DNA of 64,000 bases from Candidatus Magasanikbacteria bacterium RIFCSPHIGHO2_01_FULL_33_34 (GTDB lineage: Bacteria; Patescibacteriota; Patescibacteriia; Magasanikbacterales; UBA922). The stretch is taken from NCBI GenBank assembly GCA_001782825.1, contig MFPS01000008.1, forward strand, positions 137,012-201,011, given 5' to 3'. The position numbers and the translations under genes were made by a program. Positions 1 to 64,000 of this stretch are shown here, piece after piece. Numbering within the stretch: the stretch's first letter is position 1; the number at the start of each line of letters is the position of its first letter. The notes beneath the pieces were generated by a model that worked only from the letters and a program-made list of their open reading frames with translations, was not told the origin of the DNA and made no database searches.

Positions 1-1
1 T

Positions 2-721
2 GTAAATAGCAAGTTAAATGAAGCAATTGATTTGACAAAACCACAGAAAGCTAAATTGACTTTAGTTCGCGCGGATGATTGTCCTTTGTGTGGAGATCTT
101 GTTCAATACAAAAATGTTGTTAAAGCTCAAAATGTAGAATTGTCTGATGATGTTGTTGTGGGTAGTAACAGTGAAGAAGGGAAGCAATTAATAAAAGATT
201 TAGGTTTAACTAGGCTTCCTGCCCTTGTATTTGTTACAGATGAAAATTTAAAATCAGAAATAGCCAAAACATTGGAAAAAGATTCCAGAAGAATTGGTGA
301 GAATACTATTGTTTGGGAAAAAGTATATCCGCCATATCTGGATATTCAAACTAAAAATGTTTCAGGTTTGGTTGATGTTATTTATATTACAGATAAAAGA
401 TGTGCTAATTGCTATGATCCATTACAAATTCATCGTCAAGTATTACAAAATTATGGTGTAGTAATTTCTTCTGAGAAAGTAGTAGATGTGCTTGATGCAG
501 TTGGTAATGAGTTAGTCAGTAAATACAATATAGAGCAGGTACCAACAGTACTTTTGTTTGGAACAGAAAATTATAGTACTTTTCTTAATATTTGGAGTCA
601 AGTTGGCACTATTGAAGATGATGGAATGTTAGTTTTTAGAAAACCTGAAGTATTAAATCAAACTTATAAAAATTTAATAACTGGAGTGGTTATTGAGCCA
701 TTGGTTGCAACTGAACTTTAA
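2..721 (+). CDS. Thioredoxin-fold protein with two CxxC motifs (CPLC, CANC); reading frame is open to window edge (first Met at 32), likely 5'-partial
   Basis: Two Cys-x-x-Cys motifs in thioredoxin-like contexts (DDCPLCGD, KRCANCYD); no in-frame stop upstream of Met32 back to position 2. Confidence 0.5.
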   Translation, partial: VNSKLNEAIDLTKPQKAKLTLVRADDCPLCGDLVQYKNVVKAQNVELSDDVVVGSNSEEGKQLIKDLGLTRLPALVFVTDENLKSEIAKTLEKDSRRIGENTIVWEKVYPPYLDIQTKNVSGLVDVIYITDKRCANCYDPLQIHRQVLQNYGVVISSEKVVDVLDAVGNELVSKYNIEQVPTVLLFGTENYSTFLNIWSQVGTIEDDGMLVFRKPEVLNQTYKNLITGVVIEPLVATEL

Positions 722-752
722 TAGGATTACTTTTATACACATGTCAATTAAC

Positions 753-781
753 TTGAGTTTAATGTGATTTTTTGGTATAGT
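753..781 (+). promoter_or_regulatory. Candidate sigma70-type promoter (TTGAGT-17bp-TATAGT) upstream of copA
   Basis: Hexamers with 17-bp spacer read directly from sequence about 80 bp upstream of the copA ATG. Confidence 0.35.
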
Positions 782-859
782 TTTTATGTAACCTAGGGGG
801 GTGGTATTAGATAAAATTAAGTTATAAAAAGGGTAGTAAGATTAATATTAAATTAATAT

Positions 860-3082
860 ATGAATAAAAAAGCACAGTTTGATATCCATGGTATGACTTG
901 CGCTAGTTGTGTGGCGCATATTAATGGGGATTTAAACAAAAAAGAAGGTGTAAAAAGTGTTCGGGTTAATTTTGCATTGGAACAAGCAGAAGTTGAATAT
1001 GACGAAGACAAACTATCGGTTGAAGATATTGTAGCCACTGTTAAAAAAAGTGGGTACAAAGCAGTACCAAAAAGTGATGGTGGTATAATAGATAAAGGAA
1101 TGCATAGAATGTCAGATGGTACTATGATGAGCGCAGGTGATCACTCCGCGCACGTGGCTACTGAAGGTGAAAAAGCTATCAAAGAAAGATTATATAAAGT
1201 ATTAATTGCTGGAGTTTTTGGTATCATTATTTTACTACTGACCTTTGGGGTGCATGTAGAAAAGGGTGGAATTATTATGATGCTTTTGTCGCTGGGAGTA
1301 TTGTATGCCGGACGAAACTTTTTTAAAGTCGGTATACCATCATTGTTTAAGGGTAGACCAGATATGGATACTTTGGTTGCGCTCGGTGTGGGTGCAGCCT
1401 TTTTGTATTCATCTTTTATCGTCCTTTATAGACCGGGTGAGGCCGAATATTTTATGGATGTGGGCATAATTACTACTTTTATTTTGTTGGGTCGTTATCT
1501 AGAAGCACGAGCCAAAGGCAAAGCATCGGAAGCTATCAAAAAATTACTACAACTATCTGCTAAAGTCGCACATCGGGTGGGGGCAAATGGAAAAGTTGAA
1601 GATATTCCGATAGAAGAGGTAAAAATAGGGGATAAAATTAGAGTTTTACCGGGTGAAAAAGTACCAGTTGATGGGATAATAGTAGAAGGTTCGGCTACAA
1701 TTGATGAATCTATGGTAACAGGTGAAAGTATTCCAGTGGAAAAAAATATTGGAGACGCGGTAATAGGTGCAACTATTAATCAAAATCAAATTTTTGTAAT
1801 GGAAGCAAAAAAAATAGGAGCCGATACTATTTTGGCGCATATTGTGAAGTTGGTCCAAGAGGCGCAAATGTCGCGTGCGCCGATTCAAAAATTGGTGGAT
1901 ATGGTTTCCAAATATTTTGTTTGGGCGATTATTTTTATGGCTATTTTGACTTTTGGAGGTTGGTATTTTGTTGACGGCAACTTTGCTCGTTCTTTGGTTT
2001 ATATGGTGACCGTGCTTATTATTGCTTGTCCATGTGCATTGGGTTTGGCCACGCCAATTTCAATTGTGGTGGGCACAGGACGGGGTGCGAGTTTGGGAAT
2101 TTTGATTAAAAATGCCGAGAGTTTGGAAAAAATGCACAAAATTACAGCGGTAGCTTTTGATAAAACTGGTACTATCACCAAAGGCCAACCAGAAGTACAA
2201 GAGTGGGTGGATGTGGTCGGAGTTAATGATGAATTGTTGTTTGTAGCCGCTGGTCTGGAATCTCAATCTGAGCATCCTCTTGCCAAAAGTATTGTAAAAT
2301 ATAGTGAGAAGATGCAAAAAGAAGCAGTACAAGCACAATTTTCTGATGTAAAAGCAGTAACTGGTAGGGGTATTATGGGAAAATATAATAGCAAAATATA
2401 TAGAGTGGGCAGTGTGAATTTTTTGCGTGAACAAAGTGTTGAAATCAATGAGAATGGTAAAAAGATTGAAGAATATGCTAGTCGTGGCTTTACAATAATT
2501 GGATTTAGTGAGGACAATAGATTGATTGGATTTTTTGCGGTGCAAGATGGATTAAAAGAAAGTTCAACCGAAGCGATCGCAAATTTGAGAAGTCAAGGAA
2601 TCAAAACAATAATGCTGACAGGAGATAATAAAACAGTAGCTGAGGAAATTGCCAAACAAGTGGGAATAGATGAAGTACGCGCCGAAGTGATGCCAGAGGA
2701 CAAAGTAAATATTATAAAAGAATTACAAAAAAAAGGAGAATATGTGGCAATGATAGGGGATGGAATAAATGATGCTCCAGCGATTGCACAGGCACAGGTG
2801 GGGATTGCTATGGGTACTGGTACTGATGTGGCTATGGAGTCAGGCGATGTGGTATTGGTAAAAGGAGATTTGCTAAAAGCATCTGAGTCAATTGCGCTTT
2901 CAGAAGCCACTCTCAAAAACATCAAGCAAAATCTTTTTTGGGCATTTATTTACAATACTGTGGGTGTTCCAATTGCAGCGCTTGGATTTTTGAATCCAAA
3001 AATTAGCGCTGCTGCTATGGCATTTAGTAGTATATCAGTGGTCTTAAACGCGATGCGTTTGAAGAGAATAAAATTGAAATAA
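860..3082 (+). CDS. copA: Copper-translocating P1B-type ATPase
   Basis: N-terminal HMA motif GMTCASCV, membrane CPC motif, DKTGT phosphorylation site, GDGINDAP hinge; 740 aa. Confidence 0.9.
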
Positions 3083-3151
3083 AATAAAATATAATATAAA
3101 TTATAGCTGTTCTTGTTTACAAACATATATACGGATAGTTCTTATATTAAA

Positions 3152-3180
3152 TTGACAATCATTTTATTTCAATATACTAT
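3152..3180 (+). promoter_or_regulatory. Candidate sigma70-type promoter TTGACA-17bp-TACTAT for uvrB
   Basis: Consensus -35 hexamer, 17-bp spacer, near-consensus -10, 35 bp upstream of uvrB start. Confidence 0.45.
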
Positions 3181-3214
3181 ATAGGAGCTCTTTAAGGGCA
3201 GTTTTTGTATTTAT

Positions 3215-5290
3215 ATGAATAAAAAGTTTAAATTAAAATCAGATTATAAGCCAGCCGGTGATCAGCCCAAAGCGATTAAGTCGCTTGTTTCAGGTTTTAA
3301 GAGTGGTAAAACTAGACAAACTTTGCTTGGTGTAACTGGCTCGGGAAAGACATTTACAGTAGCCAATGTGATTGAAAAACTTCAAAAACCCACTTTGGTA
3401 ATAGCACATAATAAAACTTTGGCAGCCCAGCTTTGCAATGAATTTCGGGAATTTTTTCCAGATAATGCGGTAGAATATTTTGTCAGTTATTATGATTATT
3501 ATCAACCAGAGGCATATATGCCAGGGTCAGATACCTATATAGAAAAAGAAGCGCAAATCAATGAAGAAATAGATCGTTTGCGCCATGCTTGTACTCAAGC
3601 CTTACTTACTCGTAAGGATGTGATTGTGGTGGCTTCAGTTTCTTGTATATATAATATTGGGTCGCCAACCGAGTATGAAAAAGCAGTATTGCATTTACAA
3701 TTAGGTCAAAAATTGAATCGTGGTGGTATGCTTCAACAGTTGATTGAAATGCAATTTGAAAGAACCAATAGTGATCTCAAAAGAGGCCATTTCCGTATGC
3801 GCGGAGAAGTATTTGAATTGATGCCAGTCAATGAAGAAAAAATTTATCGTTTTGAAATTTCTGATAAAATAAACAAGATAGAAATGATTGATAATGTTAC
3901 TCGTAAAATTATCAGAGAAATAAAAGATGCTTGGATTTTTCCGGCTAAACATTATGTAGCAACTGAGGAATCCAGAAAAAAAGCTTTTGAAAGTATAAAT
4001 AAAGAATTAACTGAACGCTTGAAATATTTTCAAAAAAAAGAAAAGGTTTTGGAATATGAAAGATTGAAGCGTAAAGTAAAATATGATTTGGAAATGATAA
4101 AAAATGTTGGCTATTGTAATGGAATTGAAAATTATTCTAGTCATTTTGATGGTCGAGCTGTTGGTGAACCAGCTTTTACATTGTTAGATTTTTTTGCTCA
4201 TGCTTCCAAAGATTTTTTGACTGTGATAGATGAGTCTCATGTGACAGTATCGCAAATTGGTGGAATGTATAATGGCGACAGATCTCGCAAAAGTACCCTC
4301 ATAGAACATGGTTTTCGTTTGCCTAGCGCTTTGGACAATCGACCACTCAAGTTTGATGAATTTGATAGTAGAGTCAGGCAGACTATATATGTATCAGCCA
4401 CACCAAATCAATATGAAATCAAAGAAAGTCAACAGGTAGTAGAACAAATTGTTCGTCCGACTGGTTTGGTTGATCCAGAAATAGTAATAAGGCCAATCAC
4501 AAGTTCACACAAACATACAAACATACAAACATCTAAACATAAAAATATAAAACAACAAAGTTTGTCACAAGTTGAAGATTTAATACTTAGAATAGATGAG
4601 AGAATCAAACAAGATGAAAGAGTTTTGGTAACTACCTTGACCAAAAAGATGGCCGAGGATTTGACAGATTATTTGAAAGAAAAAAAATACCAAGTAGAGT
4701 ATTTGCATAGTGATATAAAAACTTTGGAGAGAATTCAAGTGATTAATAACTTGCGTCATGGTAAAATTGATATTATTGTGGGTGTAAATTTGTTGCGTGA
4801 AGGGCTAGATATGCCGGAAGTTTCATTGGTGGCGATATTGGACGCTGATAAAGAAGGTTTTTTGCGTAGCGAGACCAGTCTCATACAAACTATTGGTCGA
4901 GCTGCTCGCAATATCAATGGTCAAGTATTATTGTATGCGGATAATATAACTGGCTCAATCAAGCGGGCGATTGATGAAACAGAGCGTCGTCGCAAAATAC
5001 AGATAGAGTACAACAAAAAACACGGTATAACCCCGCAAACCATAAAAAAACATATCAAAAATATTTTGGAAGAATTTGGTATTGATATTAATAAAAGTAA
5101 ACAAAATAATAGGACAAAGAGGACCAAAAAAATACTTGATTTAGATCTTTCTGGAGACAAAAGACCAATTGATGAGATTATAAAAGACAAAGAGAAAAAA
5201 ATGCGAGAAGCGGCTGAAAAACTGGAATTTGAATTGGCAACCATATTGCGTGATGAAATTGTGCAATTGAGTAAGAAAATTAAGAAATAA
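3215..5290 (+). CDS. uvrB: Excinuclease ABC subunit B
   Basis: Helicase motifs (GVTGSGKTFT Walker A), UvrB-specific beta-hairpin region, C-terminal UVR coiled coil (EFELATILRDEI); 691 aa with a roughly 20-aa low-complexity insertion. Confidence 0.95.
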   Translation: MNKKFKLKSDYKPAGDQPKAIKSLVSGFKSGKTRQTLLGVTGSGKTFTVANVIEKLQKPTLVIAHNKTLAAQLCNEFREFFPDNAVEYFVSYYDYYQPEAYMPGSDTYIEKEAQINEEIDRLRHACTQALLTRKDVIVVASVSCIYNIGSPTEYEKAVLHLQLGQKLNRGGMLQQLIEMQFERTNSDLKRGHFRMRGEVFELMPVNEEKIYRFEISDKINKIEMIDNVTRKIIREIKDAWIFPAKHYVATEESRKKAFESINKELTERLKYFQKKEKVLEYERLKRKVKYDLEMIKNVGYCNGIENYSSHFDGRAVGEPAFTLLDFFAHASKDFLTVIDESHVTVSQIGGMYNGDRSRKSTLIEHGFRLPSALDNRPLKFDEFDSRVRQTIYVSATPNQYEIKESQQVVEQIVRPTGLVDPEIVIRPITSSHKHTNIQTSKHKNIKQQSLSQVEDLILRIDERIKQDERVLVTTLTKKMAEDLTDYLKEKKYQVEYLHSDIKTLERIQVINNLRHGKIDIIVGVNLLREGLDMPEVSLVAILDADKEGFLRSETSLIQTIGRAARNINGQVLLYADNITGSIKRAIDETERRRKIQIEYNKKHGITPQTIKKHIKNILEEFGIDINKSKQNNRTKRTKKILDLDLSGDKRPIDEIIKDKEKKMREAAEKLEFELATILRDEIVQLSKKIKK

Positions 5291-5309
5291 TTAGATTAAA
5301 CTATAAAAT

Positions 5310-6374
5310 ATGGAAAAAAACTTTAGACCAAAATCACAGGAGCATTTACAGGCTCAAGTTGAAGCGTTTGGTGACAAAGGTGTAAAAGAATTTTCTGATG
5401 AACAAAAAAAGTTGCTTCAGCATTCGGCTGAGCTTGCTAAAATAGATGACATAGATAATTTACCTTCGGATTTATCGCCAGAACTCGTTGAACTAATAGA
5501 ATCCAATCGTAAGAGTTATATTGAATTTTTGCGTAGAGAAAAAGGAAAGGAAATTCAGTTTAGAAAAGAAAATATTGAACACTTCAAAGAAAAATTTGAA
5601 GATACAATCAAGGCGCTGAAAGAAAAAATTGAAATAGATGGTGCAAAAGAGCAATACTTGGGTTCAGGTAGCAATGGAGACGCTTATAGAATTGAAGTTG
5701 GTGGAAAAGAATATGCCGCAAAATTTTCTCGCTTACTTACACAGGCAAATTTTGAAATAAAGCCACTTTTGCGAGCTGAGGGCATAGAACATACGGCACA
5801 ACTTGTGGCATATTCTTTTGAGCACAAGGTAGTCGTTATGGAACTGCTACCTGGAACAGATGTGACAAATTTTTTGCCTGAAAATGCTCCTGAATATTCT
5901 AATGAAGACATAGTTCAGCTTATTGAAACAGTACAAGAATTAGATCGTAATGGTATTGTAATAGATCCAAAACCGTCAAATTTTCTCTACGATAAAAAAG
6001 AAGGTTTTAGCGTACTTGATTTTCATCTAAAGGAAGCACACAAGGAGTCTTTGGCGGATTCGATTATAAGTTTAAGACTAGCATTAACTACTAGGAAATG
6101 GCCTAGGCTAGATTATAAAGCCAATGATTATGAAGAAAAATTAGCAGAACAAAACATAGAACAAAAAAAGATATATCTTCCGATGATGGTGCGATTTTTG
6201 ACAATTCTCCGAGATAAGTTTCCTGAGATACTTGAGGATTATAAACGTGCATATGCAGAAAGAGAAGCAAACCCTCGAATCAGGCAAATTCCTGTTATAG
6301 ACCGAAGATATATTCAAGTCGACCATCCAGATCTCGCTCCACATTTAGAAAAGCTAGAGAAAATGGGGTTCTAA
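5310..6374 (+). CDS. Protein-kinase-like fold protein (eukaryotic-like kinase / phosphotransferase superfamily)
   Basis: Gly-rich loop LGSGSNGDAYRI, Lys in YAAKF, catalytic-loop-like IDPKPSNFLY, DFG-like LDFH; unique about 115-aa N-terminal region. Confidence 0.5.
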   Translation: MEKNFRPKSQEHLQAQVEAFGDKGVKEFSDEQKKLLQHSAELAKIDDIDNLPSDLSPELVELIESNRKSYIEFLRREKGKEIQFRKENIEHFKEKFEDTIKALKEKIEIDGAKEQYLGSGSNGDAYRIEVGGKEYAAKFSRLLTQANFEIKPLLRAEGIEHTAQLVAYSFEHKVVVMELLPGTDVTNFLPENAPEYSNEDIVQLIETVQELDRNGIVIDPKPSNFLYDKKEGFSVLDFHLKEAHKESLADSIISLRLALTTRKWPRLDYKANDYEEKLAEQNIEQKKIYLPMMVRFLTILRDKFPEILEDYKRAYAEREANPRIRQIPVIDRRYIQVDHPDLAPHLEKLEKMGF

Positions 6375-6425
6375 AAATTGTTTTGATTTTATATTCCTCC
6401 CTTCGGTCAGAATTAAAAATATATT

Positions 6426-6935
6426 TTACTTTACTTCAAGTTTTACATCATTACTATATATTTCGCATTCTTCATTTTGCAAAGCACAGATACGGAAGTG
6501 ATATGTGCCTGATGGTACATCCACCCAAGTTGCTTCTCTGTTGCCAGAGTATTGTCTGAACCAATAGTTTAGACCATCATGGATTGGATTTTCTTCAACT
6601 GATCTTACCAAAATAAATCCTTTGTTGTCATCGGTTTGTATATCTTCAGGCAACTTCCATTCAAAGAAAACCTTTCCATTACCAAGTGATTTTCCTGAAA
6701 GATTAAAGTTTTTGTCTTTATCTGCTTCCATTATTTCTGTATTATCTTTTTCTTCCATTGCTTCTGTATTTGCTGTTTTATCATTTTCCATCATAACTTC
6801 GGAGTCTTTTACTTCTACTTGAGTTTCTTCGGTAGTTTCTGTATCATCTGTTTCTTCTATTTCTGGAGTAGATTTAAGAAAGAACCAACCTACTAGAGCT
6901 ATGACAGTAATGAGAATAATATGTTTCATTTTCAT
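6426..6935 (-). CDS. Membrane-anchored or secreted protein with acidic T/E/D-rich linker and C-terminal Ig/Fn3-like beta domain
   Basis: N-terminal hydrophobic segment, low-complexity acidic stretch, C-terminal domain with two Cys (FRICALQNEECEIY). Confidence 0.45.
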   Translation of the reverse strand: MKMKHIILITVIALVGWFFLKSTPEIEETDDTETTEETQVEVKDSEVMMENDKTANTEAMEEKDNTEIMEADKDKNFNLSGKSLGNGKVFFEWKLPEDIQTDDNKGFILVRSVEENPIHDGLNYWFRQYSGNREATWVDVPSGTYHFRICALQNEECEIYSNDVKLEVK

Positions 6936-7008
6936 AGTTTTAAAAAACTTAATAATTAATTAGTAAATTTTAACATGTTTGCTAATCTGATGCAACAATT
7001 GTTTACAA

Positions 7009-7037
7009 TTGACAAAGTGGAAAAAATATAATATATT
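7009..7037 (+). promoter_or_regulatory. Candidate promoter TTGACA-17bp-TATATT for uvrA, overlapped by the palindrome CAATTGTTTACAATTG
   Basis: Read directly from sequence, 60 bp upstream of uvrA. Confidence 0.35.
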
Positions 7038-7099
7038 AACCTAATTACTACCCCCTAAGTGAAAGGCTTTTAAGGGGGTTTTGGAGTATAAAATTAAAT

Positions 7100-9652
7100 A
7101 TGCAAGAAAAAATAAGTATAAAAGGAGCGCGTGAACACAATTTAAAGAATATCAATCTGGAATTGCCACGCAACAAAATGATAGTTTTTACTGGCTTGTC
7201 TGGTTCGGGTAAGTCTTCTTTGGCTTTTGATACTATTTTTGCTGAGGGGCAAAGAAGATATATAGAAAGTTTGTCGGCGTATGCTAGGCAATTTTTGGGT
7301 GGTATGAATAAGCCAGATGTAGACGAAATTGAAGGGTTGTCTCCAGCAATTTCTATTGATCAAAAAGCTCATCGCGCCAATCCACGCTCAACTGTCGCGA
7401 CTATTACAGAAATTTATGATTATCTGCGAGTTTTGTTTGCTCGTATTGGTCAGCCGTATTGTCCAGAATGCAATACTAAAATTGAAAAAATGACTACTGA
7501 TGAAATATATGATCGTATTGTAAAAATAGATACAAAAGGTGAGATTATATTGTTGTCTCCAGTGGTTCGTGGTCGTAAAGGTGAATATTATCAAATGCTT
7601 TATGATATGTATAATAATGGATTTTTGCATGCGAGAATTGACGGCAAAATGTACAATTTGCGTGAGCAAGTTATAATGGAAAAAAATAAAAAGCATACGA
7701 TTGAAATTGTAGTTGGTAGGTTTGATGCGGAAATGATACAGAATGTAAAAGATATTCAGGCTGAATTGGCTGAAGCAATAGAGTCTGCCGTAGATTTGTC
7801 AGATGGTTTGTGTACCGTTATATATAATAAAAATGAGGAAAAAGTCTATAGTACAGAATATTCTTGTCCAAAAGATGGCTATAGTTTTCCAGAAATTGAA
7901 CCGCGTTTATTTAGTTTCAATAGTCCTTATGGATATTGTGATTTTTGCGCTGGTTTGGGAACAGAACAATTGTTCAGTGAGATTCCTTGTCCACAATGTA
8001 ATGGTAAAAGATTGAATAATAATGCTTTGAGTGTGCGTATTGCAGACAAGAATATTTGGGAAATAACTGATTTTACTATTGGCGAAGCCAGTGATTTTTT
8101 TATCAATATAGAGGACAAATTGACTGATAAACAAAAAGAGATTTCTGGCGCAGCAATGCGTGAAATTCAAAACAGGTTACATTTTATGTTCGATGTTGGT
8201 TTGCATTATATTACTTTGAATCGTCGGGCAGGGACTTTGTCTGGTGGTGAAGCACAGCGCATCAGATTGGCTTCACAAGTAGGACAAAAACTGGTTGGCG
8301 CTCTTTATGTGCTTGATGAGCCGACTATTGGATTGCACCAGAGAGATAATGATCAGTTGGTAAAAACTTTACGAAATCTGTGTGATATCGGAAATACGAT
8401 TATTGTGGTAGAACATGATGAGGAAACAATTTTGACCAGTGATTGGGTGGTAGATATTGGTCCGGGAGCAGGTGAACATGGTGGTCAGGTTGTTTATTCT
8501 GGTAGTTTGGATAGTTTGTTGAAAAATATTGAGCCAGAAAAAAAACAATTTGAATGCGTAACTATGGGCAGTGTAAAAAAATCATTGACTGGAAAATATT
8601 TGCGTGGAGAAGAAAAAATTGAAGTGCCAATTGATAGGAAAAAAGTTGATCAGTATACCCCAAAAATAAAAATAATCGGCGCAGAAGAGCATAATTTGAA
8701 AAATATCAATGTAGAGATACCGCTCAAAAGATTGGTTTGTCTCACAGGTGTATCTGGCTCGGGCAAGTCTACTCTGATGAATAGAATTTTGTATAGAGCA
8801 ATATCCAACAAGCTCAATCATACGAAAAAGACAGTGGGTAAACACAAGGCTATAAAAGGATTGGAATATATTGATAAAATTATTAGGATCAATCAAAGTC
8901 CAATTGGACGAACACCACGATCCAATCCTGTTACTTATACCAAAGCTTATGATTTTATTCGTGAAATTTTTGCTTCTACAACAGAGGCTCGTATGAAGGG
9001 ATTCAAGGTAGGAAGGTTTAGTTTTAATCGTCCTGGTGGTCGTTGTGAGAATTGTGAAGGTAGGGGAGTATTGGAAATTGAGATGCACTTTTTGCCTAGT
9101 GTAGAGATAGTTTGTGATGTTTGTCGAGGCAAGAGATTCAATCAAGAAACTTTGGCTATCCATTATGATGGAAAAAATATTGCACAAGTTTTGGATATGA
9201 CAGTGGGCGAAGCGCGAGAATTCTTCAAAAATATTCCTGGCATAGGAGATAAATTAGATATGTTGCATGAGGTTGGTTTGGATTATTTGCGTTTGGGTCA
9301 ATCAGCGACTACTCTATCAGGCGGTGAAGCGCAAAGAATTAAGTTAAGTAAAGAATTGGCTAAGAGAAATACTACCAAAACTCTTTATCTACTGGACGAA
9401 CCAACTGTGGGATTGCATTATGCAGATGTAAAAAAATTGATTGGTGTTTTGGAACAGTTGGTTTCAAAGGGTAATACAGTGATGGTCATAGAGCATAATT
9501 TGGATGTGATCAAATGTGCTGATTGGTTGATTGATTTGGGTCCAGATGGAGGTGACAAAGGTGGTGAATTGGTTAAAGAAGGCACTCCAGAGGAAATTGC
9601 TAGACATGGTTTTAGTCAAACAGGTAAGTATTTAAAAAAATATTTGAAATAA
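7100..9652 (+). CDS. uvrA: Excinuclease ABC subunit A (compact form, 850 aa)
   Basis: Two ABC ATPase modules (GLSGSGKSS / GVSGSGKST Walker A, LSGGEAQR signatures), three zinc-finger CxxC pairs; very short spacing between the CDFC and CPQC pairs. Confidence 0.95.
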   Translation: MQEKISIKGAREHNLKNINLELPRNKMIVFTGLSGSGKSSLAFDTIFAEGQRRYIESLSAYARQFLGGMNKPDVDEIEGLSPAISIDQKAHRANPRSTVATITEIYDYLRVLFARIGQPYCPECNTKIEKMTTDEIYDRIVKIDTKGEIILLSPVVRGRKGEYYQMLYDMYNNGFLHARIDGKMYNLREQVIMEKNKKHTIEIVVGRFDAEMIQNVKDIQAELAEAIESAVDLSDGLCTVIYNKNEEKVYSTEYSCPKDGYSFPEIEPRLFSFNSPYGYCDFCAGLGTEQLFSEIPCPQCNGKRLNNNALSVRIADKNIWEITDFTIGEASDFFINIEDKLTDKQKEISGAAMREIQNRLHFMFDVGLHYITLNRRAGTLSGGEAQRIRLASQVGQKLVGALYVLDEPTIGLHQRDNDQLVKTLRNLCDIGNTIIVVEHDEETILTSDWVVDIGPGAGEHGGQVVYSGSLDSLLKNIEPEKKQFECVTMGSVKKSLTGKYLRGEEKIEVPIDRKKVDQYTPKIKIIGAEEHNLKNINVEIPLKRLVCLTGVSGSGKSTLMNRILYRAISNKLNHTKKTVGKHKAIKGLEYIDKIIRINQSPIGRTPRSNPVTYTKAYDFIREIFASTTEARMKGFKVGRFSFNRPGGRCENCEGRGVLEIEMHFLPSVEIVCDVCRGKRFNQETLAIHYDGKNIAQVLDMTVGEAREFFKNIPGIGDKLDMLHEVGLDYLRLGQSATTLSGGEAQRIKLSKELAKRNTTKTLYLLDEPTVGLHYADVKKLIGVLEQLVSKGNTVMVIEHNLDVIKCADWLIDLGPDGGDKGGELVKEGTPEEIARHGFSQTGKYLKKYLK

Positions 9653-9748
9653 TGCATTAAAGAAGCTTGGTAGAATTTGTGTGATTATCATTTTTACTCA
9701 TTCTCGCATGTGGGTTCCGATACAATTTAACAATATAACAATTTAACA

Positions 9749-10999
9749 ATGAAGCAATTTAACTTCAAAACAATTAATTTACCAAATACGCCAGGCATTT
9801 ATCTCTTTTATTATAACCAAGAGCTGATTTATGTTGGTAAAGCTACCTCTTTAAAAAGTCGAGTAAAAAGTTATTTTGCAAAGAATAAAAAAAATGTCCG
9901 TCCAATTGAACAAATGATTCATCAAGTAAATAATATTAAACACATCAAAACTGAATCAGTTTTGGAGGCAATATTATTGGAAGGGGAATACATAAAAAAT
10001 TTTAGGCCAAAGTATAATGTATTGTGGAAGGATGATAAAAGTTGGAATTATATTGTGATTACTAAAGATATTTTTCCAAAAGTTTTAACTTTGCGTCAAC
10101 ACGAGAGAAAAAATATTTCTAAAATTCAAGAAAAGAAGCAATATTGGCATATTTTTGGACCATATCCTGGACTTAAAACAAAGGAAGCAATGAAAATTTT
10201 GTCTAGGCTTTTTTATATTTCTCATTGTGAGCCCAAGGCAAAAAGACCTTGTCTTTATTATGAAATGGGACAGTGTTTGGGTGTTTGTAGTGGTGATATA
10301 GACAATGTTCAGTATAAAGATAAAGTAATCAAACCATTGATTATGTTTTTGCAGGGAAATAAAACTGGTTTAATTAAAAATCTGCAAAAAGAAATGAAGC
10401 TAAATTCTAGTTTAAATAATTTTGAAGAGGCTGGTAGAATTCGTGATCAAATAAAGGCTTTACAGAGAATCCAAGATATTAGTCTTATAAATAAATCATT
10501 TTTGGAAGAAAATATAAACAAGAAAAGAGAAATTAGAATTGAAGGTTATGATATTTCTAATTTGGGTAAAAATGATAAAGTGGGGAGTATGGTAGTATTT
10601 GATGCTGATGGTCCGATCAAGGCAGATTATAGAAAATTCAATATCAAATCAGTTGAAGGACAAAGTGATGTAGATTGTTTGGCAGAAGTTTTGGAGCGTC
10701 GTCTAGGTCATATTGAGTGGCCAATGCCTGATATTTTTCTTATAGATGGTGGTAAGCCACAAGTAAATAAAACTAAAACAATCTTAAAAAAATTAAATAT
10801 TGATATCCCAATAGTTGGTATTGCTAAAGGTCCTAAACGGGATAAAAATGAGTTTTTTGTGAATTATGATAATCAGTTATTTTTGAATTGGGTTGTTAGT
10901 AATAAAAATCTTTTGATACAGGTTAGAGACGAGGCGCATAGATTTGCTATTAATTTTAATCGGAGCAAAAGAAAAATAAAAAAAACAAAAAAGCATTAA
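9749..10999 (+). CDS. uvrC: Excinuclease ABC subunit C-like, short form lacking C-terminal HhH domain
   Basis: N-terminal GIY-YIG (GIYLFYY...YVGKA), UVR motif (EEAGRIRDQIKALQRI), RNase-H-like endonuclease segment (EGYDISN); only 416 aa. Confidence 0.8.
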   Translation: MKQFNFKTINLPNTPGIYLFYYNQELIYVGKATSLKSRVKSYFAKNKKNVRPIEQMIHQVNNIKHIKTESVLEAILLEGEYIKNFRPKYNVLWKDDKSWNYIVITKDIFPKVLTLRQHERKNISKIQEKKQYWHIFGPYPGLKTKEAMKILSRLFYISHCEPKAKRPCLYYEMGQCLGVCSGDIDNVQYKDKVIKPLIMFLQGNKTGLIKNLQKEMKLNSSLNNFEEAGRIRDQIKALQRIQDISLINKSFLEENINKKREIRIEGYDISNLGKNDKVGSMVVFDADGPIKADYRKFNIKSVEGQSDVDCLAEVLERRLGHIEWPMPDIFLIDGGKPQVNKTKTILKKLNIDIPIVGIAKGPKRDKNEFFVNYDNQLFLNWVVSNKNLLIQVRDEAHRFAINFNRSKRKIKKTKKH

Positions 11000-11013
11000 T
11001 AAATGCTTTTTTG
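10987..11013. terminator. Bidirectional rho-independent terminator hairpin (AAAAAGCATT-AATA-AATGCTTTTT) flanked by A-run and T-run
   Basis: Perfect 10-bp stem with 4-nt loop immediately after the uvrC stop; serves plus-strand uvrC and the minus-strand small ORF. Confidence 0.6.
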
Positions 11014-11034
11014 CTTGGAGGCTAGTATATAATC

Positions 11035-11124
11035 TTACTCACATACACAACCACAATCTGTGCAAGATTCGCATGTATTACATGCTAGTTCTGATGCTTC
11101 CATACCACATTGTGAACATTCCAT
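11035..11124 (-). CDS. Small ORF encoding a 29-aa cysteine-rich peptide MECSQCGMEASELACNTCESCTDCGCVCE (8 Cys)
   Basis: Manually translated from the minus strand; followed on the minus strand by the terminator hairpin at 10987-11013 and a T-run; candidate -35/-10 upstream (TTGTTT-18-TATACT); no clear Shine-Dalgarno. Confidence 0.4.
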   Translation of the reverse strand: MECSQCGMEASELACNTCESCTDCGCVCE

Positions 11125-11298
11125 AGTATTGAATTAAATTTAAATATTTAAACTAAATAAAGTATAGCAAAAGTTTATATAAATAAACAAGAGAATTGTA
11201 CTGTGGATATTTTTGTTATTTCTTTGGCTTTAATTTATTTGTTTTGGATATGTCTATGTGGTAATATATAACATATTAATGTTTTTAAAATAAGTATT

Positions 11299-11664
11299 AT
11301 GGCAAAGAAAATTCTTGTTGCAGAGGATGAAAAACCAATGGCTAGGGCTTTGGAATTAAAATTAAATAATTCTGGTTTTGAAACCACTGTGGTTCATGAT
11401 GGGGATCAAGCGATTAAAGCTCTTTTGAAAGAAAAGTATGATCTGCTTTTGCTTGATTTAATTATGCCTGTAAAAGATGGTTTTGTTGTTTTGGAAGAAA
11501 TAAAAAAAGAAAAAATTTCTGTCCCTGTAATTGTTTCTACCAATTTGAGTCAAGATGAAGATGCAAAAAAAGCAAAAGATTTGGGAGCGGTAGATTATTT
11601 TGTTAAGTCAGATACTTCAATAAGTAAAGTGGTGGAATATATAAAAAGAGTTGTTGGTGTATAA
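11299..11664 (+). CDS. Single-domain response regulator (CheY-like receiver)
   Basis: Receiver motifs: acidic pair EDE near N-terminus, phospho-acceptor D in LLLLDLIMP, conserved K; no output domain (121 aa). Confidence 0.85.
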   Translation: MAKKILVAEDEKPMARALELKLNNSGFETTVVHDGDQAIKALLKEKYDLLLLDLIMPVKDGFVVLEEIKKEKISVPVIVSTNLSQDEDAKKAKDLGAVDYFVKSDTSISKVVEYIKRVVGV

Positions 11665-11665
11665 T

Positions 11666-12034
11666 TTAACCAATCATTTCTTTTATTACTTCTATAATTG
11701 ATTGAAATCGTGTATTACTTTTTATAAAGTATTTGTTTACACCACTATCAATCGCTTCTTGTATATCTGATTTTTGACCTAGGTTTGATATTGCTATAAT
11801 GGGGGTATTTTTTGATTTTGGGTCTTGTCTTATTTCACGGGTTGCATCAAATCCATTTCCGTCTTTAAGCATAATATCCATTATGATTAAATCTGGCTTG
11901 TGTTCTTTGGTCAATTTGGCAGCTTCAGTTGCTATTGGTGTAGAAATTACTTTATATCCCGCTTCAGTCAAAAGATGATCATATAGTTTATATGAGAATT
12001 TGTCGTCTTCAACTACAAGAATTTTTTTTGGCAT
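11666..12034 (-). CDS. Single-domain response regulator (CheY-like receiver)
   Basis: VEDDKF, DLIIMDIMLKDGNGF, 122 aa, no output domain; immediately downstream of the histidine kinase on the same strand. Confidence 0.85.
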   Translation of the reverse strand: MPKKILVVEDDKFSYKLYDHLLTEAGYKVISTPIATEAAKLTKEHKPDLIIMDIMLKDGNGFDATREIRQDPKSKNTPIIAISNLGQKSDIQEAIDSGVNKYFIKSNTRFQSIIEVIKEMIG

Positions 12035-12035
12035 A

Positions 12036-13115
12036 TTAATTGTATGAATTTAGTTCTAAATAAAATGTGACAGTTTTGTTGGGTGTATTTTTGAACCAGA
12101 TTTTTCCATTGTTTAATATAGTTAATTCTCGACTAGTATATAGACCCAATCCAGTCCCTTCATTTTGCCTTTCTTCGGCTTCTTTTGTTCTAAAAAATTT
12201 AGCAAAAATTAATTTCTCTTTATCCTTAGGGATTTGTAGTCCTTTGTTTTGACATGAAAAAATAATATTTTTTCTATTTTTTTTAATATTTAGGACTACT
12301 TTTGTTTTTTGATCTCCATATCTGAGAGCATTTTCAATCAAATTTTGGATTATGGTATGCAAATGACTATCATCAGCTTTTACATACCATTCTTTTTTTA
12401 AGGTAGGGTTTAATTCTATAGTTATTCTTTGAGCTTTTGCAAAAAATTTTAAATCTTTTAATACATCATTTATTGTTTTGTTTAAAGAAATTTTTTGAAA
12501 ATCTGGTTTTATTTTTTTGTTTTCTAAACGAGAAATATTCAAGAGATTATTTATAAGCCTGTTCATAGATTGTAAGCTTTCATAGGCGTCAGATAAATAT
12601 TCTGTTTGTTTGACTGTCAGTGGGCCAGGTTTTTTGGTCAAAAGATATTCTGTGACCCATAAAAGATTTCCAATCGGACTGCGTAGATTGTGACTAGCAT
12701 TGTGGGCAAAGTCTTCATGATATTCTTCATGTTCTTTTGCTTTGGTTATATCGCGTATTATGATAATTGCGCCAATTATTTTGTTAGAGTCTTTTAGTGG
12801 AGAAGTAGTGATATTAGTCCATATTCTAGTTCCGTCTTGTTTAATGAATTGTCTTTTTTCGTCTTTTATACTTTTTTTGTATTTGATTGACCTATAAAAG
12901 GCGGCATTTTTTTTATCAATGACTTCTCCCATTTCTCCTATGGCACCTAAAAACACTAGACAGACTTGGCCTTCCATAGCATCTTTACTCTTGTAGCCTA
13001 GCATATCACATATGGCTTTATTGGTATTTTTTATAATTCCTTTTCTATCAACAATCATGATACCGTCCCCAATAGAATCAATCAGTATCTGTTGGTCTAT
13101 ATTTTTTTTTGTCAT
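12036..13115 (-). CDS. Cytoplasmic PAS-domain sensor histidine kinase
   Basis: N-terminal PAS-like region, H-box HNASHNLRSPIGNL, HATPase G-boxes (GTGLGLYTSRE); no transmembrane segment. Confidence 0.85.
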   Translation of the reverse strand: MTKKNIDQQILIDSIGDGIMIVDRKGIIKNTNKAICDMLGYKSKDAMEGQVCLVFLGAIGEMGEVIDKKNAAFYRSIKYKKSIKDEKRQFIKQDGTRIWTNITTSPLKDSNKIIGAIIIIRDITKAKEHEEYHEDFAHNASHNLRSPIGNLLWVTEYLLTKKPGPLTVKQTEYLSDAYESLQSMNRLINNLLNISRLENKKIKPDFQKISLNKTINDVLKDLKFFAKAQRITIELNPTLKKEWYVKADDSHLHTIIQNLIENALRYGDQKTKVVLNIKKNRKNIIFSCQNKGLQIPKDKEKLIFAKFFRTKEAEERQNEGTGLGLYTSRELTILNNGKIWFKNTPNKTVTFYLELNSYN

Positions 13116-13232
13116 AATTATAAATAAATATAATTTTATAATATTGTATATAATAACATGTTTTTAGCTTTAAAGTAAAGCTATTGTATGTTATTATACT
13201 ATAGGTTACATATAATGTTTATGTTATAAGGT

Positions 13233-14936
13233 ATGCAACAATTAGACAATAAGACAATTGGAGAAATTCTTTTGAAAGAAACCTATATTTCTAAAAAAGA
13301 TTTGGAAAATGCTCAAAAAGCATTAGAAAAAAGCCGTGGATCTTTGGTGGATTATCTTTTGGCAGAAGATATTATTAGCAAGGATTTGTTGGGTCAAGCT
13401 ATAGCTGAGTATTATAATGTAATGTATGTAGATTTGAAACAAGAAAAAATAGATATAGAAATTGCCAAGATGATTCCAGAGTTGGTTGCTATTTCAAAAC
13501 GGGTTATTCCTTATGCTAGAACAGAGGATGGTATCAAGGTGGGGATGCTCAATCCAAATGATTTTGAAGTACTCAATATGTTGGAAAAAGTATTGGGCGA
13601 TAATATATTGGTATTTTATGTAAATGATGAAGATATTGAGGATATACTTTCAATTTATGGACCAAGTTTTAAAGAAGCTTTTGATGAATTATATGAAAAA
13701 TTTTTGGATCCTAATATATTAATGGAAGAGAAGGATGAGATATCTGTAAAATTGGTTGATATATTTTTGGAGTATGGTTATAAAAATAGAGCATCTGATA
13801 TACATATGGAACCTTATTCAGATGGTGTGGTTGTAAGATTCCGTATAGATGGTGTACTTCATGATGTTTTGAAAATTCCCAATTCAAATGGAGAAGGTCT
13901 TTTTGGTTTCATAATGTCTCGTATAAAAATATTGGCTAAGATGGCAACAGATGAACACAAGGCTGCTCAAGATGGAAAATTGAGATACAAAGTTGGTAAG
14001 GAAGTGTTTGATGTACGTGTTTCAATTGTGCCGGTAGTACATGGTGAGAATATTGTTATGCGGTTGTTGTCAGCCAAGGGTAGACAATTTAGCCTTTCGG
14101 ATATCGGGGTCGCAGAAGCTGATTTGGATAAAATTAATCTAGCTATTAAAAATCCTCACGGTATGATTTTGGTAACGGGGCCTACTGGAAGTGGTAAAAC
14201 TACTACTTTATATTCTATTTTAAAAATTTTGAATAAAAGAAATGTGAATATTGCCACTATTGAGGATCCAGTTGAATATGATATGGAAGGGGTAAGTCAA
14301 ATACAAGTTAATAAAAAAACCGACTTAACTTTTGCCAAAGGATTAAGAGCATTAGTTCGTCAAGATCCAGATATTATTATGGTTGGTGAAATTCGTGATG
14401 AAGAAACGGCCAGTATAGCAGTTAATTCTGCATTAACGGGTCATTTGGTTTTGTCAACTCTTCATACAAATGATGCAGCTACGACTTTGCCTAGGCTTTT
14501 GGATATGGGCATTGAACCATTTTTAGTTGTTTCTACAGTTAATGTAGTGGTTGCTCAAAGATTGGTACGCAAAATATGTGCAAAGTGTAGAGTTTCTCAT
14601 AATATGAATACAGAAGAAAAAGCTTTGATTCAAGGTAATTTGAATATTAAGGAAATTTGTAATAAAAAAGGCTATACTGATTTGGATAAAATTAGATTAT
14701 ATCAAGGAAGTGGTTGTAAAATTTGTGGCAATACTGGTTATGAAGGACGTGTGGGTATTTTTGAAGTTTTGGATATGAATGAAGATATAAAAAATTTAAT
14801 TTTGAAGAGGGCTTCTACTGATGAAATTGTGAATGTGGCTCGAAAAGGTGGCATGAAATTGATGGTTGAAGATGGTATGGAAAAAGTCTTTAATGGCATA
14901 ACCACTATACAGGAAGTTTTAAGAGTTACAATATAA
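13233..14936 (+). CDS. pilB: Type IV pilus assembly ATPase (GspE/PilB family)
   Basis: Walker A VTGPTGSGKTTTLYS, Asp box, His box, C-terminal tetra-Cys zinc motif (CAKC...CKIC); 567 aa. Confidence 0.9.
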   Translation: MQQLDNKTIGEILLKETYISKKDLENAQKALEKSRGSLVDYLLAEDIISKDLLGQAIAEYYNVMYVDLKQEKIDIEIAKMIPELVAISKRVIPYARTEDGIKVGMLNPNDFEVLNMLEKVLGDNILVFYVNDEDIEDILSIYGPSFKEAFDELYEKFLDPNILMEEKDEISVKLVDIFLEYGYKNRASDIHMEPYSDGVVVRFRIDGVLHDVLKIPNSNGEGLFGFIMSRIKILAKMATDEHKAAQDGKLRYKVGKEVFDVRVSIVPVVHGENIVMRLLSAKGRQFSLSDIGVAEADLDKINLAIKNPHGMILVTGPTGSGKTTTLYSILKILNKRNVNIATIEDPVEYDMEGVSQIQVNKKTDLTFAKGLRALVRQDPDIIMVGEIRDEETASIAVNSALTGHLVLSTLHTNDAATTLPRLLDMGIEPFLVVSTVNVVVAQRLVRKICAKCRVSHNMNTEEKALIQGNLNIKEICNKKGYTDLDKIRLYQGSGCKICGNTGYEGRVGIFEVLDMNEDIKNLILKRASTDEIVNVARKGGMKLMVEDGMEKVFNGITTIQEVLRVTI

Positions 14937-14956
14937 ATTAATCTTAAATATACAAT

Positions 14957-16048
14957 ATGCCTAAAAATGGTGAAAAGAAAGGTTTGGGTAGTATAAGTTT
15001 TAGTTTTACGAGAATCAATCTTACAACTAAAGCAATTTTTGCAAAACATTTGGCAGTGATGCAAAAATCAGGTCTTACAATCGTAGAATCTTTGAGTATA
15101 ATAGCAGATTCCTCACAGGGTAAATTTAAAAGAATAGTCAAAGGAATTTTAAAATCTACCGAGGCTGGCAATACCTTATCGTCTTCTTTTGCAAGATATC
15201 CAAAAATTTTTCCTAGTATTTTTATAAGTTCAATATATGCTGGTGAATCTTCTGGTACGCTTGATCAAAATTTGGAAAATCTGGCCATACAGATGGAAAA
15301 AGAAAAAGAATTATCTTCAAAAATAAAAGGAGCAATGTTATATCCGTCAGTGGTATTAGTGGCCACTTTTATTTTGGGCATTGTATTATCATTTTTGGTT
15401 TTACCAAAAATAATCCCGTTATTTGAAGGTCTGAAAGTTGATTTACCATTTACAACCAGAGCTTTGATTTCTTTTTCTCATTTTATGGATGATAATGGTG
15501 GCAAAGCTTTTATTGGTTTGGTTGTTTTTTTGATTTTTTTTGTATGGTTAGTAAAACAAAAATTTATAAAACCAATTACACATTTGTTTTTTTTGAAAAT
15601 GCCAATTGTGAACCATATAACTCGCAATATAAATTTGGCTAGATTTACTCGTACATTGGGTATGCTTTTGAAAAGTGGTTTGAATATTGATGAAGCTTTG
15701 AAAGTGACTAAAGATACTTTGGGTAATTATTATTATCATAAGTCTTTGGAGGAAGTTAGTCAGCGGGTTGGTAAAGGTATAACTCTTTCAGAAAATTTGA
15801 AACATTATGAAGATTTGTATCCAAAAATGGTGAGTAGAATGATTTTGGTTGGAGAAGAATCGGGGAATTTGGAGGATACTTTGTTTTATTTAGCTGATTT
15901 TTATGAATTGGAGGTTGATAATGCGAGCAAAGCTTTGTCTACCACTATTGAACCGGTTTTACTTATTTTTATAGGATTGGCTGTAGGATTTTTGGCTTTG
16001 TCTATTATAACTCCGATATATAATATTACTGGAAATATACAGCGTTAA
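14957..16048 (+). CDS. pilC: Type IV pilus platform protein (GspF/PilC family)
   Basis: Two T2SS-F repeats (FAKHLAVMQKSGLTIVESL; FTRTLGMLLKSGLNIDEAL) and polytopic membrane segments. Confidence 0.85.
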   Translation: MPKNGEKKGLGSISFSFTRINLTTKAIFAKHLAVMQKSGLTIVESLSIIADSSQGKFKRIVKGILKSTEAGNTLSSSFARYPKIFPSIFISSIYAGESSGTLDQNLENLAIQMEKEKELSSKIKGAMLYPSVVLVATFILGIVLSFLVLPKIIPLFEGLKVDLPFTTRALISFSHFMDDNGGKAFIGLVVFLIFFVWLVKQKFIKPITHLFFLKMPIVNHITRNINLARFTRTLGMLLKSGLNIDEALKVTKDTLGNYYYHKSLEEVSQRVGKGITLSENLKHYEDLYPKMVSRMILVGEESGNLEDTLFYLADFYELEVDNASKALSTTIEPVLLIFIGLAVGFLALSIITPIYNITGNIQR

Positions 16049-16090
16049 TTTAATATTTTATTTATGAGTAGTTTTGTTCAGTAATAAAAA

Positions 16091-16624
16091 TTGACCTGTA
16101 TGAGTGATAAAAAAATAAAACAAAATAATAATATAAATAAGTTTAAGAAAAATAATACAGGTTTTACTATAATTGAGTTATTAATAGTACTTGGTATTAG
16201 TATTATATTGGCAACGGCTGCTGCACCGCTTTATGGTAGTTTACAAGTTTCAGCTCAGCTAAATGAAAATTCTTCTTTGATAATACAATCATTGCGTACA
16301 GCGAGAGAAAGAAGTATTGCTGGATACAATAATATTCAACATGGTGTTTTTTTTGATATCAATACTGGGGCAGTTGATAGTTATACATTGTATCAAGGGT
16401 CTAGTTATGTTGCTAGACAGACTGCTTATGATAGATTTATTACTTTGGATGAGCCTTTAAGTTTTTCGTCCAATGGTTTTATTATGATTGGGGAAGATGT
16501 GGATATAAATTTTTCAACAGGCATAGGTCGTCCAAATAATGCTGGAATAATAATACTTTCACATCAAGTATCTGGAAATAGGAGTATAGAAGTTAATTAT
16601 GCTGGAAAAATAGAAGAGAATTAA
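16091..16624 (+). CDS. Type IV prepilin-like protein (N-terminal cleavage/methylation motif)
   Basis: Class III signal: basic leader then G-FTIIELLIVLGISIILA with Glu at +5. Confidence 0.8.
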   Translation: MTCMSDKKIKQNNNINKFKKNNTGFTIIELLIVLGISIILATAAAPLYGSLQVSAQLNENSSLIIQSLRTARERSIAGYNNIQHGVFFDINTGAVDSYTLYQGSSYVARQTAYDRFITLDEPLSFSSNGFIMIGEDVDINFSTGIGRPNNAGIIILSHQVSGNRSIEVNYAGKIEEN

Positions 16625-16633
16625 ATAATAACT

Positions 16634-18733
16634 ATGTTAAATAAGCAGGGGCAATCAATTTTGGAAGTTATTTTAGCTATGGCTATTTTTTCATTGATTG
16701 CCGCGGCTATGGTTGTTATGGTTACTGGTAGTTTTACAGCTTTGAATCAAGGTGGAGAACATACAGAAGCTGAGGCATTAGCTCAAGAAGCAATTGAAGC
16801 AATCCGATCAATCAGAGATGGGGCTTGGAATGAATTAGTTTATACTACTAGCTCAATTTCAATCAGTGGAAATGAATGGATTTTTGATGGTGAAGGATTA
16901 ACTCAGACAATTGGTAAATATACTAGAACAATTTCTTTTGTAGATGTTTGTCGTGATGTGTCTGATAACATTACAGATTGTCCAGGCAGTTATACAGATG
17001 TGCAGACAAAAAAAGTGGTAGTTACAGTTACTTGGAATACTAGTCAAAATGTAGAAAATATTGTGCAACAAATAACTTATTTAACAAATTGGGATTCACA
17101 AGAATGGATACAGACTGATTGGTCTGGTGGAAGTGGTCAATCAATTTGGTCTGATATTACAATGTATGAAAGTGATGACGGAAATATTGATTATTCAACA
17201 TCTGGTGAAATAAAATTAGTTTCTTTGAGTGGTAATGGTTGTGGTACTAACACCTGGCCATTCACCACACCAGCAAATTACACCTACAACTCCAGTAATA
17301 TAGAAGTAACTGGTGGTTTAGCCTCTCTTTTGGATCAAGGTGGTGCAAGTTCTTGTTCAGGTACACCAACAACTTGTAACACATACGGAGATAGTGGTAC
17401 CTGTAGCGCGCAAGATGGTTGTTCTTGGAGTGCTGGTGGATCTGGCAGTACAACTAATTCTGGATTTAATTCAAATGCAAATGGTTGGACATATAGTGAT
17501 TGGAATCAAGGCGGTGGTGAAGTGGATGTGACTGGGAGTTATGTATCAACATCTGGCAATCCAGGCGGTTGGGTAAATGTAAATATTCCAATTGGTAAAG
17601 ATGATGAATTAGGTGGATATTGGACTCAATCTTTTGTAACTACTGAAAATAATCCAACTGCCACTGTTGATTTTGATTGGTTGATTTCAAATTATGGTGC
17701 TACACCAAATACCTTTCAGCTTTATGTATTCGTGGATAATGCTAGTGGTGCACCAACCATTGGTCAACAAGTTTGGTCATCAGGAGAAATTACCGCTACT
17801 CAAGGTTGGACATCACAAACCAATATTGATATAGCTTCAAAAGTACTAACTTCTGGTACATATTATCTTAAAATTGCTGTATGGGTGGAAACGCCAGGTT
17901 CAAATACCGGACCATTTACTATTGGTTATGATAATGTAGTTGTAAATTGGTCGGGTACAAGTTCTTGTTCAGGTACACCAACCGCTTGTAACACATACGG
18001 AGATAGTGGTACCTGTAGCGCGCAAGATGGTTGTTCTTGGAGTGCTGGTGTCAGTTATCCGACCAATGAACCATCAATTAATCCAACTACCTCATTTGCG
18101 CCAAGTAGTATAGATGCTTGGGGATCATTCACAGAAACAGCCACAAAAAATGGTGGAGAAATTTATTATCAACTTTCAGATGATGACGGTACAACTTGGT
18201 ATTTTTGGGATGGAGGAGGTTGGAGTACATCTGTTGGAGCAACAGATTACAATATATCTTCGGACATAAATACAAATATCTCTACATTTTCAACATCTAC
18301 CGGACAAATTATGTTTAAAGCATTTTTAGAAAGTGATGGTAGTCAGTTGGTGCAGTTGGATGAGATAAAATTATCATGGGGCGAGTCAACTGGTGGAGGC
18401 GGTGGTTATGAATCTAATGGTTATTTTTTATCATCGGCATTTGATACTGGTATTTTGTTATGCAAAGTTCAAGTAATAGAATGGGACGAAACACAACCAA
18501 GTGGATCTGATATACAAGTACAAATTAGGACAGCGCCTGATTCTAGTGGAAGTCCTGGTACTTGGAGTAATTGGTATGGTGCCACTGGTTCTGGTACATA
18601 TTTTACAAATCCATTTGGAAATTTGATTCCTTCTAGTTTAAATGATAATCAATGGATACAATATCGTGTAGAGTTGACTGGTGATTCTGTGGATACTCCA
18701 ATACTACAAGAAATAAGAATAAATTATAAATAA
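16634..18733 (+). CDS. Large (699 aa) pilin-like protein with a duplicated Cys-rich module; candidate minor pilin or pilus-tip adhesin
   Basis: N-terminus GQSILEVILAMAIFSLIAAAMVV resembles the prepilin cleavage motif with Glu at +5; large Ser/Thr/Gly/Trp-rich extracellular portion; two copies of SSCSGTPT(T/A)CNTYGDSGTCSAQDGCSWSAG. Confidence 0.65.
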   Translation: MLNKQGQSILEVILAMAIFSLIAAAMVVMVTGSFTALNQGGEHTEAEALAQEAIEAIRSIRDGAWNELVYTTSSISISGNEWIFDGEGLTQTIGKYTRTISFVDVCRDVSDNITDCPGSYTDVQTKKVVVTVTWNTSQNVENIVQQITYLTNWDSQEWIQTDWSGGSGQSIWSDITMYESDDGNIDYSTSGEIKLVSLSGNGCGTNTWPFTTPANYTYNSSNIEVTGGLASLLDQGGASSCSGTPTTCNTYGDSGTCSAQDGCSWSAGGSGSTTNSGFNSNANGWTYSDWNQGGGEVDVTGSYVSTSGNPGGWVNVNIPIGKDDELGGYWTQSFVTTENNPTATVDFDWLISNYGATPNTFQLYVFVDNASGAPTIGQQVWSSGEITATQGWTSQTNIDIASKVLTSGTYYLKIAVWVETPGSNTGPFTIGYDNVVVNWSGTSSCSGTPTACNTYGDSGTCSAQDGCSWSAGVSYPTNEPSINPTTSFAPSSIDAWGSFTETATKNGGEIYYQLSDDDGTTWYFWDGGGWSTSVGATDYNISSDINTNISTFSTSTGQIMFKAFLESDGSQLVQLDEIKLSWGESTGGGGGYESNGYFLSSAFDTGILLCKVQVIEWDETQPSGSDIQVQIRTAPDSSGSPGTWSNWYGATGSGTYFTNPFGNLIPSSLNDNQWIQYRVELTGDSVDTPILQEIRINYK
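17346..17438 (+). repeat. 93-bp direct repeat copy A (intragenic, encodes Cys-rich module)
   Basis: 91/93 nt identical to 17958-18050; copies 612 bp apart (in frame). Confidence 0.9.
17958..18050 (+). repeat. 93-bp direct repeat copy B (intragenic, encodes Cys-rich module)
   Basis: 91/93 nt identical to 17346-17438. Confidence 0.9.
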
Positions 18734-18750
18734 GCACAAACTAGATTTAT

Positions 18751-19254
18751 ATGAATAAAAAAGGTTTTACATTAATAGAAATGCTTATATATGTGGCTAT
18801 AATTGGCGGGGTAGTATTTACTTTTGTATCTTTTGCAATTTCAGTAGTTAATTCACGAAATAAAACTTATACAGTTAGTGAAGTGCAAGCAAATACAAGA
18901 ACAGCCCTTAATGTTATGACGCAAAAAATACGATCATCTGAGGCAATTAATACCAGTACATCTATTTTTGGTGTTGATCCTGGTTATTTATCGCTTTCTA
19001 TGAGTTCAAGTACACTAAATCCAACAATTATTAGTTTGGATCAAGATAATGGCGTTTTACAGATCAAAGAAGGTGTAAGTGCATCTTCAACTATTACAAT
19101 TGATAAATTAAATATAACTAATTTACAATTTACTAATTTAACAGATGGTGATAGAGAAAATGTTAGAATAGATATGACAATAGAATATGGAACAGCAAAC
19201 ACAGAATTTAATTATTCACAAAGTGTTCAGACTGCTGTTACTACAAGGTATTAA
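18751..19254 (+). CDS. Type IV prepilin-like protein (pseudopilin/minor pilin)
   Basis: MNKKG-FTLIEMLIYVAIIGG prepilin motif with Glu at +5. Confidence 0.75.
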   Translation: MNKKGFTLIEMLIYVAIIGGVVFTFVSFAISVVNSRNKTYTVSEVQANTRTALNVMTQKIRSSEAINTSTSIFGVDPGYLSLSMSSSTLNPTIISLDQDNGVLQIKEGVSASSTITIDKLNITNLQFTNLTDGDRENVRIDMTIEYGTANTEFNYSQSVQTAVTTRY

Positions 19255-19257
19255 TAT

Positions 19258-19665
19258 ATGTTTGAATTTTTAAAAAAATTAAAAAAAGACACAAAAGGAG
19301 CTACTGCTTTATTAACAGTTGTTATTGTTGGTGCAGCTACACTAATAATGGCTGTCAGTGCGTCATATTTAGGATTGGGTGAATTAGATTTGGGCTATAC
19401 TTCACAAAAAGGTGCAGAAACTTTTTTTATAGCAGATGGTTGTATGGAGGAAGGACTTCGTCAATTGAGATTAGATACTGGGTATACTGGTGATACATTG
19501 AGCCTAGGTGATGGATCGTGTATAATATCAGTAGTGTCAAGTGGTAATGATAGAACAATTACAGTGACTGCAACAATGAATGAATACAATAAAAAGTTAG
19601 AAGTTAATTTAACTTTAACTGGGAACGTCATAACAATTAATTCTTGGGTAGAATTATCAAATTAA
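19258..19665 (+). CDS. PilX-like minor-pilin/pilus assembly protein (single N-terminal TM helix, no canonical G-F-T-L-I-E)
   Basis: Hydrophobic N-terminus ATALLTVVIVGAATLIMAV, small beta-rich C-terminal part with two Cys; position inside the pilus operon. Confidence 0.4.
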   Translation: MFEFLKKLKKDTKGATALLTVVIVGAATLIMAVSASYLGLGELDLGYTSQKGAETFFIADGCMEEGLRQLRLDTGYTGDTLSLGDGSCIISVVSSGNDRTITVTATMNEYNKKLEVNLTLTGNVITINSWVELSN

Positions 19666-20879
19666 ATATGCACAAAACATCTGTTGGCTTAGATATTGCT
19701 GATCATACAATTGAAATAATTGAATTGGCAGAAGAAAATGGTAATATAAATGTTTTGAATTTAGGAAATTTTGCTTTGTCACCTAATATTGTTAAAAATG
19801 GTATTATAGAAAATAAAGAAAAACTTGCAGAAGCAATTAAAAAAATTTTTTCTTCAACAAAACCAGCACCAATAACTACCAAAAAGATAATCTTTGCTTT
19901 GCCAGAATCTCAGGTTTATATTCATTCTTTTTATTTAGGTGTTCATGATAAAAAAGACAGAGATGAATTGATTTTGCAAGAAATAAAGTCAAATGTACCA
20001 ATAAAAGCAAATGATTTATCTTTTTCTTATAAGATTATTTTAGAAAGTTCTGAAAAGACTGAGATTATAGCAATTGTTGCTAGCCAAAAGGTAGTAAAGG
20101 AATGGATTAATTTTTTTAAAAGTATAAAAATAGAAGTAGAGGTTTTGGATATTGAAACCCTTGCGGTTTTAAGGGGATTATTTCCAAACAAGATTGAAAA
20201 AATTTTTTGTGTTTTGGATATTGGTTCTAGGACATCGCATATCGCTATTTTTGGTAGTTTGGGTCTATATTATTCTTTTTCTTCTTATGTAGCTGGTGAT
20301 AGTATTACAAAAGCATTAAGCACTTCTTTAGATCTAAAAATTTCAGAAGCTGAATCTCTAAAATTAAAAGAAGGGTTATTGTCAAATGATAAAAAAATAG
20401 TAGAAATAATAAAAAATGAATTAAATAAATTAGTTAAAACTTTAAAAGAATCATTTGACTATGTGAAAGTAGAAAAACAAAAAGAAGTAGAAGAAATAGT
20501 CGTAATTGGTGGTACAAGTAAGCTAAAAGGTTTATTAGAATTTTTGAAAAAAGAATTATCTCAGCCAATTTCAATCGGATCGGTAAAAATTTATGATAAA
20601 AGAATACCGATTATATATGTAGAGGCTTATGGCTTGGCTTTACGAGGATTGGATAAAAAATGGGAAAAAAGTGACTTGGCTTTTTCTTTGGATATAAAAA
20701 AAGAAAAAACAAGAAAAAATGAAATTGTTATAACCAAAGAAAATAATAAAATTAGCCAATTATTTCAATTATTAAAATTTGAAAAAATAGACAAAAAAAT
20801 TCGTAATCAAATACTAATTTTGGTATCAGTTTTATTTTTTGGTGTAGTAATTTTGCTTGTAGTGTCTAGTATGAAATAG
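19644..20879 (+). CDS. pilM: Type IV pilus assembly protein PilM (actin-like ATPase fold) with C-terminal transmembrane anchor; probable true start at 19668 (MHKTS)
   Basis: N-terminal VGLDIADHTIEII (PilM/FtsA-like phosphate-1), later GGTSKL; C-terminal hydrophobic tail ILILVSVLFFGVVILLVV; track start overlaps upstream gene by 22 nt. Confidence 0.75.
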   Translation: MGRIIKLNMHKTSVGLDIADHTIEIIELAEENGNINVLNLGNFALSPNIVKNGIIENKEKLAEAIKKIFSSTKPAPITTKKIIFALPESQVYIHSFYLGVHDKKDRDELILQEIKSNVPIKANDLSFSYKIILESSEKTEIIAIVASQKVVKEWINFFKSIKIEVEVLDIETLAVLRGLFPNKIEKIFCVLDIGSRTSHIAIFGSLGLYYSFSSYVAGDSITKALSTSLDLKISEAESLKLKEGLLSNDKKIVEIIKNELNKLVKTLKESFDYVKVEKQKEVEEIVVIGGTSKLKGLLEFLKKELSQPISIGSVKIYDKRIPIIYVEAYGLALRGLDKKWEKSDLAFSLDIKKEKTRKNEIVITKENNKISQLFQLLKFEKIDKKIRNQILILVSVLFFGVVILLVVSSMK

Positions 20880-20950
20880 ATAATTATAGTAAAAATAGTA
20901 TATATTGTGGATATTGAGGTTAATTAAATTAGCTTTAATAATATATATTA

Positions 20951-20959
20951 TGATATAAT
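20951..20959 (+). promoter_or_regulatory. Extended -10 element TGATATAAT about 45 bp upstream of first tandem pilin gene
   Basis: TGnTATAAT read directly from sequence; weak -35. Confidence 0.3.
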
Positions 20960-21003
20960 GTATTAGTATAAATTGTTTTAAATTTAATTACATAATTAAA
21001 CAT

Positions 21004-21495
21004 ATGAAAAAAATGAAGATGAATGGGTTCACCTTGATTGAACTCTTGATCGTAATTGCAATCATTGCAATCATTGCTGCGGTTGCGTTTGTTGCGCTTG
21101 ATCCTTTGACTCGTTTTAGGGATGCACGGGATTCAAGTAGGTGGTCTGATATATCAGCATTAATAAGTGCTATAAAAGTAGATCAGGTAGATAATAGAGG
21201 TTCTTATTTGTCAGCTATATCGGCTCTTGATACAGGGACTATTTATATGATAGGTGCCGGGTCATCTGCTTGTAATGCTACTTGTGATACTGCTCCAACC
21301 AGTACAAGTGCTTGTGTTAATTTAACAGGATTGGTGACAGAAGGTTATTTAGCAAGTGTGCCAATTAGTCCAAATGGTACTGGTTCGTGGGATTCTGATT
21401 ATACGGGATATACATTAGAGAGATCTACTACTGGGGCACTTACAGTTAGGGCTTGTGAATCAGAAAATAGCAGTGAAATACTATTGCAAAGATAA
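21004..21495 (+). CDS. Type IV pilin (candidate major pilin)
   Basis: MKKMKMNG-FTLIELLIVIAIIAIIAAVAF with Glu at +5; C-terminal Cys pair. Confidence 0.85.
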   Translation: MKKMKMNGFTLIELLIVIAIIAIIAAVAFVALDPLTRFRDARDSSRWSDISALISAIKVDQVDNRGSYLSAISALDTGTIYMIGAGSSACNATCDTAPTSTSACVNLTGLVTEGYLASVPISPNGTGSWDSDYTGYTLERSTTGALTVRACESENSSEILLQR

Positions 21496-21512
21496 AATTT
21501 TTACTTAGTATT

Positions 21513-22061
21513 ATGATAAAAAATAGGAGAAGTGGTTTTACATTGATTGAGCTTTTGATAGTAATAGCAATAATAGCAATTTTGGCAGTAGCAGTTTTTG
21601 TTTTACTAGATCCACTTACTAGATTTCAAGATTCACGCGATGCTGTGCGTTTTAATGATGCCGAGGCTATTGTTAATGCAATTCATTTGCATCAGGTTGA
21701 CAATGGGGGCATGTTTTTGAATGCAATTGCTAGTACCACAATCAATACTGATACTTGGTATATGATAATAGATGGTGGTGGAACTAGTGGTATGAATAGT
21801 GGATGTGATGATACTTATGATGATGGTAATTGTGATGCTTCTATTGTTGATGATGATGACTGTGTTGATTTAGATCAACTTGTTTCTGGCGGTTATTTGC
21901 CGAGTGTACCTATTAGCCCTAATGGTGTTGTTACTTGGGATGATGGTAAACTTAATGGTGATGAGGGGACTGGTTATGCCTTGCGTCATAACAAATATGG
22001 TAGTATTAGCATTCAAGCTTGTGAATCAGAGAATTATGACTCTATTATAGTTACAAAATAA
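21513..22061 (+). CDS. Type IV pilin, paralog of upstream gene
   Basis: MIKNRRSG-FTLIELLIVIAIIAILAVAVF; shares internal motifs with 21004 gene (LDPLTRF.D.RD, ACESEN). Confidence 0.85.
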   Translation: MIKNRRSGFTLIELLIVIAIIAILAVAVFVLLDPLTRFQDSRDAVRFNDAEAIVNAIHLHQVDNGGMFLNAIASTTINTDTWYMIIDGGGTSGMNSGCDDTYDDGNCDASIVDDDDCVDLDQLVSGGYLPSVPISPNGVVTWDDGKLNGDEGTGYALRHNKYGSISIQACESENYDSIIVTK

Positions 22062-22177
22062 CAATAAATTTTATTATATATATTATTAATTTTTGTGATA
22101 AGTCATAAGAAGTGTCATAAAATATATTTGTAAAAATTCACATAAACATAATAATTATAAAAATAATTGAGAATTGT

Positions 22178-22570
22178 ATGAAAGAAAAAATTTTAATCGT
22201 TGAGGATGAAAAAACTTTGCGTAATGCAATTAAAATAAAACTTGATAAAATTGGTTATAAGGTATTGGAAGCTAAAAATGGAAGAGAAGGATTAGAAATA
22301 GCTTTAAAAGAGAAACCTGATTTAATATTGCTTGATATAGTTATGCCTATTATGGATGGAATGAAAATGCTTAAAAGATTGAGGAAAAATAAAGGTTCAG
22401 AACATATATTAGTTATTGTATTAACTAATATATCTGATGCAGAAAAGATTGAAGAAAGTCTTGGCAGTGGAGTATGTGATTATTTAATAAAATCTGATTG
22501 GAAATTAGATGAATTGGTACAAAAAATAAAGGAGAGAATAGATGCTAATTGTATAATAAATAAAAAATAA
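22178..22570 (+). CDS. Single-domain response regulator (CheY/PilH-like receiver) at end of pilus operon
   Basis: VEDEKT, DLILLDIVMPIMDG, 130 aa, no output domain. Confidence 0.85.
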   Translation: MKEKILIVEDEKTLRNAIKIKLDKIGYKVLEAKNGREGLEIALKEKPDLILLDIVMPIMDGMKMLKRLRKNKGSEHILVIVLTNISDAEKIEESLGSGVCDYLIKSDWKLDELVQKIKERIDANCIINKK

Positions 22571-22574
22571 GATT

Positions 22575-22817
22575 ATGAATATAAAGATATATACAACTCC
22601 AACTTGTCCATATTGTGAGCGTGCCAAAGAATTGCTTAATTCAATCAATTTAGAATATAAAGAAGTTGATGTTGAATCTAATCCAGAAGAGAGGGTTAAG
22701 TTGATTGAAGATTATCAATGGATGACAGTGCCAGCAGTATTTATTGATGATAAGCTTGTAGGTGGCTATGATGATTTGGTAAAGATTCATTCTGAAGGAA
22801 AATTATTTACTAAATAA
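22575..22817 (+). CDS. Glutaredoxin-like protein (CPYC active site)
   Basis: YTTPTCPYCERAKELL, 80 aa thioredoxin fold. Confidence 0.75.
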   Translation: MNIKIYTTPTCPYCERAKELLNSINLEYKEVDVESNPEERVKLIEDYQWMTVPAVFIDDKLVGGYDDLVKIHSEGKLFTK

Positions 22818-22896
22818 TTTGTCAACATTTAATTTGATAAATTTAATATAAAAATTAAATATATATTTTATATATAATTAATTTTTAAATTGTAAT

Positions 22897-23127
22897 ATGA
22901 AAGTAGAAATATATTCTACTCCAACTTGTCCATATTGTTTGAAAGCTAAAGAGTATTTCAAGGAAAATAAGGTAGAATTTGTAGAGCATAATGTGGCTGA
23001 AGATCAAGACAGGGGACGAGAGATGGTTGAAAAATCTGGTCAAATGGGTGTGCCAGTAATATTGATAGGGGATGAGGTTGTGGTAGGGTTTAATAAATCA
23101 AAGATTGATAAAGCATTGGGGCTATAA
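22897..23127 (+). CDS. Glutaredoxin-like protein (CPYC active site), paralog
   Basis: YSTPTCPYCLKAKEYF, 76 aa. Confidence 0.75.
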   Translation: MKVEIYSTPTCPYCLKAKEYFKENKVEFVEHNVAEDQDRGREMVEKSGQMGVPVILIGDEVVVGFNKSKIDKALGL

Positions 23128-23162
23128 AGAAACTATATAGAAATATATAGTTTCTTTTTCGG
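23127..23162 (+). terminator. Rho-independent terminator hairpin (AAAGAAACTATATA...TATATAGTTTCTTT + T-run)
   Basis: 14-bp inverted repeat immediately after glutaredoxin stop. Confidence 0.6.
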
Positions 23163-23203
23163 TATTATGATATAATATTGTTATAATTGTAGTAAATATT
23201 TAT

Positions 23204-24931
23204 ATGAATTTTATAAAAAAATTCAAAGTTTTAATTATATTTGTCATAATTTTATTAGCTGTTGTAGGATATTTTTTATTAAAACCAGAAAAACCACCTA
23301 GGATTGATACTGTAAAAGTTGAACTTACAGATTTAAAGCAATTTGTGAGTGTTGTTGGTAATGTAAAAGCTGCAAAAAATGCAGATCTTGCATTTGAAAA
23401 TGGTGGTAAGGTTAGTAAGGTGCACTTTGATGTTGGTGATCATGTTAATGCTGGTGATGTGCTTGCAGAACTTAATGTGGCTGATTTACAAGCTGATTTA
23501 CAACAAGCAAAAGCACAGGTATCAAGTGCGGAAGCAACTTTGGGACAATATAAAGCAGTGCTTAGTGCAGAACAAGCAAGGCTTGACGAAATGAAAAGTG
23601 GGACTCGTCTAGAAGAGATCAAAATTGCACAGACCAAAGTAGACAATGCAAAATCAGATCTGTCTATTGCTAAACTTGATTTGGAAACTACAAAAACAAA
23701 AGCCCAAACAGATTTAGAAAATTTGTATGATGATGTTATAAATACATTAAATGATGGTCATACAAAGGCTGATAATGCTATCAATACTCAACTTGATGAT
23801 TTGTTTACAAATGTAAATAATGTTGATTTTACATTTGAACCAAATAACTCTCAATTGGAAGTCAATGCTCTTACGGCTCGAAGGGATTCATTACTAGAAT
23901 TAACAAAATTACGTACTGAAATTGATAAAGTTCATACTAGTAATTTAGATTTTGATAATGCATTGTCAGTAGGTAAAACTAGTCTTCTCGCTGTAAGATA
24001 TTTTTTGAATTTAGTCGGGGATGTATTGGATGGAGATGTAAGTTTATCAACTGCAACTTTAGCTACTTATAAAACCAATTTGAATACTGCTAAAACAAAT
24101 GTTAATACTGCACTTACTAGTATTTCAAATCTTCAACAGTCAATTTTGGCTCAAAAAAATACAAATATTGATAATATAAATTCTATACAGGCAATTGTAG
24201 ATGGAGCAGAGTTTGATTTGAGATCAGCAGAAGATGAACTTAATTTGAAATTAGCTGGATACACAAAAGAACAAGTTGACGCGCAAACTGCCAAAGTTCA
24301 ACAGGCGGAGGCTAATATAGTTTCACAAAGAGCTATTATTAATCAAAAAAATGCTAGTGTAGAAAGTGCTCAAGCAAAAATAGAAAAAAATATTATACAT
24401 TCTCCTATAAAAGGTGTAATAACTAAACAGGATGCAAAAGAAGGGGAGATAGTATCTGCAAATACTATTGTTATATCAATAATTTCTGAATTAGAATTTG
24501 AAATAGAAGCATATATAACAGAGGTGGATATATCCAAAATAAAGATTGGTAATAAAGCTCAAGTCGTACTTGATGCTTATGGGGATGATGAATTATTTGA
24601 AGCAAGTGTGGTTTCAATAGATCCAGCCGAAAGAGTGATTGAGGGTGTATCAACATACAAAACAACATTACAATTTAGTAATGGAGTTGAAAAAATACGT
24701 TCAGGTATGACAGCAGATTTAGAAATAATGACAAATCATCTGGAGAATATAATCGCAATCCCTCTTAGAGCTGTTTTAAACAAAGATAATAATAAAGTTG
24801 TAAGAAAACTTGTTAATGGTGAAATTGTTTATGAAAATGTTACAACTGGTTTGCGTGGATCAGATGGCAAAGTAGAAATATTAAGCGGTATTAAAGAAGG
24901 CGAGATTATAATTACATTTATAGAAGAATAA
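23204..24931 (+). CDS. HlyD/MacA-family periplasmic adaptor (membrane fusion protein) with unusually long coiled-coil hairpin
   Basis: N-terminal TM helix, split lipoyl-like halves (VGNVKAAKNADLAF... / IHSPIKGVITK), about 290-aa coiled-coil region, beta-barrel C-terminus; 575 aa. Confidence 0.8.
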   Translation: MNFIKKFKVLIIFVIILLAVVGYFLLKPEKPPRIDTVKVELTDLKQFVSVVGNVKAAKNADLAFENGGKVSKVHFDVGDHVNAGDVLAELNVADLQADLQQAKAQVSSAEATLGQYKAVLSAEQARLDEMKSGTRLEEIKIAQTKVDNAKSDLSIAKLDLETTKTKAQTDLENLYDDVINTLNDGHTKADNAINTQLDDLFTNVNNVDFTFEPNNSQLEVNALTARRDSLLELTKLRTEIDKVHTSNLDFDNALSVGKTSLLAVRYFLNLVGDVLDGDVSLSTATLATYKTNLNTAKTNVNTALTSISNLQQSILAQKNTNIDNINSIQAIVDGAEFDLRSAEDELNLKLAGYTKEQVDAQTAKVQQAEANIVSQRAIINQKNASVESAQAKIEKNIIHSPIKGVITKQDAKEGEIVSANTIVISIISELEFEIEAYITEVDISKIKIGNKAQVVLDAYGDDELFEASVVSIDPAERVIEGVSTYKTTLQFSNGVEKIRSGMTADLEIMTNHLENIIAIPLRAVLNKDNNKVVRKLVNGEIVYENVTTGLRGSDGKVEILSGIKEGEIIITFIEE

Positions 24932-24936
24932 ATTAT

Positions 24937-25641
24937 ATGCCTTTGCTTGAAATAAAAGATTTGAAAAAAATTTATTCAATTGATGAGGTTGAAACCTACG
25001 CTCTTCGCGGGGTTTCATTTAATGTTGAGGAAGGTGAATTTATTGCTATTACTGGTCCGTCTGGTTCTGGTAAGTCTACTCTATTACATATATTAGGTTT
25101 TTTAGATAAACCAACTACTGGGGAGTATAAATTTTCTGGAAAAATGATTGATAAATATTCTGAAAATGAATCAGCAGTATTTAGAAACAAAGAAATTGGT
25201 TTTGTTTTTCAATCGTTTAATCTTTTGGCTAGGACAAGTGTTATTGACAATATAAAACTTCCATTAATGTATTCCGATATACCAGAAAAAAATTGGCATA
25301 ATTTAGCAACTAAAGCGATTGAAGAAGTTGGCTTGTCTCATAGAGTACATCATTATCCCTCACAACTCTCCGGTGGAGAAAAACAAAGAACAGCAATAGC
25401 ACGTGCACTTATAACTAATCCAAAGATAATATTTGCTGATGAACCAACTGGTAATTTGGATACAAAGACAGGGGAATCTATTATGGCTATTTTTGATAAG
25501 TTAAATAGAATAAATAGGCATACCCTTATTTTGATTACTCATGAAAAAGAAGTGGCAAATTATGCTGATAGAATTATTCATATACGGGATGGAAAGATTG
25601 AATATGATAGATTAACCAAAAATGGTAAAAATAATATATGA
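24937..25641 (+). CDS. ABC transporter ATP-binding protein, MacB/LolD/FtsE-like
   Basis: Walker A GPSGSGKST, signature LSGGEKQR, Walker B IIFADEPTGNLD. Confidence 0.85.
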   Translation: MPLLEIKDLKKIYSIDEVETYALRGVSFNVEEGEFIAITGPSGSGKSTLLHILGFLDKPTTGEYKFSGKMIDKYSENESAVFRNKEIGFVFQSFNLLARTSVIDNIKLPLMYSDIPEKNWHNLATKAIEEVGLSHRVHHYPSQLSGGEKQRTAIARALITNPKIIFADEPTGNLDTKTGESIMAIFDKLNRINRHTLILITHEKEVANYADRIIHIRDGKIEYDRLTKNGKNNI

Positions 25642-26882
25642 AGATTAGTAGTACATTCAAAATTTCTTTTGTAGCCTTAAATGCCAACAAATTACGATCT
25701 AGCTTGACTATTTTGGGCATAGTTATTGGTATAACTGCTATAATGGTAGTTGTTTCTGTTGGTAGAAGTGCTGAAAATATGATTTTGGGTGAAATTGGTG
25801 GCATGGGTGCTGAGATGATAGTTATTAGACCTGGAAAAGAGCCAAAAGGACCAACTGATATAGCTGGATCACTATTATCAAATTCTCTTAAAACACAGGA
25901 TGTTGAAGCATTAAGAAATAAAAATAATGTACCTTATTTGGAAGATTTGGCTCCGGCTGTGATAGTACCCGGTAGTGTTTCATATTCTGGTGAAACTTAT
26001 ACACCAGTTATTTTCGGTTGGGTGCCGGATTTAATGGTAAAAATGTTTGATATCTATGCCGATGAGGGAACATTTTTTACAGATGCAGATATCAAACAGA
26101 AAGCAAATGTAGTAATAATAGGTGCAAAAGTTAAAAAAGAACTGTTTGGTGATTCTGATGCAGTTGGAAAAAATATCAAAATTAAAAATAAAAGTTTTAA
26201 AGTTGTCAGTACTATTGCCCCTATAGGCCAAGTTGGTTTTTTTAATGTGGATGATATGGTATTACTGCCATATACAACTGCTCAAACATATTTATTAGGC
26301 ATTGATCATTATCATGAAGTGATTGTGATGGCAAAAAGTCCAGAGTTGGTAGATGCTACAGTGGTAGATATAGAAAGAACATTAAGAGAAATGCATAATA
26401 TTACTGATGAATCAAAAGATGATTTTTTTATAGTTACACAGGAAGGTGTAGTTGAACAAGTCAAGACAATTGTTGGTGCGCTTACAATATTTTTGTCAGT
26501 AGTAGTAGCGATATCATTATTAGTTGGAGGAATTGGTATTATGAATATAATGTTTGTATCTGTGACTGAGAGAACTCGTGAGATTGGATTGCGTAAAGCT
26601 ATGGGAGCAACCAAAAAAGATATTATGTTTCAGTTTTTGATTGAAGCAATTTTATTAACTGGTATGGGTGGTTTAATTGGAGTAATTTTGGGGGCTGGTT
26701 TTTCTTATATTGGTTCATTTGCATTGGGACAAGCTATGGGTACAATTGTAAAATTTAGTTTTCCTCTTAGTGCTGCTATTCTTGGTATTTCTGTTTCTGC
26801 TTTTGTTGGATTAGTTTTTGGTTTGTATCCAGCGCGCAAGGCTGCCAACAAAGACGCAATTGAAGCACTTCGTTATGAGTAG
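25638..26882 (+). CDS. ABC transporter permease, FtsX/MacB-like with large extracytoplasmic domain
   Basis: N-terminal TM, about 230-aa extracytoplasmic loop, C-terminal FtsX-type 3-TM bundle (REIGLRKAMGAT). Confidence 0.85.
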   Translation: MKISSTFKISFVALNANKLRSSLTILGIVIGITAIMVVVSVGRSAENMILGEIGGMGAEMIVIRPGKEPKGPTDIAGSLLSNSLKTQDVEALRNKNNVPYLEDLAPAVIVPGSVSYSGETYTPVIFGWVPDLMVKMFDIYADEGTFFTDADIKQKANVVIIGAKVKKELFGDSDAVGKNIKIKNKSFKVVSTIAPIGQVGFFNVDDMVLLPYTTAQTYLLGIDHYHEVIVMAKSPELVDATVVDIERTLREMHNITDESKDDFFIVTQEGVVEQVKTIVGALTIFLSVVVAISLLVGGIGIMNIMFVSVTERTREIGLRKAMGATKKDIMFQFLIEAILLTGMGGLIGVILGAGFSYIGSFALGQAMGTIVKFSFPLSAAILGISVSAFVGLVFGLYPARKAANKDAIEALRYE

Positions 26883-26886
26883 TTTA

Positions 26887-26915
26887 TTGACAGTATAAAA
26901 TATCTAAAATACAAT
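26887..26915 (+). promoter_or_regulatory. Candidate promoter TTGACA-17bp-TACAAT upstream of protease triplet
   Basis: Consensus hexamers read from sequence; GGAG RBS then GTG start at 26971. Confidence 0.45.
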
Positions 26916-26970
26916 AGATATAGGTTGTTTGCGTTCTTTATAATTTTTCATCACAGAATGGAGTACAAAA

Positions 26971-27798
26971 GTGAAAAAAACAAAAATTTATTTACTTTTT
27001 ATTTTAACATGGTTATTGATCGTAATAGTTTATATATTATTGCCAGTACAAACTATAAAAAAAGAAGATTTTAATCTTTATTATAGTGAAGTAAATACAC
27101 AAAGAGTTATTTCATCCACTGCTCAAGTTACAATTTTTAATAATGAAAAAATATATTTATGTACAGCTTTTGCATATAAACGTGAAGGAAATTTATATTA
27201 TTTTGCAACCGCAGCACACTGTGTAGCAGATATGGATGATGAAAACAAAAATATTATTAAACGTTATGATAATGTAATGTTACAAATCTCAGATGATCTT
27301 AATAATTCTGAAAAAGATTCATATATTGCTGAAGTCGTAGGGGTTGGTTATGAACCTGTGGGTGATGATTTTGCGATATTAACAGCAACAATTGATAAAT
27401 ATATACCTTTGTTAGATTTTTCTGGTATTGAGCCTATGTTAGGTAATTGTGTGTTAAATGTGAGCTTTCCAGCTAAGTCTGATGGGAATATATTTATGGG
27501 ATATATAACAAATATAAATTATCAAATAGATATAGAAAGTAAGTCTATCATTTATCATACTGTAGTAGCTAAACTATTTGGTATAGAAATAGCTGGTGGC
27601 GCATCAGGTTCTGCACTTGTTAGTTGTTCATCAGCTAAAGTATATGGTGTTGTAGTAGCCTCTACTGGTAATGAAGTTAGTCTTGTTGCAATTCCCGTTC
27701 AGAAATTTATTGATTTTGAGCAAAAAATAATTAAAAAAGAATATTTATATAAATTAATGCCAAAAGAGCCAGGGTTTTGTCCAATTGATGAAAAATAA
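26971..27798 (+). CDS. Secreted/membrane-anchored trypsin-like serine protease (S1B, glutamyl-endopeptidase-like), paralog 1
   Basis: GTG start; N-terminal TM; catalytic-triad motifs TAAHC (His), DDFAIL (Asp), GGASGSAL (Ser, G-x-S-G-S type). Confidence 0.7.
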   Translation: MKKTKIYLLFILTWLLIVIVYILLPVQTIKKEDFNLYYSEVNTQRVISSTAQVTIFNNEKIYLCTAFAYKREGNLYYFATAAHCVADMDDENKNIIKRYDNVMLQISDDLNNSEKDSYIAEVVGVGYEPVGDDFAILTATIDKYIPLLDFSGIEPMLGNCVLNVSFPAKSDGNIFMGYITNINYQIDIESKSIIYHTVVAKLFGIEIAGGASGSALVSCSSAKVYGVVVASTGNEVSLVAIPVQKFIDFEQKIIKKEYLYKLMPKEPGFCPIDEK

Positions 27799-27853
27799 AT
27801 CAGCGCATCAGTCGTTCTTTATAATTTATCCGATGTAAACAGAGAGGTGAAAA

Positions 27854-28615
27854 ATGCCTTTTTTGAATCATTTCAAAAATGTATTTTTTTGTTTTCTTAC
27901 TTTCTTTATTTTAAATGGTTGCTTACAAAAATCATTTAGACATGATAGATGCATGGTGTGGAAAAATCCGCATCAAGAATACATTATGTTTATGTCAGTT
28001 CCAAAAGTTATCATTTATAAAGAAAAAAATAGTACAGCTTCATGTACCGCATTCCCATACCGTTTTGAGAATAATAAGTATTATTTTGTAACAGCAGCAC
28101 ATTGTGTTGCTGAAGATGATTTAAATACTAAAAAAGTAAAAATCTTGGCTAAAAAGGTGGAATTAGATTTTAGATTATATCCATTTTATAAAACAAAACC
28201 AGTTGAGGCAAAAATCGTAGCTGTTGGTTATAAAGAGGTTGGTGATGATTTTGCTATACTTGAAGTAGAATTATCATTTAATGTTGCATTATTAAAATTT
28301 TCTCATAAAGAAGCTGTGGTAGGAGAATGTGTGTTGAATGTGAGTTATCCTAAAGAGGCAAAAGGAAATATTTTTTATGGGACTATTTCTCAAATAAATA
28401 AGAAAAGTCCACAATTTATAGTTAATTTTGATAATATTAATGATGCACACGGATCCTCTGGTTCTGCAATTGTGTCTTGTGAGTCGAATGAAATATTAGG
28501 TATATTAGTATCTCAACATACTGTAGATAGACGAAATATATACTATATTAAAATTGATGATTTTATAAATTTTGAAAGACAAGTAAGAAAAGGTAAATAT
28601 ACATATTATAAGTAA
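27854..28615 (+). CDS. Secreted trypsin-like serine protease (S1B-like), paralog 2, possible lipoprotein
   Basis: TAAHC, DDFAIL, HGSSGSAIV; N-terminal signal with LNGC lipobox-like motif. Confidence 0.7.
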   Translation: MPFLNHFKNVFFCFLTFFILNGCLQKSFRHDRCMVWKNPHQEYIMFMSVPKVIIYKEKNSTASCTAFPYRFENNKYYFVTAAHCVAEDDLNTKKVKILAKKVELDFRLYPFYKTKPVEAKIVAVGYKEVGDDFAILEVELSFNVALLKFSHKEAVVGECVLNVSYPKEAKGNIFYGTISQINKKSPQFIVNFDNINDAHGSSGSAIVSCESNEILGILVSQHTVDRRNIYYIKIDDFINFERQVRKGKYTYYK

Positions 28616-28648
28616 AAAAATAATATGAAAAAAAACATCGGAAATTAT

Positions 28649-28683
28649 AAGGGCCTTGTTAAAACAAGGCCCTTTGTTATTTG
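28649..28683 (+). terminator. Rho-independent terminator (AAGGGCCTTG-TTAAAA-CAAGGCCCTT + T-rich)
   Basis: 10-bp GC-containing stem after protease paralog 2. Confidence 0.6.
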
Positions 28684-28761
28684 ACATGAAATTATTAATA
28701 AAATACACTAATTAGTGAGTCTGTTCATTAAAATTTATGACATTCAATCAGGAGAAAGACA

Positions 28762-29679
28762 ATGAAATTTTTTGTAGACAAATTTTTAATTTTGATATCC
28801 ACTTTTTTATTTTTTGGGTGTGGTGCATTTATATCAAATACCAAAAAGACAGAACTTGATACGGCAGAGTTATTAATGAATGCTAGTGTAAGGTTACATT
28901 GGCAATTGGTCAGTGGTGGTGAAACACTTGATCAGTGTGGTGCTACCGTAATTGCAAAAAATAATAATAAGTATGAAGTTCTTACTGCGCTTCATTGTGT
29001 AGGAATTTATAATGTAAAAACACAAAAGACAACATTATTTACTACATTATTACCTATTAAATTTGCATTGGTCTTTGAAGATTCAAAAACTACTTTAAAA
29101 AAGACTGTAAATGCAAATGTTATTGCTTATGGCGATATGGCTAAGTTTGAAGATTTTGCCATACTTGAGATAGAAATAGACCATAAAATTAATTTACCAC
29201 CTATTTATAAAGGAAATGAACCATTAAAAATCAATGAACCACTTGCGTTGGTAGTGGCGCCACTTTCTGAGATAGGAAATTTATATTTAAATGCTTATGT
29301 GAGTAAGCCTAGTATTAAAGTAGAATTTGTACTTGATGGTGTTAATAAACAGGGTGCAGTACCAATACAAGTCAGTGGTTTGGGTATTGGTAAAGGTTCA
29401 TCTGGCTCATCAGTGATGAGTATCAAAAAAAATAAAATTGTTGGTGTAGTTTCAATGTCATCATGGAATAATCAGGGACATGTTACACTAATGATGTGTC
29501 CAATTTCCAAATTTAATATTTTTTATTCTAGGTATAAAAAAGGTAATTCAAAAATTCCAAATACATCTGATATATCAGATATAACTTCAATTTGTGAGGT
29601 AAATACTGAAGTGTGTGGTAAACTTTTGGAGGATTTTCAATCTTTGGTCAACATGCAAAAGAATGAGCATAAATTATAG
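28762..29679 (+). CDS. Secreted trypsin-like serine protease (S1B-like), paralog 3 (more divergent), possible lipoprotein
   Basis: TALHCVG (His), EDFAILEI (Asp), GKGSSGSSVMS (Ser); signal peptide ending FFGC. Confidence 0.65.
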   Translation: MKFFVDKFLILISTFLFFGCGAFISNTKKTELDTAELLMNASVRLHWQLVSGGETLDQCGATVIAKNNNKYEVLTALHCVGIYNVKTQKTTLFTTLLPIKFALVFEDSKTTLKKTVNANVIAYGDMAKFEDFAILEIEIDHKINLPPIYKGNEPLKINEPLALVVAPLSEIGNLYLNAYVSKPSIKVEFVLDGVNKQGAVPIQVSGLGIGKGSSGSSVMSIKKNKIVGVVSMSSWNNQGHVTLMMCPISKFNIFYSRYKKGNSKIPNTSDISDITSICEVNTEVCGKLLEDFQSLVNMQKNEHKL

Positions 29680-29821
29680 TGGTACAATACTAGAGCTCTT
29701 GGTTTTCCAAGAGCTCTTACACATATAACAGATTTATAGGATAAATTTTATTTATCATTATTAAAAAATATGTTATACTTAATTAACTTAATTTATTAAT
29801 ATTAAAATAATTTATTTATAT

Positions 29822-31573
29822 ATGAAATCGACTTTGATAAAGAAGACGAAAAAAATGGTGAATTTCACGCCAAATATGGAGAACTATAATAGTATATATA
29901 ATAATCATACACTTGCTGAAGCTAAAAAAGATATAGATTTTTTTAAAGGCAAAATCAATGCAGCTTATAATGCGATTGAAAGACATGCTAATAGTTGGAG
30001 AAAAAATAAGATTGCTTTATATTGGATTGGTGCTGAAGGCGAAACGATAAATTATACTTTTCGTGAGTTAAATGAGCTTTCAAATCAATTTGCAAATTCT
30101 TTACATAGTCTAAAAGTAGTGAAAGGAGACAGAGTCTTTTTCTTTTTAACTAGATTACCACAATTATATTATGGGTTTTTGGGTACCTTAAAAACAGGCG
30201 CAATATCTGGTACTATGTTTGCGGCTTTTGGTCCACAAGCAATTGAAGATAGATTGGGCAATAGTTCAGCAAAAGTAGTGGTTACAGAACTACAATTGTT
30301 CGAACGAATTGCTAGTGTTGCTCCTAAGTTACCACATTTAAAAGTAATTTTGGTAGTGGGGGATCCAAAGAAAGTCGCAAAACTTAAAGTTCCTGGTAAA
30401 AAAGTTATAGCCCTTGATGAACTTTCTGCACAACAATCAAAAGAATACAAAACACTTATGATGAAACCAGATGATCCAGCATTTATGTTGTATACTTCTG
30501 GTACTACTGGTAAACCAAAAGGTGTTGTCCATGCGCACAAAGCTATTATTCATGAACATCTGAGTGCCAAGTATGTATTGGATATCAAAGATGAGGATGT
30601 ATATTGGTGTACCGCTGATCCGGGTTGGGTGACTGGTGTTGCCTATGAAATATTAGGTTCTTGGAGTAATGGTGCTACAGAAGTAATTACAAATGGTAAA
30701 TTTAGCCCAGAAGAGTGGTATAAAATTATTCAAGATTATAAAGTAACAATATGGTATACTGCACCGACAGCTATTCGTATGTTACAAGCATCTGGTGATA
30801 AGTTAGTAAAAAAATATGATTTGTCATCACTTCGTTATTTAGCAAGTGTTGGTGAACCATTAAACCCAGAACCTATCCGTTGGGGACTAAAAGTATTTGG
30901 ATTGCCTTTTCATGACAATTGGTGGCAAACTGAAACTGGTGGTATACTGATAGCAAATTATGCTTGTATGGATATAAAACCAGGTTCAATGGGTAAGCCT
31001 CTTCCTGGTATTACTGCAGAAATTGTGAGTGATAGCGGACAAGTTTTGGGACCAAACAAAGAAGGAAACTTATCCATTAAACCAGGCTGGCCTTCTATGA
31101 TGCAAAAGATATGGATGCGACCAAACAAATACAAATCATATTTTGAACATGGTTGGTATATTTCAGGTGATCGAGCTTTTCGTGACAAAGATGGTTACTT
31201 TTGGTTTATTGGTCGGGCTGATGATGTTATTAAAACATCCGGAGAAAGGGTTGGTCCATTTGAAGTAGAATCAGCTCTTGTAGAACATCCAAGCTGTATT
31301 GAGGCGGGTGTAATTGGCAAACCAGATCCTTTGCGAGGTGAAATTATCAAAGCTTTTGTAAAATTAGCCCCAGGTTTTAAGGGTAGTGAAAATTTAAAAA
31401 AAGAATTACAAAAGTTTATAAAAAGGCATCTTGCGGGTCATGCTTATCCACGTGAGATAGAATTCGTAGACAAATTACCAAAAACTCGTTCAGGTAAAAT
31501 TATGAGACGATTGTTGAAAGCCAGAGAACTAGGATTACCAATTGGGGACACATCAACATTGGAAGAGTATTAA
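29822..31573 (+). CDS. acs: AMP-forming acyl-CoA synthetase, acetyl-CoA synthetase-like
   Basis: AMP-binding motif YTSGTTGKPKGV, WWQTETGG, C-terminal catalytic Lys in SGKIMRR; 583 aa. Confidence 0.8.
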   Translation: MKSTLIKKTKKMVNFTPNMENYNSIYNNHTLAEAKKDIDFFKGKINAAYNAIERHANSWRKNKIALYWIGAEGETINYTFRELNELSNQFANSLHSLKVVKGDRVFFFLTRLPQLYYGFLGTLKTGAISGTMFAAFGPQAIEDRLGNSSAKVVVTELQLFERIASVAPKLPHLKVILVVGDPKKVAKLKVPGKKVIALDELSAQQSKEYKTLMMKPDDPAFMLYTSGTTGKPKGVVHAHKAIIHEHLSAKYVLDIKDEDVYWCTADPGWVTGVAYEILGSWSNGATEVITNGKFSPEEWYKIIQDYKVTIWYTAPTAIRMLQASGDKLVKKYDLSSLRYLASVGEPLNPEPIRWGLKVFGLPFHDNWWQTETGGILIANYACMDIKPGSMGKPLPGITAEIVSDSGQVLGPNKEGNLSIKPGWPSMMQKIWMRPNKYKSYFEHGWYISGDRAFRDKDGYFWFIGRADDVIKTSGERVGPFEVESALVEHPSCIEAGVIGKPDPLRGEIIKAFVKLAPGFKGSENLKKELQKFIKRHLAGHAYPREIEFVDKLPKTRSGKIMRRLLKARELGLPIGDTSTLEEY

Positions 31574-31579
31574 AATTAT

Positions 31580-33376
31580 TTGTTTATATTAAAATTTATG
31601 GGTTGGTTTAATAAAAATAATAAAGCAGAAATTAAGATTAAAAAAAGCGAAGATACAGAAAAATTTATTTCTCCAAATTTCTGTTTTAAGATTGGTGGTG
31701 AAGCAGGTTTTGGTATTATGTCTGCTGGTGTAACTTTTTCAAAAATTGCCAGCCGTTCTGGTTATTATGTATTTGATTATGCAGAGTATCCATCTATAAT
31801 ACGCGGTGGCCACAATGTAATGCAAACATCAATTTCAAGTGAACCTATTCGTTCTCAACTTAGACATACAGATTTATTAGTTGCTTTAAATCAAGAAACA
31901 ATTGATTTGCACAAAGATGAGCTGTTAGAGAATTCTGGAATTATTTTTGATAATGAAAAAGATATGAAGTTGGAGGGTATTCCAAAAGGAGTATCAGAGT
32001 TTGGTATACCAATCAATAAAATTGCCAGAGACATTGGAGGTTCTGAAATAATGAGAAATACGGCTGCATTAGGAGCCGTAATGGCAGTTTTGGGTGGCAA
32101 AATAGGCCACCTTAAAGATTTGATAACAGAAGAATTTAGTAATAAAAAACCAGAAATTATAGAAAAAAATCATTTGGTTTGTCAAGCTGGATATGATTAT
32201 GCTCTTGAGCATTATAAAGATAAAGTAAAAAATGTTTTAAAACAAAAACCAAAATTACCATCTCAAATTGTTATCAGTGGTAGTGAGGCAGTAGCATTGG
32301 GCGCATTGACAGCTGGTTTACAATTTGTGGCAATTTATCCGATGACGCCTATTTCAGGAATATTACATGCATTAGCTCTATATCAAGAAGAATATAAATT
32401 TATATATAAACAACCAGAAGACGAAATCTGTGCCGTAAATATGGCAATTGGGGCGTCTTTTGCGGGTGCAAGAGCAATGACAGCTACTAGTGGTGGAGGT
32501 TTTTGTTTAATGGCTGAAGGATATGGTCTGGCTGGTATTTCTGAAACGCCGATTGTTATTATAGAAGGTATGCGTGGTGGACCAGCTACAGGATTACCTA
32601 CGTGGACTGAACAAGGGGATTTGAGATTTGTTTTGCATGCACATCAGAGTGAATTTCCAAGGATTGTATTGGCAGCAGGGGATATAGAGGAAGCCTATCA
32701 TTTTACTGCCAAAGCTTTTAATTTGGCAGACAAGTATCAAACTCCAGTTGTGGTATTAACAGACAAACAAATTAATGAAAGTCATATGGGTGTTAAGGCA
32801 TTTAATACTAGTGATTATAATATAGACAGGGGTAAAATGTTTTTGACAAAAGATGAAAATTATAAAAGATATGAATTAACTTCAGATGGAATATCACCAA
32901 GATCTATCCCTGGTGTAGGTAATCATTTTGTTGCTAACTCAGATGAACATACAGAGATTGGTTATTCCGATGAGGAGGCAAAAAATAGGCTTGAACAAAT
33001 GAATAAAAGAATGTCCAAGTTGGATACTTGCGCTAAGATGGATATGGAAAAACCAGTTTTGTATGGTCCAAACAAAGCTGATATTACAATAGTTTCTTGG
33101 GGGAGTAACAAAGGAGCAATTTTGGATGCAATAAAAGAATTTAATAATGTAAATTTTTTACATATTACTTGGATGAATCCTTTTCCTTCGGAAGTAGTCG
33201 GTAACATTTTGTCATCGGCAAAATTTGTATTAAATATTGAATGTAATTATACTGGACAAATGGCTAGTTTAATAAAAGAAAAAACTGGTTATGAGGTAAA
33301 TGAAAGTTTTCTCAAAATTGATGGTCGACCAATCTATGCGGAAGAAATAGTCGAAAAAATAAGAAAATTATTATAA
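31580..33376 (+). CDS. 2-oxoacid:ferredoxin oxidoreductase, fused gamma-alpha subunit (two-subunit OFOR type)
   Basis: N-terminal gamma-like domain (IGGEAGFGIMSAG), alpha domain (ISGSEAVALGALTAG...YPMTPIS), 598 aa. Confidence 0.85.
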   Translation: MFILKFMGWFNKNNKAEIKIKKSEDTEKFISPNFCFKIGGEAGFGIMSAGVTFSKIASRSGYYVFDYAEYPSIIRGGHNVMQTSISSEPIRSQLRHTDLLVALNQETIDLHKDELLENSGIIFDNEKDMKLEGIPKGVSEFGIPINKIARDIGGSEIMRNTAALGAVMAVLGGKIGHLKDLITEEFSNKKPEIIEKNHLVCQAGYDYALEHYKDKVKNVLKQKPKLPSQIVISGSEAVALGALTAGLQFVAIYPMTPISGILHALALYQEEYKFIYKQPEDEICAVNMAIGASFAGARAMTATSGGGFCLMAEGYGLAGISETPIVIIEGMRGGPATGLPTWTEQGDLRFVLHAHQSEFPRIVLAAGDIEEAYHFTAKAFNLADKYQTPVVVLTDKQINESHMGVKAFNTSDYNIDRGKMFLTKDENYKRYELTSDGISPRSIPGVGNHFVANSDEHTEIGYSDEEAKNRLEQMNKRMSKLDTCAKMDMEKPVLYGPNKADITIVSWGSNKGAILDAIKEFNNVNFLHITWMNPFPSEVVGNILSSAKFVLNIECNYTGQMASLIKEKTGYEVNESFLKIDGRPIYAEEIVEKIRKLL

Positions 33377-33381
33377 CGTTT

Positions 33382-34236
33382 ATGACATTAAAAAAAGATT
33401 TAAAAACTCCAATTGATATAAACTGGTGCCCAGGATGTGGAAATTTTGGTATTTGGAAAGCTTTTAGTGATGCTGCGGTAGAAAAAGGCTGGGATAATAC
33501 AAATACTGTTTTAGCTGCGGGCATTGGTTGTCATGGTCATATAGTAAATTTCATAAAATTGACTTCATTTGAAGGTCTGCATGGTAGAGCTATACCTTTG
33601 GCCTGTGGTATTAAGATGGCAAATAGCAGGTTGAATGTTTTTGTTTTTACTGGAGACGGGGATTGTTTAGCTGAAGGTGGAAATCATTTTATCAATGGTG
33701 CTAGGCGAAATCATGATATTACTATAATACTTCACGATAATGCAATCTATGGTTTGACTACTGGTCAAGCATCTCCAAGATCACCAAAAAATAAAAAAAC
33801 AAAATCAACACCAGATGGAAATCATGATGAACCAATTGATCCACTCAGATTAGCCCTCTCTGCTGGAGCTACTTTTCTTGGTAGAGTTTATGCTGGGCAA
33901 CCAAAGGAATTAAAAGAAATGATGATTGCTGCTAATGAGCACAAGGGATTTTCAGTAGTACAAATTTTACAACCATGTGTGACTTTTGATAAATTATATA
34001 CTCATCAATATTTTAGAGAAAATATATATCAACTTGGTAATGATTATGATTTCACTAGCAGAGAAGCTGCTTTTGCAAAAACCTTTGAATGGGGAGAAAA
34101 AAAGATTCCAGTAGGCATATTTTACAAAGTTGATGAACCGACCAATGAAAGTCAAATTTCACAGATACAGCAAAAACCATTGATAAAACTACCTTTAAAA
34201 CGTAATTTGAGTAAATTACTTGCAAAATACAAATAG
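33382..34236 (+). CDS. 2-oxoacid:ferredoxin oxidoreductase beta subunit (TPP-binding)
   Basis: CPGCG, GIGCHG, GDGDCLAEGGNHF...NAIYGLTTGQ TPP-binding pattern. Confidence 0.9.
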   Translation: MTLKKDLKTPIDINWCPGCGNFGIWKAFSDAAVEKGWDNTNTVLAAGIGCHGHIVNFIKLTSFEGLHGRAIPLACGIKMANSRLNVFVFTGDGDCLAEGGNHFINGARRNHDITIILHDNAIYGLTTGQASPRSPKNKKTKSTPDGNHDEPIDPLRLALSAGATFLGRVYAGQPKELKEMMIAANEHKGFSVVQILQPCVTFDKLYTHQYFRENIYQLGNDYDFTSREAAFAKTFEWGEKKIPVGIFYKVDEPTNESQISQIQQKPLIKLPLKRNLSKLLAKYK

Positions 34237-34328
34237 TAATAATAAAGAGTTCATTATTGGACTTTTTTATTATCCACAGGTTTTAAAGTATCTGATTATG
34301 ATGCTATACTTCTAAAATATATACCATT

Positions 34329-35093
34329 ATGGACTTATCATTATTATTGCCCGCATTTATTGCAGGGTTACTCACTTTTTTAGCACCATGCACTTTACCA
34401 CTTGTACCTGGTTTTTTGGGATTTATTAGTGGAGTATCAATAAAAGACTTTGAAAAAAAAGAAAGTCGAGTTGGCGCTAGAAGAAAAATTTTTATAAATG
34501 GATTTTTGTATGTTGTTGGTTTTACTATAGTTTTTGTTCTGTTAGGTTCGATCTTTGGGCTGGCTGGTTCAACTTTAGTTAAATATAGATTTTGGTTAGT
34601 AAAAATTGGTAGTATATTTATTATATTTTTTGGACTTTATTTGATGAGGGTATTTGATTTTAAATTTTTTGCATTTTTATCTCATGATAAAAGATTAAAT
34701 TTTAGTAGAATATTAATACCTGGTAAGCCATTAAGTTCATTATTATTTGGTATGGTGTTTGCTTTTGGTTGGACACCATGTGTTGGCCCTGTACTTGGCA
34801 GTATACTTTTTTTAGCTACAACTTCAGGTACAGTGCTACAAGGAGCTTTTATGCTATTTATTTTTTCACTTGGCCTAGCTATTCCATTTTTAATGATTGC
34901 ACTTGGTTTTGGACATGCTACAGAATACATAAAAAAAATAGCAAAATATCTTGGGATAATATCAAAAGTTGGTGGATTTCTCTTGGTTTTATTGGGTATA
35001 TTGTTGTTAACAGATAATGTTGGTATATGGATTGGTTATTTTTATGAGGTCTTTAGTTTTATAAATTATGAAGGTTTGTTAGATTATTTGTAA
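34329..35093 (+). CDS. ccdA: Cytochrome c-type biogenesis / thiol-disulfide transporter CcdA (DsbD family)
   Basis: Two conserved membrane Cys (LAPCTLP, WTPCVGP), 6 TM helices. Confidence 0.85.
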   Translation: MDLSLLLPAFIAGLLTFLAPCTLPLVPGFLGFISGVSIKDFEKKESRVGARRKIFINGFLYVVGFTIVFVLLGSIFGLAGSTLVKYRFWLVKIGSIFIIFFGLYLMRVFDFKFFAFLSHDKRLNFSRILIPGKPLSSLLFGMVFAFGWTPCVGPVLGSILFLATTSGTVLQGAFMLFIFSLGLAIPFLMIALGFGHATEYIKKIAKYLGIISKVGGFLLVLLGILLLTDNVGIWIGYFYEVFSFINYEGLLDYL

Positions 35094-35146
35094 TTTTAAA
35101 ATTAATAAAATTATGTTAAAATCTATTGATAAATTAATACAAAATT

Positions 35147-35728
35147 ATGTCTAGAGAAATAGTATTTGATATAGAAACAGTAGGGGATATTAAGAACTTT
35201 TCTTCCCTAAAGCCAACAGTTGTCTCAATTTATGAATATGAAAATGATTCGTATAGATCATTTAATGAAAATGAATTAAATTTATTGTGGCCAATATTAG
35301 AAAAAGCTGAAAGGATTATTGGTTATAATAGTGAACATTTTGATATACCAGTTTTGAATAAATATTATATGGGTGATTTGACTAGTATTCCTCACTTAGA
35401 CTTATTAAAAATAATTAAGGATATGTCTGGAAAAAGATATAAGCTTGATGATATTGCCCAAGCTACGCTTCAAATTAAAAAAAGTGCTGACGGGTTGCAA
35501 GCGATGAAATGGTATGAGGAAGGGAAAATTGATGAAATTAAAAAATATTGTGAACAAGATGTTAAAGTTACCAAAGAAATTTATGAATATGGCAAAAAAA
35601 ACAAAATGTTATATTATACAACTTTGACAGGCAATTTGATGCCAATTGCAGTAAACTTTGATAACTCAATCACATCTCAAAATCAAAATTCTAGCTCTAG
35701 TGGAGTAAATATGACTTTACCATTTTGA
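35147..35728 (+). CDS. DnaQ-like 3'-5' exonuclease (DEDD family)
   Basis: Exo I FDIET, Exo II HFDIPVL, Exo III YCEQDV. Confidence 0.7.
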   Translation: MSREIVFDIETVGDIKNFSSLKPTVVSIYEYENDSYRSFNENELNLLWPILEKAERIIGYNSEHFDIPVLNKYYMGDLTSIPHLDLLKIIKDMSGKRYKLDDIAQATLQIKKSADGLQAMKWYEEGKIDEIKKYCEQDVKVTKEIYEYGKKNKMLYYTTLTGNLMPIAVNFDNSITSQNQNSSSSGVNMTLPF

Positions 35729-36424
35729 TTAAAAAGCTTCAAAATGAATATTTTCTTTTTCAATTGATAAATCACTTAGTATTTGCTTTATTTCAGTGAT
35801 CATTTTTATATTTCCACATATATAATAATGTGCAGTATTATTAATATGTTTCTGAATATAATCAGTAACACGTCCTTTGTTACCAGACCATTCTTCAGAG
35901 GGTTGGGATAATGTAAGTGTATAATCAAAATTATCAAATTTTTCTTTTAGTTTATCAAGTTCATTTGTAAAAAATATATCTTTATCATGTCTCAAACCAA
36001 ACAGTAGATGAATTTTTTCTTTGTAATTTTTGTTTATTAAAGAATCTTTTATTAAGCCAAATATTGGAGCCATGCCAACACCAGTTGCAACTAGAACTAA
36101 TGGTTTTTCTTCTTTTAATACAAATTTTCCAAATGGGCCAACTAAATCTATTTCATCACCAACCTTTACTTGGCGTAAATAATTTGATCCGACTCCTTCA
36201 GGTAACAACTTGATACAAAATTCAATATTATTTTCTTCTGGTGTAGAACATATAGAGTAGGATCTTTTGAGGAATTTTTCTGAATTTTCTGGGTTAGGGA
36301 TCATTATTTGAGAAAATTGGCCAGCTTTGTAATCAAAATTAGAAGGTTTTTCAACAACTAGACTTATAACATCATCAGTAATAAGACGTTTTTCAAGTAA
36401 TTTTACCTTGTATTGAGTGCTCAT
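35729..36424 (-). CDS. FAD/NAD(P)-binding oxidoreductase, ferredoxin-NADP+ reductase-like
   Basis: RSYS FAD-binding motif, LVATGVGMAP NAD(P)-binding glycine motif; no Fe-S Cys cluster. Confidence 0.7.
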   Translation of the reverse strand: MSTQYKVKLLEKRLITDDVISLVVEKPSNFDYKAGQFSQIMIPNPENSEKFLKRSYSICSTPEENNIEFCIKLLPEGVGSNYLRQVKVGDEIDLVGPFGKFVLKEEKPLVLVATGVGMAPIFGLIKDSLINKNYKEKIHLLFGLRHDKDIFFTNELDKLKEKFDNFDYTLTLSQPSEEWSGNKGRVTDYIQKHINNTAHYYICGNIKMITEIKQILSDLSIEKENIHFEAF

Positions 36425-36430
36425 AGAGTA

Positions 36431-36459
36431 TTGACATTGGAGTATTAATAGTATATCAT
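36431..36459 (+). promoter_or_regulatory. Candidate promoter TTGACA-17bp-TATCAT for Rrf2/suf operon, followed by palindrome ATACTGATTAAGTAT (36458-36472) overlapping the start codon
   Basis: Read from sequence. Confidence 0.4.
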
Positions 36460-36470
36460 ACTGATTAAGT

Positions 36471-36866
36471 ATGATTAAGATTTCAAAACAAACTGATTAC
36501 GCTCTTCAATTCTTGATTGAGCTGTCAAAAAATAAAAATGGAGAGTTGTTGGGTTTGAAAATGTTCTCTAATCAGAGTAACATATCTTTTTTATTTTTGC
36601 AAAAAATAGCCAAATCATTGCGAGAAGCTGATTTAATAATTTCTGCAAAAGGTAAAAAAGGTGGCTATAAACTTATTAAACCGATCAGTAGTATAAATTT
36701 GAAGGAGGTAATAGAAGCTGTTGAGGGACAATATGGAGTAGTCAATTGTACAAAAAGTTGCCATTGCGAACGTTCAAAAATATGTAATTTGAAAAATGGT
36801 TTAAATAAAGTAAATCAACAAATAACTCAATATATGGAGTCACTTAAAATTTCAGATTTGCACTAA
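36471..36866 (+). CDS. Rrf2-family transcriptional regulator (IscR-like, Cys cluster ligands present)
   Basis: N-terminal KISKQTDYALQFL HTH, C-terminal CTKSCHCERSKIC. Confidence 0.85.
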   Translation: MIKISKQTDYALQFLIELSKNKNGELLGLKMFSNQSNISFLFLQKIAKSLREADLIISAKGKKGGYKLIKPISSINLKEVIEAVEGQYGVVNCTKSCHCERSKICNLKNGLNKVNQQITQYMESLKISDLH

Positions 36867-36867
36867 T

Positions 36868-38067
36868 ATGTTTCCAAAATTACCAAAAATTAAAAAGTAT
36901 GTTTACTTAGATAATGCGGCTGCAACCAAAGTTGACTCAGGTTTTGTTAATAATTTTAAAAAATATAATATTGATAATTTTGAAAATCCGTCTGCCTTAT
37001 ATTCACAAGCGGTTAAAGTGCGAAAAGATATTGAAAGTTCAAGGAATAAAATTGCTAGCCTATTAAAAACTCAGTCAAATACAATAATATTTACAGGTAG
37101 TGGAACAGAGAGTATCAATCTTGGAATATTAGGATTTGCCAGAAAAAATATATCTATGGGCAAGCATATTATATCCACAAAAACTGAACATAGTGCAGTT
37201 TTAAAGTCACTTGAATTTCTTTCAAAAGAAGGTTTTGATATAACTTATTTGGATGTAGATAATAATGGTAAAATAAATATAGATCAATTAAAACAATCGA
37301 TTCAAAGGGATACTATTTTAATATCTATAATGTATGTTAATAATGAAATTGGTACAATAAATGACTTACCAGCTATTGGTAAAGAAATATTAAAATGGAG
37401 AAAAACTAATAATTCTCAATATCCATATTTTCATTCAGATGCATGTCAAGCAGGTGCATATTTAGATTTAAATGTTGAAAAATTACATGTTGATTTAATG
37501 TCATTAAATAGTAGTAAAGTTTATGGTCCAAAAGGCGTAGGTATGCTTTATAAACGCCGTGAAGTTGAAATTGAACCGATAATGTATGGTGGTGAACAAG
37601 AATATGGATTTCGTCCTGGTACTGAAAACAGTGCTGGGATTATTTCTTTTGCCGATGCATTAGTTATTGCGCAAAAGGATAAGGAGGAAAATATTAAAAA
37701 ATTATATAAATTACAAGATTATTTTTGGAATAAAATTAAGAGTAATATCAATGAAGTCGTATTGGTTGGATCTAAGTTTGGAAAAGATCGTATTGCAAAT
37801 AATTTGAATATAATATTTAAAGGTGTTGATGCGGATAGTTTGATTATATACCTAGATAAATATGGAATAGTTTGTTCTAGTGGTTCAGCTTGCACTACTG
37901 ATTCAGATGAGGCCTCTCATATAATTTTAGCCTGCGGTTTTAACAAAAATGAAGCAAAAAATGCCATAAGATTTTCTATGAGTAAATATACAACTAAGTC
38001 AGATATAGATTATGTAATGAAATATTTACCAAAGATAGTTAATAAATTAAGAAAAACAAATGTCTAA
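36868..38067 (+). CDS. Cysteine desulfurase, NifS/IscS-like (class V aminotransferase, group I)
   Basis: PLP-Lys in SLNSSKVYGPKGVG, catalytic Cys in SSGSACTT. Confidence 0.85.
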   Translation: MFPKLPKIKKYVYLDNAAATKVDSGFVNNFKKYNIDNFENPSALYSQAVKVRKDIESSRNKIASLLKTQSNTIIFTGSGTESINLGILGFARKNISMGKHIISTKTEHSAVLKSLEFLSKEGFDITYLDVDNNGKINIDQLKQSIQRDTILISIMYVNNEIGTINDLPAIGKEILKWRKTNNSQYPYFHSDACQAGAYLDLNVEKLHVDLMSLNSSKVYGPKGVGMLYKRREVEIEPIMYGGEQEYGFRPGTENSAGIISFADALVIAQKDKEENIKKLYKLQDYFWNKIKSNINEVVLVGSKFGKDRIANNLNIIFKGVDADSLIIYLDKYGIVCSSGSACTTDSDEASHIILACGFNKNEAKNAIRFSMSKYTTKSDIDYVMKYLPKIVNKLRKTNV

Positions 38068-39457
38068 ACAAATCAAAATTAATAGAAAATTATTTGATAA
38101 AGCTAATAAAGATTCATCAAAATATATTGCAAAACCAGGTCTTACAAGGGAGTTGGTGATTGAAATTTCAAAACAAAAAAAAGAACCAAAATGGATGTTA
38201 GACAAAAGACTTGAAGCTTATCAATTGTATATCAAAGCACCGATGCCAAATTGGGGACCAGATTTGAGTAAACTTAATCTTGATGAGATTGTATATTTTG
38301 TACGTCCTGATACCGAGGAAAAAACTACTTGGGAAGAAGTGCCTGAAGAAATCAAAAAAACTTTTGATAGATTAGGTATACCAGAAGCTGAAAAAAAATC
38401 ATTGGCTGGGGTAGGCGCACAATATGATAGTGATATAGTTTATCACAATCTTCAGACAAATCTCAAAAAACAAGGAGTTATATTTGAAAATATGGATGTG
38501 GCAGTTCAAAAGTATCCTGAACTTGTAAAAAAACATTTTATGACTAATTGTGTGCCAATTACCGATCATAAATTTGCTTCTCTGCATGCGGCTGTATGGT
38601 CTGGTGGAACATTTATATATATACCCAAAGGTATTAAAGTTGAACTGCCATTACAGGCCTATTTTAGGATGAATGCAGAAGCTGGTGGGCAATTTGAGCA
38701 TACTATGATAATAGTAGATGAAGGAGCTGATGTGGCTTATATTGAAGGTTGTTCAGCACCACGATATTCAAAAAATTCATTACATGCTGGGTGTGTTGAA
38801 ATTTTTGTAGGAAAAAATGCAAAGATGAAATATTTTTCTATAGAAAATTGGTCAAAAAATACTTATAACTTGAATACTAAACGAGCATTGGTAGAAAAAA
38901 ATGCTACTATGGAGTGGGTGAGTGGTAACCTTGGGTCAGGTGTTACTATGTTGTATCCTTGTTCAATATTGCGAGGTGAGGGTGCAAAAAGTGACAATCT
39001 TGGCATTGCATATTCAGGTGAAGGTCAAGATCAAGATATTGGAGCTAAAACAATTCATGTTGCACCAAATACCAGCTCTATAACAAAATCTAGATCAATT
39101 TCAGCTTATGGTGGACGATCTACATTTAGAGGTTTGGTCAAAATAAGTAAAAATGCAAAAAACTCTAAAGCCATAGTAATATGTGATGGTCTTTTGATGG
39201 ATGAAAAATCATCTTGTAATACTATTCCTTCAATGGATATATATAATAATGAAGTCGAAGCAGCCCATGAAGCTAGGGTTGGTAAAATAGGTGACGAAGA
39301 AATATTTTATTTGATGAGTAAAGGAATAAGTGAAGAAAGAGCTATACAGTTAATTGTAGCTGGTTTTATTGAGCCAATAGTTAAGGTTTTGCCATTTGAG
39401 TATGCACTGGAATTAAATAGACTAATTGAAATGGAAATGGAGGGAAGTATAATATGA
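38060..39457 (+). CDS. sufB: Fe-S cluster assembly protein SufB (SufBD family)
   Basis: 465 aa, SufB/D beta-helix C-terminal region (GAKTIHVAPNTSS...), operon context with sufC/sufS. Confidence 0.8.
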   Translation: MSKQIKINRKLFDKANKDSSKYIAKPGLTRELVIEISKQKKEPKWMLDKRLEAYQLYIKAPMPNWGPDLSKLNLDEIVYFVRPDTEEKTTWEEVPEEIKKTFDRLGIPEAEKKSLAGVGAQYDSDIVYHNLQTNLKKQGVIFENMDVAVQKYPELVKKHFMTNCVPITDHKFASLHAAVWSGGTFIYIPKGIKVELPLQAYFRMNAEAGGQFEHTMIIVDEGADVAYIEGCSAPRYSKNSLHAGCVEIFVGKNAKMKYFSIENWSKNTYNLNTKRALVEKNATMEWVSGNLGSGVTMLYPCSILRGEGAKSDNLGIAYSGEGQDQDIGAKTIHVAPNTSSITKSRSISAYGGRSTFRGLVKISKNAKNSKAIVICDGLLMDEKSSCNTIPSMDIYNNEVEAAHEARVGKIGDEEIFYLMSKGISEERAIQLIVAGFIEPIVKVLPFEYALELNRLIEMEMEGSII

Positions 39458-40650
39458 AGAATTTAAAACAAGATTTTCCAATCTTTAAAAATCAAAATAA
39501 TCTAGCTTATTTAGATAATTCGTCTACAACACAAATGTCAGAAGGGGTTGTAAAATCAATTAACAAATACAATACAGAATATAAAGCAAATATTCATCGT
39601 GGATTATATAAAATTAGTGAGCTTGCAACTCAAGAATATGAAAAGTCTAGATCAGTAGTAGCTAATTTTATCAATGCCAAAGATTCTGAAATTATTTTTA
39701 ATAGTGGAACAACATTTGGTATTAATCATTTAGCTTATTCACTTTGCAAAAATTTAAAATCAACTGATAATATTGTATTAACAATAATGGAACATCACGC
39801 TAATTTTGTTCCATGGCAACAGCTCAGTAAACAATATGGGTTTGAGATTCGCTTGATTGAACTTGATGATAATCTGGAACTGGATATTGAAAAGGCTAAA
39901 AAAATTATTGATAATAATACAAAAATAGTTTCATTTGTGCATATTTCAAATACCATTGGTACGATCAATCCTGCAAAAACAATTGTAAATATTGCTAATA
40001 AAGTTGGAGCAATTAGCATTATTGATGGAGCGCAATCTATAGCGCATATGAAAGTTGATGTAAAAGAGATTGATTGTGATTTCTTTGTATTTTCTGGCCA
40101 TAAAGTAGGTGGACCGACTGGTGTTGGTGTAATTTATGGAAAAAGTACTAGATTAGAAAAACTTGAACCATTTATTTATGGCGGATCAATGATAAACGAA
40201 GTTAACATAGATGAATCAGTCTGGAATGAAATCCCTTATAGATTTGAAGCTGGTACACCTAATATATCTGGAGTAATTGGACTTGGGAAAGCTTTGGAAT
40301 ATATTAATAAAATTGGTTTAGACAATATTATAAAATATGAACAAAGCTTGACCGAGTATGCAATAGCTAAACTTAATAAAATTGATAAGCTTAAAATAAT
40401 TGGTTCAAATAAAAATAGAGTAGGTATAATATCATGCCTTGTAGAAGGGTTACATCCACATGATATAGCGACTATCTTGGATAAAGATGGGGTTGCTGTT
40501 AGGGCTGGATTACATTGTACAGAACCATTAATGAATTATCTGCAAGTAAATGGTACAATTAGGGTTTCTTTTTGGGTATATAATGATAAGGATGATGTAG
40601 ATAGACTTGTCATGGGCATAAAAAAGGCAATTAAGCTGTTTAAAATATAA
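39454..40650 (+). CDS. sufS: Cysteine desulfurase SufS-like (group II)
   Basis: FSGHKVGGPTGVG PLP-Lys, RAGLHCTEP catalytic Cys loop. Confidence 0.85.
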   Translation: MKNLKQDFPIFKNQNNLAYLDNSSTTQMSEGVVKSINKYNTEYKANIHRGLYKISELATQEYEKSRSVVANFINAKDSEIIFNSGTTFGINHLAYSLCKNLKSTDNIVLTIMEHHANFVPWQQLSKQYGFEIRLIELDDNLELDIEKAKKIIDNNTKIVSFVHISNTIGTINPAKTIVNIANKVGAISIIDGAQSIAHMKVDVKEIDCDFFVFSGHKVGGPTGVGVIYGKSTRLEKLEPFIYGGSMINEVNIDESVWNEIPYRFEAGTPNISGVIGLGKALEYINKIGLDNIIKYEQSLTEYAIAKLNKIDKLKIIGSNKNRVGIISCLVEGLHPHDIATILDKDGVAVRAGLHCTEPLMNYLQVNGTIRVSFWVYNDKDDVDRLVMGIKKAIKLFKI

Positions 40651-40652
40651 TT

Positions 40653-41027
40653 ATGGATGAATTATATAAAGAATTTATTTTGGAACTTAATAGGAATCCA
40701 TTGCATAAAAAAGTGTTAAATAATTTTGATATAGAGCAAAAAGCTGTTAATAAATCTTGTGGAGATGATATAAAAATACAAATAAAACTTGATCAAAATG
40801 GAATAATACTTGATGTGGGCTATCAAGGTCAAGGTTGTGCAATTTCTCAAGCTGGAGTTTCCTTGCTTTTGGATAATATAATTAAAAAAAAGGTGAGTGA
40901 TATTCAAGCTTATGATGAAGAAAAAATGATTGATATTTTTGGAACAGATATAATTTATTCCAGAAAAAAATGTTTAATGCTGGGACTTGATGCTGTTATT
41001 GCTGGTTTAAATTCTATGAAAAAATAA
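40653..41027 (+). CDS. sufU: SufU/IscU-family Fe-S scaffold / sulfur acceptor
   Basis: NRNPLH, CGDDIK, GQGCAISQA, third Cys near C-terminus; 124 aa. Confidence 0.7.
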   Translation: MDELYKEFILELNRNPLHKKVLNNFDIEQKAVNKSCGDDIKIQIKLDQNGIILDVGYQGQGCAISQAGVSLLLDNIIKKKVSDIQAYDEEKMIDIFGTDIIYSRKKCLMLGLDAVIAGLNSMKK

Positions 41028-41028
41028 T

Positions 41029-41757
41029 ATGAGGAAATTGGAAATAAAAAATTTATTTGTTGAAGTTGATAATAAAGTAGTGATCAAAGGTCTTGACTTA
41101 GTGATTAATAGAGGAGAAATCCATGTAATGATGGGCCCAAATGGATCTGGTAAATCAACTTTAGCTAATGCTTTGATGGGCCATCCAAAATATAAAATTA
41201 CTAAAGGTAATATTATAATTGATGGGATTGATATGACCAAAAAGAAATCAGATAGTAGAGCAAAAGCTGGTTTATTTTTATCAATGCAAAATCCACCGGA
41301 AGTTACAGGAGTTAGTTTGAATAATTTTGTGAGAACATCAGTGGAAAGCATCAAAGATGAAAAAATTAATCCAGTAAAATTTTACAGAACTTTGTCTGAT
41401 AAGTTAGAGACCATGGGGATAAATAAAGATTTTTTAAAGCGCCATGTGAATGTTGGTTTTTCAGGTGGAGAAAAAAAACAAATGGAAATTGTACAGCTGT
41501 TAATATTAAATCCAAATTATGTTATCTTAGATGAGATTGATTCAGGGCTTGATGTAGATGCTTTAAAAAAAGTTTCAGAAGGTATTAATAATTTCTTTAA
41601 TAAAGATAAGGCAATTTTGATGATTACTCATTATAGTAGAATATTAGACTATATTAAGCCAAATTTTGTTCATATTATGAAAAATGGTAAAATAACTAAA
41701 TCAGGAAATGAAAAAATGGTTAAAATTATAGAAAAACAAGGTTATTCAAATAAATAA
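41029..41757 (+). CDS. sufC: Fe-S assembly ATPase SufC
   Basis: GPNGSGKSTLANALMGHPKY, FSGGEKKQ, ILDEIDSGLD. Confidence 0.9.
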   Translation: MRKLEIKNLFVEVDNKVVIKGLDLVINRGEIHVMMGPNGSGKSTLANALMGHPKYKITKGNIIIDGIDMTKKKSDSRAKAGLFLSMQNPPEVTGVSLNNFVRTSVESIKDEKINPVKFYRTLSDKLETMGINKDFLKRHVNVGFSGGEKKQMEIVQLLILNPNYVILDEIDSGLDVDALKKVSEGINNFFNKDKAILMITHYSRILDYIKPNFVHIMKNGKITKSGNEKMVKIIEKQGYSNK

Positions 41758-41766
41758 TAAATTTTT

Positions 41767-42291
41767 ATGAAAAAGATTATAATAGGAGTAGTAAGTTTTA
41801 TCTTTGCAATAAGTATTTTTTTACCAACACAAAATATAAATGCACAAGAAGAGGGTAATGGTGAAATAGAAAAAATTGAATATATTTTGTTCCATCTTGA
41901 AACTTGCCCACATTGTCGTGATGAAATTAAATTTTTGAATAAAAAAATATTACCAAAATATGGAGAATTTATTGATTTGAAGATGTATGAAGTAAGTGAT
42001 GAAAAAAACGGAGATATTTTTCGTCAATATGGAGTTTATTATGATGTTGAAGTTGGAAGTGTGCCTATGGCGATTATAGATGGTGAAATTGTAATGGGAT
42101 ATGGCAATGATAATACTACTGGCAAAACAATAATGGAAATAGTTGAGAGAAAATTGATTGAACATGGTATAAGTATCAGTACAAACGATATTGATGAAAA
42201 TAATAAATCTTCACAGATTTTGTTGTTTGTTTTTATAACTGTAGTTTTAATTATTATAATTATTTTTTCAAAAAAATATTTTAAAAAATAA
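41767..42291 (+). CDS. Membrane-anchored extracytoplasmic thioredoxin-like protein with DsbA-type CPHC motif
   Basis: Signal peptide, LETCPHCRDE in Trx fold, C-terminal TM helix. Confidence 0.65.
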   Translation: MKKIIIGVVSFIFAISIFLPTQNINAQEEGNGEIEKIEYILFHLETCPHCRDEIKFLNKKILPKYGEFIDLKMYEVSDEKNGDIFRQYGVYYDVEVGSVPMAIIDGEIVMGYGNDNTTGKTIMEIVERKLIEHGISISTNDIDENNKSSQILLFVFITVVLIIIIIFSKKYFKK

Positions 42292-42294
42292 TTT

Positions 42295-42582
42295 ATGATA
42301 AATAAAGATGATGTAATTAAGATATTGGAAACTGTATTGGATCCAGAGTTGGGGATTGATATTTGGACAATGGGATTAATTTATGATATAAATATAATCA
42401 ATGAAAATCAGATAAAAATACTGATGACTTATACAACCCCAACTTGTCCAGCTGGTTCTGAAATTCAGCAAAATATGCGTAGCACTTTATCTAAGGCTGG
42501 ATTTGAAAAGATTGATATAAAAGTAACTTTTGATCCATTATGGCAACCATCTGAAGAGCTTCGGGCAGCATTAAGTTCATAA
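42295..42582 (+). CDS. sufT: SufT/DUF59 (MIP18-family) Fe-S assembly protein
   Basis: VLDPELGIDIWTMGLIYDI motif, 95 aa. Confidence 0.75.
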   Translation: MINKDDVIKILETVLDPELGIDIWTMGLIYDINIINENQIKILMTYTTPTCPAGSEIQQNMRSTLSKAGFEKIDIKVTFDPLWQPSEELRAALSS

Positions 42583-42611
42583 TATAATTAATAAATATTT
42601 AAAATAAAAAT

Positions 42612-42872
42612 ATGGCAAATGAATCATCAGCCACAAAAACAAGTGGTAAAATTAGAAAAATTGTGATAGATAGAGATGCTTGTATTGGAGCAAGATCATG
42701 CGTAATAGCAGCGTCTAACACTTTTGAAATGGATGATGAAAATTTAGCTCTTGTAAAGTCTGATGCTAGTAATTTTGATAGTGATGATACTATTATGCAA
42801 GGCGCAGAGGCTTGTCCAGTATTATGTATTCATTTATATGGTGAAGATGGTAAAAAGATTTTTCCAAATTAA
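42612..42872 (+). CDS. Single-cluster ferredoxin
   Basis: CIGARSC ... CPVLCI cysteine spacing typical of mono-cluster [4Fe-4S]/[3Fe-4S] ferredoxins. Confidence 0.7.
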   Translation: MANESSATKTSGKIRKIVIDRDACIGARSCVIAASNTFEMDDENLALVKSDASNFDSDDTIMQGAEACPVLCIHLYGEDGKKIFPN

Positions 42873-42899
42873 TGAATAGCATGAATTAATTTATAAATT

Positions 42900-43049
42900 A
42901 TTCTTTAATAGAATAATTTATAATTAGAGATTATCATTCGCTCCCTGCCTGCCGGCAGGCAGGATTCTCGCTGTGGCTCCGAGGTGATTACCTGTTGTGG
43001 TAATCAAATCCGCTCATAATAATCTCTAATCATTAATTCTATTTTATAT
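42900..43049. mobile_element. MITE-like palindromic element: 11-bp flanking direct repeats, about 40-bp imperfect terminal inverted repeats, GC-rich hairpin core
   Basis: Direct repeats TTTATAAATTA at 42889-42899 and 43050-43060; TIR core ATTAGAGATTAT (42923-42934) / ATAATCTCTAAT (43019-43030); internal perfect palindrome CCTGCCTGCC|GGCAGGCAGG; local GC far above flanks. Confidence 0.4.
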
Positions 43050-43061
43050 TTATAAATTAAT

Positions 43062-43090
43062 AAAATACCACTTAGTGGTATTTTATTTTA
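43062..43090. terminator. Bidirectional terminator hairpin (AAAATACCAC-TTAG-TGGTATTTT) between convergent ferredoxin and NUDIX genes
   Basis: 9-10 bp stem flanked by A- and T-runs. Confidence 0.55.
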
Positions 43091-43502
43091 CGTATTTTCT
43101 AACACTTAGAAAATATTCAGCATCGGCTGGTATAGACAATATATCCATTACTTCATCAATAGGCACCCATTTGACCTCAGCTATATCATATTCAATTTGT
43201 TTCAATTCGTCTTCTTCAGTTTCAAATATATACATGTTTAATGTAATAAATTCATCTGGTTTATAAGAATTAGCTCTCTGATAAGTAGGGAGTTTTTTGA
43301 TAACTTCAACTTCTTTTACACCAGTCTCTTCATATACTTCACGTTTAGCTGCATCCAAAATGTTTTCATTTTCTCGAATTCCACCTTTTGGGAAGCCCCA
43401 TATATTATGATGCATTTTTACTAGCGCAATATGCCTAGTTTTTTTATTGATAAGAATTGCACCAGCATCATCTTTAAAGTTAGAAAAATCTTTATTCTCC
43501 AT
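43083..43502 (-). CDS. NUDIX hydrolase
   Basis: NUDIX box GGIRENENILDAAKREVYEETGV. Confidence 0.85.
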   Translation of the reverse strand: MENKDFSNFKDDAGAILINKKTRHIALVKMHHNIWGFPKGGIRENENILDAAKREVYEETGVKEVEVIKKLPTYQRANSYKPDEFITLNMYIFETEEDELKQIEYDIAEVKWVPIDEVMDILSIPADAEYFLSVRKYVK

Positions 43503-43504
43503 AT

Positions 43505-46144
43505 TTAATATTTGAATGATAATTTATTGTTCTTTATAGAAATATCAACAGTACTTCCGGATTGTATTTTACCATCAATTATATTTAATGCCAAGGTATC
43601 CAAAAGTTTTGTTTGGATTAGTCTACGCATTGGTCTAGCACCAAGATTAGGATCATAGCCTTTCTTACCTAGCCAATCTTTGGCAGTATTAGTAATATTT
43701 AATTCTATACCTTGGCTATTCAAACGCTCAAAAACTTGTTTTAATTGCAAATCAACAATTTGTCGTATATCTTTTTCACTTAAAGGATGAAAAGTAATTA
43801 TTTCGTCAATTCTATTTAAAAATTCTGGCTTAAAGTGATCTCGTAATGCGTCCATAATTCTTTCTTTTATTTTTTCTTCTTGTTTTTTTGGATTATTTTT
43901 TTTGTTATCATCAAATCCAAAATCACTATTTTTACCCATTTGCATTATCATATCTGAGCCAATATTACTGGTCATAATGATAACTGAATTTTTGAAATTT
44001 ACTTTTTTACCCTTAGCATCAGTTAAATGGCCATCTTCTAAAATTTGCAACATCATATTAAAAATATCTGGATGGGCTTTTTCAATTTCATCAAATAATA
44101 TAACTGAATAAGGCTTTCTTCTTATTTTTTCAGTGAGTTGGCCACCTTCGTCATAACCAACATAACCAGGTGGAGAACCAATCATTTTGCTTACAGAATG
44201 CTTTTCCATAAATTCACTCATATCTACTCGGATTATAGCTTCTTCATCATTAAACATAAATTCAGCCAAAGCTTTGGCTAATTCAGTTTTTCCCACACCA
44301 GTCGGACCCATAAAGATAAAGGATCCAATTGGTCTTTTTTCCTCAGAAATTCCTGCTCTAGAACGTCTAATCGCATTAGAAACTGCTTGAATTGCTTCTT
44401 TTTGACCAATAACACGATTTTCTAAAACGCTTTCCATTTTTGCTAGTTTTCGCACTTCATCTTCAAGCATTTTGGCAACTGGTATTCCAGTCCAACGAGA
44501 GACTACCGACGCAATATCCTCTTCTGTAACTTCTTCTTTTAGAATTGATCTACCTTGTTGTATTTCTGCTAACTTATTTTCATCTTTTTTAATAGCTTCT
44601 TCTATAGCTGGAATTTTTCCATACCTAAGTTCAGCTACTTTTTGTAAGTTTCCTTTTCTTTCTTCAATATCAGCACTTTGTTTTAATTTGTCTATTTCTT
44701 TTTTATGGCCACGAATCATGGTAATAATTTCTTTTTCATTTTTCCAATGCACTTCTATTTCATTACTTTTTTCACGAATATTTTCCAATTCTTTTTTTAG
44801 TTTTGAGTATCTATCTTTTGAAGATTCATCTTTTTCTTTTTTGAGTGCATTCATCTCAATTTCAAGTTTCATCATTTTTCTTTTCATTTTGTCTAATTCG
44901 TCTGGCATTGAATCGATTTCCATTCGTAAAGCTGAAGTTGCTTCATCGATCAAGTCAATTGCTTTATCTGGTAAAAATCTATCATTTATATATCTACTAG
45001 AAAATTCAACAGCAGAAACAATAGCTGGATCAGTGATCCTTACTCCATGATGAACTTCATATTTTTCTTTTATACCTCTTAAAATGGCGATTGCATCTTC
45101 TTGGCTAGGTTCTACAACAAGCACAGGTTGAAACCTACGTTCAAAAGCTGCATCTTTTTCGATGTATTGATGATATTCTTTTATGGTTGTTGCGCCAATT
45201 GTATTTAATTCACCACGAGCAAGGGCTGGTTTAAGCATATTACTTGCATCAACTGCGCCTTCACTGGCTCCAGCGCCAACTATAGTATGAAGCTCATCTA
45301 TAAATAAAATAATTTTACCATCAGAATCTATTACTTCTTTGAGGACTGCCTTGAATCTTTCTTCAAATTCACCACGAAATTTTGTTCCAGCCACAAGAGA
45401 ACCAACGTCTAGGCCAATAACTTCTTTATCTTTTAAACTTTCTGGAATATCTCCATTTACAATCCTTTGTGCAAGACCTTCTACTATAGCAGTCTTACCA
45501 ACACCTGGTTCACCAATTAATACTGGATTATTTTTTGTTCTACGTGTCAAAACTTGCATTACACGGCGAATTTCATCATCACGGCCTATAACTGGATCAA
45601 GTTTTTCTTTTCTTGCCATTTCTGTAAAATTTTTACCATACTTTTCAAGAGCTTGATACTTGCTTTCTGGAGTAGGGGAATCAACTTTTTGTGTACCACG
45701 AACTGTAACCAAAATTTTCAATACATCATCGTATTGAACAGATTGGACTGATAGGGCATTACTGATAGGATTTTTATTGGTTAAAAAAGACAAAAGAAGA
45801 TGTTCAACACTAATATATTCATCACCCATTTTTTGAGATTCTTGTGAAGCATTTTGGAGGATATACATCATAGCTTGACCCATTAAAACTTGACCAAAAC
45901 CAGTATTTTTAATCTGTCCTGGATGTTTTGGAAAATGATTTATGAGTTTATCTATTTCATCGTTTAATTGTTTTAAATTTACATTTAATTTTTTTAAAAC
46001 TGACAAAACAACACCTTCTTCTTGTTCTAAAAGGGCTTTGAACAGATGTGGTGGTTCAATTTGTTGCTGTCCATTTGTATTAGCAATTTGAGCAGCATTT
46101 TGAATTGCTTCTTGAGATTTATGAGTAAAATTTTGTGGATTCAT
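43505..46144 (-). CDS. clpB: ATP-dependent chaperone ClpB
   Basis: N-domain, two AAA+ modules ([15 protein letters not shown]; [15 protein letters not shown]), long coiled-coil M-domain; 879 aa. Confidence 0.95.
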
Positions 46145-46169
46145 ATTTAGTTAGGTAAGTTTTTAAGCA

Positions 46170-46196
46170 TTAGCACTCATCATACTAGAGTGATAA
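46170..46196. promoter_or_regulatory. CIRCE-like HrcA operator TTAGCACTC-N9-GAGTGATAA upstream of clpB
   Basis: 8/9 + 9/9 match to CIRCE consensus TTAGCACTC-N9-GAGTGCTAA, 26 bp upstream of clpB start. Confidence 0.6.
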
Positions 46197-46248
46197 TACT
46201 ATATCATATTGAAATTTATTGTCAATATATGGTAATATTATAACATGA

Positions 46249-47073
46249 ATGTCTAAAATTACATTATTATATATGTCTACAAAGGTTTTGGGGGTTAAAA
46301 TTGATACAGTAACAGAAGGACAAGCTCTTGATTTGGTTGCTAAATTTTTGAGAGAAGGTAGAGATCATTATATTTTTACACCAAATCCTGAAATGGTGAT
46401 GGCTGCTCAAAATGATTATGTATTGAGAGAAATACTAAACAGGGGAGATTTAAATATTTGTGATGGCAAAGGAATAAAATTAACCTGTGATTTACTCTAT
46501 GATAAAAATAATAAAGATGATTTGAAATATTTTAAAAGAATTTCTGGAGTAGATTTTATGTTGGACATTTGTGATTATGCTAATAGATACGGCTTTAGTA
46601 TCTATTTGCTTGGTTCTGGTAGTGAAAAAACTATTTCAATAGCTGCAAAAAAATTAAAAGATAAATTTCCAAAACTAAATATTGTTGGTTATCATCCTGG
46701 GCCAATTGTAGAATCTATACCAAACAAAAAACTTAAGTATAGGTCAAATGATAATCACAATGTAATAACCGATATTATTCAGACTCAACCAGATATTTTA
46801 TTTGTAGGTTTTGGCCATGGAAAACAAGAAAAATGGATAGCAGAAAATACTAAAAAATTACCAGGTGTAAAAATTGTAATGGGCGTTGGTGGAAGTTTTG
46901 ATTTTATATCTGGAAAAATCATGAGAGCACCAAAGATATTAAGAAAAATGGGTCTAGAATGGATGTGGAGACTATTACAAGAGCCTTCCAGAATAAAACG
47001 TGTATGGACAGCTCTTGTGGAATTTCCTTTAGCTTTTATAAAATATAGAGACAAAGATAAAGAATTAAATTGA
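46249..47073 (+). CDS. WecG/TagA/CpsF-family glycosyltransferase (wall polymer linkage-unit synthesis)
   Basis: KVLGVKIDTVT...IFTPNPEMVM pattern of the WecB/TagA family; 274 aa. Confidence 0.75.
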   Translation: MSKITLLYMSTKVLGVKIDTVTEGQALDLVAKFLREGRDHYIFTPNPEMVMAAQNDYVLREILNRGDLNICDGKGIKLTCDLLYDKNNKDDLKYFKRISGVDFMLDICDYANRYGFSIYLLGSGSEKTISIAAKKLKDKFPKLNIVGYHPGPIVESIPNKKLKYRSNDNHNVITDIIQTQPDILFVGFGHGKQEKWIAENTKKLPGVKIVMGVGGSFDFISGKIMRAPKILRKMGLEWMWRLLQEPSRIKRVWTALVEFPLAFIKYRDKDKELN

Positions 47074-47834
47074 TTATGTTACCTGCAAAAATACGTACAC
47101 ATATTACAAAACTTCATCAAAAAAAATATCGCAATTTATATAATGAATTCATCGTTGAAGGTTTAAAAGGTATTGAAGAAGCAATAAATAAAAATGCAGA
47201 GGTTATTTTTTTGGTATTTGAAAATGATTTTTTTGATAAAAATAAAAATTTTGTCAGTATTGTTGAAAAAAAAGGTATTCCAATTCATATTATTAATAAA
47301 AATGAGATTAATAAAATTAAAACCACTACCACTTATCCAGGAGTAAGCGCAGTTGTCAAGACAACTTTTTTTAAACTTGATGATTTAATTGATACCAAAC
47401 AACCAATTTTGGCTTTTGACCAAATCAATGATCCGGGTAATTTAGGTACTATCATTAGAACAGCCGAATGGTTTGATGTTAACAATATTTTATTATCCGA
47501 AAATAGTGTTGATCCATACAATGACAAGTGTGTTAGGAGTACTATGGGATCTATCTTTACATCAAAATTATTTATTAGTGATAATATTTTAGATTCTTTA
47601 ACCAAATTAAAACAAGAAGGCTACAAAATTATACTATTAGATATGTCTGGTCAAGATATCGATTTGCTCAAGCCGAAAAAAAAATCTGTATATCTTTTTG
47701 GGAGTGAATCTCATGGTATCAGAAGTAGTCTTGAGAAAATTGTGGATATGCGCTACACTATTCCCAGAAAAGGGAATACTGAATCATTAAATGTAAGTAT
47801 AGCTACTGGTATATTACTATCTAAGCTTAAATAG
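47070..47834 (+). CDS. SpoU/TrmH-family RNA 2'-O-methyltransferase
   Basis: ILAFDQINDPGNLGTIIRTAEWF, LFGSESHGI, NVSIATGILL SPOUT motifs. Confidence 0.85.
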   Translation: MIMLPAKIRTHITKLHQKKYRNLYNEFIVEGLKGIEEAINKNAEVIFLVFENDFFDKNKNFVSIVEKKGIPIHIINKNEINKIKTTTTYPGVSAVVKTTFFKLDDLIDTKQPILAFDQINDPGNLGTIIRTAEWFDVNNILLSENSVDPYNDKCVRSTMGSIFTSKLFISDNILDSLTKLKQEGYKIILLDMSGQDIDLLKPKKKSVYLFGSESHGIRSSLEKIVDMRYTIPRKGNTESLNVSIATGILLSKLK

Positions 47835-47841
47835 ATTATAT

Positions 47842-49311
47842 ATGAAAACAAGATTTGCACCGAGTCCGACTGGTTTTTTGCATATTGGTGGGTTCAGAAC
47901 CGCTTTATTTGCTTATTTGTATGCCAAAAAAAATGGTGGCGATTTTTTAATTCGTATAGAAGACACTGATAGAGAGAGATTGGTTGAGGGGGGTATAGAC
48001 AATATTTTAACTTCTATTTATTGGGCTGGTATTGTACCAGATGAAGGAGTACTCATAGAAAATAATCAAGTCATTCAGAAGGGGATCAATGGCCCATATA
48101 TACAATCTGAGAGATTAGATATATACAAAAAATATATTTCCGTATTGCTTGATAAAGGTTACGCTTATCATTGCTTTTGTTCCAAAGATAGATTGGACAA
48201 ACTACGAATTACTCAAGAAAAAAATAAAATGCCACCAGGATATGATGGTTATTGTAAAAATTTATCTTTAGATGAGGTAAAAAAAAAGAAAAATGAAGAA
48301 AAATTTGTAATCAGATTAAATGTTCCACGTAATGAAACTATTGTAGTAAATGATCTTGTGCGTGGGGAAGTAAAATTTGACACCAATCTCATTGATGATC
48401 AAGTTTTGATTAAATCAGATGGATTTCCTACTTATCATTTTGCGGTAGTGGTAGATGATCACTTGATGGGTGTTACAGATGTGATTCGGGGTGAAGAATG
48501 GTTATCATCAACACCAAAAAGTATTATTTTGTACAAATATTTTGGTTGGGAATTGCCAAAGTATGCTCATTTACCATTATTGGTAAATGAACAAAAACTA
48601 AAATTAAGCAAAAGGCATGGGGATGTCTCTGTATTTGATTTTAAAGAAAAAGGATATTTACCAGATAGCCTTGTCAATTTTGTGGCCTTTCTCGGTTGGA
48701 ATCCGGGTGATGAGCGTGAAATATTTAGTTTACGAGAGCTTGAGCAGGAATTTGATTTATCAAAAGTAGGGAAGTCTGCTGCAGTATTCAATATTGATAA
48801 ATTAGATTGGGTAAATGGACAATATATCAAAAAAATGTCTAATACACAACTAGGTCATGCAGTTTTACCTTTTCTAAACAATTCTGGACTTATAAATAGT
48901 ATGGATGTTGATGAGGCACTACTTGTTTCATTGGTAGAGATGTTCAAAGATAGGATGTCAAAATTGTCGGATATAGTAGAATTTTCAGGTTTTATCTTTG
49001 CAAATTTTTTAGAGTATGATCCTAATTTATTGATATGGAAAAAAAGTGATTTGGAGACTACCAAGAAAAACTTAAAGTCTTTATTAGATTATATTGATGA
49101 GTTTGAAGTCAGATATTGGAATACAGATTGGCTACAAGGAAAAATACAAGATTGGATAAAAAATAAAAATTATACAGTTGGCGAAATTCTTTGGCCAATG
49201 CGAGTAGCTCTATCTGGCCAAAAAAATTCACCAGGTCCATTTGAAATTGCCAATATACTGGGCAAAGAAAAAACCATGGAGCGGATTAGATACGCGATAT
49301 CATCTCTGTAA
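47842..49311 (+). CDS. gltX: Glutamyl-tRNA synthetase
   Basis: HIGH-type motif (PSPTGFLHIGG), KLSKRHG (KMSKS). Confidence 0.95.
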   Translation: MKTRFAPSPTGFLHIGGFRTALFAYLYAKKNGGDFLIRIEDTDRERLVEGGIDNILTSIYWAGIVPDEGVLIENNQVIQKGINGPYIQSERLDIYKKYISVLLDKGYAYHCFCSKDRLDKLRITQEKNKMPPGYDGYCKNLSLDEVKKKKNEEKFVIRLNVPRNETIVVNDLVRGEVKFDTNLIDDQVLIKSDGFPTYHFAVVVDDHLMGVTDVIRGEEWLSSTPKSIILYKYFGWELPKYAHLPLLVNEQKLKLSKRHGDVSVFDFKEKGYLPDSLVNFVAFLGWNPGDEREIFSLRELEQEFDLSKVGKSAAVFNIDKLDWVNGQYIKKMSNTQLGHAVLPFLNNSGLINSMDVDEALLVSLVEMFKDRMSKLSDIVEFSGFIFANFLEYDPNLLIWKKSDLETTKKNLKSLLDYIDEFEVRYWNTDWLQGKIQDWIKNKNYTVGEILWPMRVALSGQKNSPGPFEIANILGKEKTMERIRYAISSL

Positions 49312-49365
49312 TTAAATACATTCCACAGCTTATTAATTTGTGTTATACTATAATTATAATAACTG

Positions 49366-50625
49366 TTGTTTATTGACTATAGCATGAAAAAAATAATATT
49401 AATCACAATTTGTATTGTTTTAGGTTTGATAATACAGCCTTATTTTGTCTATTCAGCCGAAGATAATGACACAAATTCAGAAATAGAATTACTAAATGAA
49501 AAGATTGCTGAAAAGAAAAGTAAAATTAAGAAACTTGAAGAAAGTATAGAACAAGTAAAAAAGGATATAAACTCAAAGAGATTAGAGGCAACATCACTCA
49601 AAAATCAAATATACATATTAGACAATAGAACAACTCAAATTGAGCTTGATATTGAAGCCACCAAAGAAAAATTAGATACTCTTACACTAGAAATAAAAGC
49701 ACTTGAATTTAAAATAGATTCAAAAGAAGAAGACATCAGCAAGCAAAAAATAATGCTGGCAGAATTGATCAGAACTATAAACTACGAATCAGATAAAAAT
49801 TATTTAGAAATAATAGCAGCTTATGATAATTTTTCTGATTTTTATAACAGAGTACAATATTTACAAGTAGTTGAAGAAGATTTGGGTAAAAGTGCAAAAA
49901 CATTGCGATTGGCAAAAGTTGATCTTGAAGAAAAAAAAGATATAACAGAAACAAGAAAAAAATCTTATGAAGATCTAAAAATTGAACTTGATGAAAAAAT
50001 GGATAGTTATCAAGAACAAATATTTAATAAAGAAAATTTATTATTTCAAACAAAATCTTCAGAAAACGCCTTCCAAACATTGTTGAATAGCTTAAGAACT
50101 CAGTATCAAGCTATTGAAGCCGAAATCACTAGTGTTGAGAGAGAAGTTAGAAACAAACTAGAAGCTCAAAAAAAGTTTACAAGTGAAAGTGATAAAAATT
50201 TTGATGGACTTTTTTCATGGCCATCACAAAGTAGATATGTGACAGCTTATTTCCATGATCCAGAATATCCATATAGACATGTTTTTGAGCATAATGCTAT
50301 TGATATACGGTCTGGACAGGGGACACCTGTTAGAGCAGCAGCGTCTGGATATATTGGTAAGGCAAGGGTTTGTAGCGCATCTTCATGTTATGCATATATC
50401 ATGCTTTTACATTCTGATAATTTTTCAACCTTATACGGACATCTATCTAAAATCGTTGTTTCAGAAGAACAATTTGTAACAAGAGGGGATATTATTGGGT
50501 ATAGTGGTGGAACACCAGGGACTGTTGGTGCTGGACCATTTGTAACGGGCCCTCATCTACATTTTGAAATTAGAAAAAATGGCATACCAGTTAATCCTTT
50601 GAACTATCTTGTAAAAGATTGGTAG
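49366..50625 (+). CDS. M23-family peptidoglycan endopeptidase with N-terminal coiled coil (EnvC-like)
   Basis: Signal peptide, about 250-aa coiled coil, C-terminal HxxxD...HLHFE M23 motifs. Confidence 0.85.
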   Translation: MFIDYSMKKIILITICIVLGLIIQPYFVYSAEDNDTNSEIELLNEKIAEKKSKIKKLEESIEQVKKDINSKRLEATSLKNQIYILDNRTTQIELDIEATKEKLDTLTLEIKALEFKIDSKEEDISKQKIMLAELIRTINYESDKNYLEIIAAYDNFSDFYNRVQYLQVVEEDLGKSAKTLRLAKVDLEEKKDITETRKKSYEDLKIELDEKMDSYQEQIFNKENLLFQTKSSENAFQTLLNSLRTQYQAIEAEITSVEREVRNKLEAQKKFTSESDKNFDGLFSWPSQSRYVTAYFHDPEYPYRHVFEHNAIDIRSGQGTPVRAAASGYIGKARVCSASSCYAYIMLLHSDNFSTLYGHLSKIVVSEEQFVTRGDIIGYSGGTPGTVGAGPFVTGPHLHFEIRKNGIPVNPLNYLVKDW

Positions 50626-50677
50626 AGTAGGTGTTGCCAATTCACTAGTTTGGGTAAGTTTGTATTATTACTAGACT

Positions 50678-50710
50678 AAAATTATTTTTATAAAAATAAT
50701 TTTTTATTTT
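50678..50710 (+). terminator. AT-rich hairpin terminator after M23 peptidase gene
   Basis: AAAATTATTTTTA/TAAAAATAATTTT inverted repeat followed by T-run. Confidence 0.45.
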
Positions 50711-51019
50711 ATCTTGATCCTTAAAATAAATATGTGTCGCACAATTTATTAAAATATGCACAGAGCGGGCTGGGTGATATATAACGATATATAATATACT
50801 CATACATTGTGTAATAACCCTATATCAAATCATTAATTTACCTACCGACTGACAAAAAAATAATTATTCCCTAGCCATTCAAATAATGCTAGTAAACATT
50901 TATTTAAAAAGATGAACCCTAGTACCCGTATAAAATAAACAGTATATCTGTAGTGTCGCACAATTACATATAAACACACCTCGTAGCTATCTGATGGGGT
51001 AGTAAGTATTATACAAAGC

Positions 51020-51046
51020 AAAAAGCACGGCAAGCCGTGCTTTTTG
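51020..51046. terminator. Orphan terminator-like hairpin (AAAAAGCACGG-CAAG-CCGTGCTTTTT) in a long non-coding region, followed by two more stable hairpins (51046-51075, 51081-51101)
   Basis: Read from sequence; no annotated ORF ends here. Confidence 0.45.
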
Positions 51047-51356
51047 TTCGAGAGTCTAGCCGAAGCTTGACTCTCTAAGTGTAAGCGTACGAGACGCTTA
51101 CAAAAATAATTATATTATAATATATAATTTTATACAAATAATAATTGTGGATAAAATATTATTAATAATTTAATTGTGTAAATATATAGAAAATAAGTAG
51201 TATATATTTGAGCCCAAAGACTTATTATAGAGGACTTGTTCTGGTGTTGTGTATAAATCACATTGTTATACCTGTTTATATATAGTATAATCTAACTGCG
51301 TATAATGCACCTTATGTGAAGTCGTCTTATATACTTAAATTATATACACTATATAT

Positions 51357-52307
51357 ATGTCCAAACAACTACTCCCTTACCTAGATGATTACCTACTCAA
51401 TCTACAAGTGAACAATTACTCCCTTGAAACATTGTACAACTACGAACGTGATTTGATTGTCTTTCAAGATTTTTTGAGAGATGCAAAATTAGAATTCTCC
51501 AAAATTACAAAAAAAGATATTTTAAACTATAAAGCCTATTTAACTTCCACTGATAGAATGACATCTGACAAGCATGCGACCGATACTTTATTATCCCCTT
51601 ACTCGACCAATAGAATGTTGTCCGCACTCAGATCTTATCTCAAGTATATGATAGATATGGACTACCCTACCCCAATACCACCAGATGCTATCAATATGAG
51701 TAAAGTCACGAAAAATAAAGTCCAAGTACCAGAATTGGAAGAAATTATTCAGATCATAGAAGCTTCAACTAAATTTGAAAAAAACAAAAAAGTAGCTCTT
51801 CGAAATAGGGCCTTATTTGAAGTTTTGTTTGCAACTGGACTCAGGATATCTGAGCTAGTGAATTTGAGAATGGATAAAATTGATAATCAGGGACGTATTT
51901 ATGTACTAGGTAAAGGTAAAAAAGAAAGATTTGCCTATTTAACGCCACGCTCAATTAAACACTTAAAACTTTATTTAAAAGTACGCCCGTCTGATTCAGA
52001 TTTTGTATTCGTACCTTTCCAAGGAAAAAATGTAAACGATAAAAAAAATAAAAAAATATCTACTCGTTATATCCAAGAAAGAATCAAAAAATATACTGAA
52101 TTGTTAAGTATAAATGTACCGGTTACCCCGCATATTGTTAGGCATGCTTTTGCGACTTATCTGGCCGAAGATGGCGCCAATCCGGCTGCTATCCAAATAC
52201 TTTTGGGACATGAGTCACTTGATACAACTACACGCTATGTACATGCGTCCGATAGATATGCTGAAAAAACTCATCATGATTTCCATCCATTAAAAGATGA
52301 TGATTAA
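51357..52307 (+). CDS. Tyrosine site-specific recombinase, XerC/XerD family
   Basis: Catalytic residues: R in ATGLRISEL, H-x-x-R in VRHAFATYL, nucleophile Y in TTTRYVHAS; 316 aa. Confidence 0.85.
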   Translation: MSKQLLPYLDDYLLNLQVNNYSLETLYNYERDLIVFQDFLRDAKLEFSKITKKDILNYKAYLTSTDRMTSDKHATDTLLSPYSTNRMLSALRSYLKYMIDMDYPTPIPPDAINMSKVTKNKVQVPELEEIIQIIEASTKFEKNKKVALRNRALFEVLFATGLRISELVNLRMDKIDNQGRIYVLGKGKKERFAYLTPRSIKHLKLYLKVRPSDSDFVFVPFQGKNVNDKKNKKISTRYIQERIKKYTELLSINVPVTPHIVRHAFATYLAEDGANPAAIQILLGHESLDTTTRYVHASDRYAEKTHHDFHPLKDDD

Positions 52308-53321
52308 TTATTTCCAATAAACACGATCTGGATATCGAAGTTCAATATAGTTAAAAGCTTGTCCATTAATTTCTTTATTTACAATATATTTCAATTGATT
52401 TGATTGTGATTCAAATCTCTCCCCCAACCGGACTGTCGCATACCAGCTATTATAGGTCTGTATAGAAGTATCGCCAACTGAATTTAACAATGTAAAGTAA
52501 TTGACTGATTCTGCCAAATCATTATTAAAATAGTTATACCACTCGATTAAACTCATAACAAAATCTGGTTTCAAAATAGTTTCTAAGTCTGATTTATCTT
52601 CCCTTTTATCATAAACCAATGGATAATTTCCTATTTCATTATAAATACGCTTTGAATTTGGTATATGAAATTTATTATTTTTATTTTCAAATGAATCTGT
52701 AGAAGTCGTGATTTCTGTATCCATATACCATTCATCTTCTGACACATTCACTATTGTTTCAACGTAGTGTCCTAACAAATCTACAAAACTATAGGTCTCT
52801 CCATCATCATAAACTATAGTAGATATTTTTTCTTCTAGATCAATTTCAATCACACCCGGAAAAATTTTCTTGATTGAAATATTATTGAGTGAATACTTAT
52901 CAAACATTACATCTCGTATTTCATCAACATCAACAAAAACATAAGCATCACAAGAAAATACAAATATTTTTTTACATCTAATCACATTAAACACCGCTTC
53001 TGTAAATTCATTTTTATCAATACGATTCAAACCTGACACTTTGACTTCCTTGATTTTAAAAAATGGATGGAATGATATAAGACCAAAAAATAAAATAATA
53101 AACAAACTAAGCAACAATATCTCTATCTTTTTTTTAAGGGGTATTCTTTTTTGTCGATTTCTTATTGTTAGGTATTCTCTTTTTTGCGCGTAATCAATTT
53201 TGTGATAAGTATTTTTGTTAGACCAAAATATATCTTTTATTTTTGTTTTAAAAGAATTTCTTTTTTGATTATTTGCTACCCTGTCCCACCTTTTTACTTT
53301 TTTGTACATACTAAAAACCAC
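52308..53321 (-). CDS. Cell-division protein FtsQ/DivIB-like (TM + POTRA domain)
   Basis: Basic cytoplasmic N-term, single TM, POTRA-like IKEVKVSGLNRIDKNEF; division/cell-wall context. Confidence 0.6.
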   Translation of the reverse strand: MVFSMYKKVKRWDRVANNQKRNSFKTKIKDIFWSNKNTYHKIDYAQKREYLTIRNRQKRIPLKKKIEILLLSLFIILFFGLISFHPFFKIKEVKVSGLNRIDKNEFTEAVFNVIRCKKIFVFSCDAYVFVDVDEIRDVMFDKYSLNNISIKKIFPGVIEIDLEEKISTIVYDDGETYSFVDLLGHYVETIVNVSEDEWYMDTEITTSTDSFENKNNKFHIPNSKRIYNEIGNYPLVYDKREDKSDLETILKPDFVMSLIEWYNYFNNDLAESVNYFTLLNSVGDTSIQTYNSWYATVRLGERFESQSNQLKYIVNKEINGQAFNYIELRYPDRVYWK

Positions 53322-54333
53322 GTTTTATTCTACGAATTGACTCCACAAACCAATTTATATAGTATTTGTTTGTTATGGGTAAATCATGACAATGCATCAA
53401 TTCACGCGAATATCCACCAAAACCTTTTTTAAAATGTGTTATGCCATGAAATGGGTGCTTTGGTGAATTTTCTGGCGCAATCCCCCAAAAGTTATAATAC
53501 TTTATTCCTCTTTTTTTTGCTTCACAAATTGCTTCCCATTGTAATAAATAAGATGTAGGCAATTTTTTATTTATATTTAGCGAAGCTCCATGTCTATAAG
53601 CGGCCATTGATCCATAATACATTATTATTGCCGACGAATCTAAGCTGGAATCTGGTAAATAGGCATCAAACAAAAGTGCTTCATTTTTTTCAGAAAATGA
53701 ACTAAATTCATTTGTAATATATTGATCTGAAAATTTAAAAAAATTATGTCTTTGTGCTGTTTTTGTATAAATACTCAAAAAAGTATTTAATTTTTTTGGA
53801 TCATTATTTTTAATTATTTTTACATTTTCACGCATACATCTGCGGATCAAATTTCTATGATTTTTGTTCATACCAGACAAAAGTGTCTCTTCATCGGGTG
53901 TGATATCCAACAACCATGTTCTTTCAGCCAATATATGCATAGGCGCGCTCTTGTAACCCAAACTTTTAAATAATCCCCTATTCTCTGTATTTTCTTCCAA
54001 AAAAGGACTTACTCGCACAAAACTAAATTCTTTTTTTGATTTTGCAAAATCAAAAATAAATTTAGTAAACAATTTTAATGCCTCGGCTTTATTTTTTTCA
54101 GGAAGTATTGGGCCGTATGGTATATACAAAAAATTACCTCTTTTGGCATGTACAGACAAAATTAAAGCGCCTCCAACCAAACTATCATTTTCATAAATAC
54201 CAATTATATAAGGCTTCTCCCCTAGCCTTTTATAAAATTCACCATAATTTAAAGATTGAACAAATAATGTATACGCTTGTTTTTTGTTAAATTCTTCCCA
54301 TTCATTTTGATTTTTTATTTCTGCTATTTGCAT
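53311..54333 (-). CDS. FemAB-family / GNAT-fold peptidyltransferase-like protein (peptidoglycan cross-bridge formation candidate)
   Basis: Size and two-lobed acyltransferase-like pattern; context with murF/ftsQ; weak motif evidence. Confidence 0.4.
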   Translation of the reverse strand: MQIAEIKNQNEWEEFNKKQAYTLFVQSLNYGEFYKRLGEKPYIIGIYENDSLVGGALILSVHAKRGNFLYIPYGPILPEKNKAEALKLFTKFIFDFAKSKKEFSFVRVSPFLEENTENRGLFKSLGYKSAPMHILAERTWLLDITPDEETLLSGMNKNHRNLIRRCMRENVKIIKNNDPKKLNTFLSIYTKTAQRHNFFKFSDQYITNEFSSFSEKNEALLFDAYLPDSSLDSSAIIMYYGSMAAYRHGASLNINKKLPTSYLLQWEAICEAKKRGIKYYNFWGIAPENSPKHPFHGITHFKKGFGGYSRELMHCHDLPITNKYYINWFVESIRRIKRGF

Positions 54334-54334
54334 A

Positions 54335-55576
54335 TTAATATTGATTTATGACCTCTACAATCCTCATGGCATCAGATTTATTAATATTGATATTGGTGGG
54401 TAAATTGACTGATCTATTTGCAAAATCTTCTGCTATTGGACATGAACCTAGTACATAATCTATATTGGTCATATCAATATCTAATGGAGCAACAACTCCT
54501 CTATACCAATTTCCCAAAATTATATTTTGTTTTTTGGCCATATCAATCAATCTATCTGGATCTTTTGTTAAAATATTATATCGCAATGGTATTGATCCAT
54601 CTATTAACAACGGCTTAATTATTTTGTTATTATTTATGTTGTCAGTATATATTTGAGATATGGTTTTCCTATGTTTTGTGATTGTATCCAAATCATTTAA
54701 TTGAACTAATAACAAATCTGCCAAACAATTGGCCATTTTGGCAGGATAAAAATTTATAGCTTGCCCCTTTTTTTCGGCATCATATATAACTCGGCCAGTT
54801 ATATGCAATTTTTTTGATATGGCTAAAATTATTTTCCCCAAAAAGATAGAATATAAAATTTTTCCTTTAAAAAAAACAATATAATGCATGAGGTTTTGCA
54901 CTATATGAATCTTGTCTGGATTTGGAAGTTTATCTATTATATCTTTTGCTTTTTTTGCTAGCTCATCATTATTTGTAATTAATGCGCCACCACGTACACA
55001 AGAAATACATTTATCACTGCCAAAGCTTAAAATTGCCATATCCCCTATTGTACCTAACTTCTTTCCTTCATATTCCACACCAAATGCATGAGCACAATCT
55101 TCAATTAATTTAATATTTTTTTGGTTACAAATTTCCAATATATCACCCATATTAGCTGGATTTCCAAATGTATGTTGAACAATTATTGCTTTTGTTTTGT
55201 TAGTTATCTTTTTGTTCAAATCCGGGATATCAAGATTGAGTGTCTGATCTATATCTACATAAATTGGCTTTGCACCGGATTGTTTAATCGCATTGATGAC
55301 CACTATACAAGTAAATCCTTGGACTATAACTTCATCACCAACTCCAATATTTGATGCCCGAAGACCGACCAATAGAGCTGATCTTGCGCTATCAATTGTG
55401 ATTACATTTTTTACTCCAAAAAAATTTACTAACCAATTTTCCAAAACTTTAATACTTTTGCCATTCACTAATCTTTTATAAAACCACGGCAAAAATAAGT
55501 ACTTCATTGCATAAAGCATATCTTTGAACCTCAAATTTGGCGCAAAACCTGTAAAAAGATATTTTTTAAAAATCAT
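54335..55576 (-). CDS. DegT/DnrJ/EryC1/StrS-family PLP-dependent sugar aminotransferase
   Basis: GDEVIVQGFTCIVVINAI, PLP-Lys region LSFGSDKCISCVRGGALI. Confidence 0.8.
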   Translation of the reverse strand: MIFKKYLFTGFAPNLRFKDMLYAMKYLFLPWFYKRLVNGKSIKVLENWLVNFFGVKNVITIDSARSALLVGLRASNIGVGDEVIVQGFTCIVVINAIKQSGAKPIYVDIDQTLNLDIPDLNKKITNKTKAIIVQHTFGNPANMGDILEICNQKNIKLIEDCAHAFGVEYEGKKLGTIGDMAILSFGSDKCISCVRGGALITNNDELAKKAKDIIDKLPNPDKIHIVQNLMHYIVFFKGKILYSIFLGKIILAISKKLHITGRVIYDAEKKGQAINFYPAKMANCLADLLLVQLNDLDTITKHRKTISQIYTDNINNNKIIKPLLIDGSIPLRYNILTKDPDRLIDMAKKQNIILGNWYRGVVAPLDIDMTNIDYVLGSCPIAEDFANRSVNLPTNININKSDAMRIVEVINQY

Positions 55577-55580
55577 ATAT

Positions 55581-57173
55581 TTATTTTACTTCTTTGATAA
55601 GAATATCTGGGACTCTATTTTCAAGCAAAATTACACTTGGGGTATTCTTATATGATTTTATTATTTCTAGCAATTCATTTGGATCATTTACAATTTTTAT
55701 TGATGTATGAAATTTTTCTCCTACACCGTCAATCAATGCTTCTGCATTATCTTTATCCAAAATTATTAACTCATCCGCTATATAAGCTATTTCTGAACCA
55801 ATTTTAGTATGAACTTCAGTACTCATTGCACCCAATTCTGGTATTCCTCTGGTTACTACAATTCTTTTTTTATTTGAATAACCAGACAAAACATCCAGAC
55901 CAGCGCAAAAGCCATTGTAGTTTGAATTATAAGTATCATCTAATATTATTGCTTCACCATAATTTATAATACTCAATGTATTGTCCGGCAAAACTAATTT
56001 ATTGGTTTGACTTTTAGCCTCTTCAATTGAGATGCCCAAAAAATCTGCAACCAAATAACACGGTACAATATTTTTTGCATTATGAGTTCCGATTACAGGG
56101 GCTGACACACTAATATCTTTGTTATACATTTTTCCAAAAAAATTTATTCCTTGCGCAGTATTATCAAATTCTTTTATCAAAAAATCTGGATTAAATTCTT
56201 CTTCTACACCAAAGGTTACTTTTTTGCATTTCAATTCATGCAAAAATTCTCTACAATATTTATTATCAGAATTCACTACGGCTAAACCATTTTCCGGTAA
56301 TGACCGCAAAAGTTCATATTTGGCCTGCTGTGTCATCTTGATTCCACCAAATAATGCCAAATGTTGCTCTGTAATAGCGGTAAGTACACCAATAGTTGGC
56401 TCAACCATATCACAAATAAGCTCTATCTCCCCGATTTTATAAGCTCCCATTTCAACTACAAATACATCTGCATTGGCAAAATCATTATCTAATATAAACT
56501 TTGCAATGCCAATTTCTGTATTTATATTTTTTGGAGTTTTTATTACTCTGTATTTTTTGCCAATGATTGTGCTCAAAAAGTTTTTTACAGAACTTTTGCC
56601 ATAACTCCCTGTTATGCCAATTACTTTTAAATTTTTATATTTAGATAACTTTAGTTTTGCTTTTTTTATAATAATCTTTTTTATATAAGCAGTCGGAATA
56701 TAAAAGATTGAAACTACCAAACTTATTATCAATAAACGAATACTCATCAGTAGCAATAAACCTATCCATGCACCTGAAGCAAAAAACAATAGCGCTTCTA
56801 CAAGAATAGCGCTAAAAATTATGAGTATAGCTTTTTTTGTAAAAACTGGATGCTTGAGTTTGCCTCGTTTGAGTTGTAAAATATTTATAATAAACTCCAA
56901 ACTAAATATTGTAATTATAGTGTATTTTAGGATCATCAAATCATCTATTGGGGATAAGAAAATAATAATTACAAAAATAGGTCTCCACAAAACAATATAT
57001 TTTTTCCAAAAATCCTTTCCTTTTTTTGTAGACAAAAAATCTTTAATCCTATCCATTCTATATTCTTTCAACTGCAATATATAACAAAAATAATTATAAT
57101 CAACAAAAGCGCTCATTATCCACAAAATTAAAATAATTATGTTTATTAAACTAAACATGTGATACAAATTCAT
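55581..57173 (-). CDS. murF: UDP-MurNAc-tripeptide--D-Ala-D-Ala ligase MurF with about 190-aa N-terminal polytopic membrane domain
   Basis: Mur ligase P-loop ITGSYGKSS followed by MurF-type KNINTEIGIAKFIL; N-terminal region has about 5 hydrophobic helices instead of canonical MurF N-domain. Confidence 0.75.
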   Translation of the reverse strand: MNLYHMFSLINIIILILWIMSAFVDYNYFCYILQLKEYRMDRIKDFLSTKKGKDFWKKYIVLWRPIFVIIIFLSPIDDLMILKYTIITIFSLEFIINILQLKRGKLKHPVFTKKAILIIFSAILVEALLFFASGAWIGLLLLMSIRLLIISLVVSIFYIPTAYIKKIIIKKAKLKLSKYKNLKVIGITGSYGKSSVKNFLSTIIGKKYRVIKTPKNINTEIGIAKFILDNDFANADVFVVEMGAYKIGEIELICDMVEPTIGVLTAITEQHLALFGGIKMTQQAKYELLRSLPENGLAVVNSDNKYCREFLHELKCKKVTFGVEEEFNPDFLIKEFDNTAQGINFFGKMYNKDISVSAPVIGTHNAKNIVPCYLVADFLGISIEEAKSQTNKLVLPDNTLSIINYGEAIILDDTYNSNYNGFCAGLDVLSGYSNKKRIVVTRGIPELGAMSTEVHTKIGSEIAYIADELIILDKDNAEALIDGVGEKFHTSIKIVNDPNELLEIIKSYKNTPSVILLENRVPDILIKEVK

Positions 57174-57876
57174 TAATGACTAATTCTACTTCTTTTATAT
57201 TATGGATATGTAGACCATGTCCACCATTTTTGACAATATGCATAGCCGCTCCGGGTATCATTTTATGTATTCTTTTTCCAAATTTGAGGGGAATATATTT
57301 GTCTTTACTACCCCATAATACTAAAGTTGGTACTTCAATTTTTGATAATAAATGACTTTTGTTATCCCTAACAATTTTTTTAAAAATTTCTCTTTTTACA
57401 CCACTTGAATCTCTATAATCATTTGAACCAACAATCCTATATAAAACTTTTTTTGCCAATACATCAAATTTTTCAATCACTGGCAATTTGAAAAATATTT
57501 TTCCAAACTTGGCCAAGCTATTTAACATTATTCGTCTAATAGCAAACTTTGGTCTAATAACTGCTGCTCCTGATAATATTAAAGCATCTACAATATCAAC
57601 TTCAGTAGCCAATAGAGAGGTTGCAATTTGACCACCAAAGGAATGTCCCAACAATACAGTCTTGCCAGTATAATTTAATTTATTAATTTGTTCTTTCACG
57701 TATTTAACATATTCATCTATTCCCCATACTTCTGTCGGACAAGGTGTAGAACCAAAACAAGGCAATTCAATCACCTGTATATTATCAAAATTCTTTCCTA
57801 CGACAGATATAAAATCTCGCCATGTTTCATGACTACCTCCCCAACCCGGTAATATTATCAAATTAATTTGATTCAT
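57151..57876 (-). CDS. Alpha/beta-fold hydrolase
   Basis: Nucleophile elbow GHSFGG, C-terminal His. Confidence 0.7.
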   Translation of the reverse strand: MNQINLIILPGWGGSHETWRDFISVVGKNFDNIQVIELPCFGSTPCPTEVWGIDEYVKYVKEQINKLNYTGKTVLLGHSFGGQIATSLLATEVDIVDALILSGAAVIRPKFAIRRIMLNSLAKFGKIFFKLPVIEKFDVLAKKVLYRIVGSNDYRDSSGVKREIFKKIVRDNKSHLLSKIEVPTLVLWGSKDKYIPLKFGKRIHKMIPGAAMHIVKNGGHGLHIHNIKEVELVINEFVSHV

Positions 57877-57877
57877 T

Positions 57878-59128
57878 TTATTTATTTATTTTTGACTTAC
57901 CCATATATTTTTGCAACACTTTAGGAATTGAAACACTTCCGTCAGCTTCTTGATAATTCTCTATAATTGCTAAAGGAAATCTACTCAAAACTACGGCTGT
58001 TCCATTGAGGGTATGTACATACTCAGTTTTATTGGCATCGTTTTTAAATTTGATATTCAATCGTCTAGCTTGATAATCTGTACAATTGCTGGTACTAGTA
58101 ACTTCACCATAACCACCATTTTCCCCCTGCATTGTCATCCAAGCTTCAATATCATATTTTCTATAAGCTGGCCCACCCAAATCTCCTGTTGGTATATCAA
58201 TAACACGATAATGCAAATCCAAACCATTACATATTTCTTTTTCAATTTCTAACAATTCTTGATGCATAGATTCACTCTGGTCTGGAGTGCAATATACAAA
58301 CATCTCAAGTTTGGTAAATTGATGAACTCTGTACAAACCTTTGTTAGTCTTGCCATATGCGCCGGCTTCAGTCCTGAAACAATGTGATATAGCAGCGTAT
58401 TTTTTGGGTCCATTGGACAAATCAATCACCTCATCAGCATGATAACCTAATAATGTAATTTCGGCAGTACCGATAAGATTGAGATCAGAATTTTCAATTT
58501 TATAGATTTGTGATTCTTCACCACGTGGACTGAATCCAGAACCATCCAAGATATCATCTTTGACCAAATCTGGAGTTTCCATCAAAATAAAATTATATTT
58601 TTCTAATATATCCATGCCATAATTTATAAGCGCTTGATTTAATCTCACTGCATCATTTTTAACAAAATAAAATTTTGAACCAGCAACTTTCACTCCCCTA
58701 TCAAAATCAATCATATCGAGATCTTCCATAATCTGATCATGAGTTTTTGGCTGAAAATTAAATTCTGGTGGATTTTTATGCTTGTGCAAAACCACAAATT
58801 TATCCTCTGATCCGACTGGAGACTGTGGGTGGCTCAAATTAGGCACTTTGCACAACAAATCATAATACTCTTCATCAATTTCTTTCAATGAAGTTTCTAG
58901 CCCTTTGATATCAATACCGACTTGTTTCATTTCTTTTATTTCATCTTCAGTTGGTTTTACTTTTGATACAGCATTTCTTTTGGCGCGCATTTCATCTATA
59001 TTATTTAAAATTACTTTTCTTTTTTCATCCAATTCCAACAATTTATCAATATCAACTTTTATATTTCTATTAATATTATTTTCTTTGACTAACTTACTAT
59101 TCTCTCGAATAAATTTTATATCCAACAT
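57878..59128 (-). CDS. serS: Seryl-tRNA synthetase
   Basis: N-terminal coiled-coil arm, class II motifs (FRTEAG, GLYRVHQF, GTAVVLSR). Confidence 0.95.
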   Translation of the reverse strand: MLDIKFIRENSKLVKENNINRNIKVDIDKLLELDEKRKVILNNIDEMRAKRNAVSKVKPTEDEIKEMKQVGIDIKGLETSLKEIDEEYYDLLCKVPNLSHPQSPVGSEDKFVVLHKHKNPPEFNFQPKTHDQIMEDLDMIDFDRGVKVAGSKFYFVKNDAVRLNQALINYGMDILEKYNFILMETPDLVKDDILDGSGFSPRGEESQIYKIENSDLNLIGTAEITLLGYHADEVIDLSNGPKKYAAISHCFRTEAGAYGKTNKGLYRVHQFTKLEMFVYCTPDQSESMHQELLEIEKEICNGLDLHYRVIDIPTGDLGGPAYRKYDIEAWMTMQGENGGYGEVTSTSNCTDYQARRLNIKFKNDANKTEYVHTLNGTAVVLSRFPLAIIENYQEADGSVSIPKVLQKYMGKSKINK

Positions 59129-59131
59129 ATA

Positions 59132-60166
59132 TTATAAATTATGACTTTTAGCTAAACTTTTAATTTTATTTAATATTTTTTTATAGATGATGTCATTTGC
59201 CAGTATCAAATCATGATTCAAAAAATCATCCAAATCAAAAAACTTCAAATCCACTACTTCTTGATCATTGAATTTGCCATCTCCACCAACAATTTTACAC
59301 AAATACGGTATCAAACAAACTTGATAATTTCTATCTGGCCTGTCCTCTACATGTATATAGTCTAGAGATGAAACAATTTCTATATCATAACCAGATTCTT
59401 CTTTTGTTTCTCTAATTAAGTTTTCTTCAATCGTTTCACCCATCTCCAATGAGCCACCCGGAAATTCCCATTTTTTGTGATATTCAGGATTATGTGGATC
59501 ATTGCGCAATGTAGACATAATTTTGCCATCTTTTATTATGATACCTAATGGCACTACTACATTACGAGAAGTATACATATGTTGCAAATACGACGCTATT
59601 TTATACAAAGCCTTGCCTCTGTGACTGACAGAATTTTTTTCTTGCAATGTCATTTCAGCATAAACTTTTTTCATATCAGAGATATAAAAAATTGGATTAT
59701 AAGCATAATTATTAATCCCGCCAACAAATGGTTTTTGCAAGATCTCGCCTCTAGTTTCACCACTTGTAGCGAATATATTTTTAGTTTGAGGATCATATAC
59801 AACCAAACTCACCTTAAATGAGGCTAATCGATTGTTTTTATCTTGAAGCTTGTCTAGTACCATCGCTACTCTTTTTTCATCTGTATCAGCAATTCTAGCG
59901 CTTTTAACACCTGGCCAGCCATCAAGCGCATCTAGAAAAAGACCACCATCATCAGCAATAGAAACAAGACCAGTTTTTTCTCCATAATATTTGGCTTTTA
60001 GTATGGCATTACCCAGTAAAGTTTCTTCTGTTTCTTCTGGATCTACAAATTTTTCTTCCAATTCATTTACACTTAAAAATTCAAATGGCAAATCTTCCAA
60101 AAATTTTTTCATCTCTTCAAACTTTCCTTTGTTTGTTGTAGCAATCAAAATTTTTTTACTGATCAT
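59132..60166 (-). CDS. Fusion protein: Ham1/RdgB-type non-canonical NTP pyrophosphatase (N) + NUDIX hydrolase (C)
   Basis: N-term ILIATTNKGKFEE ... SHRGKA (ITPase motifs); C-term NUDIX box GGSLEMGETIEENLIRETKEESGY. Confidence 0.8.
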   Translation of the reverse strand: MISKKILIATTNKGKFEEMKKFLEDLPFEFLSVNELEEKFVDPEETEETLLGNAILKAKYYGEKTGLVSIADDGGLFLDALDGWPGVKSARIADTDEKRVAMVLDKLQDKNNRLASFKVSLVVYDPQTKNIFATSGETRGEILQKPFVGGINNYAYNPIFYISDMKKVYAEMTLQEKNSVSHRGKALYKIASYLQHMYTSRNVVVPLGIIIKDGKIMSTLRNDPHNPEYHKKWEFPGGSLEMGETIEENLIRETKEESGYDIEIVSSLDYIHVEDRPDRNYQVCLIPYLCKIVGGDGKFNDQEVVDLKFFDLDDFLNHDLILANDIIYKKILNKIKSLAKSHNL

Positions 60167-60600
60167 ACAAACTTATTTAAGTATTTTTTTATTTTGCTGG
60201 ACTTATAAACTTTTTCCTTATAAGCCTTGGCTCTTATAATCTTGGTTATCAAATTATTTTCGGCTATATAGGCATCCAATTTATCAATAAAAGCTGATTG
60301 ATCATAACCCAAGACAATCATATCTGGATTTATTTTTTTTATAATCTTGTAAACATCTTTTTTATCTCCTAGATATACCTCATCTATATATTTGATTTGT
60401 TCTAGCATCTTTTTTCTGTCCTGTTCACTATGAAATGGTTTGGAACCTTTCAATTTTACTATAGTATTATCACGCGCTATCACAACAATTACACTATCAC
60501 CTTTACTTTTAGCAAATTCAAAAAAATGAAAGTGACCCGCATGTAAAAAGTCAAAAGATCCAAATATTAATACTTTCTTTTTTTTGGATCTCTGTGTCAT
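60163..60600 (-). CDS. Cytidylyltransferase-like nucleotidyltransferase (HxGH motif; archaeal-type FAD synthetase RibL-like)
   Basis: FGSFDFLHAGH nucleotide-binding motif, 145 aa. Confidence 0.5.
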   Translation of the reverse strand: MTQRSKKKKVLIFGSFDFLHAGHFHFFEFAKSKGDSVIVVIARDNTIVKLKGSKPFHSEQDRKKMLEQIKYIDEVYLGDKKDVYKIIKKINPDMIVLGYDQSAFIDKLDAYIAENNLITKIIRAKAYKEKVYKSSKIKKYLNKFV

Positions 60601-60601
60601 A

Positions 60602-62080
60602 TTAATCGTGTAATTCTGGCTTCATCAATGGGAATAATTGACATTCTCTCAATGGCTTGTCCATCATAAAAGCAAAAAGTCTTTCACCAAAACCAAATCC
60701 ACAAGTAGGTGGCATGCCGTGCTCTAACATCTCTACGAATTCCCAATCTGCCATCATAGCTTCTTCATCACCAGTTTCAATTAATTCTCGTTGTTTTTCA
60801 AATCTTTCTCTTTGTTCGACTGGGTCATTTAATTCAGAGAAACCATTCCCAACTTCACTACCAGCTATAATAATCTGGAATCTTTCAGTCAGTAATGGAT
60901 TTTCAGGTTTTTGTTTGGATAAAGGTGAAACTAATTTTGGATGATTTACCAAAAAAGCTGGCCCTGACATATTTTTTCTACAGTATTTCCACAATGTATC
61001 AGTCAACCTCTCACGATTATCACCTTCATATCTTACATTCAATTTTTTTAAAGTATTTTTCATTTCATCTTCAGTCGCTTCAAGTATATTTACTCCAGTT
61101 TGTTTTTTTACCTCTTCTGTATAATCAATTTCAGGCCATTCATCTGCCAAATCATATTCAAAACCTTTGGTAGTAAATTTTGTTGTTCCAAACACTTCCA
61201 TAGCGATTTTACGATACAACTCTTGGACCAAAGCCATACCATCTTTGTAATTCTTGTACGCCCAATAGAATTCCATATTAGTAAATTCTTGCAAATGTTC
61301 AGGACTGGATCCTTCATTGCGAAAAACCCGACCAATTTCAAAAGTTTTTTCATATCCAGCCGCCATTAATCTTTTTTGCCACAATTCTCCAATAGAAATC
61401 CTCAAATACACATCCATATCATAATCTCTGTGATAAGTTTTGAATGGATTTGCTTCAGCTCCACCAGTAGTCACTTCCAAATATGGCGTTTCTACTTCAA
61501 AAAACCCTTTATCTTTCATAAAAGACCTAGTAACATCCCAGAACTTTGATTTTTTGTAAAAGACCTCTCTCAAATCAGGATTCAAGAGCAAATCCAAATA
61601 TCTTTTTCTATAGCGCAACTCTTCATTTTGCAAACCATGAAACTTGTCTGGCAATGGAAGCAATGCTTTACTGAGCAATGACCACTCACTCACCAATACA
61701 GACTGTTCACCTTTGTGTGTAACAAATCTAGCTCCTTTTACAGAAATAATATCCGCTAAATCAATTTTTTTGGTAAACAATTTATAACTTTCTTCTCCAA
61801 TATCATCTTTTTTGAAAACGATTTGCATTCTAGCGCTTTCATCTTGCAAATGACAAAAAGTAAGTTTGCCCATATCTCTTTTCATCATTATTCTGCCAAC
61901 AATTTGCACACTCTCACCTTCATTTTTTTTGAGCGCTTCTGCTATTTTTTCTTTTCTATCGGCACTAGCTGGGTATGGATTTATATTAGCACTACGTAAC
62001 TCAGATAATTTTTTAAGCCGTACTTCTCTTTCATCATTTATATTAACTTCAGTTACATTTTTTTTATTTATATTTTCCAT
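60602..62080 (-). CDS. lysS: Lysyl-tRNA synthetase, class II
   Basis: N-terminal OB-fold, motif 2 FRNEG, motif 3 region GFGFGERL; 492 aa. Confidence 0.95.
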   Translation of the reverse strand: MENINKKNVTEVNINDEREVRLKKLSELRSANINPYPASADRKEKIAEALKKNEGESVQIVGRIMMKRDMGKLTFCHLQDESARMQIVFKKDDIGEESYKLFTKKIDLADIISVKGARFVTHKGEQSVLVSEWSLLSKALLPLPDKFHGLQNEELRYRKRYLDLLLNPDLREVFYKKSKFWDVTRSFMKDKGFFEVETPYLEVTTGGAEANPFKTYHRDYDMDVYLRISIGELWQKRLMAAGYEKTFEIGRVFRNEGSSPEHLQEFTNMEFYWAYKNYKDGMALVQELYRKIAMEVFGTTKFTTKGFEYDLADEWPEIDYTEEVKKQTGVNILEATEDEMKNTLKKLNVRYEGDNRERLTDTLWKYCRKNMSGPAFLVNHPKLVSPLSKQKPENPLLTERFQIIIAGSEVGNGFSELNDPVEQRERFEKQRELIETGDEEAMMADWEFVEMLEHGMPPTCGFGFGERLFAFMMDKPLRECQLFPLMKPELHD

Positions 62081-62090
62081 ACATCAAAAT

Positions 62091-62561
62091 TTAATTAATG
62101 CTAATAATCGTATAGGTTTGAATACCAGATGGCACATGTACATCTACTTTGTCCCCCTTTTTTTTACCCATAAAGGCCTCTCCCAATGGAGACTCATTGG
62201 AGATTTTTCTGGCTAGTGGATCAGCTTCTTGCGCTCCGACTATAGTATATTCACGAACTTGACCATTGATTTTTACTTCAATTTTAGAACCAATACTCAC
62301 AAAATCACTAGATTTTTTTTCTTTTGAAACTATCTCAGAATTATCCAAAATATGATTAATTTCTTTGGCTCTACTCTGGGCCCAAGCCATCTCTTCACGA
62401 GCCGCATGATACTCGGCATTTTCAGACAAATCCCCCATTTGCTTGGCCATGTCAATTTTTTTTGCAATCGCTGGAATTACTTCATTTTTGATATCAGCAA
62501 GCTCTTTGGTCAATGAATCAAACTTTTCTTGACTCAAATATGTCATTTTTTCATCCGTCAT
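62091..62561 (-). CDS. greA: Transcription elongation factor GreA
   Basis: N-terminal coiled coil with acidic tip, C-terminal FKBP-like domain; 156 aa. Confidence 0.9.
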   Translation of the reverse strand: MTDEKMTYLSQEKFDSLTKELADIKNEVIPAIAKKIDMAKQMGDLSENAEYHAAREEMAWAQSRAKEINHILDNSEIVSKEKKSSDFVSIGSKIEVKINGQVREYTIVGAQEADPLARKISNESPLGEAFMGKKKGDKVDVHVPSGIQTYTIISIN

Positions 62562-62718
62562 ATATAATTATTAATTTATCTATTTCAATACATTATCGTT
62601 TAAATTGAAAACAAGCCCGATAAACGGGATGAATCTAGTATAGCAAATGGGTAAAAAATTGTCTATAGATTATTATTTTATATAACTTTACGTAATATTC
62701 GTAATTTTTTACCAATTT

Positions 62719-63441
62719 TTAACTTGAAAATAGCAAGAATTTAATTCCTATCAAAAATAGAAAAATCGCTATTACTATTCTAAATTTATTTTGAGGTATG
62801 CGATCAACAAGTTTTTTTGCCAACCATGCTCCAATAAAGGAAGCTGGAATAAATAACAAGAATCCCCAAAAAAATTGCCATTCTAAAATCACATTGTTTA
62901 ATAGATATGTGATTATTCGTGTAGAATCAATAAAAAGCGCAATCGCTCCGGCTGTTGAGATATATACTGCTTTTGGTAAATCAAAGGCTGAAAGAAAAAC
63001 TCCTCGAATTGCTCCACCAACACCAAAAATACCTGCAAAAAATCCTGATAAAACACCTCCACTTAATGCGTTTAGTGTCCCATTTGGTATTTTGAATTTT
63101 GGTTTGAGAAATAAAAATAAAACATAAGCGATTAAAAATCCTCCCAAAATTTGTGAAATGAGTTTTTCAGATATTGAAAATATGATACTTGCTCCTAAAT
63201 AACTGGCAACCATTCCTGCAATTCCAAAAGTAAGTATAAGTTTCCAATTAAATCCTTTTTTAAAAAATAATATTTTCCAAATATCACCAAACCAATGAAT
63301 AATACCCACCAATAAAAGTGTTTGTGGTAATGGTAAATAAAATAAAAGAACCGGTACCATGATGGTTGATGTACCAAAACCAGTGAATGTACCCACGGCA
63401 CTGGCAAAGACTGCGAGTAATGAGATATATAATATTTCCAT
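62719..63441 (-). CDS. TauE/SafE-family (DUF81) membrane transporter
   Basis: Two repeated 4-TM halves, Gly-rich helices (GGVLSGFFAGIFGVGGA). Confidence 0.8.
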   Translation of the reverse strand: MEILYISLLAVFASAVGTFTGFGTSTIMVPVLLFYLPLPQTLLLVGIIHWFGDIWKILFFKKGFNWKLILTFGIAGMVASYLGASIIFSISEKLISQILGGFLIAYVLFLFLKPKFKIPNGTLNALSGGVLSGFFAGIFGVGGAIRGVFLSAFDLPKAVYISTAGAIALFIDSTRIITYLLNNVILEWQFFWGFLLFIPASFIGAWLAKKLVDRIPQNKFRIVIAIFLFLIGIKFLLFSS

Positions 63442-63537
63442 GCTTTAAATAAATAATCTAATAATGGCGACACCAGCAATGATTGCCCAAAAAATATTTA
63501 AAACTCCGGGTTGATAGACTAGATAGTAAGAACCCTA

Positions 63538-64000
63538 CTATTTATATTCGGCAATGATTATTTTCTTTTGTTGCATCATGATCTTGAATGCATCTGGCTT
63601 CTTCATGAGATCTTCTATATTGTATGGTGCGACTTGCCAGCTTACACCATATTTGTCTTTGAGCCAACCACAAACACTCTCTTGCCCACCTTCCGCCGTG
63701 AGTTTCTCCCAGTAGTAATCAATCTCTTCCTGGTCTTTACAGCTGATTGAAAGCGACACTCCCTCGTTAAAGACAAACTTGTGCGGTCCTGCGCTTTCCT
63801 GCGCGATAAATTCCCGCCCACACAGTTTAAAAAGCGCGTGCGCGATATTGCCGTCTTTTTCGCCGGGCTGGTTCTCGTAGCGGAAAATACTTTCTATCTT
63901 TGAGTCTGGAAAGACTGAAGTGTAAAACTTCATGGCTTCTTCCGCCCGACCGACATTTTCTTTGGTGAACATGAGCCCTGGGGTTATGGGTCCGGCAGGT
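63538..64000 (-). CDS. PhnB-like / 3-demethylubiquinone-9 3-methyltransferase-domain (VOC-fold) protein; reading frame open to window edge, likely 5'-partial; GC-rich relative to rest of window
   Basis: CGWLKDKYGVSWQV motif typical of PhnB-like family; upstream in-frame codons (PITPGLMF) resemble the family N-terminus (IxPYLxF); GC about 50% vs about 30% elsewhere. Confidence 0.6.
   Translation of the reverse strand, partial: PAGPITPGLMFTKENVGRAEEAMKFYTSVFPDSKIESIFRYENQPGEKDGNIAHALFKLCGREFIAQESAGPHKFVFNEGVSLSISCKDQEEIDYYWEKLTAEGGQESVCGWLKDKYGVSWQVAPYNIEDLMKKPDAFKIMMQQKKIIIAEYK

What the first reader, a model, noticed from the sequence alone, without database searches (positions are those of the whole stretch)
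11035..11124. Unannotated 29-aa, 8-cysteine small ORF with its own terminator
The minus strand encodes MECSQCGMEASELACNTCESCTDCGCVCE, with 8 Cys arranged as CxxC ... CxxCxxCxxCxCxC. Eight Cys codons in 29 is far above expectation for this AT-rich genome. The local stretch is visibly less AT-rich than its flanks. The ORF is followed on its own strand by a perfect hairpin plus T-run (10987-11013, shared bidirectionally with uvrC). A plausible -35/-10 pair lies upstream. The pattern fits a metallothionein-like or Zn/Cu-binding peptide, or a Cys-rich RiPP precursor (SCIFF-like spacing), although no radical-SAM maturase is adjacent. A copper ATPase and copper/thiol-handling genes lie nearby. The weakness is the absence of an obvious Shine-Dalgarno.
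Basis: seen in the sequence. Interest (0 to 1): 0.55.

Follow-up and report, generated by a model that had tools for sequence, protein, structure and literature searches.

The report
Conserved eight-cysteine microprotein gene beside uvrC
A 29-codon gene in an uncultured groundwater bacterium (Candidatus Magasanikbacteria) is real and under strong purifying selection; it encodes a very acidic peptide with eight invariant cysteines, matches no known family and most likely binds metal, which remains untested.

Summary
Window 11035-11124 (-) encodes MECSQCGMEASELACNTCESCTDCGCVCE. It has its own promoter and a bidirectional terminator shared with uvrC.

I found five further variants (28-32 aa) at the orthologous place in relatives whose UvrC is 65-83% identical. 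All eight Cys are invariant. All 27 compared third codon positions vary, against 9 second positions, and mean pN/pS is 0.26. No variant has a frame disruption. The promoter is conserved in all six: box ATAT[CA]CACAG, a -35 hexamer, and an extended -10 TGnTATAMT. The missing Shine-Dalgarno is not a weakness, because only 4 of 51 genes in the window have one.

The peptide matches nothing in Pfam, NCBIfam, PHROGs, PDB or 1.84 billion representative proteins. No ORF in the 64 kb carries a radical-SAM motif, and no neighbour in six genomes is a maturase, so the SCIFF/RiPP reading is not supported.

Best reading: a stand-alone, strongly acidic, metal-thiolate microprotein (metallothionein-like or a double Cys4 knuckle). 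It may belong to a thiol/metal-stress regulon, since the same upstream box precedes the CopA-like ATPase, ccdA and a glutaredoxin. Metal binding itself is inferred, not shown. This is a new orphan family of a known general kind, of moderate interest.

The parts
11201..11210 (-). Conserved upstream box ATATCCACAG (family consensus ATAT[CA]CACAG). It ends 10-11 nt 5' of the -35 hexamer. It is probably a regulator site or promoter-associated element.
   Evidence: The box is present in all six family members, with 30-31 nt to the extended -10 in the five promoters the scan measured cleanly. TATCCACA has 9 hits in the window, and 4 of them fall in the 7.2% of the window that is intergenic.
11185..11190 (-). 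-35 hexamer TTGTTT
   Evidence: TTG is invariant across relatives, which read TTGTTT, TTGCAT, TTGCGT, TTGCCT and TTGTCA.
11161..11169 (-). Extended -10, TGCTATACT (hexamer TATACT at 11166-11161), 18 nt after the -35
   Evidence: TGnTATAMT is conserved in all six loci.
11125..11154 (-). Inferred 5' UTR of about 30 nt, AT-rich, without a Shine-Dalgarno. The transcription start is inferred, not mapped.
   Evidence: Only 4 of 36 columns are invariant here, against 50 of 84 in the ORF. The lack of an SD is the norm in this genome: 4 of 51 genes have one.
11035..11124 (-). Microprotein gene: 29 codons plus TAA, encoding MECSQCGMEASELACNTCESCTDCGCVCE. Cys pattern is CxxC-x8-CxxCxxCxxCxCxC. There are six acidic and no basic residues.
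   Evidence: Sequence. Five orthologous variants keep all 8 Cys. Third codon positions vary in 27 of 27 codons, second positions in 9 of 27, and mean pN/pS is 0.26. Antisense frames are not conserved.
10973..11016 (.). Bidirectional intrinsic terminator shared with uvrC: stem 10983-11016, then a T-run on the minus strand down to about 10973. The left arm is made of the last uvrC codons.
   Evidence: One search found 1 site where 0.1 is expected. Hairpins with different sequences occupy the same place in L015, L017, L226 and L288, with energies of -13.5 to -20.6 kcal/mol. L287 has none; there the stop lies about 7 nt from uvrC.
9749..10999 (+). uvrC (416 aa), the convergent neighbour. It served as the synteny anchor and is not shown to be functionally linked.
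   Evidence: GIY-YIG, UVR, UvrC_M and UvrC_RNaseH domains.

Best explanation
This is a stand-alone, independently transcribed gene for a 28-32 residue cytoplasmic microprotein. The family is restricted, as far as can be seen, to one subclade of Candidatus Magasanikbacteria (Candidate Phyla Radiation).

**Shown.**
- The gene is real, and selection acts on the amino-acid sequence.
- All eight cysteines are invariant, as are L13 and G25. Position 23 is always acidic (D or E).
- The peptide has 5-10 acidic residues and no Lys or Arg.
- It has its own extended -10 promoter with a conserved upstream box, and usually its own terminator.
- It needs no neighbouring gene.

**Inferred.** The eight thiolates bind metal. 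One arrangement is two Cys4 sites: an N-terminal CxxC(G)...CxxC knuckle pair plus the C-terminal CxxCxCxC. The other is one small metal-thiolate cluster of the kind seen in short fungal Cu-metallothioneins. Either way the peptide would sequester or buffer soft metal ions (Zn, Cu(I), Cd, possibly Fe). It would be expressed together with thiol- and metal-handling genes that carry the same upstream box: the CopA-like ATPase, ccdA and a glutaredoxin.
For: **Gene reality.**
- Six distinct variants sit at the orthologous place: window, L015, L017/L018, L226/L285, L287 and L288. Their UvrC is 65-83% identical to the window's.
- Synonymous sites are near saturation (mean pS 0.82) while mean pN is 0.21. 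All 27 third positions vary, against 9 second positions. TGT and TGC swap freely at every Cys codon.
- Antisense frames are poorly conserved or interrupted by stops.
- In the four-sequence alignment the ORF (50 of 84 invariant columns) and the promoter (29 of 53) are islands of conservation. The 5' UTR has 4 of 36.
- Terminator hairpins are kept while their sequence turns over.
- No Rfam family matches the region.

**Independence.** The gene on the promoter side differs between genomes: a response regulator, glutaredoxins, a PAS protein, or a response-regulator/histidine-kinase operon.

**Metal-binding inference.**
- Cys makes up 25-29% of the residues, in CxxC and CxC motifs, with 0-1 aromatic residues.
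- The N-terminal 'M-x-C-S-x-C-G-A-E-V' resembles zinc-ribbon or rubredoxin knuckles (my own knowledge).
- A single-sequence AlphaFold2 model gives a small beta fold with mean pLDDT 76.5.

**Regulon hint.**
- The variant box TATACACA lies upstream of the CopA-like ATPase (HMA domain) with the same geometry as the peptide promoter: box, 11 nt, -35, 17-18 nt, -10.
- TATCCACAGGTT precedes ccdA in the window and a glutaredoxin at the syntenic place in L289.
- In L015 the box lies between the peptide gene and two divergent glutaredoxin genes.
Against: - No metal-binding data exist.
- No sequence or fold similarity to any metallothionein, zinc finger, rubredoxin or ferredoxin was found.
- An all-acidic peptide carrying anionic metal-thiolate centres would have an unusually high negative charge.
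- No metal-sensing repressor gene is adjacent.
- The box-based regulon is post hoc. The 9-mer is not over-represented overall (about 3 expected and 5 seen outside the peptide promoters). Its distance to the -10 varies from 15 to 34 nt among the other promoters.
- The gene has been lost from the uvrC locus in several close lineages (L016, L019-L022, L286), so it is dispensable.
- The AlphaFold2 model was built without an alignment or metals and has pTM 0.31.
Confidence: 0.55

Rival explanations
1. Regulatory zinc-finger microprotein. The Cys bind structural Zn only, and the folded, very acidic mini-domain acts by binding a partner protein. The partner could be the adjacent receiver-only response regulators or PAS histidine kinase, or UvrC. 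Alternatively it acts as a nucleic-acid mimic rather than a metal buffer.
For: A CxxCG-type first knuckle is present in 3 of 6 variants, and the AlphaFold2 model is a small beta fold. The gene sits directly after a histidine-kinase/response-regulator operon in L017 and L288, and near one in the window. Zinc-finger microproteins with regulatory phenotypes are known in Haloferax (PMC6562870, PMC11241148). The non-Cys positions L13, A/V14 and G25, and the acidic positions, are also conserved.
Against: Eight Cys in 29 residues is far denser than a one-zinc finger needs. Linkage to the two-component system is lost in L015 and L287. No partner is identifiable.
Confidence: 0.2
2. RiPP precursor (ranthipeptide, sactipeptide or lanthipeptide-like). 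Its Cys would be cross-linked to Thr, Ser, Asp or Glu by a maturase encoded elsewhere in the genome.
For: The core alternates Cys with Thr, Ser, Asp and Glu (C-[NDE]-T-C-E-S-C-T-D-C), which are acceptor residues in ranthipeptides (PMC8326336). The precursor is short.
Against: There is no SCIFF or other RiPP-precursor HMM hit. There is no leader, since the first Cys is at residue 3. No ORF of 100 aa or more in the 64 kb has a CxxxCxxC motif. None of the neighbours in six genomes is a maturase, transporter or protease. T17 and D23 are replaced by Glu in L288.
Confidence: 0.08
3. Minimal iron-sulfur or rubredoxin-like redox peptide. The CxxCxxCxxC stretch plus other Cys would ligate Fe or [4Fe-4S] cluster(s), giving a tiny acidic electron carrier.
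For: Acidic composition is typical of ferredoxins and rubredoxins (my own knowledge). The CxxCxxC core resembles the ferredoxin motif. The host is an anaerobic fermenter that encodes pyruvate:ferredoxin oxidoreductase beta.
Against: The spacing is CxxCxxCxxC without the CxxxCP ending. No Fer4 or rubredoxin Pfam hit appeared even at E<=10. At 29 aa the peptide is about half the size of the smallest known 2x[4Fe-4S] ferredoxins (my own knowledge).
Confidence: 0.1
4. Not a functional protein. The ORF would be a chance ORF inside a conserved small or antisense RNA, or a Cys-rich leader peptide acting in cis as a cysteine-sensing attenuator.
For: The transcript converges on uvrC, and in L287 no terminator separates them, so antisense overlap is possible. 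Polycysteine leader ORFs exist in mycobacteria (my own knowledge).
Against: The codon-position pattern and pN/pS of 0.26 show selection on the amino-acid sequence. No gene follows in the same orientation, so there is nothing to attenuate. No Rfam match was found. The 5' UTR is not conserved.
Confidence: 0.04

Closest known systems
Short Cu(I)/Zn metallothioneins. Bacterial examples are SmtA/BmtA and MymT. The 25-aa Neurospora crassa Cu-metallothionein is recalled from my own knowledge.
   Same: Very small size, about 28% Cys, CxC and CxxC motifs (including a DCGC[SV]C stretch), few aromatic residues, and a stand-alone gene. Bacterial metallothioneins are few and functionally little studied (PMC7387436).
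   Different: No sequence homology: no Pfam metallothionein family hit at E<=10. There is no His ligand. Composition is all-acidic, without Lys. No divergent SmtB-type repressor is present. Metal binding is untested.
Zinc-finger microproteins of Haloferax volcanii (C(P)XCG proteins)
   Same: Proteins under 70 aa built around CxxC knuckles. Genome annotation often overlooks such small proteins. Functions are regulatory or stress-related (PMC6562870, PMC11241148).
   Different: Those have two or four C(P)XCG motifs in 40-70 aa. This peptide has eight Cys in 28-32 aa, with a CxxCxCxC tail and no Pro. It is bacterial (CPR), and no homology is detected.
SCIFF / ranthipeptide precursors (TIGR03973)
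   Same: A short Cys-rich peptide with Thr, Asp and Glu near the Cys.
   Different: SCIFF peptides are about 45 aa with six Cys in the C-terminal half behind a leader (PMC8326336), encoded next to an rSAM-SPASM maturase (my own knowledge). Here there is no HMM hit, no leader and no maturase.
Unannotated C-terminal Cys module of proteins on viral contigs (L161 7135-7653 -, L162 6325-6696 +)
   Same: CxxC-x11-CxxCxxCxxCGCxC followed by an acidic tail. This is nearly the same Cys skeleton, and it shares 'ECGCxC'.
   Different: It is part of 123-172 aa proteins, the linker is His-rich, and it is an orphan. The similarity is not statistically detectable and may be convergent.

Membership tests
SCIFF / ranthipeptide precursor (TIGR03973) | Match to the family HMM | tested here: not met
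   The NCBIfam scan at E<=10 returned 0 families.
SCIFF / ranthipeptide precursor (TIGR03973) | About 45 residues, with six Cys clustered in the C-terminal half behind a leader | tested here: not met
   The peptides are 28-32 aa with 8 Cys, the first at residue 3. Family definition is taken from PMC8326336.
SCIFF / ranthipeptide precursor (TIGR03973) | Adjacent radical-SAM/SPASM maturase | tested here: not met
   No CxxxCxxC motif occurs in any ORF of 100 aa or more in the 64-kb window. Neighbours in six genomes are uvrC, response regulators, a histidine kinase, glutaredoxins, a PAS protein and DUF5671. The rest of the genome was not available.
SCIFF / ranthipeptide precursor (TIGR03973) | Thioether cross-links in the mature product | not testable with these tools
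   This needs mass spectrometry of the native peptide.
Metallothionein (operational class; bacterial families SmtA/BmtA and MymT) | Homology to a known metallothionein sequence family | tested here: not met
   Pfam gave 0 hits at E<=10. A PDB profile search gave 0 hits at E<=10.
Metallothionein (operational class; bacterial families SmtA/BmtA and MymT) | Low molecular weight, very high Cys content in CxC/CxxC motifs, few aromatic residues | tested here: met
   Mass is 2.9-3.5 kDa. Each peptide has 8 Cys (25-29%) in the pattern CxxC...CxxCxxCxxCxCxC and 0-1 aromatic residues.
Metallothionein (operational class; bacterial families SmtA/BmtA and MymT) | Binds several metal ions in thiolate clusters | not testable with these tools
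   This needs metal titration, ESI-MS or 113Cd NMR.
Metallothionein (operational class; bacterial families SmtA/BmtA and MymT) | Metal-responsive expression (for example a divergent SmtB/ArsR repressor) | tested here: inconclusive
   No adjacent regulator gene was found. A conserved upstream box is shared with the CopA-like ATPase promoter at the same geometry. That link is post hoc.
Zinc-ribbon / C(P)XCG zinc-finger microproteins | Two CxxC(G) knuckles forming one Cys4 zinc site in a beta-hairpin fold | tested here: inconclusive
   C3xxC6 is followed by Gly in 3 of 6 variants, and C15xxC18 is present. The AlphaFold2 model shows short strands with pLDDT 76.5. Foldseek found no match in PDB or BFVD.
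Ferredoxin-type [4Fe-4S] binding motif | CxxCxxCxxxCP motif or a Fer4 HMM match | tested here: not met
   The spacing is CxxCxxCxxC without Pro. No Fer4 family appeared in Pfam at E<=10.
Cys-rich leader-peptide attenuator | Short ORF upstream of, and co-oriented with, the regulated genes | tested here: not met
   A terminator and the convergent uvrC follow the ORF. There is no co-oriented downstream gene.

The most novel reading that the evidence does not exclude
CPR bacteria of this clade may use a gene-encoded, phytochelatin-like, all-acidic (Glu/Asp plus Cys) 3-kDa peptide as their soft-metal and thiol buffer, or as a minimal Fe-S or Fe(Cys)4 carrier. It would be switched on with CopA, CcdA and glutaredoxin through a previously unrecognised TATCCACAG promoter box. 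That would be a new metallothionein-type family, and a new regulon, in organisms where neither has been described.
Probability: 0.15. Interest if true: 0.7.

Novelty: new variant of a known kind. Interest (0 to 1): 0.45.

Why it matters
- It adds a verified, selection-supported microprotein gene to a genome of only about 1.2 Mb, where every retained gene is informative. GenBank annotation and all protein-family libraries miss it.
- If it binds metal, it would be one of the smallest bacterial metallothionein-like proteins and the first described for the Candidate Phyla Radiation. A 29-residue peptide can be made by chemical synthesis, so this is directly testable.
- It shows that DNA-level synteny searches can recover small-protein families that are invisible to protein databases. 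Three of the other variants were looked up as proteins, and none is in a collection of 15 billion.
- The conserved promoter box gives a starting point for defining a regulon in organisms that cannot be cultured.

Tried and rejected
**Protein-level searches with the peptide**
- A doubled peptide found nothing.
- An exhaustive HMMER search of 1.84 billion representatives found only the peptide itself, at E 3e-10.
- Exact look-up of three other variants showed they are not in the collection.

**Family, structure and other libraries**
- Pfam, NCBIfam, PHROGs and a PDB profile search gave no hits.
- tblastn against phages and plasmids gave only E=7 noise.

**Collection scans**
- The genome-contig scan with UvrC returned only relatives at 29-42% identity, none with the ORF.
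- The viral-contig scan with the peptide alignment found nothing.
- The bare 8-Cys DNA skeleton is swamped by TG-microsatellite 'poly-Cys' junk.
- My refined skeleton was clean on the loci already held. That pattern choice spent the single metagenome scan, so the family's true range is under-sampled.

**The viral C-terminal module.** A search with this module (A4) found no homologues.

**Ideas about the upstream box that I considered and dropped**
- A LexA/SOS box. It ends in ACAG next to uvr genes, but the left half is not CTGT and there is no dyad.
- A CopY 'TACAnnTGTA' box. It is palindromic only in L017 and L287 and is not conserved.

**Antisense coding.** One antisense register is open in all six variants, but its translation is not conserved.

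Full report
**1. The observation**

The minus strand of window 11035-11124 reads ATG GAA TGT ... GAG TAA and translates to MECSQCGMEASELACNTCESCTDCGCVCE. An in-frame TAA lies three codons upstream of the ATG, so the product cannot be longer than 29 residues.

The ORF has the densest cysteine content of any 29-residue window in the six-frame translation. Non-coding frames elsewhere reach 7 Cys, so the count alone would not prove anything. GC is 0.389 in the ORF, 0.178 in the upstream spacer and 0.316 for the window.

A 15-pair hairpin with a T-run lies at 11016-10983 on the minus strand; 0.1 such sites are expected in shuffles. It overlaps the last uvrC codons, so it is a shared bidirectional terminator. 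No Rfam family matches the region.

Exact look-ups identify the source as a Candidatus Magasanikbacteria (CPR) MAG. The UvrC is OGH58920.1, and the longest contig carrying it is 1,167,158 bases. The peptide has no NCBI accession, but JGI, Logan and ENA gene callers called it on 19 contigs.

**2. Is it a gene?**

The protein tools do not accept 29 residues directly, so I used synteny. UvrC homologues were collected, and the contigs encoding them were fetched. One metagenome pattern scan added L226.

Five further variants lie on the strand opposite uvrC, just downstream of it:

| Locus | Peptide | UvrC identity to window |
|---|---|---|
| L015 | MICSQCDMEASDLACDTCESCTDCGCVC | 83% |
| L017 = L018 | MTCSQCYMEVAELACDTCESCGDCGCVCS | 73% |
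| L226 = L285 | MFCAQCEMDVAELACDTCQACTDCGCVCE | 65% |
| L287 | MVCSYCGAEVEELACETCQSCEDCGCSCEEEE | 67% |
| L288 | MICSNCGAEVEELVCDECHACEECGCTCED | 67% |

In L288 a DUF5671 gene is inserted between uvrC and the peptide gene.

- All eight Cys are invariant, while TGT and TGC interchange at every Cys position.
- Over 27 shared codons, the third position varies in 27, the first in 13 and the second in 9.
- Mean pS is 0.82 (near saturation) and mean pN is 0.21, giving pN/pS of 0.26. An earlier four-sequence estimate gave dN/dS of 0.09-0.18.
- There are no frameshifts or internal stops. Antisense frames are interrupted or not conserved.
- In the four-sequence DNA alignment the ORF has 50 of 84 invariant columns and the promoter 29 of 53, against 4 of 36 in the 5' UTR.

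That criterion is not met. The gene is real.

**3. Anatomy of the transcription unit**

All six loci share the same layout:
- a box ATAT[CA]CACAG (window 11201-11210);
- 10-11 nt later a -35 hexamer TTGnnn (11190-11185);
- 17-18 nt later an extended -10 TGnTATAMT (11169-11161);
- an unconserved AT-rich leader of about 30-65 nt, without a Shine-Dalgarno.

The missing Shine-Dalgarno is normal here. Only 4 of 51 genes in the window have GGAG, GAGG or AGGA upstream.

Four of the five relatives keep a terminator hairpin of unrelated sequence at the same place. In L287 the stop codon lies about 7 nt from uvrC, with no hairpin.

The gene on the promoter side differs between genomes: a response regulator in the window, two glutaredoxins in L015, a response-regulator/histidine-kinase operon in L017 and L288, and a PAS protein in L287. 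The unit is therefore autonomous.

A UvrC neighbour-joining tree places carriers in both halves of the clade, with non-carriers among them: L016, L019-L022 and L286. The outgroup L289 has no copy within the 10 kb searched on either side of uvrC. In L016 the box survives 7 nt from the uvrC stop while the rest of the cassette is gone, which looks like a deletion. The gene is thus ancestral to this subclade and has been lost from this locus repeatedly, at least there.

**4. What it is not**

- **No known family.** Pfam, NCBIfam and PHROGs gave no hit at permissive thresholds. A PDB profile search gave none. The 1.84 billion representative proteins returned only the peptide itself. Phage and plasmid tblastn gave only noise.
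- **Not SCIFF-like.** SCIFF peptides are about 45 aa with six Cys in the C-terminal half (PMC8326336) and are encoded next to an rSAM-SPASM maturase (my own knowledge). Here there is no HMM match and no leader. No ORF of 100 aa or more in the 64 kb has a CxxxCxxC motif. No maturase-like neighbour appears in any genome.
- **Not a leader-peptide attenuator.** Nothing follows the ORF in the same orientation.

**5. Most likely mechanism**

Shown: the peptide is 2.9-3.5 kDa, 25-29% Cys, with 5-10 Asp/Glu and no Lys or Arg. The pattern is CxxC-x8-CxxCxxCxxCxCxC. L13 and G25 are invariant, residue 14 is Ala or Val, and residue 23 is always acidic.

Inferred: selection that keeps eight thiols in 29 residues of a cytoplasmic peptide is best explained by metal ligation. 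Two arrangements are possible:
- two Cys4 sites, with the N-terminal 'MxCSxCGAEV' resembling zinc-ribbon or rubredoxin knuckles (my own knowledge);
- one metal-thiolate cluster, as in very short Cu-metallothioneins, which contain similar DCGC stretches (my own knowledge).

A single-sequence AlphaFold2 model has mean pLDDT 76.5 and shows short beta strands. It matches nothing in PDB or BFVD.

A regulatory hint comes from the box. TATCCACA has 9 hits in the window, and 4 of them fall in the 7.2% that is intergenic.
- It occurs before ccdA/DsbD_TM at 34271.
- The identical 12-mer TATCCACAGGTT occurs before a glutaredoxin at the syntenic position in L289.
- In L015 it lies between the peptide gene and the divergent glutaredoxin genes.
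- The variant TATACACA lies before the CopA-like HMA-domain ATPase, with the same box-to-promoter geometry as the peptide.

This fits co-expression with thiol- and metal-handling genes. It is post hoc, the spacing varies elsewhere, and the 9-mer is not over-represented overall. I rate 'metal-binding or metal-buffering microprotein' at about 0.55. That it is a translated, selected gene I rate above 0.9.

**6. Rivals**

| Rival | Confidence | Main evidence |
|---|---|---|
| Structural-zinc regulatory microprotein acting on a partner | 0.2 | Haloferax precedents in PMC6562870 and PMC11241148; adjacency to a two-component system in some genomes but not all |
| Fe or Fe-S mini redox peptide | 0.1 | Acidic composition and a CxxCxxC core; wrong spacing, no Fer4 hit |
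| RiPP precursor with a distant maturase | 0.08 | See section 4 |
| Non-coding RNA or attenuator | 0.04 | Contradicted by the codon pattern |

**7. Comparison and novelty**

Functionally the closest kinds are bacterial and fungal metallothioneins and zinc-finger microproteins. By sequence it belongs to none of them. It is an orphan family that protein databases essentially do not contain: three of the other variants were looked up as exact sequences and none is in the collection.

I class it as a new variant of a known kind, namely Cys-rich metal-binding microproteins. Its unusual features are extreme smallness, an all-acidic composition and restriction to a CPR lineage. Interest is moderate (0.45). 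The gene is solidly real and cheap to test, but the function is inferred.

**8. Limits**

- The single metagenome scan was largely wasted on TG-repeat junk, and the genome scan reached only distant UvrC relatives. The distribution is therefore under-sampled.
- Only 64 kb of the host genome could be inspected for maturases or regulators.
- No expression or biochemical data were available.

Noticed in passing
window 734-741(+), 20906-20913(-), 34271-34279(+), 49322-49328(+), 51146-51153(-); L289 16669-16677(+); L016 4237-4245(-): The box TAT[CA]CACA(G) is enriched in intergenic DNA: 4 of 9 TATCCACA hits fall in the 7.2% of the window that is intergenic. It precedes the CopA-like ATPase (same geometry as the peptide promoter), ccdA/DsbD_TM, an ORF starting at 49366, a candidate sRNA, and, at the syntenic place in L289, a glutaredoxin. 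It may be a regulator site or a lineage-specific promoter element.
   Followed up: partly
window ~51020-51107 (-): Candidate small RNA of about 85 nt in a 730-bp gap with no ORF of 100 aa or more. It has a promoter (TATCCACAA box, TATAAT at 51115-51110), three hairpins, and a last hairpin that is an intrinsic terminator (AAAAAGCACGGcttgCCGTGCTTTTT). There is no Rfam family at gathering score; the best weak hit is BSnc120 at E 0.014.
   Followed up: partly
L161 7135-7653(-) and L162 6325-6696(+) (IMG/VR viral contigs); also L163 5830-7545(-): Viral-contig proteins of 172 and 123 aa end in CxxC-LHH(L/V)DNxDHER-CxxCDGCxECGCxC followed by an acidic tail. This is nearly the same Cys skeleton as the microprotein. 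They have no Pfam or PHROG hit, and the word-index search found no homologue. This could be an undescribed zinc module or convergence.
   Followed up: partly
whole window (51 gene starts): Only 4 of 51 genes have a GGAG, GAGG or AGGA Shine-Dalgarno within 20 nt upstream. Translation initiation in this organism is essentially SD-independent, with AT-rich leaders.
   Followed up: yes
L016 4231-4312: In a close relative (UvrC 74% identical) the microprotein cassette is missing, but its upstream box TATCCACAG remains 7 nt from the uvrC stop, just after the terminator of the neighbouring PNP_UDP_1 gene. This looks like the footprint of a clean deletion.
   Followed up: partly
L289 16069-16230 (+): A 53-aa called gene, rich in Cys and His (MTHYVCTGGCGGVSETPGTCQAETCPLHEHDLKECNCEDGKHDLP...), has no precomputed Pfam family on record. 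It lies about 0.5 kb upstream of a glutaredoxin gene and about 1.6 kb upstream of an Rrf2/cysteine-desulfurase/NifU cluster. It is another small, possibly metal-binding protein in a related genome.
   Followed up: no
window 9749-10999 (+) and its homologues: UvrC in this clade is short (395-446 aa). It shows GIY-YIG, UVR, UvrC_M and RNaseH-like domains but no C-terminal helix-hairpin-helix domain hit. UniRef labels it 'Excinuclease cho'. The uvrB, uvrA and uvrC genes are loosely clustered, and the last uvrC codons form one arm of the shared terminator.
   Followed up: no
window 11299-11664(+), 11666-12034(-), 12036-13115(-): Two receiver-only response regulators (121 and 122 aa, no output domain) and a PAS histidine kinase flank the microprotein promoter. 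The order uvrC, microprotein, response regulator, histidine kinase recurs in L017 and L288.
   Followed up: partly

Follow-up and report, generated by a model that had tools for sequence, protein, structure and literature searches.

A MacAB-type exporter and an adjacent array of putative HtrA-like surface proteases in a Candidatus Magasanikbacteria genome

Gene layout and the exporter

Genes for an ABC exporter that are directly followed, on the same strand, by three protease genes raise the question of whether the two sets act together or are functionally separate neighbors. We analyzed such a locus in a 64,000-nt stretch of Candidatus Magasanikbacteria bacterium RIFCSPHIGHO2_01_FULL_33_34 (GCA_001782825.1, MFPS01000008.1:137012-201011), hereafter called the window. 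The genome originates from groundwater, and Candidatus Magasanikbacteria belong to the Candidate Phyla Radiation (CPR)/Patescibacteria. An earlier sequence-only reading had placed six open reading frames, three for a pump and three for proteases, within 23204-29679, and all six were recovered there, together with three putative expression signals:

23204..24931, + strand: adaptor, MacA-like membrane fusion protein (MFP), 575 aa (TIGR01730, HlyD_D23, HlyD_3)
24937..25641, + strand: ABC ATPase of the MacB/LolD/FtsE type, 234 aa (ABC_tran, LolD/MacB models)
25638..26882, + strand: MacB-type permease, 414 aa (MacB_PCD and FtsX)
26887..26915, + strand: promoter-like site TTGACA-17-TACAAT ahead of Prt1 (11/12 matches)
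26971..27798, + strand: protease Prt1, 275 aa (Trypsin_2, family HMM)
27854..28615, + strand: protease Prt2, 253 aa (Trypsin_2, AF2 model, Foldseek)
28649..28674, + strand: terminator-like hairpin after Prt2 (11-bp stem with 6 GC pairs, T-rich tail)
28681..28709, + strand: second promoter-like site, TTGACA-17-TACACT, ahead of Prt3 (10/12 matches)
28762..29679, + strand: protease Prt3, 305 aa (family HMM, PS51257 lipobox)

The pump genes are closely packed, with a gap of 5 nt between adaptor and ATPase and a 4-nt overlap of the ATPase stop with the permease start. Profile matches confirmed the proposed set of a HlyD-family adaptor, a MacB-type ATPase and an FtsX-like permease. The adaptor matched TIGR01730 RND_mfp with 167.5 bits (cut-off 94.9) as well as HlyD_D23 and HlyD_3, and its relatives in related loci match Pfam YknX_C and Beta-barrel_YknX. 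The ATPase scored 117.4 bits against ABC_tran, 249 bits against LolD TIGR02211 and 223 bits against MacB PRK10535, the latter two each under the equivalog cut-off of the model. Its translation contains a Walker A motif (GPSGSGKST), a signature motif (LSGGEKQR) and a Walker B motif (IIFADEP). In the permease, MacB_PCD matched residues 21-247 with 133.3 bits and FtsX residues 288-406 with 73 bits; the match to MacB PRK10535 (224 bits) covers model positions 257-646. A large extracytoplasmic domain lies between TM1 and TM2. The locus thus combines a MacB core domain and FtsX helices with a MacA-like MFP in the same operon, as in MacAB-type (type VII ABC) exporters. The description as a tripartite exporter holds for the three gene products; none of the genes called in about 10 kb of sequence to each side encodes an outer-membrane factor of the TolC type.

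The adaptor had been described as having an exceptionally long coiled coil. It carries a transmembrane helix at the N terminus. The stretch between the lipoyl half-domains (93-394) has about 300 helical residues, modeled as helices 93-196, 216-276 and 283-394 (AF2, pLDDT 88.7). The length is therefore as described, but it is the norm in CPR bacteria: the best 120 adaptor homologs, which come from Azam-, Peregrini-, Taga-, Uhr- and Pacebacteria, among others, measure 534-633 aa at a coverage of at least 92%. Its best PDB fold matches are MacA chains of MacAB-TolC, namely 9qgy_G (E 1.7e-22) and 5nik_D. The permease likewise aligns to the transmembrane and periplasmic part of Escherichia coli MacB. 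However, E. coli MacB fuses ATPase and permease, which are separate genes here, and nothing TolC-like is encoded nearby. Judged from these matches, the pump is an ordinary split MacAB-type ABC exporter that belongs to a CPR-wide family.

Two MacAB-like pumps of bacteria that lack an outer membrane, Spr0693-0694-0695 of Streptococcus pneumoniae and YknXYZ of Bacillus subtilis, likewise consist of an adaptor, an unfused ATPase and a MacB-type permease that has an extracytoplasmic domain; they have no outer-membrane factor, and their adaptor tube leads off the membrane (PMC5768738). The helical barrel of Spr0693 is given as 56 Angstrom high (PMC5768738), compared with a helical region of about 300 residues here. 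By analogy with these two systems, the long helical adaptor of this probably housekeeping-type exporter would form a tube that leads the substrate off the membrane and across an envelope that has no outer membrane.

Between pump and proteases, the proposed consensus promoter TTGACA-17-TACAAT was located and proved to be the best promoter-like site in 22000-30500. Identical hexamers with the same spacing precede the Prt1 orthologs of two related loci, L011 (9002) and L017 (5970). Promoters and terminator were called solely by their match to consensus motifs, and promoter-like sites are no commoner in the region than in shuffled sequence (62 observed versus 55 +/- 8). The proteases have strong Shine-Dalgarno sequences (in Prt1, GGAG ahead of a GTG start), whereas the pump genes do not. 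These signals suggest two transcription units with separate promoters, Prt1-Prt2 and Prt3. No terminator-like hairpin was found after the permease, which leaves room for transcription of the pump operon to continue into the array.

Catalytic core, family and tethering of the proteases

The three proteases carry complete triads, at H83/D133/S212 in Prt1, H83/D132/S202 in Prt2 and H78/D131/S214 in Prt3. Pairwise identity is 35% between Prt1 and Prt2 and 22% between Prt1 and Prt3, in line with the earlier description as three tandem paralogous proteases of the trypsin fold. The claim of an intact triad in each also stands, with His, Asp and Ser invariant in 26/26 array copies from six genomes and in 4 outgroup sequences. 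The histidine motif reads TA[AL]HC and the serine motif G[AS]SGS. In addition to the Cys of the histidine motif, an invariant cysteine lies 19-20 residues upstream, giving the pairs Cys64/Cys84 in Prt1 and in Prt2 and Cys59/Cys79 in Prt3. Prt2 has a second pair (159/209), and Prt3 has a C-terminal tail with Cys. The Prt2 model (AF2, pLDDT 87.8, pTM 0.82; all structure models are monomers) is filled by a signal peptide and the protease domain.

Against Pfam PF13365 Trypsin_2 (clan PA, gathering cut-off 27.6 bits), Prt1 scored 33.4, Prt2 45.0 and Prt3 22.1 bits, the last below the cut-off; with the family HMM, Prt1 reached 266 and Prt3 228 bits. The low Trypsin_2 score of Prt3 could point to catalytically dead proteins that serve in binding. 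This is very improbable, because the triad and the glycine two positions before the catalytic Ser (GxSG) are invariant in 26/26 array copies at an overall identity of 20-45%. Triad conservation suggests that the array members are catalytically competent serine endopeptidases.

We then asked to which family these proteases belong. They had been assigned to S1B, the subfamily of glutamyl endopeptidases and exfoliative toxins, and this label turned out to be wrong by nearest-neighbor tests. The 60 matches listed for the family profile against PDB sequences are all HtrA/DegP/DegS-type (S1C), with a best E of 2.7e-11. The top 50 Foldseek matches of the Prt2 model comprise HtrA1, DegS, DegP, DegQ and Deg2 chains, one RsgI9 S1C domain and one unnamed Yersinia serine endoprotease, and none is named S1B. 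The alignments to HtrA/Deg domains have E values of about 1e-11, 13-21% identity and TM scores of about 0.7-0.8 on the target. NCBIfam S1B models gave no match at E<=0.1. The H-D-S order on a trypsin fold is present but common to all of family S1, so that it does not discriminate S1B. TAAHC with its adjacent Cys is the chymotrypsin-type histidine motif; that of S1B is of the TN[KR]H[VI] type, with no adjacent Cys or disulfide known. These neighbors and the TA[AL]HC motif speak against MEROPS S1B for Prt1-3.

Profile and fold comparisons indicate that the proteases are nearest to S1C catalytic domains (HtrA/DegS/DegP) and can be described as PDZ-less HtrA-like. No PDZ domain matched at E<=0.1 in the three proteins (253-305 aa). 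They further differ from HtrA in the serine motif, which is GNSGG in HtrA, and in the invariant C...HC pair; to our knowledge, canonical HtrA proteins have no such pair. Moreover, HtrA proteins are conserved single genes, whereas the array is tandem, fast-evolving and variable in copy number.

A signal or anchor had been proposed at each N terminus, two of them with lipobox-like ends. We applied PROSITE rule PS51257, which places the lipobox Cys at 15-35 after an uncharged stretch and requires K/R in the first 7 residues. Prt3 passes at Cys20 (LFFGC) and is one of 15/26 array copies that do. Prt1 has a Cys-free N-terminal hydrophobic anchor, and its MKK..FTWLL is kept in orthologs. Prt2 itself narrowly fails: its ILNGC (Cys23) has Asn at -2, and residues 1-7 contain no K/R. 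Its orthologs pass with the lipoboxes LFAAC and FAGC. The proposal is thereby confirmed, with a Cys-free anchor in Prt1, a lipobox in Prt3 and a near-lipobox in Prt2. Going by these motifs, Prt3 and probably Prt2 would be tethered by lipid and Prt1 by an uncleaved signal anchor, in each case at the outer face of the membrane after export by Sec.

Synteny, copy number and divergence of the array

The gene order Grx-Grx-pump, array, ACS-POR (ACS, acyl-CoA synthetase) is conserved among related loci. Array copies number 3 in the window, 4 in L011, 4 in L017, at least 5 in L021, 6 in L027 and 4 in L028. The array is present in 4 of 7 related pump loci; all four have conserved flanks and an adaptor identity of at least 64% (64-71%), and their slot between pump and ACS holds 4, 4, 4 or 6 paralogs. 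At 63% adaptor identity, L029 keeps the order from pump to ACS-POR, and its slot is occupied by a UPRTase gene and a secreted subtilisin (S8), non-homologous to the array. The slot is without protease in L026 and L030, one with 50% adaptor identity and the other with 40% permease identity. Decayed protease remnants were not found in the array-less loci.

The proteases diverge faster than their neighbors. Orthologous proteases are 36-47% identical (46-47% for the Prt3 orthologs in L011 and L017); between the same genomes, pump proteins share 70-73% and ACS 87-88%. The sole polymorphism in the sampled population falls in Prt3. The protease tree contains old orthogroups and a recent duplication in L028, and the window is without an A-type copy.

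These data bear on a role in envelope quality control, in which PDZ-less HtrA-type housekeeping proteases would degrade misfolded exported proteins. HtrA/DegP/DegS are the nearest relatives by sequence and fold, and like them the array proteins would act outside the cytoplasm. Nevertheless, we find such a role quite unlikely given the missing PDZ domain, the invariant Cys pair, the 3-6 copies with weakly conserved orthologs, and the absence of the array from the close relatives L029 and L030, which is not expected of a core function.

Beyond the clade, the family is small and patchy, with 172 clusters at E<=1e-30. In the 21 loci found there it is single-copy, and neither MacB nor an adaptor is encoded in the flanks; 17 of these are viral contigs. 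Its nearest relatives beyond the clade are carried by phages, and two of them (P0009 and P0017) adjoin large-terminase genes. We considered that the array entered horizontally as mobile or phage-derived cargo with a role in conflict (attacking the envelopes of competitors or hosts, or remodeling surfaces in connection with phages) and not in nutrition. The 17 IMG/VR viral contigs with one copy each, the patchy distribution and the position of the array in a variable slot of a conserved backbone fit this origin. However, the flanks of the array in the six genomes contain no phage genes and no gene for an integrase or transposase, its GC content (28-31%) matches the surroundings, and its orthogroups are old within the clade, which together make it highly unlikely.

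Relation between the exporter and the array

A cooperative module for resistance to antimicrobial peptides or toxins had been suggested. In such a module, the proteases would break these molecules down at the membrane surface, or there mature a precursor peptide, and the pump would expel the same molecules or the products. As a variant, a MacB-type mechanotransmitter could activate the tethered proteases, as FtsEX does with cell-wall hydrolases. Several observations are in favor. The array lies on the same strand directly 3′ of the pump in five genomes (the window, L011, L017, L027 and L028), i.e. in every array genome whose contig reaches far enough upstream. Adjacency absent from every relative would have refuted the proposal, but four relatives keep the adjacency. 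The permease has no terminator motif behind it, and the non-homologous S8 protease in the L029 slot could hint at selection for a protease beside the pump. Monoderm MacAB-like pumps give antimicrobial-peptide resistance, and deletion of Spr0693-0695 lowers the LL-37 MIC (PMC5768738).

Other evidence points the other way. A conserved promoter of its own stands ahead of the array, which also contains a terminator-like hairpin and another promoter. Pumps of this CPR-wide family are found without proteases in L026 and L030, and the protease family occurs without a pump in the 21 outside-clade loci. The proteases also diverge about twice as fast as the pump, unexpected for tightly interacting partners. 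Adjacency occurs solely in the five genomes that share the whole syntenic block, flanks included; it therefore weighs little as independent evidence and should not count as support for a new pump-protease system. Co-occurrence of pump and array beyond shared synteny was not found among the 7 related pump loci and the 21 outside-clade loci. Neither Spr0693-0695 nor YknXYZ has adjacent proteases, as far as we know. Cooperation is unsupported, though not refuted, and we regard it as unlikely.

With moderate confidence, we favor two adjacent but functionally separate modules, a generic CPR pump and an accessory, lineage-restricted surface-protease array, on a conserved backbone. The array would change by gene birth and death and by rapid sequence divergence, as expected of proteins acting on variable external substrates. 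Its role may be surface or extracellular proteolysis, for peptide harvest or for cutting surface proteins of a host or partner. The other half of the earlier proposal, a surface protease arsenal, fits the triads, the lipobox or anchor sequences, the fast divergence and the variable copy number. CPR bacteria, the group of the Magasanikbacteria, are generally described as auxotrophic and thought to depend on other cells, and the surface molecules they use are mostly not known. The array is a reasonable candidate for peptide harvest or partner interaction and gives concrete proteins to work with. The practical significance is modest, as both modules are of well-known kinds. Two likely annotation errors are corrected: the S1B proteases become PDZ-less HtrA-like, and the "exceptional" adaptor becomes the CPR norm.

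A more specific reading is that the array shares ancestry with the phage-borne protease family and consists of diversifying, lipid-anchored surface proteases with which an epibiont or symbiont cuts host or competitor proteins in an arms race, possibly in dependence on the adjacent MacAB-like nanotube with mechanotransmission of the FtsEX-hydrolase kind. This would account for the 3-6 copies, the 36-47% ortholog identity and the polymorphism confined to Prt3, although we consider the full scenario rather improbable.

Two known sets of tandem protease genes offer comparisons. In Mycoplasma, whose genome is reduced, the MIB-MIP genes for surface proteases likewise occur in tandem. Prt3 aligns weakly and locally with NF045841 of this system around the catalytic Ser (19.7 bits, E 5.6e-4), far under the cut-off of 125, and there is no MIB partner; this is resemblance, not membership. 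The spl operon of Staphylococcus aureus encodes up to six tandem paralogous secreted trypsin-fold proteases, SplA-F, with intact triads (PMC5061998, PMC8765433), and resembles the array in all these points of tandem paralogy, fold and triad. However, Spl proteases are S1B and those of the array nearest S1C; the spl host is a pathogen and the array host an uncultured CPR bacterium. The array proteins also have lipoboxes or anchors and the invariant Cys pair next to the catalytic His, whereas Spl proteins are released, are not known to be tethered by lipid or anchor, and have no known disulfide. How many spl genes are present differs from strain to strain.

Pump genes and promoter-like sites

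All six ORFs that the sequence-only reading had assigned to an exporter and three proteases were recovered in place. Together with two further elements they are ordered as follows.

23204-24931, adaptor (membrane fusion protein, MFP), matching HlyD-type families and TIGR01730 (167.5 bits)
24937-25641, ATPase of the MacB/LolD/FtsE type
25638-26882, permease with MacB_PCD (residues 21-247) and FtsX domains
26887-26915, promoter-like site TTGACA-17-TACAAT, best in 8.5 kb by motif matching
26971-27798 (+), protease Prt1, catalytic triad H83/D133/S212
27854-28615 (+), protease Prt2, catalytic triad H83/D132/S202
28649-28674, hairpin after Prt2, 11-bp GC-rich stem and T-rich tail
28762-29679 (+), protease Prt3, catalytic triad H78/D131/S214

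Since 5 nt separate the adaptor and ATPase genes, and the ATPase and permease genes overlap by 4 nt, the three likely form a single operon. ATPase and permease are encoded separately, the arrangement also seen in Spr0694/0695 and YknY/YknZ, and MacAB-like pumps are already known in bacteria without an outer membrane (PMC5768738). No TolC-like gene was found among the called genes within about 10 kb on either side of the pump. The proposed "MacAB-like tripartite exporter" appears to be a monoderm-style MacAB-like exporter, tripartite solely as three gene products. A LolCDE identity was rejected: the LolD match was below cut-off, LolC/E matched weakly (40 vs 362 bits) and an adaptor gene is present.

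The adaptor was modelled with AlphaFold using 42 sequences as input (mean pLDDT 88.7). In the model, a transmembrane helix lies at the N-terminus, lipoyl and beta-barrel domains are present, and further helices span 93-196, 216-276 and 283-394; the closest solved structures are MacA in MacAB-TolC. The long helical region, previously read as an exceptionally long coiled coil, is therefore real. Its length is not exceptional: the best 120 adaptor homologs are 534-633 aa long with at least 92% of the query aligned, and carry the labels Azam-, Peregrini-, Taga-, Uhr-, Pacebacteria and "Patescibacteria group", so that, judged by these homologs, the adaptor appears to have the usual length for the CPR group. 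The helical barrel of pneumococcal Spr0693 has a height of 56 Angstrom (PMC5768738).

The consensus promoter proposed between pump and proteases was also found upstream of the Prt1 orthologs in two relatives, L011 and L017. In the same three genomes, the Prt1-Prt2 gap spans 55-73 nt and carries no promoter motif. A second promoter-like site, TTGACA-17-TACACT, follows the hairpin upstream of Prt3. The promoter and hairpin assignments are motif matches, not transcript data. Shine-Dalgarno sequences are strong or clear in the protease genes (GGAG, GAGAGGTG and AGGAG, within 26951-26970, 27834-27853 and 28742-28761, respectively), and none was detected in the 20 nt 5′ of the pump starts (23184-23203, 24917-24936, 25618-25637). 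An Rfam scan of the window and of L017 gave no match.

Class and catalytic residues of the proteases

Pfam assigned Prt1 and Prt2 to Trypsin_2. Prt3 was under the cut-off and is an unambiguous member by the family HMM (228 bits). As proposed, the three are paralogous, with Prt1 and Prt2 closer (35% identity) and Prt3 divergent (22% to Prt1). In all 26 array copies, which come from six genomes, and in four outgroups the catalytic His, Asp and Ser are constant, which agrees with the intact triads described earlier; pseudoprotease status was rejected on this basis. A Cys about 20 residues upstream of the His and another right after it are also conserved, with a single Cys-to-Tyr exception in L017. 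This C...HC pair appears to resemble the histidine-loop disulfide of chymotrypsin-type enzymes.

The S1B label did not hold. When the family profile was compared with PDB sequences, the best 60 listed were all HtrA/DegP/DegS-type chains (top E 2.7e-11). Likewise, the Foldseek top 50 for the Prt2 model (pLDDT 87.8) comprised HtrA1, DegS, DegP, DegQ and Deg2 chains, with one RsgI9 S1C domain and one unnamed Yersinia serine endoprotease. A PDB search with Prt2 as a single sequence returned chance matches only. Because Prt1, Prt2 and Prt3 have no PDZ domain, they are not canonical HtrA proteins, and are best called PDZ-less, HtrA-like Trypsin_2 members. The family is small: among 1.84 billion cluster representatives, 172 match at E<=1e-30, and relaxing the threshold to E<=1e-10 gives 500. 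A resemblance of Prt3 to Mycoplasma MIP was rejected (19.7 bits vs a cut-off of 125).

Each protease had been credited with an N-terminal signal or anchor, and two of them with Cys-containing lipobox-like ends. Prt3 passes the PROSITE lipobox rule (Cys20). Prt2, with ILNGC, narrowly misses it, and its orthologs carry LFAAC and FAGC. In the Prt1 orthogroup, the N-terminus is conserved as a hydrophobic stretch without Cys (MKK..FTWLL). In total, the rule is passed by 15 of the 26 array copies, and ordinary signal peptides occur in the outgroup proteins.

Pump-array adjacency and evolution of the array

Relatives were compared in descending adaptor identity to the window. The genome scan with the adaptor yielded one true relative, L017 (Ca. 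Magasanikbacteria RIFOXYC2_FULL_40_16), and three proteobacterial adaptors (26-28% identity) were set aside. L026 was the sole locus from the metagenome scan with the permease.

Genes following the pump in related loci (adaptor identity to the window unless stated)
L017, 71%: four protease genes
L011, 70%: four protease genes
L027, 69%: six protease genes
L028, 64%: four protease genes
L021, contig cut on the pump side: at least five protease genes
L029, 63%: pump and acyl-CoA synthetase (ACS)-2-oxoacid:ferredoxin oxidoreductase (POR) kept; UPRTase, small ORF and secreted subtilisin between them
L030, 50%: no protease
L026, 40% (permease): no protease

The array genomes share a block of response regulator, two glutaredoxins, pump, array, ACS and POR, in which ACS-POR flanks the array as faithfully as the pump does. 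No decayed protease remnants were found, either in intergenic gaps or in the empty slots of L026, L029 and L030. Outside the clade, 21 loci carry the family (four on chromosomal/phage contigs, the other 17 on IMG/VR viral contigs), with one copy per locus and no MacB or adaptor gene in the flanks. Given the relatives' slots and these pump-free loci, the array appears to be an accessory insertion in a conserved backbone, placed next to the pump by lineage-specific synteny.

Pump and array are best regarded as two independent modules. The first would be a generic CPR MacAB-like exporter, and the second an accessory array with copy gain and loss, encoding predicted active, membrane-tethered serine endopeptidases that would act on external substrates. 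We infer that the array could serve in peptide harvesting, the group being generally described as auxotrophic, or in cutting surface proteins of a partner or competitor. An HtrA-like housekeeping role is unlikely because the array is patchily distributed, varies in copy number and diverges fast. It is possible that pump and proteases cooperate: where an array contig extends far enough upstream, adjacency to the pump is constant, no terminator motif lies 3′ of the permease, and a protease of another type occupies the slot in L029. However, no test able to discriminate supports cooperation over independent modules. In L029, the protease in the slot is a 410-aa Peptidase_S8 with a signal peptide (5061-6293), accompanied by the UPRTase and an ORF of 63 aa. 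Either a non-homologous protease has replaced the array here, or its presence in a variable slot is coincidental.

In a neighbour-joining tree, the A, Prt1, Prt2 and Prt3 orthogroups are older than the species splits, and a recent duplication is seen in L028. An A-type copy is missing from the window. Between the window and L011/L017, identity is 70-73% for the pump proteins and 87-88% for ACS, and just 36-47% for orthologous proteases. Ten contigs from the window's own population are essentially identical across about 8.4 kb outside Prt3, except for three isolated substitutions (two in the L006 ACS, one in the L010 adaptor). Concentrated differences are found in Prt3 (28762-29679) only: L006 carries a frameshifted variant (98.7% identical, 2 gaps, called as 277 aa), and L009 has one synonymous and three non-synonymous changes in 513 nt.

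In L017, the A-type and Prt1-type proteases are separated by 689 nt (5367-6055) crowded with GC-rich palindromes in an otherwise AT-rich genome, e.g. GCCCCGCTGTACAGCGGGGCGC, whose core CCCCGCTGTACAGCGGGG is present twice. They look like REP/MITE-type repeats or stacked terminators, and had no Rfam match.

In literature searches, neither this array nor a pairing of pump and protease in CPR was found to have been described before. Tandem secreted trypsin-fold protease arrays are already known, e.g. the S. aureus spl operon (PMC5061998, PMC8765433). From its sequence, the present array seems distinctive in its lipid/anchor tethering, its C...HC pair, an affinity to HtrA despite the lack of a PDZ domain, and relatives that are carried by phages.

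Phage-borne relatives and genomic neighbourhood

The nearest non-CPR relatives of the protease family are phage-borne (L014 2501-3253; L024 5184-5954; L031-L047, the last being the viral contigs with one copy each). They are 28-34% identical, have a signal peptide and keep the C...HC / D / GSSGS residues. One phage copy is flanked by the small and large terminase genes, another lies directly after a large terminase, and both contigs have a His_Phos_1 gene. Both placements put a secreted trypsin-like protease within the phage packaging region.

The window belongs to a Candidatus Magasanikbacteria (CPR/Patescibacteria) genome of groundwater origin. Directly upstream of the pump are two tandem glutaredoxin-like genes with a CPYC motif (22575-22817 and 22897-23127), kept at the same position in L011, L027 and L028. 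A receiver-only response regulator is encoded at 22178-22570. Some 5 kb downstream of the array there is a DsbD-type gene; to connect these genes with the Cys pairs conserved in the exported proteases would be speculation. From 29822-33376 onward, the AMP-forming ACS is followed by POR alpha/gamma and beta subunits, which with extracellular proteases could make a peptide or amino-acid fermentation neighbourhood. On the pump side, just upstream, a type IV pilus gene set (19644-22061) includes a PilM-like gene as well as at least two genes for N_methyl pilins (21004-21495 and 21513-22061). GC skew changes along 42000-52000: it stays positive as far as about 42 kb, drops at 44-46 kb and, beyond about 52 kb, becomes steadily negative. 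Its cumulative curve peaks near 50-52 kb, and the pattern could mark a strand/orientation switch or a replication landmark.

Follow-up and report, generated by a model that had tools for sequence, protein, structure and literature searches.

The ferredoxin and NUDIX hydrolase genes of a Magasanikbacteria genome converge on a spacer of 210 nt, in a genome where most spacers measure a few tens of bases, and the greater part of this spacer is occupied by a block of nested inverted repeats. The question raised by the locus is what this block is and how it arose. An earlier note, made from the sequence alone, had proposed a miniature transposon, a REP-like element or a structured RNA. Here the window refers to the whole stretch of DNA that was analyzed, 64 kb in length. 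Based on the evidence summarized below, we favor with moderate confidence the reading that the block is private hairpin-rich spacer DNA which holds a solo copy of a selfish 20-bp palindromic nano-element.

Genomic context of the hairpin block

The gene preceding the block encodes a ferredoxin of 86 aa with a single 4Fe-4S cluster (ORF at 42612-42872 on the + strand, Pfam Fer4_13/Fer4_15; stop codon at 42870-42872) and, based on operon context, is the last gene of a SUF-type Fe-S cluster operon. The ferredoxin has 100% identity to an NCBI protein assigned to Candidatus Magasanikbacteria, a CPR lineage. Downstream of it are the convergent gene of a NUDIX hydrolase of 139 aa (43083-43502 on the - strand, Pfam NUDIX; stop codon at 43083-43085) and a ClpB gene, and this synteny is kept in relatives. 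At the right end of the block, an inverted-repeat search and the sequence itself revealed a terminator-like hairpin, AAAATACCAC-TTA-GTGGTATTTT (43059-43087), which has T-runs on both strands and overlaps the NUDIX stop codon. Judged from its sequence, it is a putative bidirectional intrinsic terminator; a simple terminator scanner made no call on this hairpin. On the + strand nothing terminator-like is present from the ferredoxin stop codon to 43059, and therefore the block most likely forms part of the 3'UTR of the suf-ferredoxin operon. At the level of sequence, this supports the earlier view that the insert precedes a bidirectional terminator and belongs to the ferredoxin 3'UTR. On the - strand, the block is situated past the NUDIX terminator. 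Promoter signals in the spacer did not exceed those expected from shuffled sequence, and the scan revealed no conspicuous terminator signal. The spacer was letter-for-letter identical across independent JGI and ENA assemblies, and no strain polymorphism was found in it: all recovered strain copies are identical and offer no variation for covariation.

Architecture and folding of the block

The inverted-repeat search and folds revealed that the nested inverted repeats extend over positions 42885-43061. Outermost in the block are ATTAATTTATAAAT and ATTTATAAATTAAT (42885-42898 / 43048-43061), which form a perfect inverted repeat of 14 nt and add to what had been described before. The block also has two imperfect arms of 44 nt (42894-42937 and 43016-43059) that are 70% complementary and include a perfect 12-nt inverted repeat, with the left arm ATTAGAGATTAT at 42923-42934 and the right arm ATAATCTCTAAT at 43019-43030. 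The terminal inverted repeats of about 40 bp with a perfect 12-bp core, as the earlier note had called them, are therefore present. MFE folds of both strands additionally revealed a local hairpin composed of A and T only (42891-42923), with a perfect 14-bp stem (42891-42904 / 42910-42923) and a 5-nt loop, which the previous description did not contain. Two further features proposed earlier were found as described, namely the perfect 20-bp palindrome CCTGCCTGCCGGCAGGCAGG at 42944-42963 and a second small hairpin, TGATTACC-TGTTGT-GGTAATCA, which the inverted-repeat search placed at 42985-43006. The second hairpin is private to this locus: it had zero copies in viral contigs and none in the fetched loci described below.

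The 11-mer TTTATAAATTA occurs at 42890-42900 and again at 43049-43059, and these copies had been interpreted as the target-site duplication of a transposon. However, a perfect AT palindrome of 14 nt, TAATTTATAAATTA, can be read from the sequence at 42887-42900 and contains the left copy, so that the right copy repeats it in direct as well as in inverted orientation. The interpretation as a target-site duplication was not upheld, since the left copy belongs to this palindrome and the nearest empty site, described in the next section, does not contain TTTATAAATTA.

In Markov simulations of this AT-rich spacer, perfect inverted repeats of at least 12 nt had a p of about 0.01-0.02 each. The predicted fold of the block has a stability of -57 to -74 kcal/mol, and the folding z-score against shuffled sequences was -8.9 on the + strand and -11.2 on the - strand. 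When the 20-mer was deleted, the remaining sequence of about 140 nt still folded with a z of about -8 to -9, which indicates that the palindrome landed in, or was inherited with, a block that is hairpin-rich independently of it. In windows of 100 nt, GC content peaks at 0.44 in the block, as compared to about 0.31 for the window as a whole. The unusual composition claimed for the block is real in this sense but not unique, because values of 0.43-0.50 are also reached over 100 nt in other parts of the window.

Comparison with relatives of the same gene order

Three relatives in which the order of the ferredoxin, NUDIX and ClpB genes is kept, with ferredoxins of 84%, 79% and 76% identity, all lack the block. 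In the relative at 84% (L163) the two genes are separated by a spacer of 6 nt; the relative at 79% has 292 nt with unrelated hairpins and a 54-aa ORF; and the relative at 76% has 27 nt with a simple terminator only. At the closest empty site the sequence is ...ccaaactaaAATATTttattttacg..., and TTTATAAATTA is not present in it. Since both the block and the terminator are missing in these syntenic relatives, they are lineage-specific and a conserved RNA is excluded; and since the neighboring terminator is as lineage-specific as the block, what was gained is a block without clean transposon boundaries. The best explanation is that the block represents non-coding DNA, rich in hairpins and private to this Magasanikbacteria lineage, in which it arose. 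The comparison with orthologous regions proposed by the earlier note therefore had a divided result: the block is absent from the relatives, as a mobile element would be, but the empty site does not carry the single copy of TTTATAAATTA that was anticipated. A single-copy block conserved in position across relatives, which was said to argue for a structured RNA, is not what the relatives contain.

These data bear on two other explanations of the block. According to the first, it was selected as a cis-acting RNA, acting as a 3'UTR stabilizer or exonuclease barrier, as an insulator or extra terminator, or as a processed sRNA. REP elements stabilize upstream mRNA, and the position of the block between stop codon and terminator on the + strand, its very stable predicted structure (z about -9 to -11) and its identical sequence in every recovered strain contig are all compatible with such a role. 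However, an Rfam scan of the whole window returned no match at gathering score, a local scan at E up to 10 yielded nothing credible above noise, the promoter signal did not exceed shuffled expectation, and the lack of conservation in the relatives at 84%, 79% and 76% makes a conserved function unlikely; moreover, the GC hairpin proved to be a generic selfish unit that occurs in all contexts with no 3'-end bias. The conserved structured RNA of the earlier note was thus not borne out, and selection of the block as an RNA in this lineage is considered unlikely.

According to the second, the whole unit of about 172 bp is a MITE with terminal inverted repeats of about 40 bp, an 11-bp target-site duplication, a transposase encoded elsewhere and the 20-mer as cargo. 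Nested inverted repeats far above chance expectation, relatives of identical gene order without the block and a structure that survives removal of the 20-mer are what such an element would produce. Like MITEs, the block is short and non-coding, has inverted-repeat ends and is missing in relatives; it differs from them in having no separable target-site duplication, as the 11-mer is inside the palindromic terminus, and no second copy was found in the window or in the fetched loci. The arms are single in the 64 kb, where the 12-nt core matches no other place at up to 1 mismatch, and the left and right parts of the unit were unmatched in about 1.2-1.3 Mb of fetched loci. A gapped pattern of the terminal inverted repeats retrieved 6 unrelated matches from metagenome contigs, a result of little weight because the locus itself was also not returned. 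The lack of clean transposon boundaries next to an equally lineage-specific terminator and the nearest empty site without TTTATAAATTA also argue against a MITE, and in the window, whose ORFs were not systematically screened, no transposase with matching ends was noticed; the only mobility gene identified there is a tyrosine integrase at 51357-52307, 8 kb from the block (Pfam). A MITE of 172 bp is therefore regarded as improbable. What survives of the mobile or REP-like element proposed earlier is the 20-nt palindrome, which belongs to a dispersed family; for the unit of 172 bp, no second copy was found.

Distribution of the 20-bp palindrome

BLAST of the two halves of the element against the fetched loci (about 1.2-1.3 Mb) revealed that only the 20-mer is common to other loci. 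Its copy in the window is exact, and no other copies were found there, even at 3-4 mismatches. Outside the window, the exact 20-mer was present in at least 120 species genomes, in a collection with one genome per species, and in 35 viral contig stretches of 38-68% GC, some of which contained multiple copies; a variant with one mismatch was present in 12 further viral stretches. Two control palindromes of the same composition and repeat structure had 0 matches each. Based on record titles, the at least 120 loci include about 36 CPR genomes (Parcu-, Wolfe-, Sacchari-, Davies-, Uhr-, Doudna-, Shapiro- and Peregrinibacteria, WWE3 and others), about 38 Bacteroidota, 10 Omnitrophota, 8 Planctomycetota/PVC and smaller numbers of other groups. 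Seven of the Bacteroidota are cultured isolates, belonging to Winogradskyella, Flagellimonas, Longitalea, Flavivirga, Aquiflexum, Agriterribacter and Aestuariivivens, and the 20-mer was also present in complete chromosomes. No exact 20-mer was found in cultured phage genomes, and none of the plasmids among the matches listed carried the complete 20-mer. Among these plasmid matches, the only one of perfect identity, in a Runella plasmid, covers 17 nt and encodes the native GLPAGR motif of an aldehyde dehydrogenase; it was not accepted as a member of the family.

The flanks of the 20-mer differ from site to site and are random in composition as far as position -1, with no extension of the palindrome into them. 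Decayed, near-exact copies are common at the same loci and include nested copies and a tandem array of 10 units. Taken together, it is held with high confidence that the GC core of the block contains a member of a dispersed family of 20-bp palindromes. The fixed and synthetic-looking sequence of the palindrome across many metagenome assemblies could suggest a technical origin, such as an adapter or linker, or a GC-rich hairpin formed by chance. Both are refuted by its presence in the 7 cultured isolates and complete chromosomes, its in-frame copies within genes, its decayed variants, the control palindromes without matches and the identity of this locus in independent JGI and ENA assemblies.

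Insertion behavior of the palindrome

The mode of spread can be read from sites at which filled and empty states are both available. Interrupted and intact tRNA 5' parts were compared within the same locus (L075, L032, L144, L156, L121 and L174-L178), and the interrupted part was longer by exactly 20 bp, without any duplication. Two phage contigs have the 20-mer within the variable loop of a tRNA-Met; once it is deleted, a tRNA of 72 nt is restored. In the GatB gene of one CPR genome, the filled allele reads GATGA[CCTGCCTGCCGGCAGGCAGGTGGTT]TATACTCC, and the empty allele, in an orthologue with 95% protein identity, reads GATGA[CGGTCAAACTGTC]TATACTCC; the filled allele has a net 12 nt more and stays in frame. 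Based on these comparisons, the family spreads by insertion, a conclusion in which we have good confidence.

The 20-mer is mainly extragenic, with about 20% of its sites inside a spanning ORF as compared to 67% of random positions. In seven clearly real coding sequences that contain it (FtsK, GatB, RfbB, S6, two membrane glycosyltransferase-like proteins and one other), it was in a single frame in 7/7 cases, and this frame reads LPAGRQ. Sites are about 4-fold enriched at most 200 nt from tRNA genes (11 of 125 sites vs. 2.1% of bases). Several other regularities were sought and rejected. Flanking direct repeats of at least 6 nt are enriched, being found at 21% of the sites vs. 8% of controls, but they are not the rule and were absent at every tRNA site, so a consistent target-site duplication was not accepted. 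No enrichment in the interiors of larger helices or loops was detected. No preference among convergent, divergent and tandem spacers was observed either, and the idea of a preference for 3' ends or convergent spacers was discarded since the distribution tracks intergenic length. The copy in the window does not have the form of an intrinsic terminator: its 3' flank is ATTCTCGC, with no U-run.

GIY-YIG nuclease cassettes at tRNA genes

All-against-all clustering of the ORFs within 4 kb on either side of about 150 hairpin loci revealed a single recurrent ORF family, a GIY-YIG protein of about 80 aa (Pfam PF01541). Profile comparison placed UPF0213 proteins and the structure-specific endonuclease SLX1 closest to it among solved structures. 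At the loci selected by the hairpin, 5 GIY-YIG ORFs start 20-41 nt past the palindrome, and the components are arranged in a fixed order: a duplicated tRNA 5' part (position 1 up to 21-70) that carries the 20-mer, 13-48 nt, the ORF and an intact tRNA. The 20-mer interrupts the D-loop or the anticodon loop of the tRNA copy, and the intact tRNA has the same identity as the fragment and abuts or overlaps the stop codon of the ORF. Because there is no space for a promoter, the ORF is presumably co-transcribed from the tRNA promoter, as far as this arrangement of the sequence indicates.

The association was also tested independently of the palindrome with five family members that were picked by protein homology alone. 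Four of these, including the members from Dokdonia and a Chitinophagaceae, proved to have an exact 20-mer inside the tRNA fragment upstream; in the fifth, from Muricauda, a nested GC hairpin splits the 20-mer. Exceptions are a family member inside a 23S rRNA gene and one decayed cassette, both without the palindrome. The GIY-YIG family comprises more than 4,400 proteins at E up to 1e-8, and its named sources, Bacteroidota, Omnitrophota and WWE3, overlap the host range of the 20-mer. The 20-mer is letter-identical across phyla, while the associated nucleases are 40-55% identical. A peptide-pattern search for GIY-YIG relatives in viral contigs returned the query itself only. The 64-kb window contains no GIY-YIG ORF (HMM, E up to 0.01) and no tRNA gene, and the 20-mer in the window is therefore a solo copy.

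Possible mechanism of spread

The constant adjacency, the shared host range and the substrate preference of SLX1-type enzymes, which prefer branched or hairpin DNA, make the UPF0213/SLX1-like nuclease a candidate agent of the spread of the 20-mer. We put this forward as a tentative hypothesis, which falls somewhat short of an even chance. The nuclease would recognize or cut the palindrome or its cruciform and would drive its spread with a strong preference for DNA beside its own gene; with such a cis-preference, the dispensable tRNA fragment next to the gene would be the sequence that is hit. As alternatives to cis-preference, the palindrome could shield the donor from cleavage or block deletion between direct repeats. 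About 95% of the copies are far from any nuclease gene, and the association with the cassettes could thus reflect a preference of the palindrome itself for dispensable tRNA fragments. We know of no mechanism by which a GIY-YIG nuclease copies a 20-bp unit.

In its widest form, which is doubtful at present, the hypothesis joins the 20-mer and the UPF0213/SLX1-type nuclease of about 80 aa in a two-part mobile system that crosses phyla, with the copy in the window seeded in trans. The nuclease gene would colonize the 5' side of tRNA genes and use their promoters, and the nuclease would duplicate the 5' part of the tRNA and seed the palindrome, which may be the cruciform substrate of the enzyme, by precise insertion both in cis and in trans. 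Such a system would cross between CPR, Bacteroidota, Omnitrophota, Planctomycetota and phages.

For the preferred reading of the block as private spacer DNA with a solo nano-element, the 20-mer in the window would be either a product of nuclease activity in trans or an inherited relic. The palindrome would be transcribed in the ferredoxin 3'UTR, ahead of the terminator, and would add one stable stem-loop with a G-C-rich stem of 8-10 bp to a region that already folds strongly. The block may affect mRNA stability or termination; the palindrome at this locus is probably without selected function and is a passive passenger.

Relation to known systems and significance

The 20-mer resembles the REP/REPIN-RAYT systems in being short, GC-rich, palindromic, dispersed and mainly extragenic, in that it can be located in 3'UTRs, and in having a dedicated nuclease-type gene flanked by the repeat. 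REP sequences of Enterobacteria and Pseudomonas, however, are imperfect and species-specific, occur in hundreds of copies and are served by an HUH/Y1 (IS200-like) enzyme, whereas the 20-mer is perfect, identical across phyla, of low density (1 in 64 kb) and paired with a GIY-YIG gene. No recurrent neighbor except the GIY-YIG family, and thus no RAYT, was found near the 20-mer in about 150 loci within 4 kb on either side; RAYT genes are normally single-copy per genome and could lie outside these loci.

Very small dispersed repeats of cyanobacteria, termed nano-elements or SDRs, were reportedly described by Elhai and co-workers in 2008. Like the 20-mer, SDRs are palindromic, about 20-27 nt long and precisely inserted, including in repeats and RNA genes; they differ in sequence, and to our knowledge they are confined to cyanobacteria and come with no described nuclease cassette. 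Rickettsia palindromic elements (RPEs, 100-150 bp) and the organellar GC clusters of yeast mitochondria (30-60 bp) are likewise selfish palindromic inserts of AT-rich genomes that are tolerated in protein-coding or RNA genes, but neither of them is known to be common to several phyla. Cross-phylum identity, size, precise insertion free of duplication and the pairing with a GIY-YIG gene thus set the 20-mer apart from REP/RAYT, SDRs, RPEs and GC clusters.

On the side of the nuclease, phage T4 SegB is a free-standing GIY-YIG homing endonuclease whose gene is located in a tRNA cluster, and it resembles the cassettes in the position of a GIY-YIG gene among or beside tRNA genes and in its behavior as a selfish cassette (PMC2330249). 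SegB is larger and has a DNA-binding part, whereas the cassettes described here contain the catalytic domain of about 80 aa only, and neither a duplicated tRNA fragment nor a fixed palindrome is reported for SegB. In the literature searched, no paper was found on tRNA-flanking GIY-YIG cassettes with a fixed palindrome, and the 20-mer was found in neither DNA nor RNA spelling; coverage of this search is incomplete and an earlier description is possible.

For the locus itself these results have limited meaning: the private hairpin DNA amounts to about 200 bp in a single 3'UTR of a small CPR genome. The identity of 20 bp across at least 120 species and phage contigs, on the other hand, implies an insertion mechanism of very broad host range, of a kind not described in the literature searched, and the pairing with a nuclease at tRNA genes provides a concrete candidate for the enzyme. 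If the nuclease recognizes the palindrome, the two together would represent a compact sequence- or structure-specific DNA-cutting module. The 20-mer also marks a frequent origin of odd tRNA fragments and of the LPAGRQ inserts seen in annotated proteins.

Nuclease cassettes at tRNA genes

A recurrent gene order was found at the fetched loci (L-numbers, with coordinates within each locus). In it, the 20-mer palindrome interrupts the 5' fragment of a tRNA; next comes an ORF of about 80 aa encoding a UPF0213/SLX1-like GIY-YIG nuclease, and last a tRNA of that same identity, this time intact, which begins at or within the stop codon of the ORF. The host tRNAs are those for Arg, Leu, Met, Lys and Gly, and the cassettes are located at L174 560-1020, L175 560-1030, L176/L177 560-1020, L178 560-1030, L075 2100-2500, L144 3680-4080, L156 5750-6180 and L032 480-900. 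Versions without the ORF were also observed, in which the intact tRNA lies a few tens of bases 3' of the hairpin-interrupted 5' fragment (L121 4400-4560, L068 3610-3760, L039 2380-2480, and L042 4400-4500). These versions look consistent with loss of the nuclease gene by deletion.

GIY-YIG genes in other settings

In a Saccharibacteria MAG, a related GIY-YIG ORF lies within a 23S rRNA gene (L131 4700-5100, minus strand); it is flanked by a GAGCCGAGCCCTAC / GTAGGGCTTCGGTC stem, and the 20-mer is absent at this ORF. In a Thermodesulfobacteriota MAG, an HsdS-like gene carries an in-frame insert composed of the palindrome and a GIY-YIG domain (L098 3780-4200), positioned in the central conserved region of this type I restriction specificity gene, as identified by sequence reading and not by profile search.

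Arrays, nested copies and surroundings of the palindrome

On the viral contig L034 (3915-4125), ten 21-nt units, CCATGCCTACCGGCAGGCAGG, form a tandem array, and this unit is a variant of the palindrome with two mismatches. Nested self-insertion, with one palindrome copy placed in or close to the middle of another, was observed at L056 (~1059-1098), L080 (~456-495), L059 (~2800-2850), and L172 (~610-685), where the two halves are kept apart by the nested insert. Many copies are embedded in short tandem repeats with units of 7-8 nt (GGTGAGA, GAGTGATC, AATTACG, and GATAACA), which are followed by their reverse complements, giving long low-complexity hairpins (L001 10530-11400, L088 3330-3440, L139 1790-1870, L043 6600-6700, and L165 2380-2530).

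The record for locus L142 is titled 'uncultured Gammaproteobacteria', but the GC content of the whole locus is 31% and its GatB shares 95% identity with proteins from CPR (Shapirobacteria-like) genomes; the placeholder taxonomy given to TPA assemblies of this kind therefore cannot be relied on.

The ferredoxin-NUDIX spacer and other features of the window

In the relative L159, whose ferredoxin is 79% identical to that of the window, the equivalent spacer (3262-3553) carries two other hairpins together with a hydrophobic minus-strand ORF of 54 aa. Extra DNA seems to have landed in the ferredoxin-NUDIX spacer repeatedly.

Across the window (1-64000), no tRNA gene was detected by ARAGORN and zero Rfam families were matched at the gathering score. 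At 50626-52307, a 730-nt non-coding gap precedes a tyrosine recombinase gene of the phage-integrase family (51357-52307), and this region may mark the border of an integrated element. The GC content of a PF06983-family gene (3-demethylubiquinone-9 3-methyltransferase-like) at 63538-63972 is 47-50% versus about 31% for the window, a composition that suggests a foreign origin.
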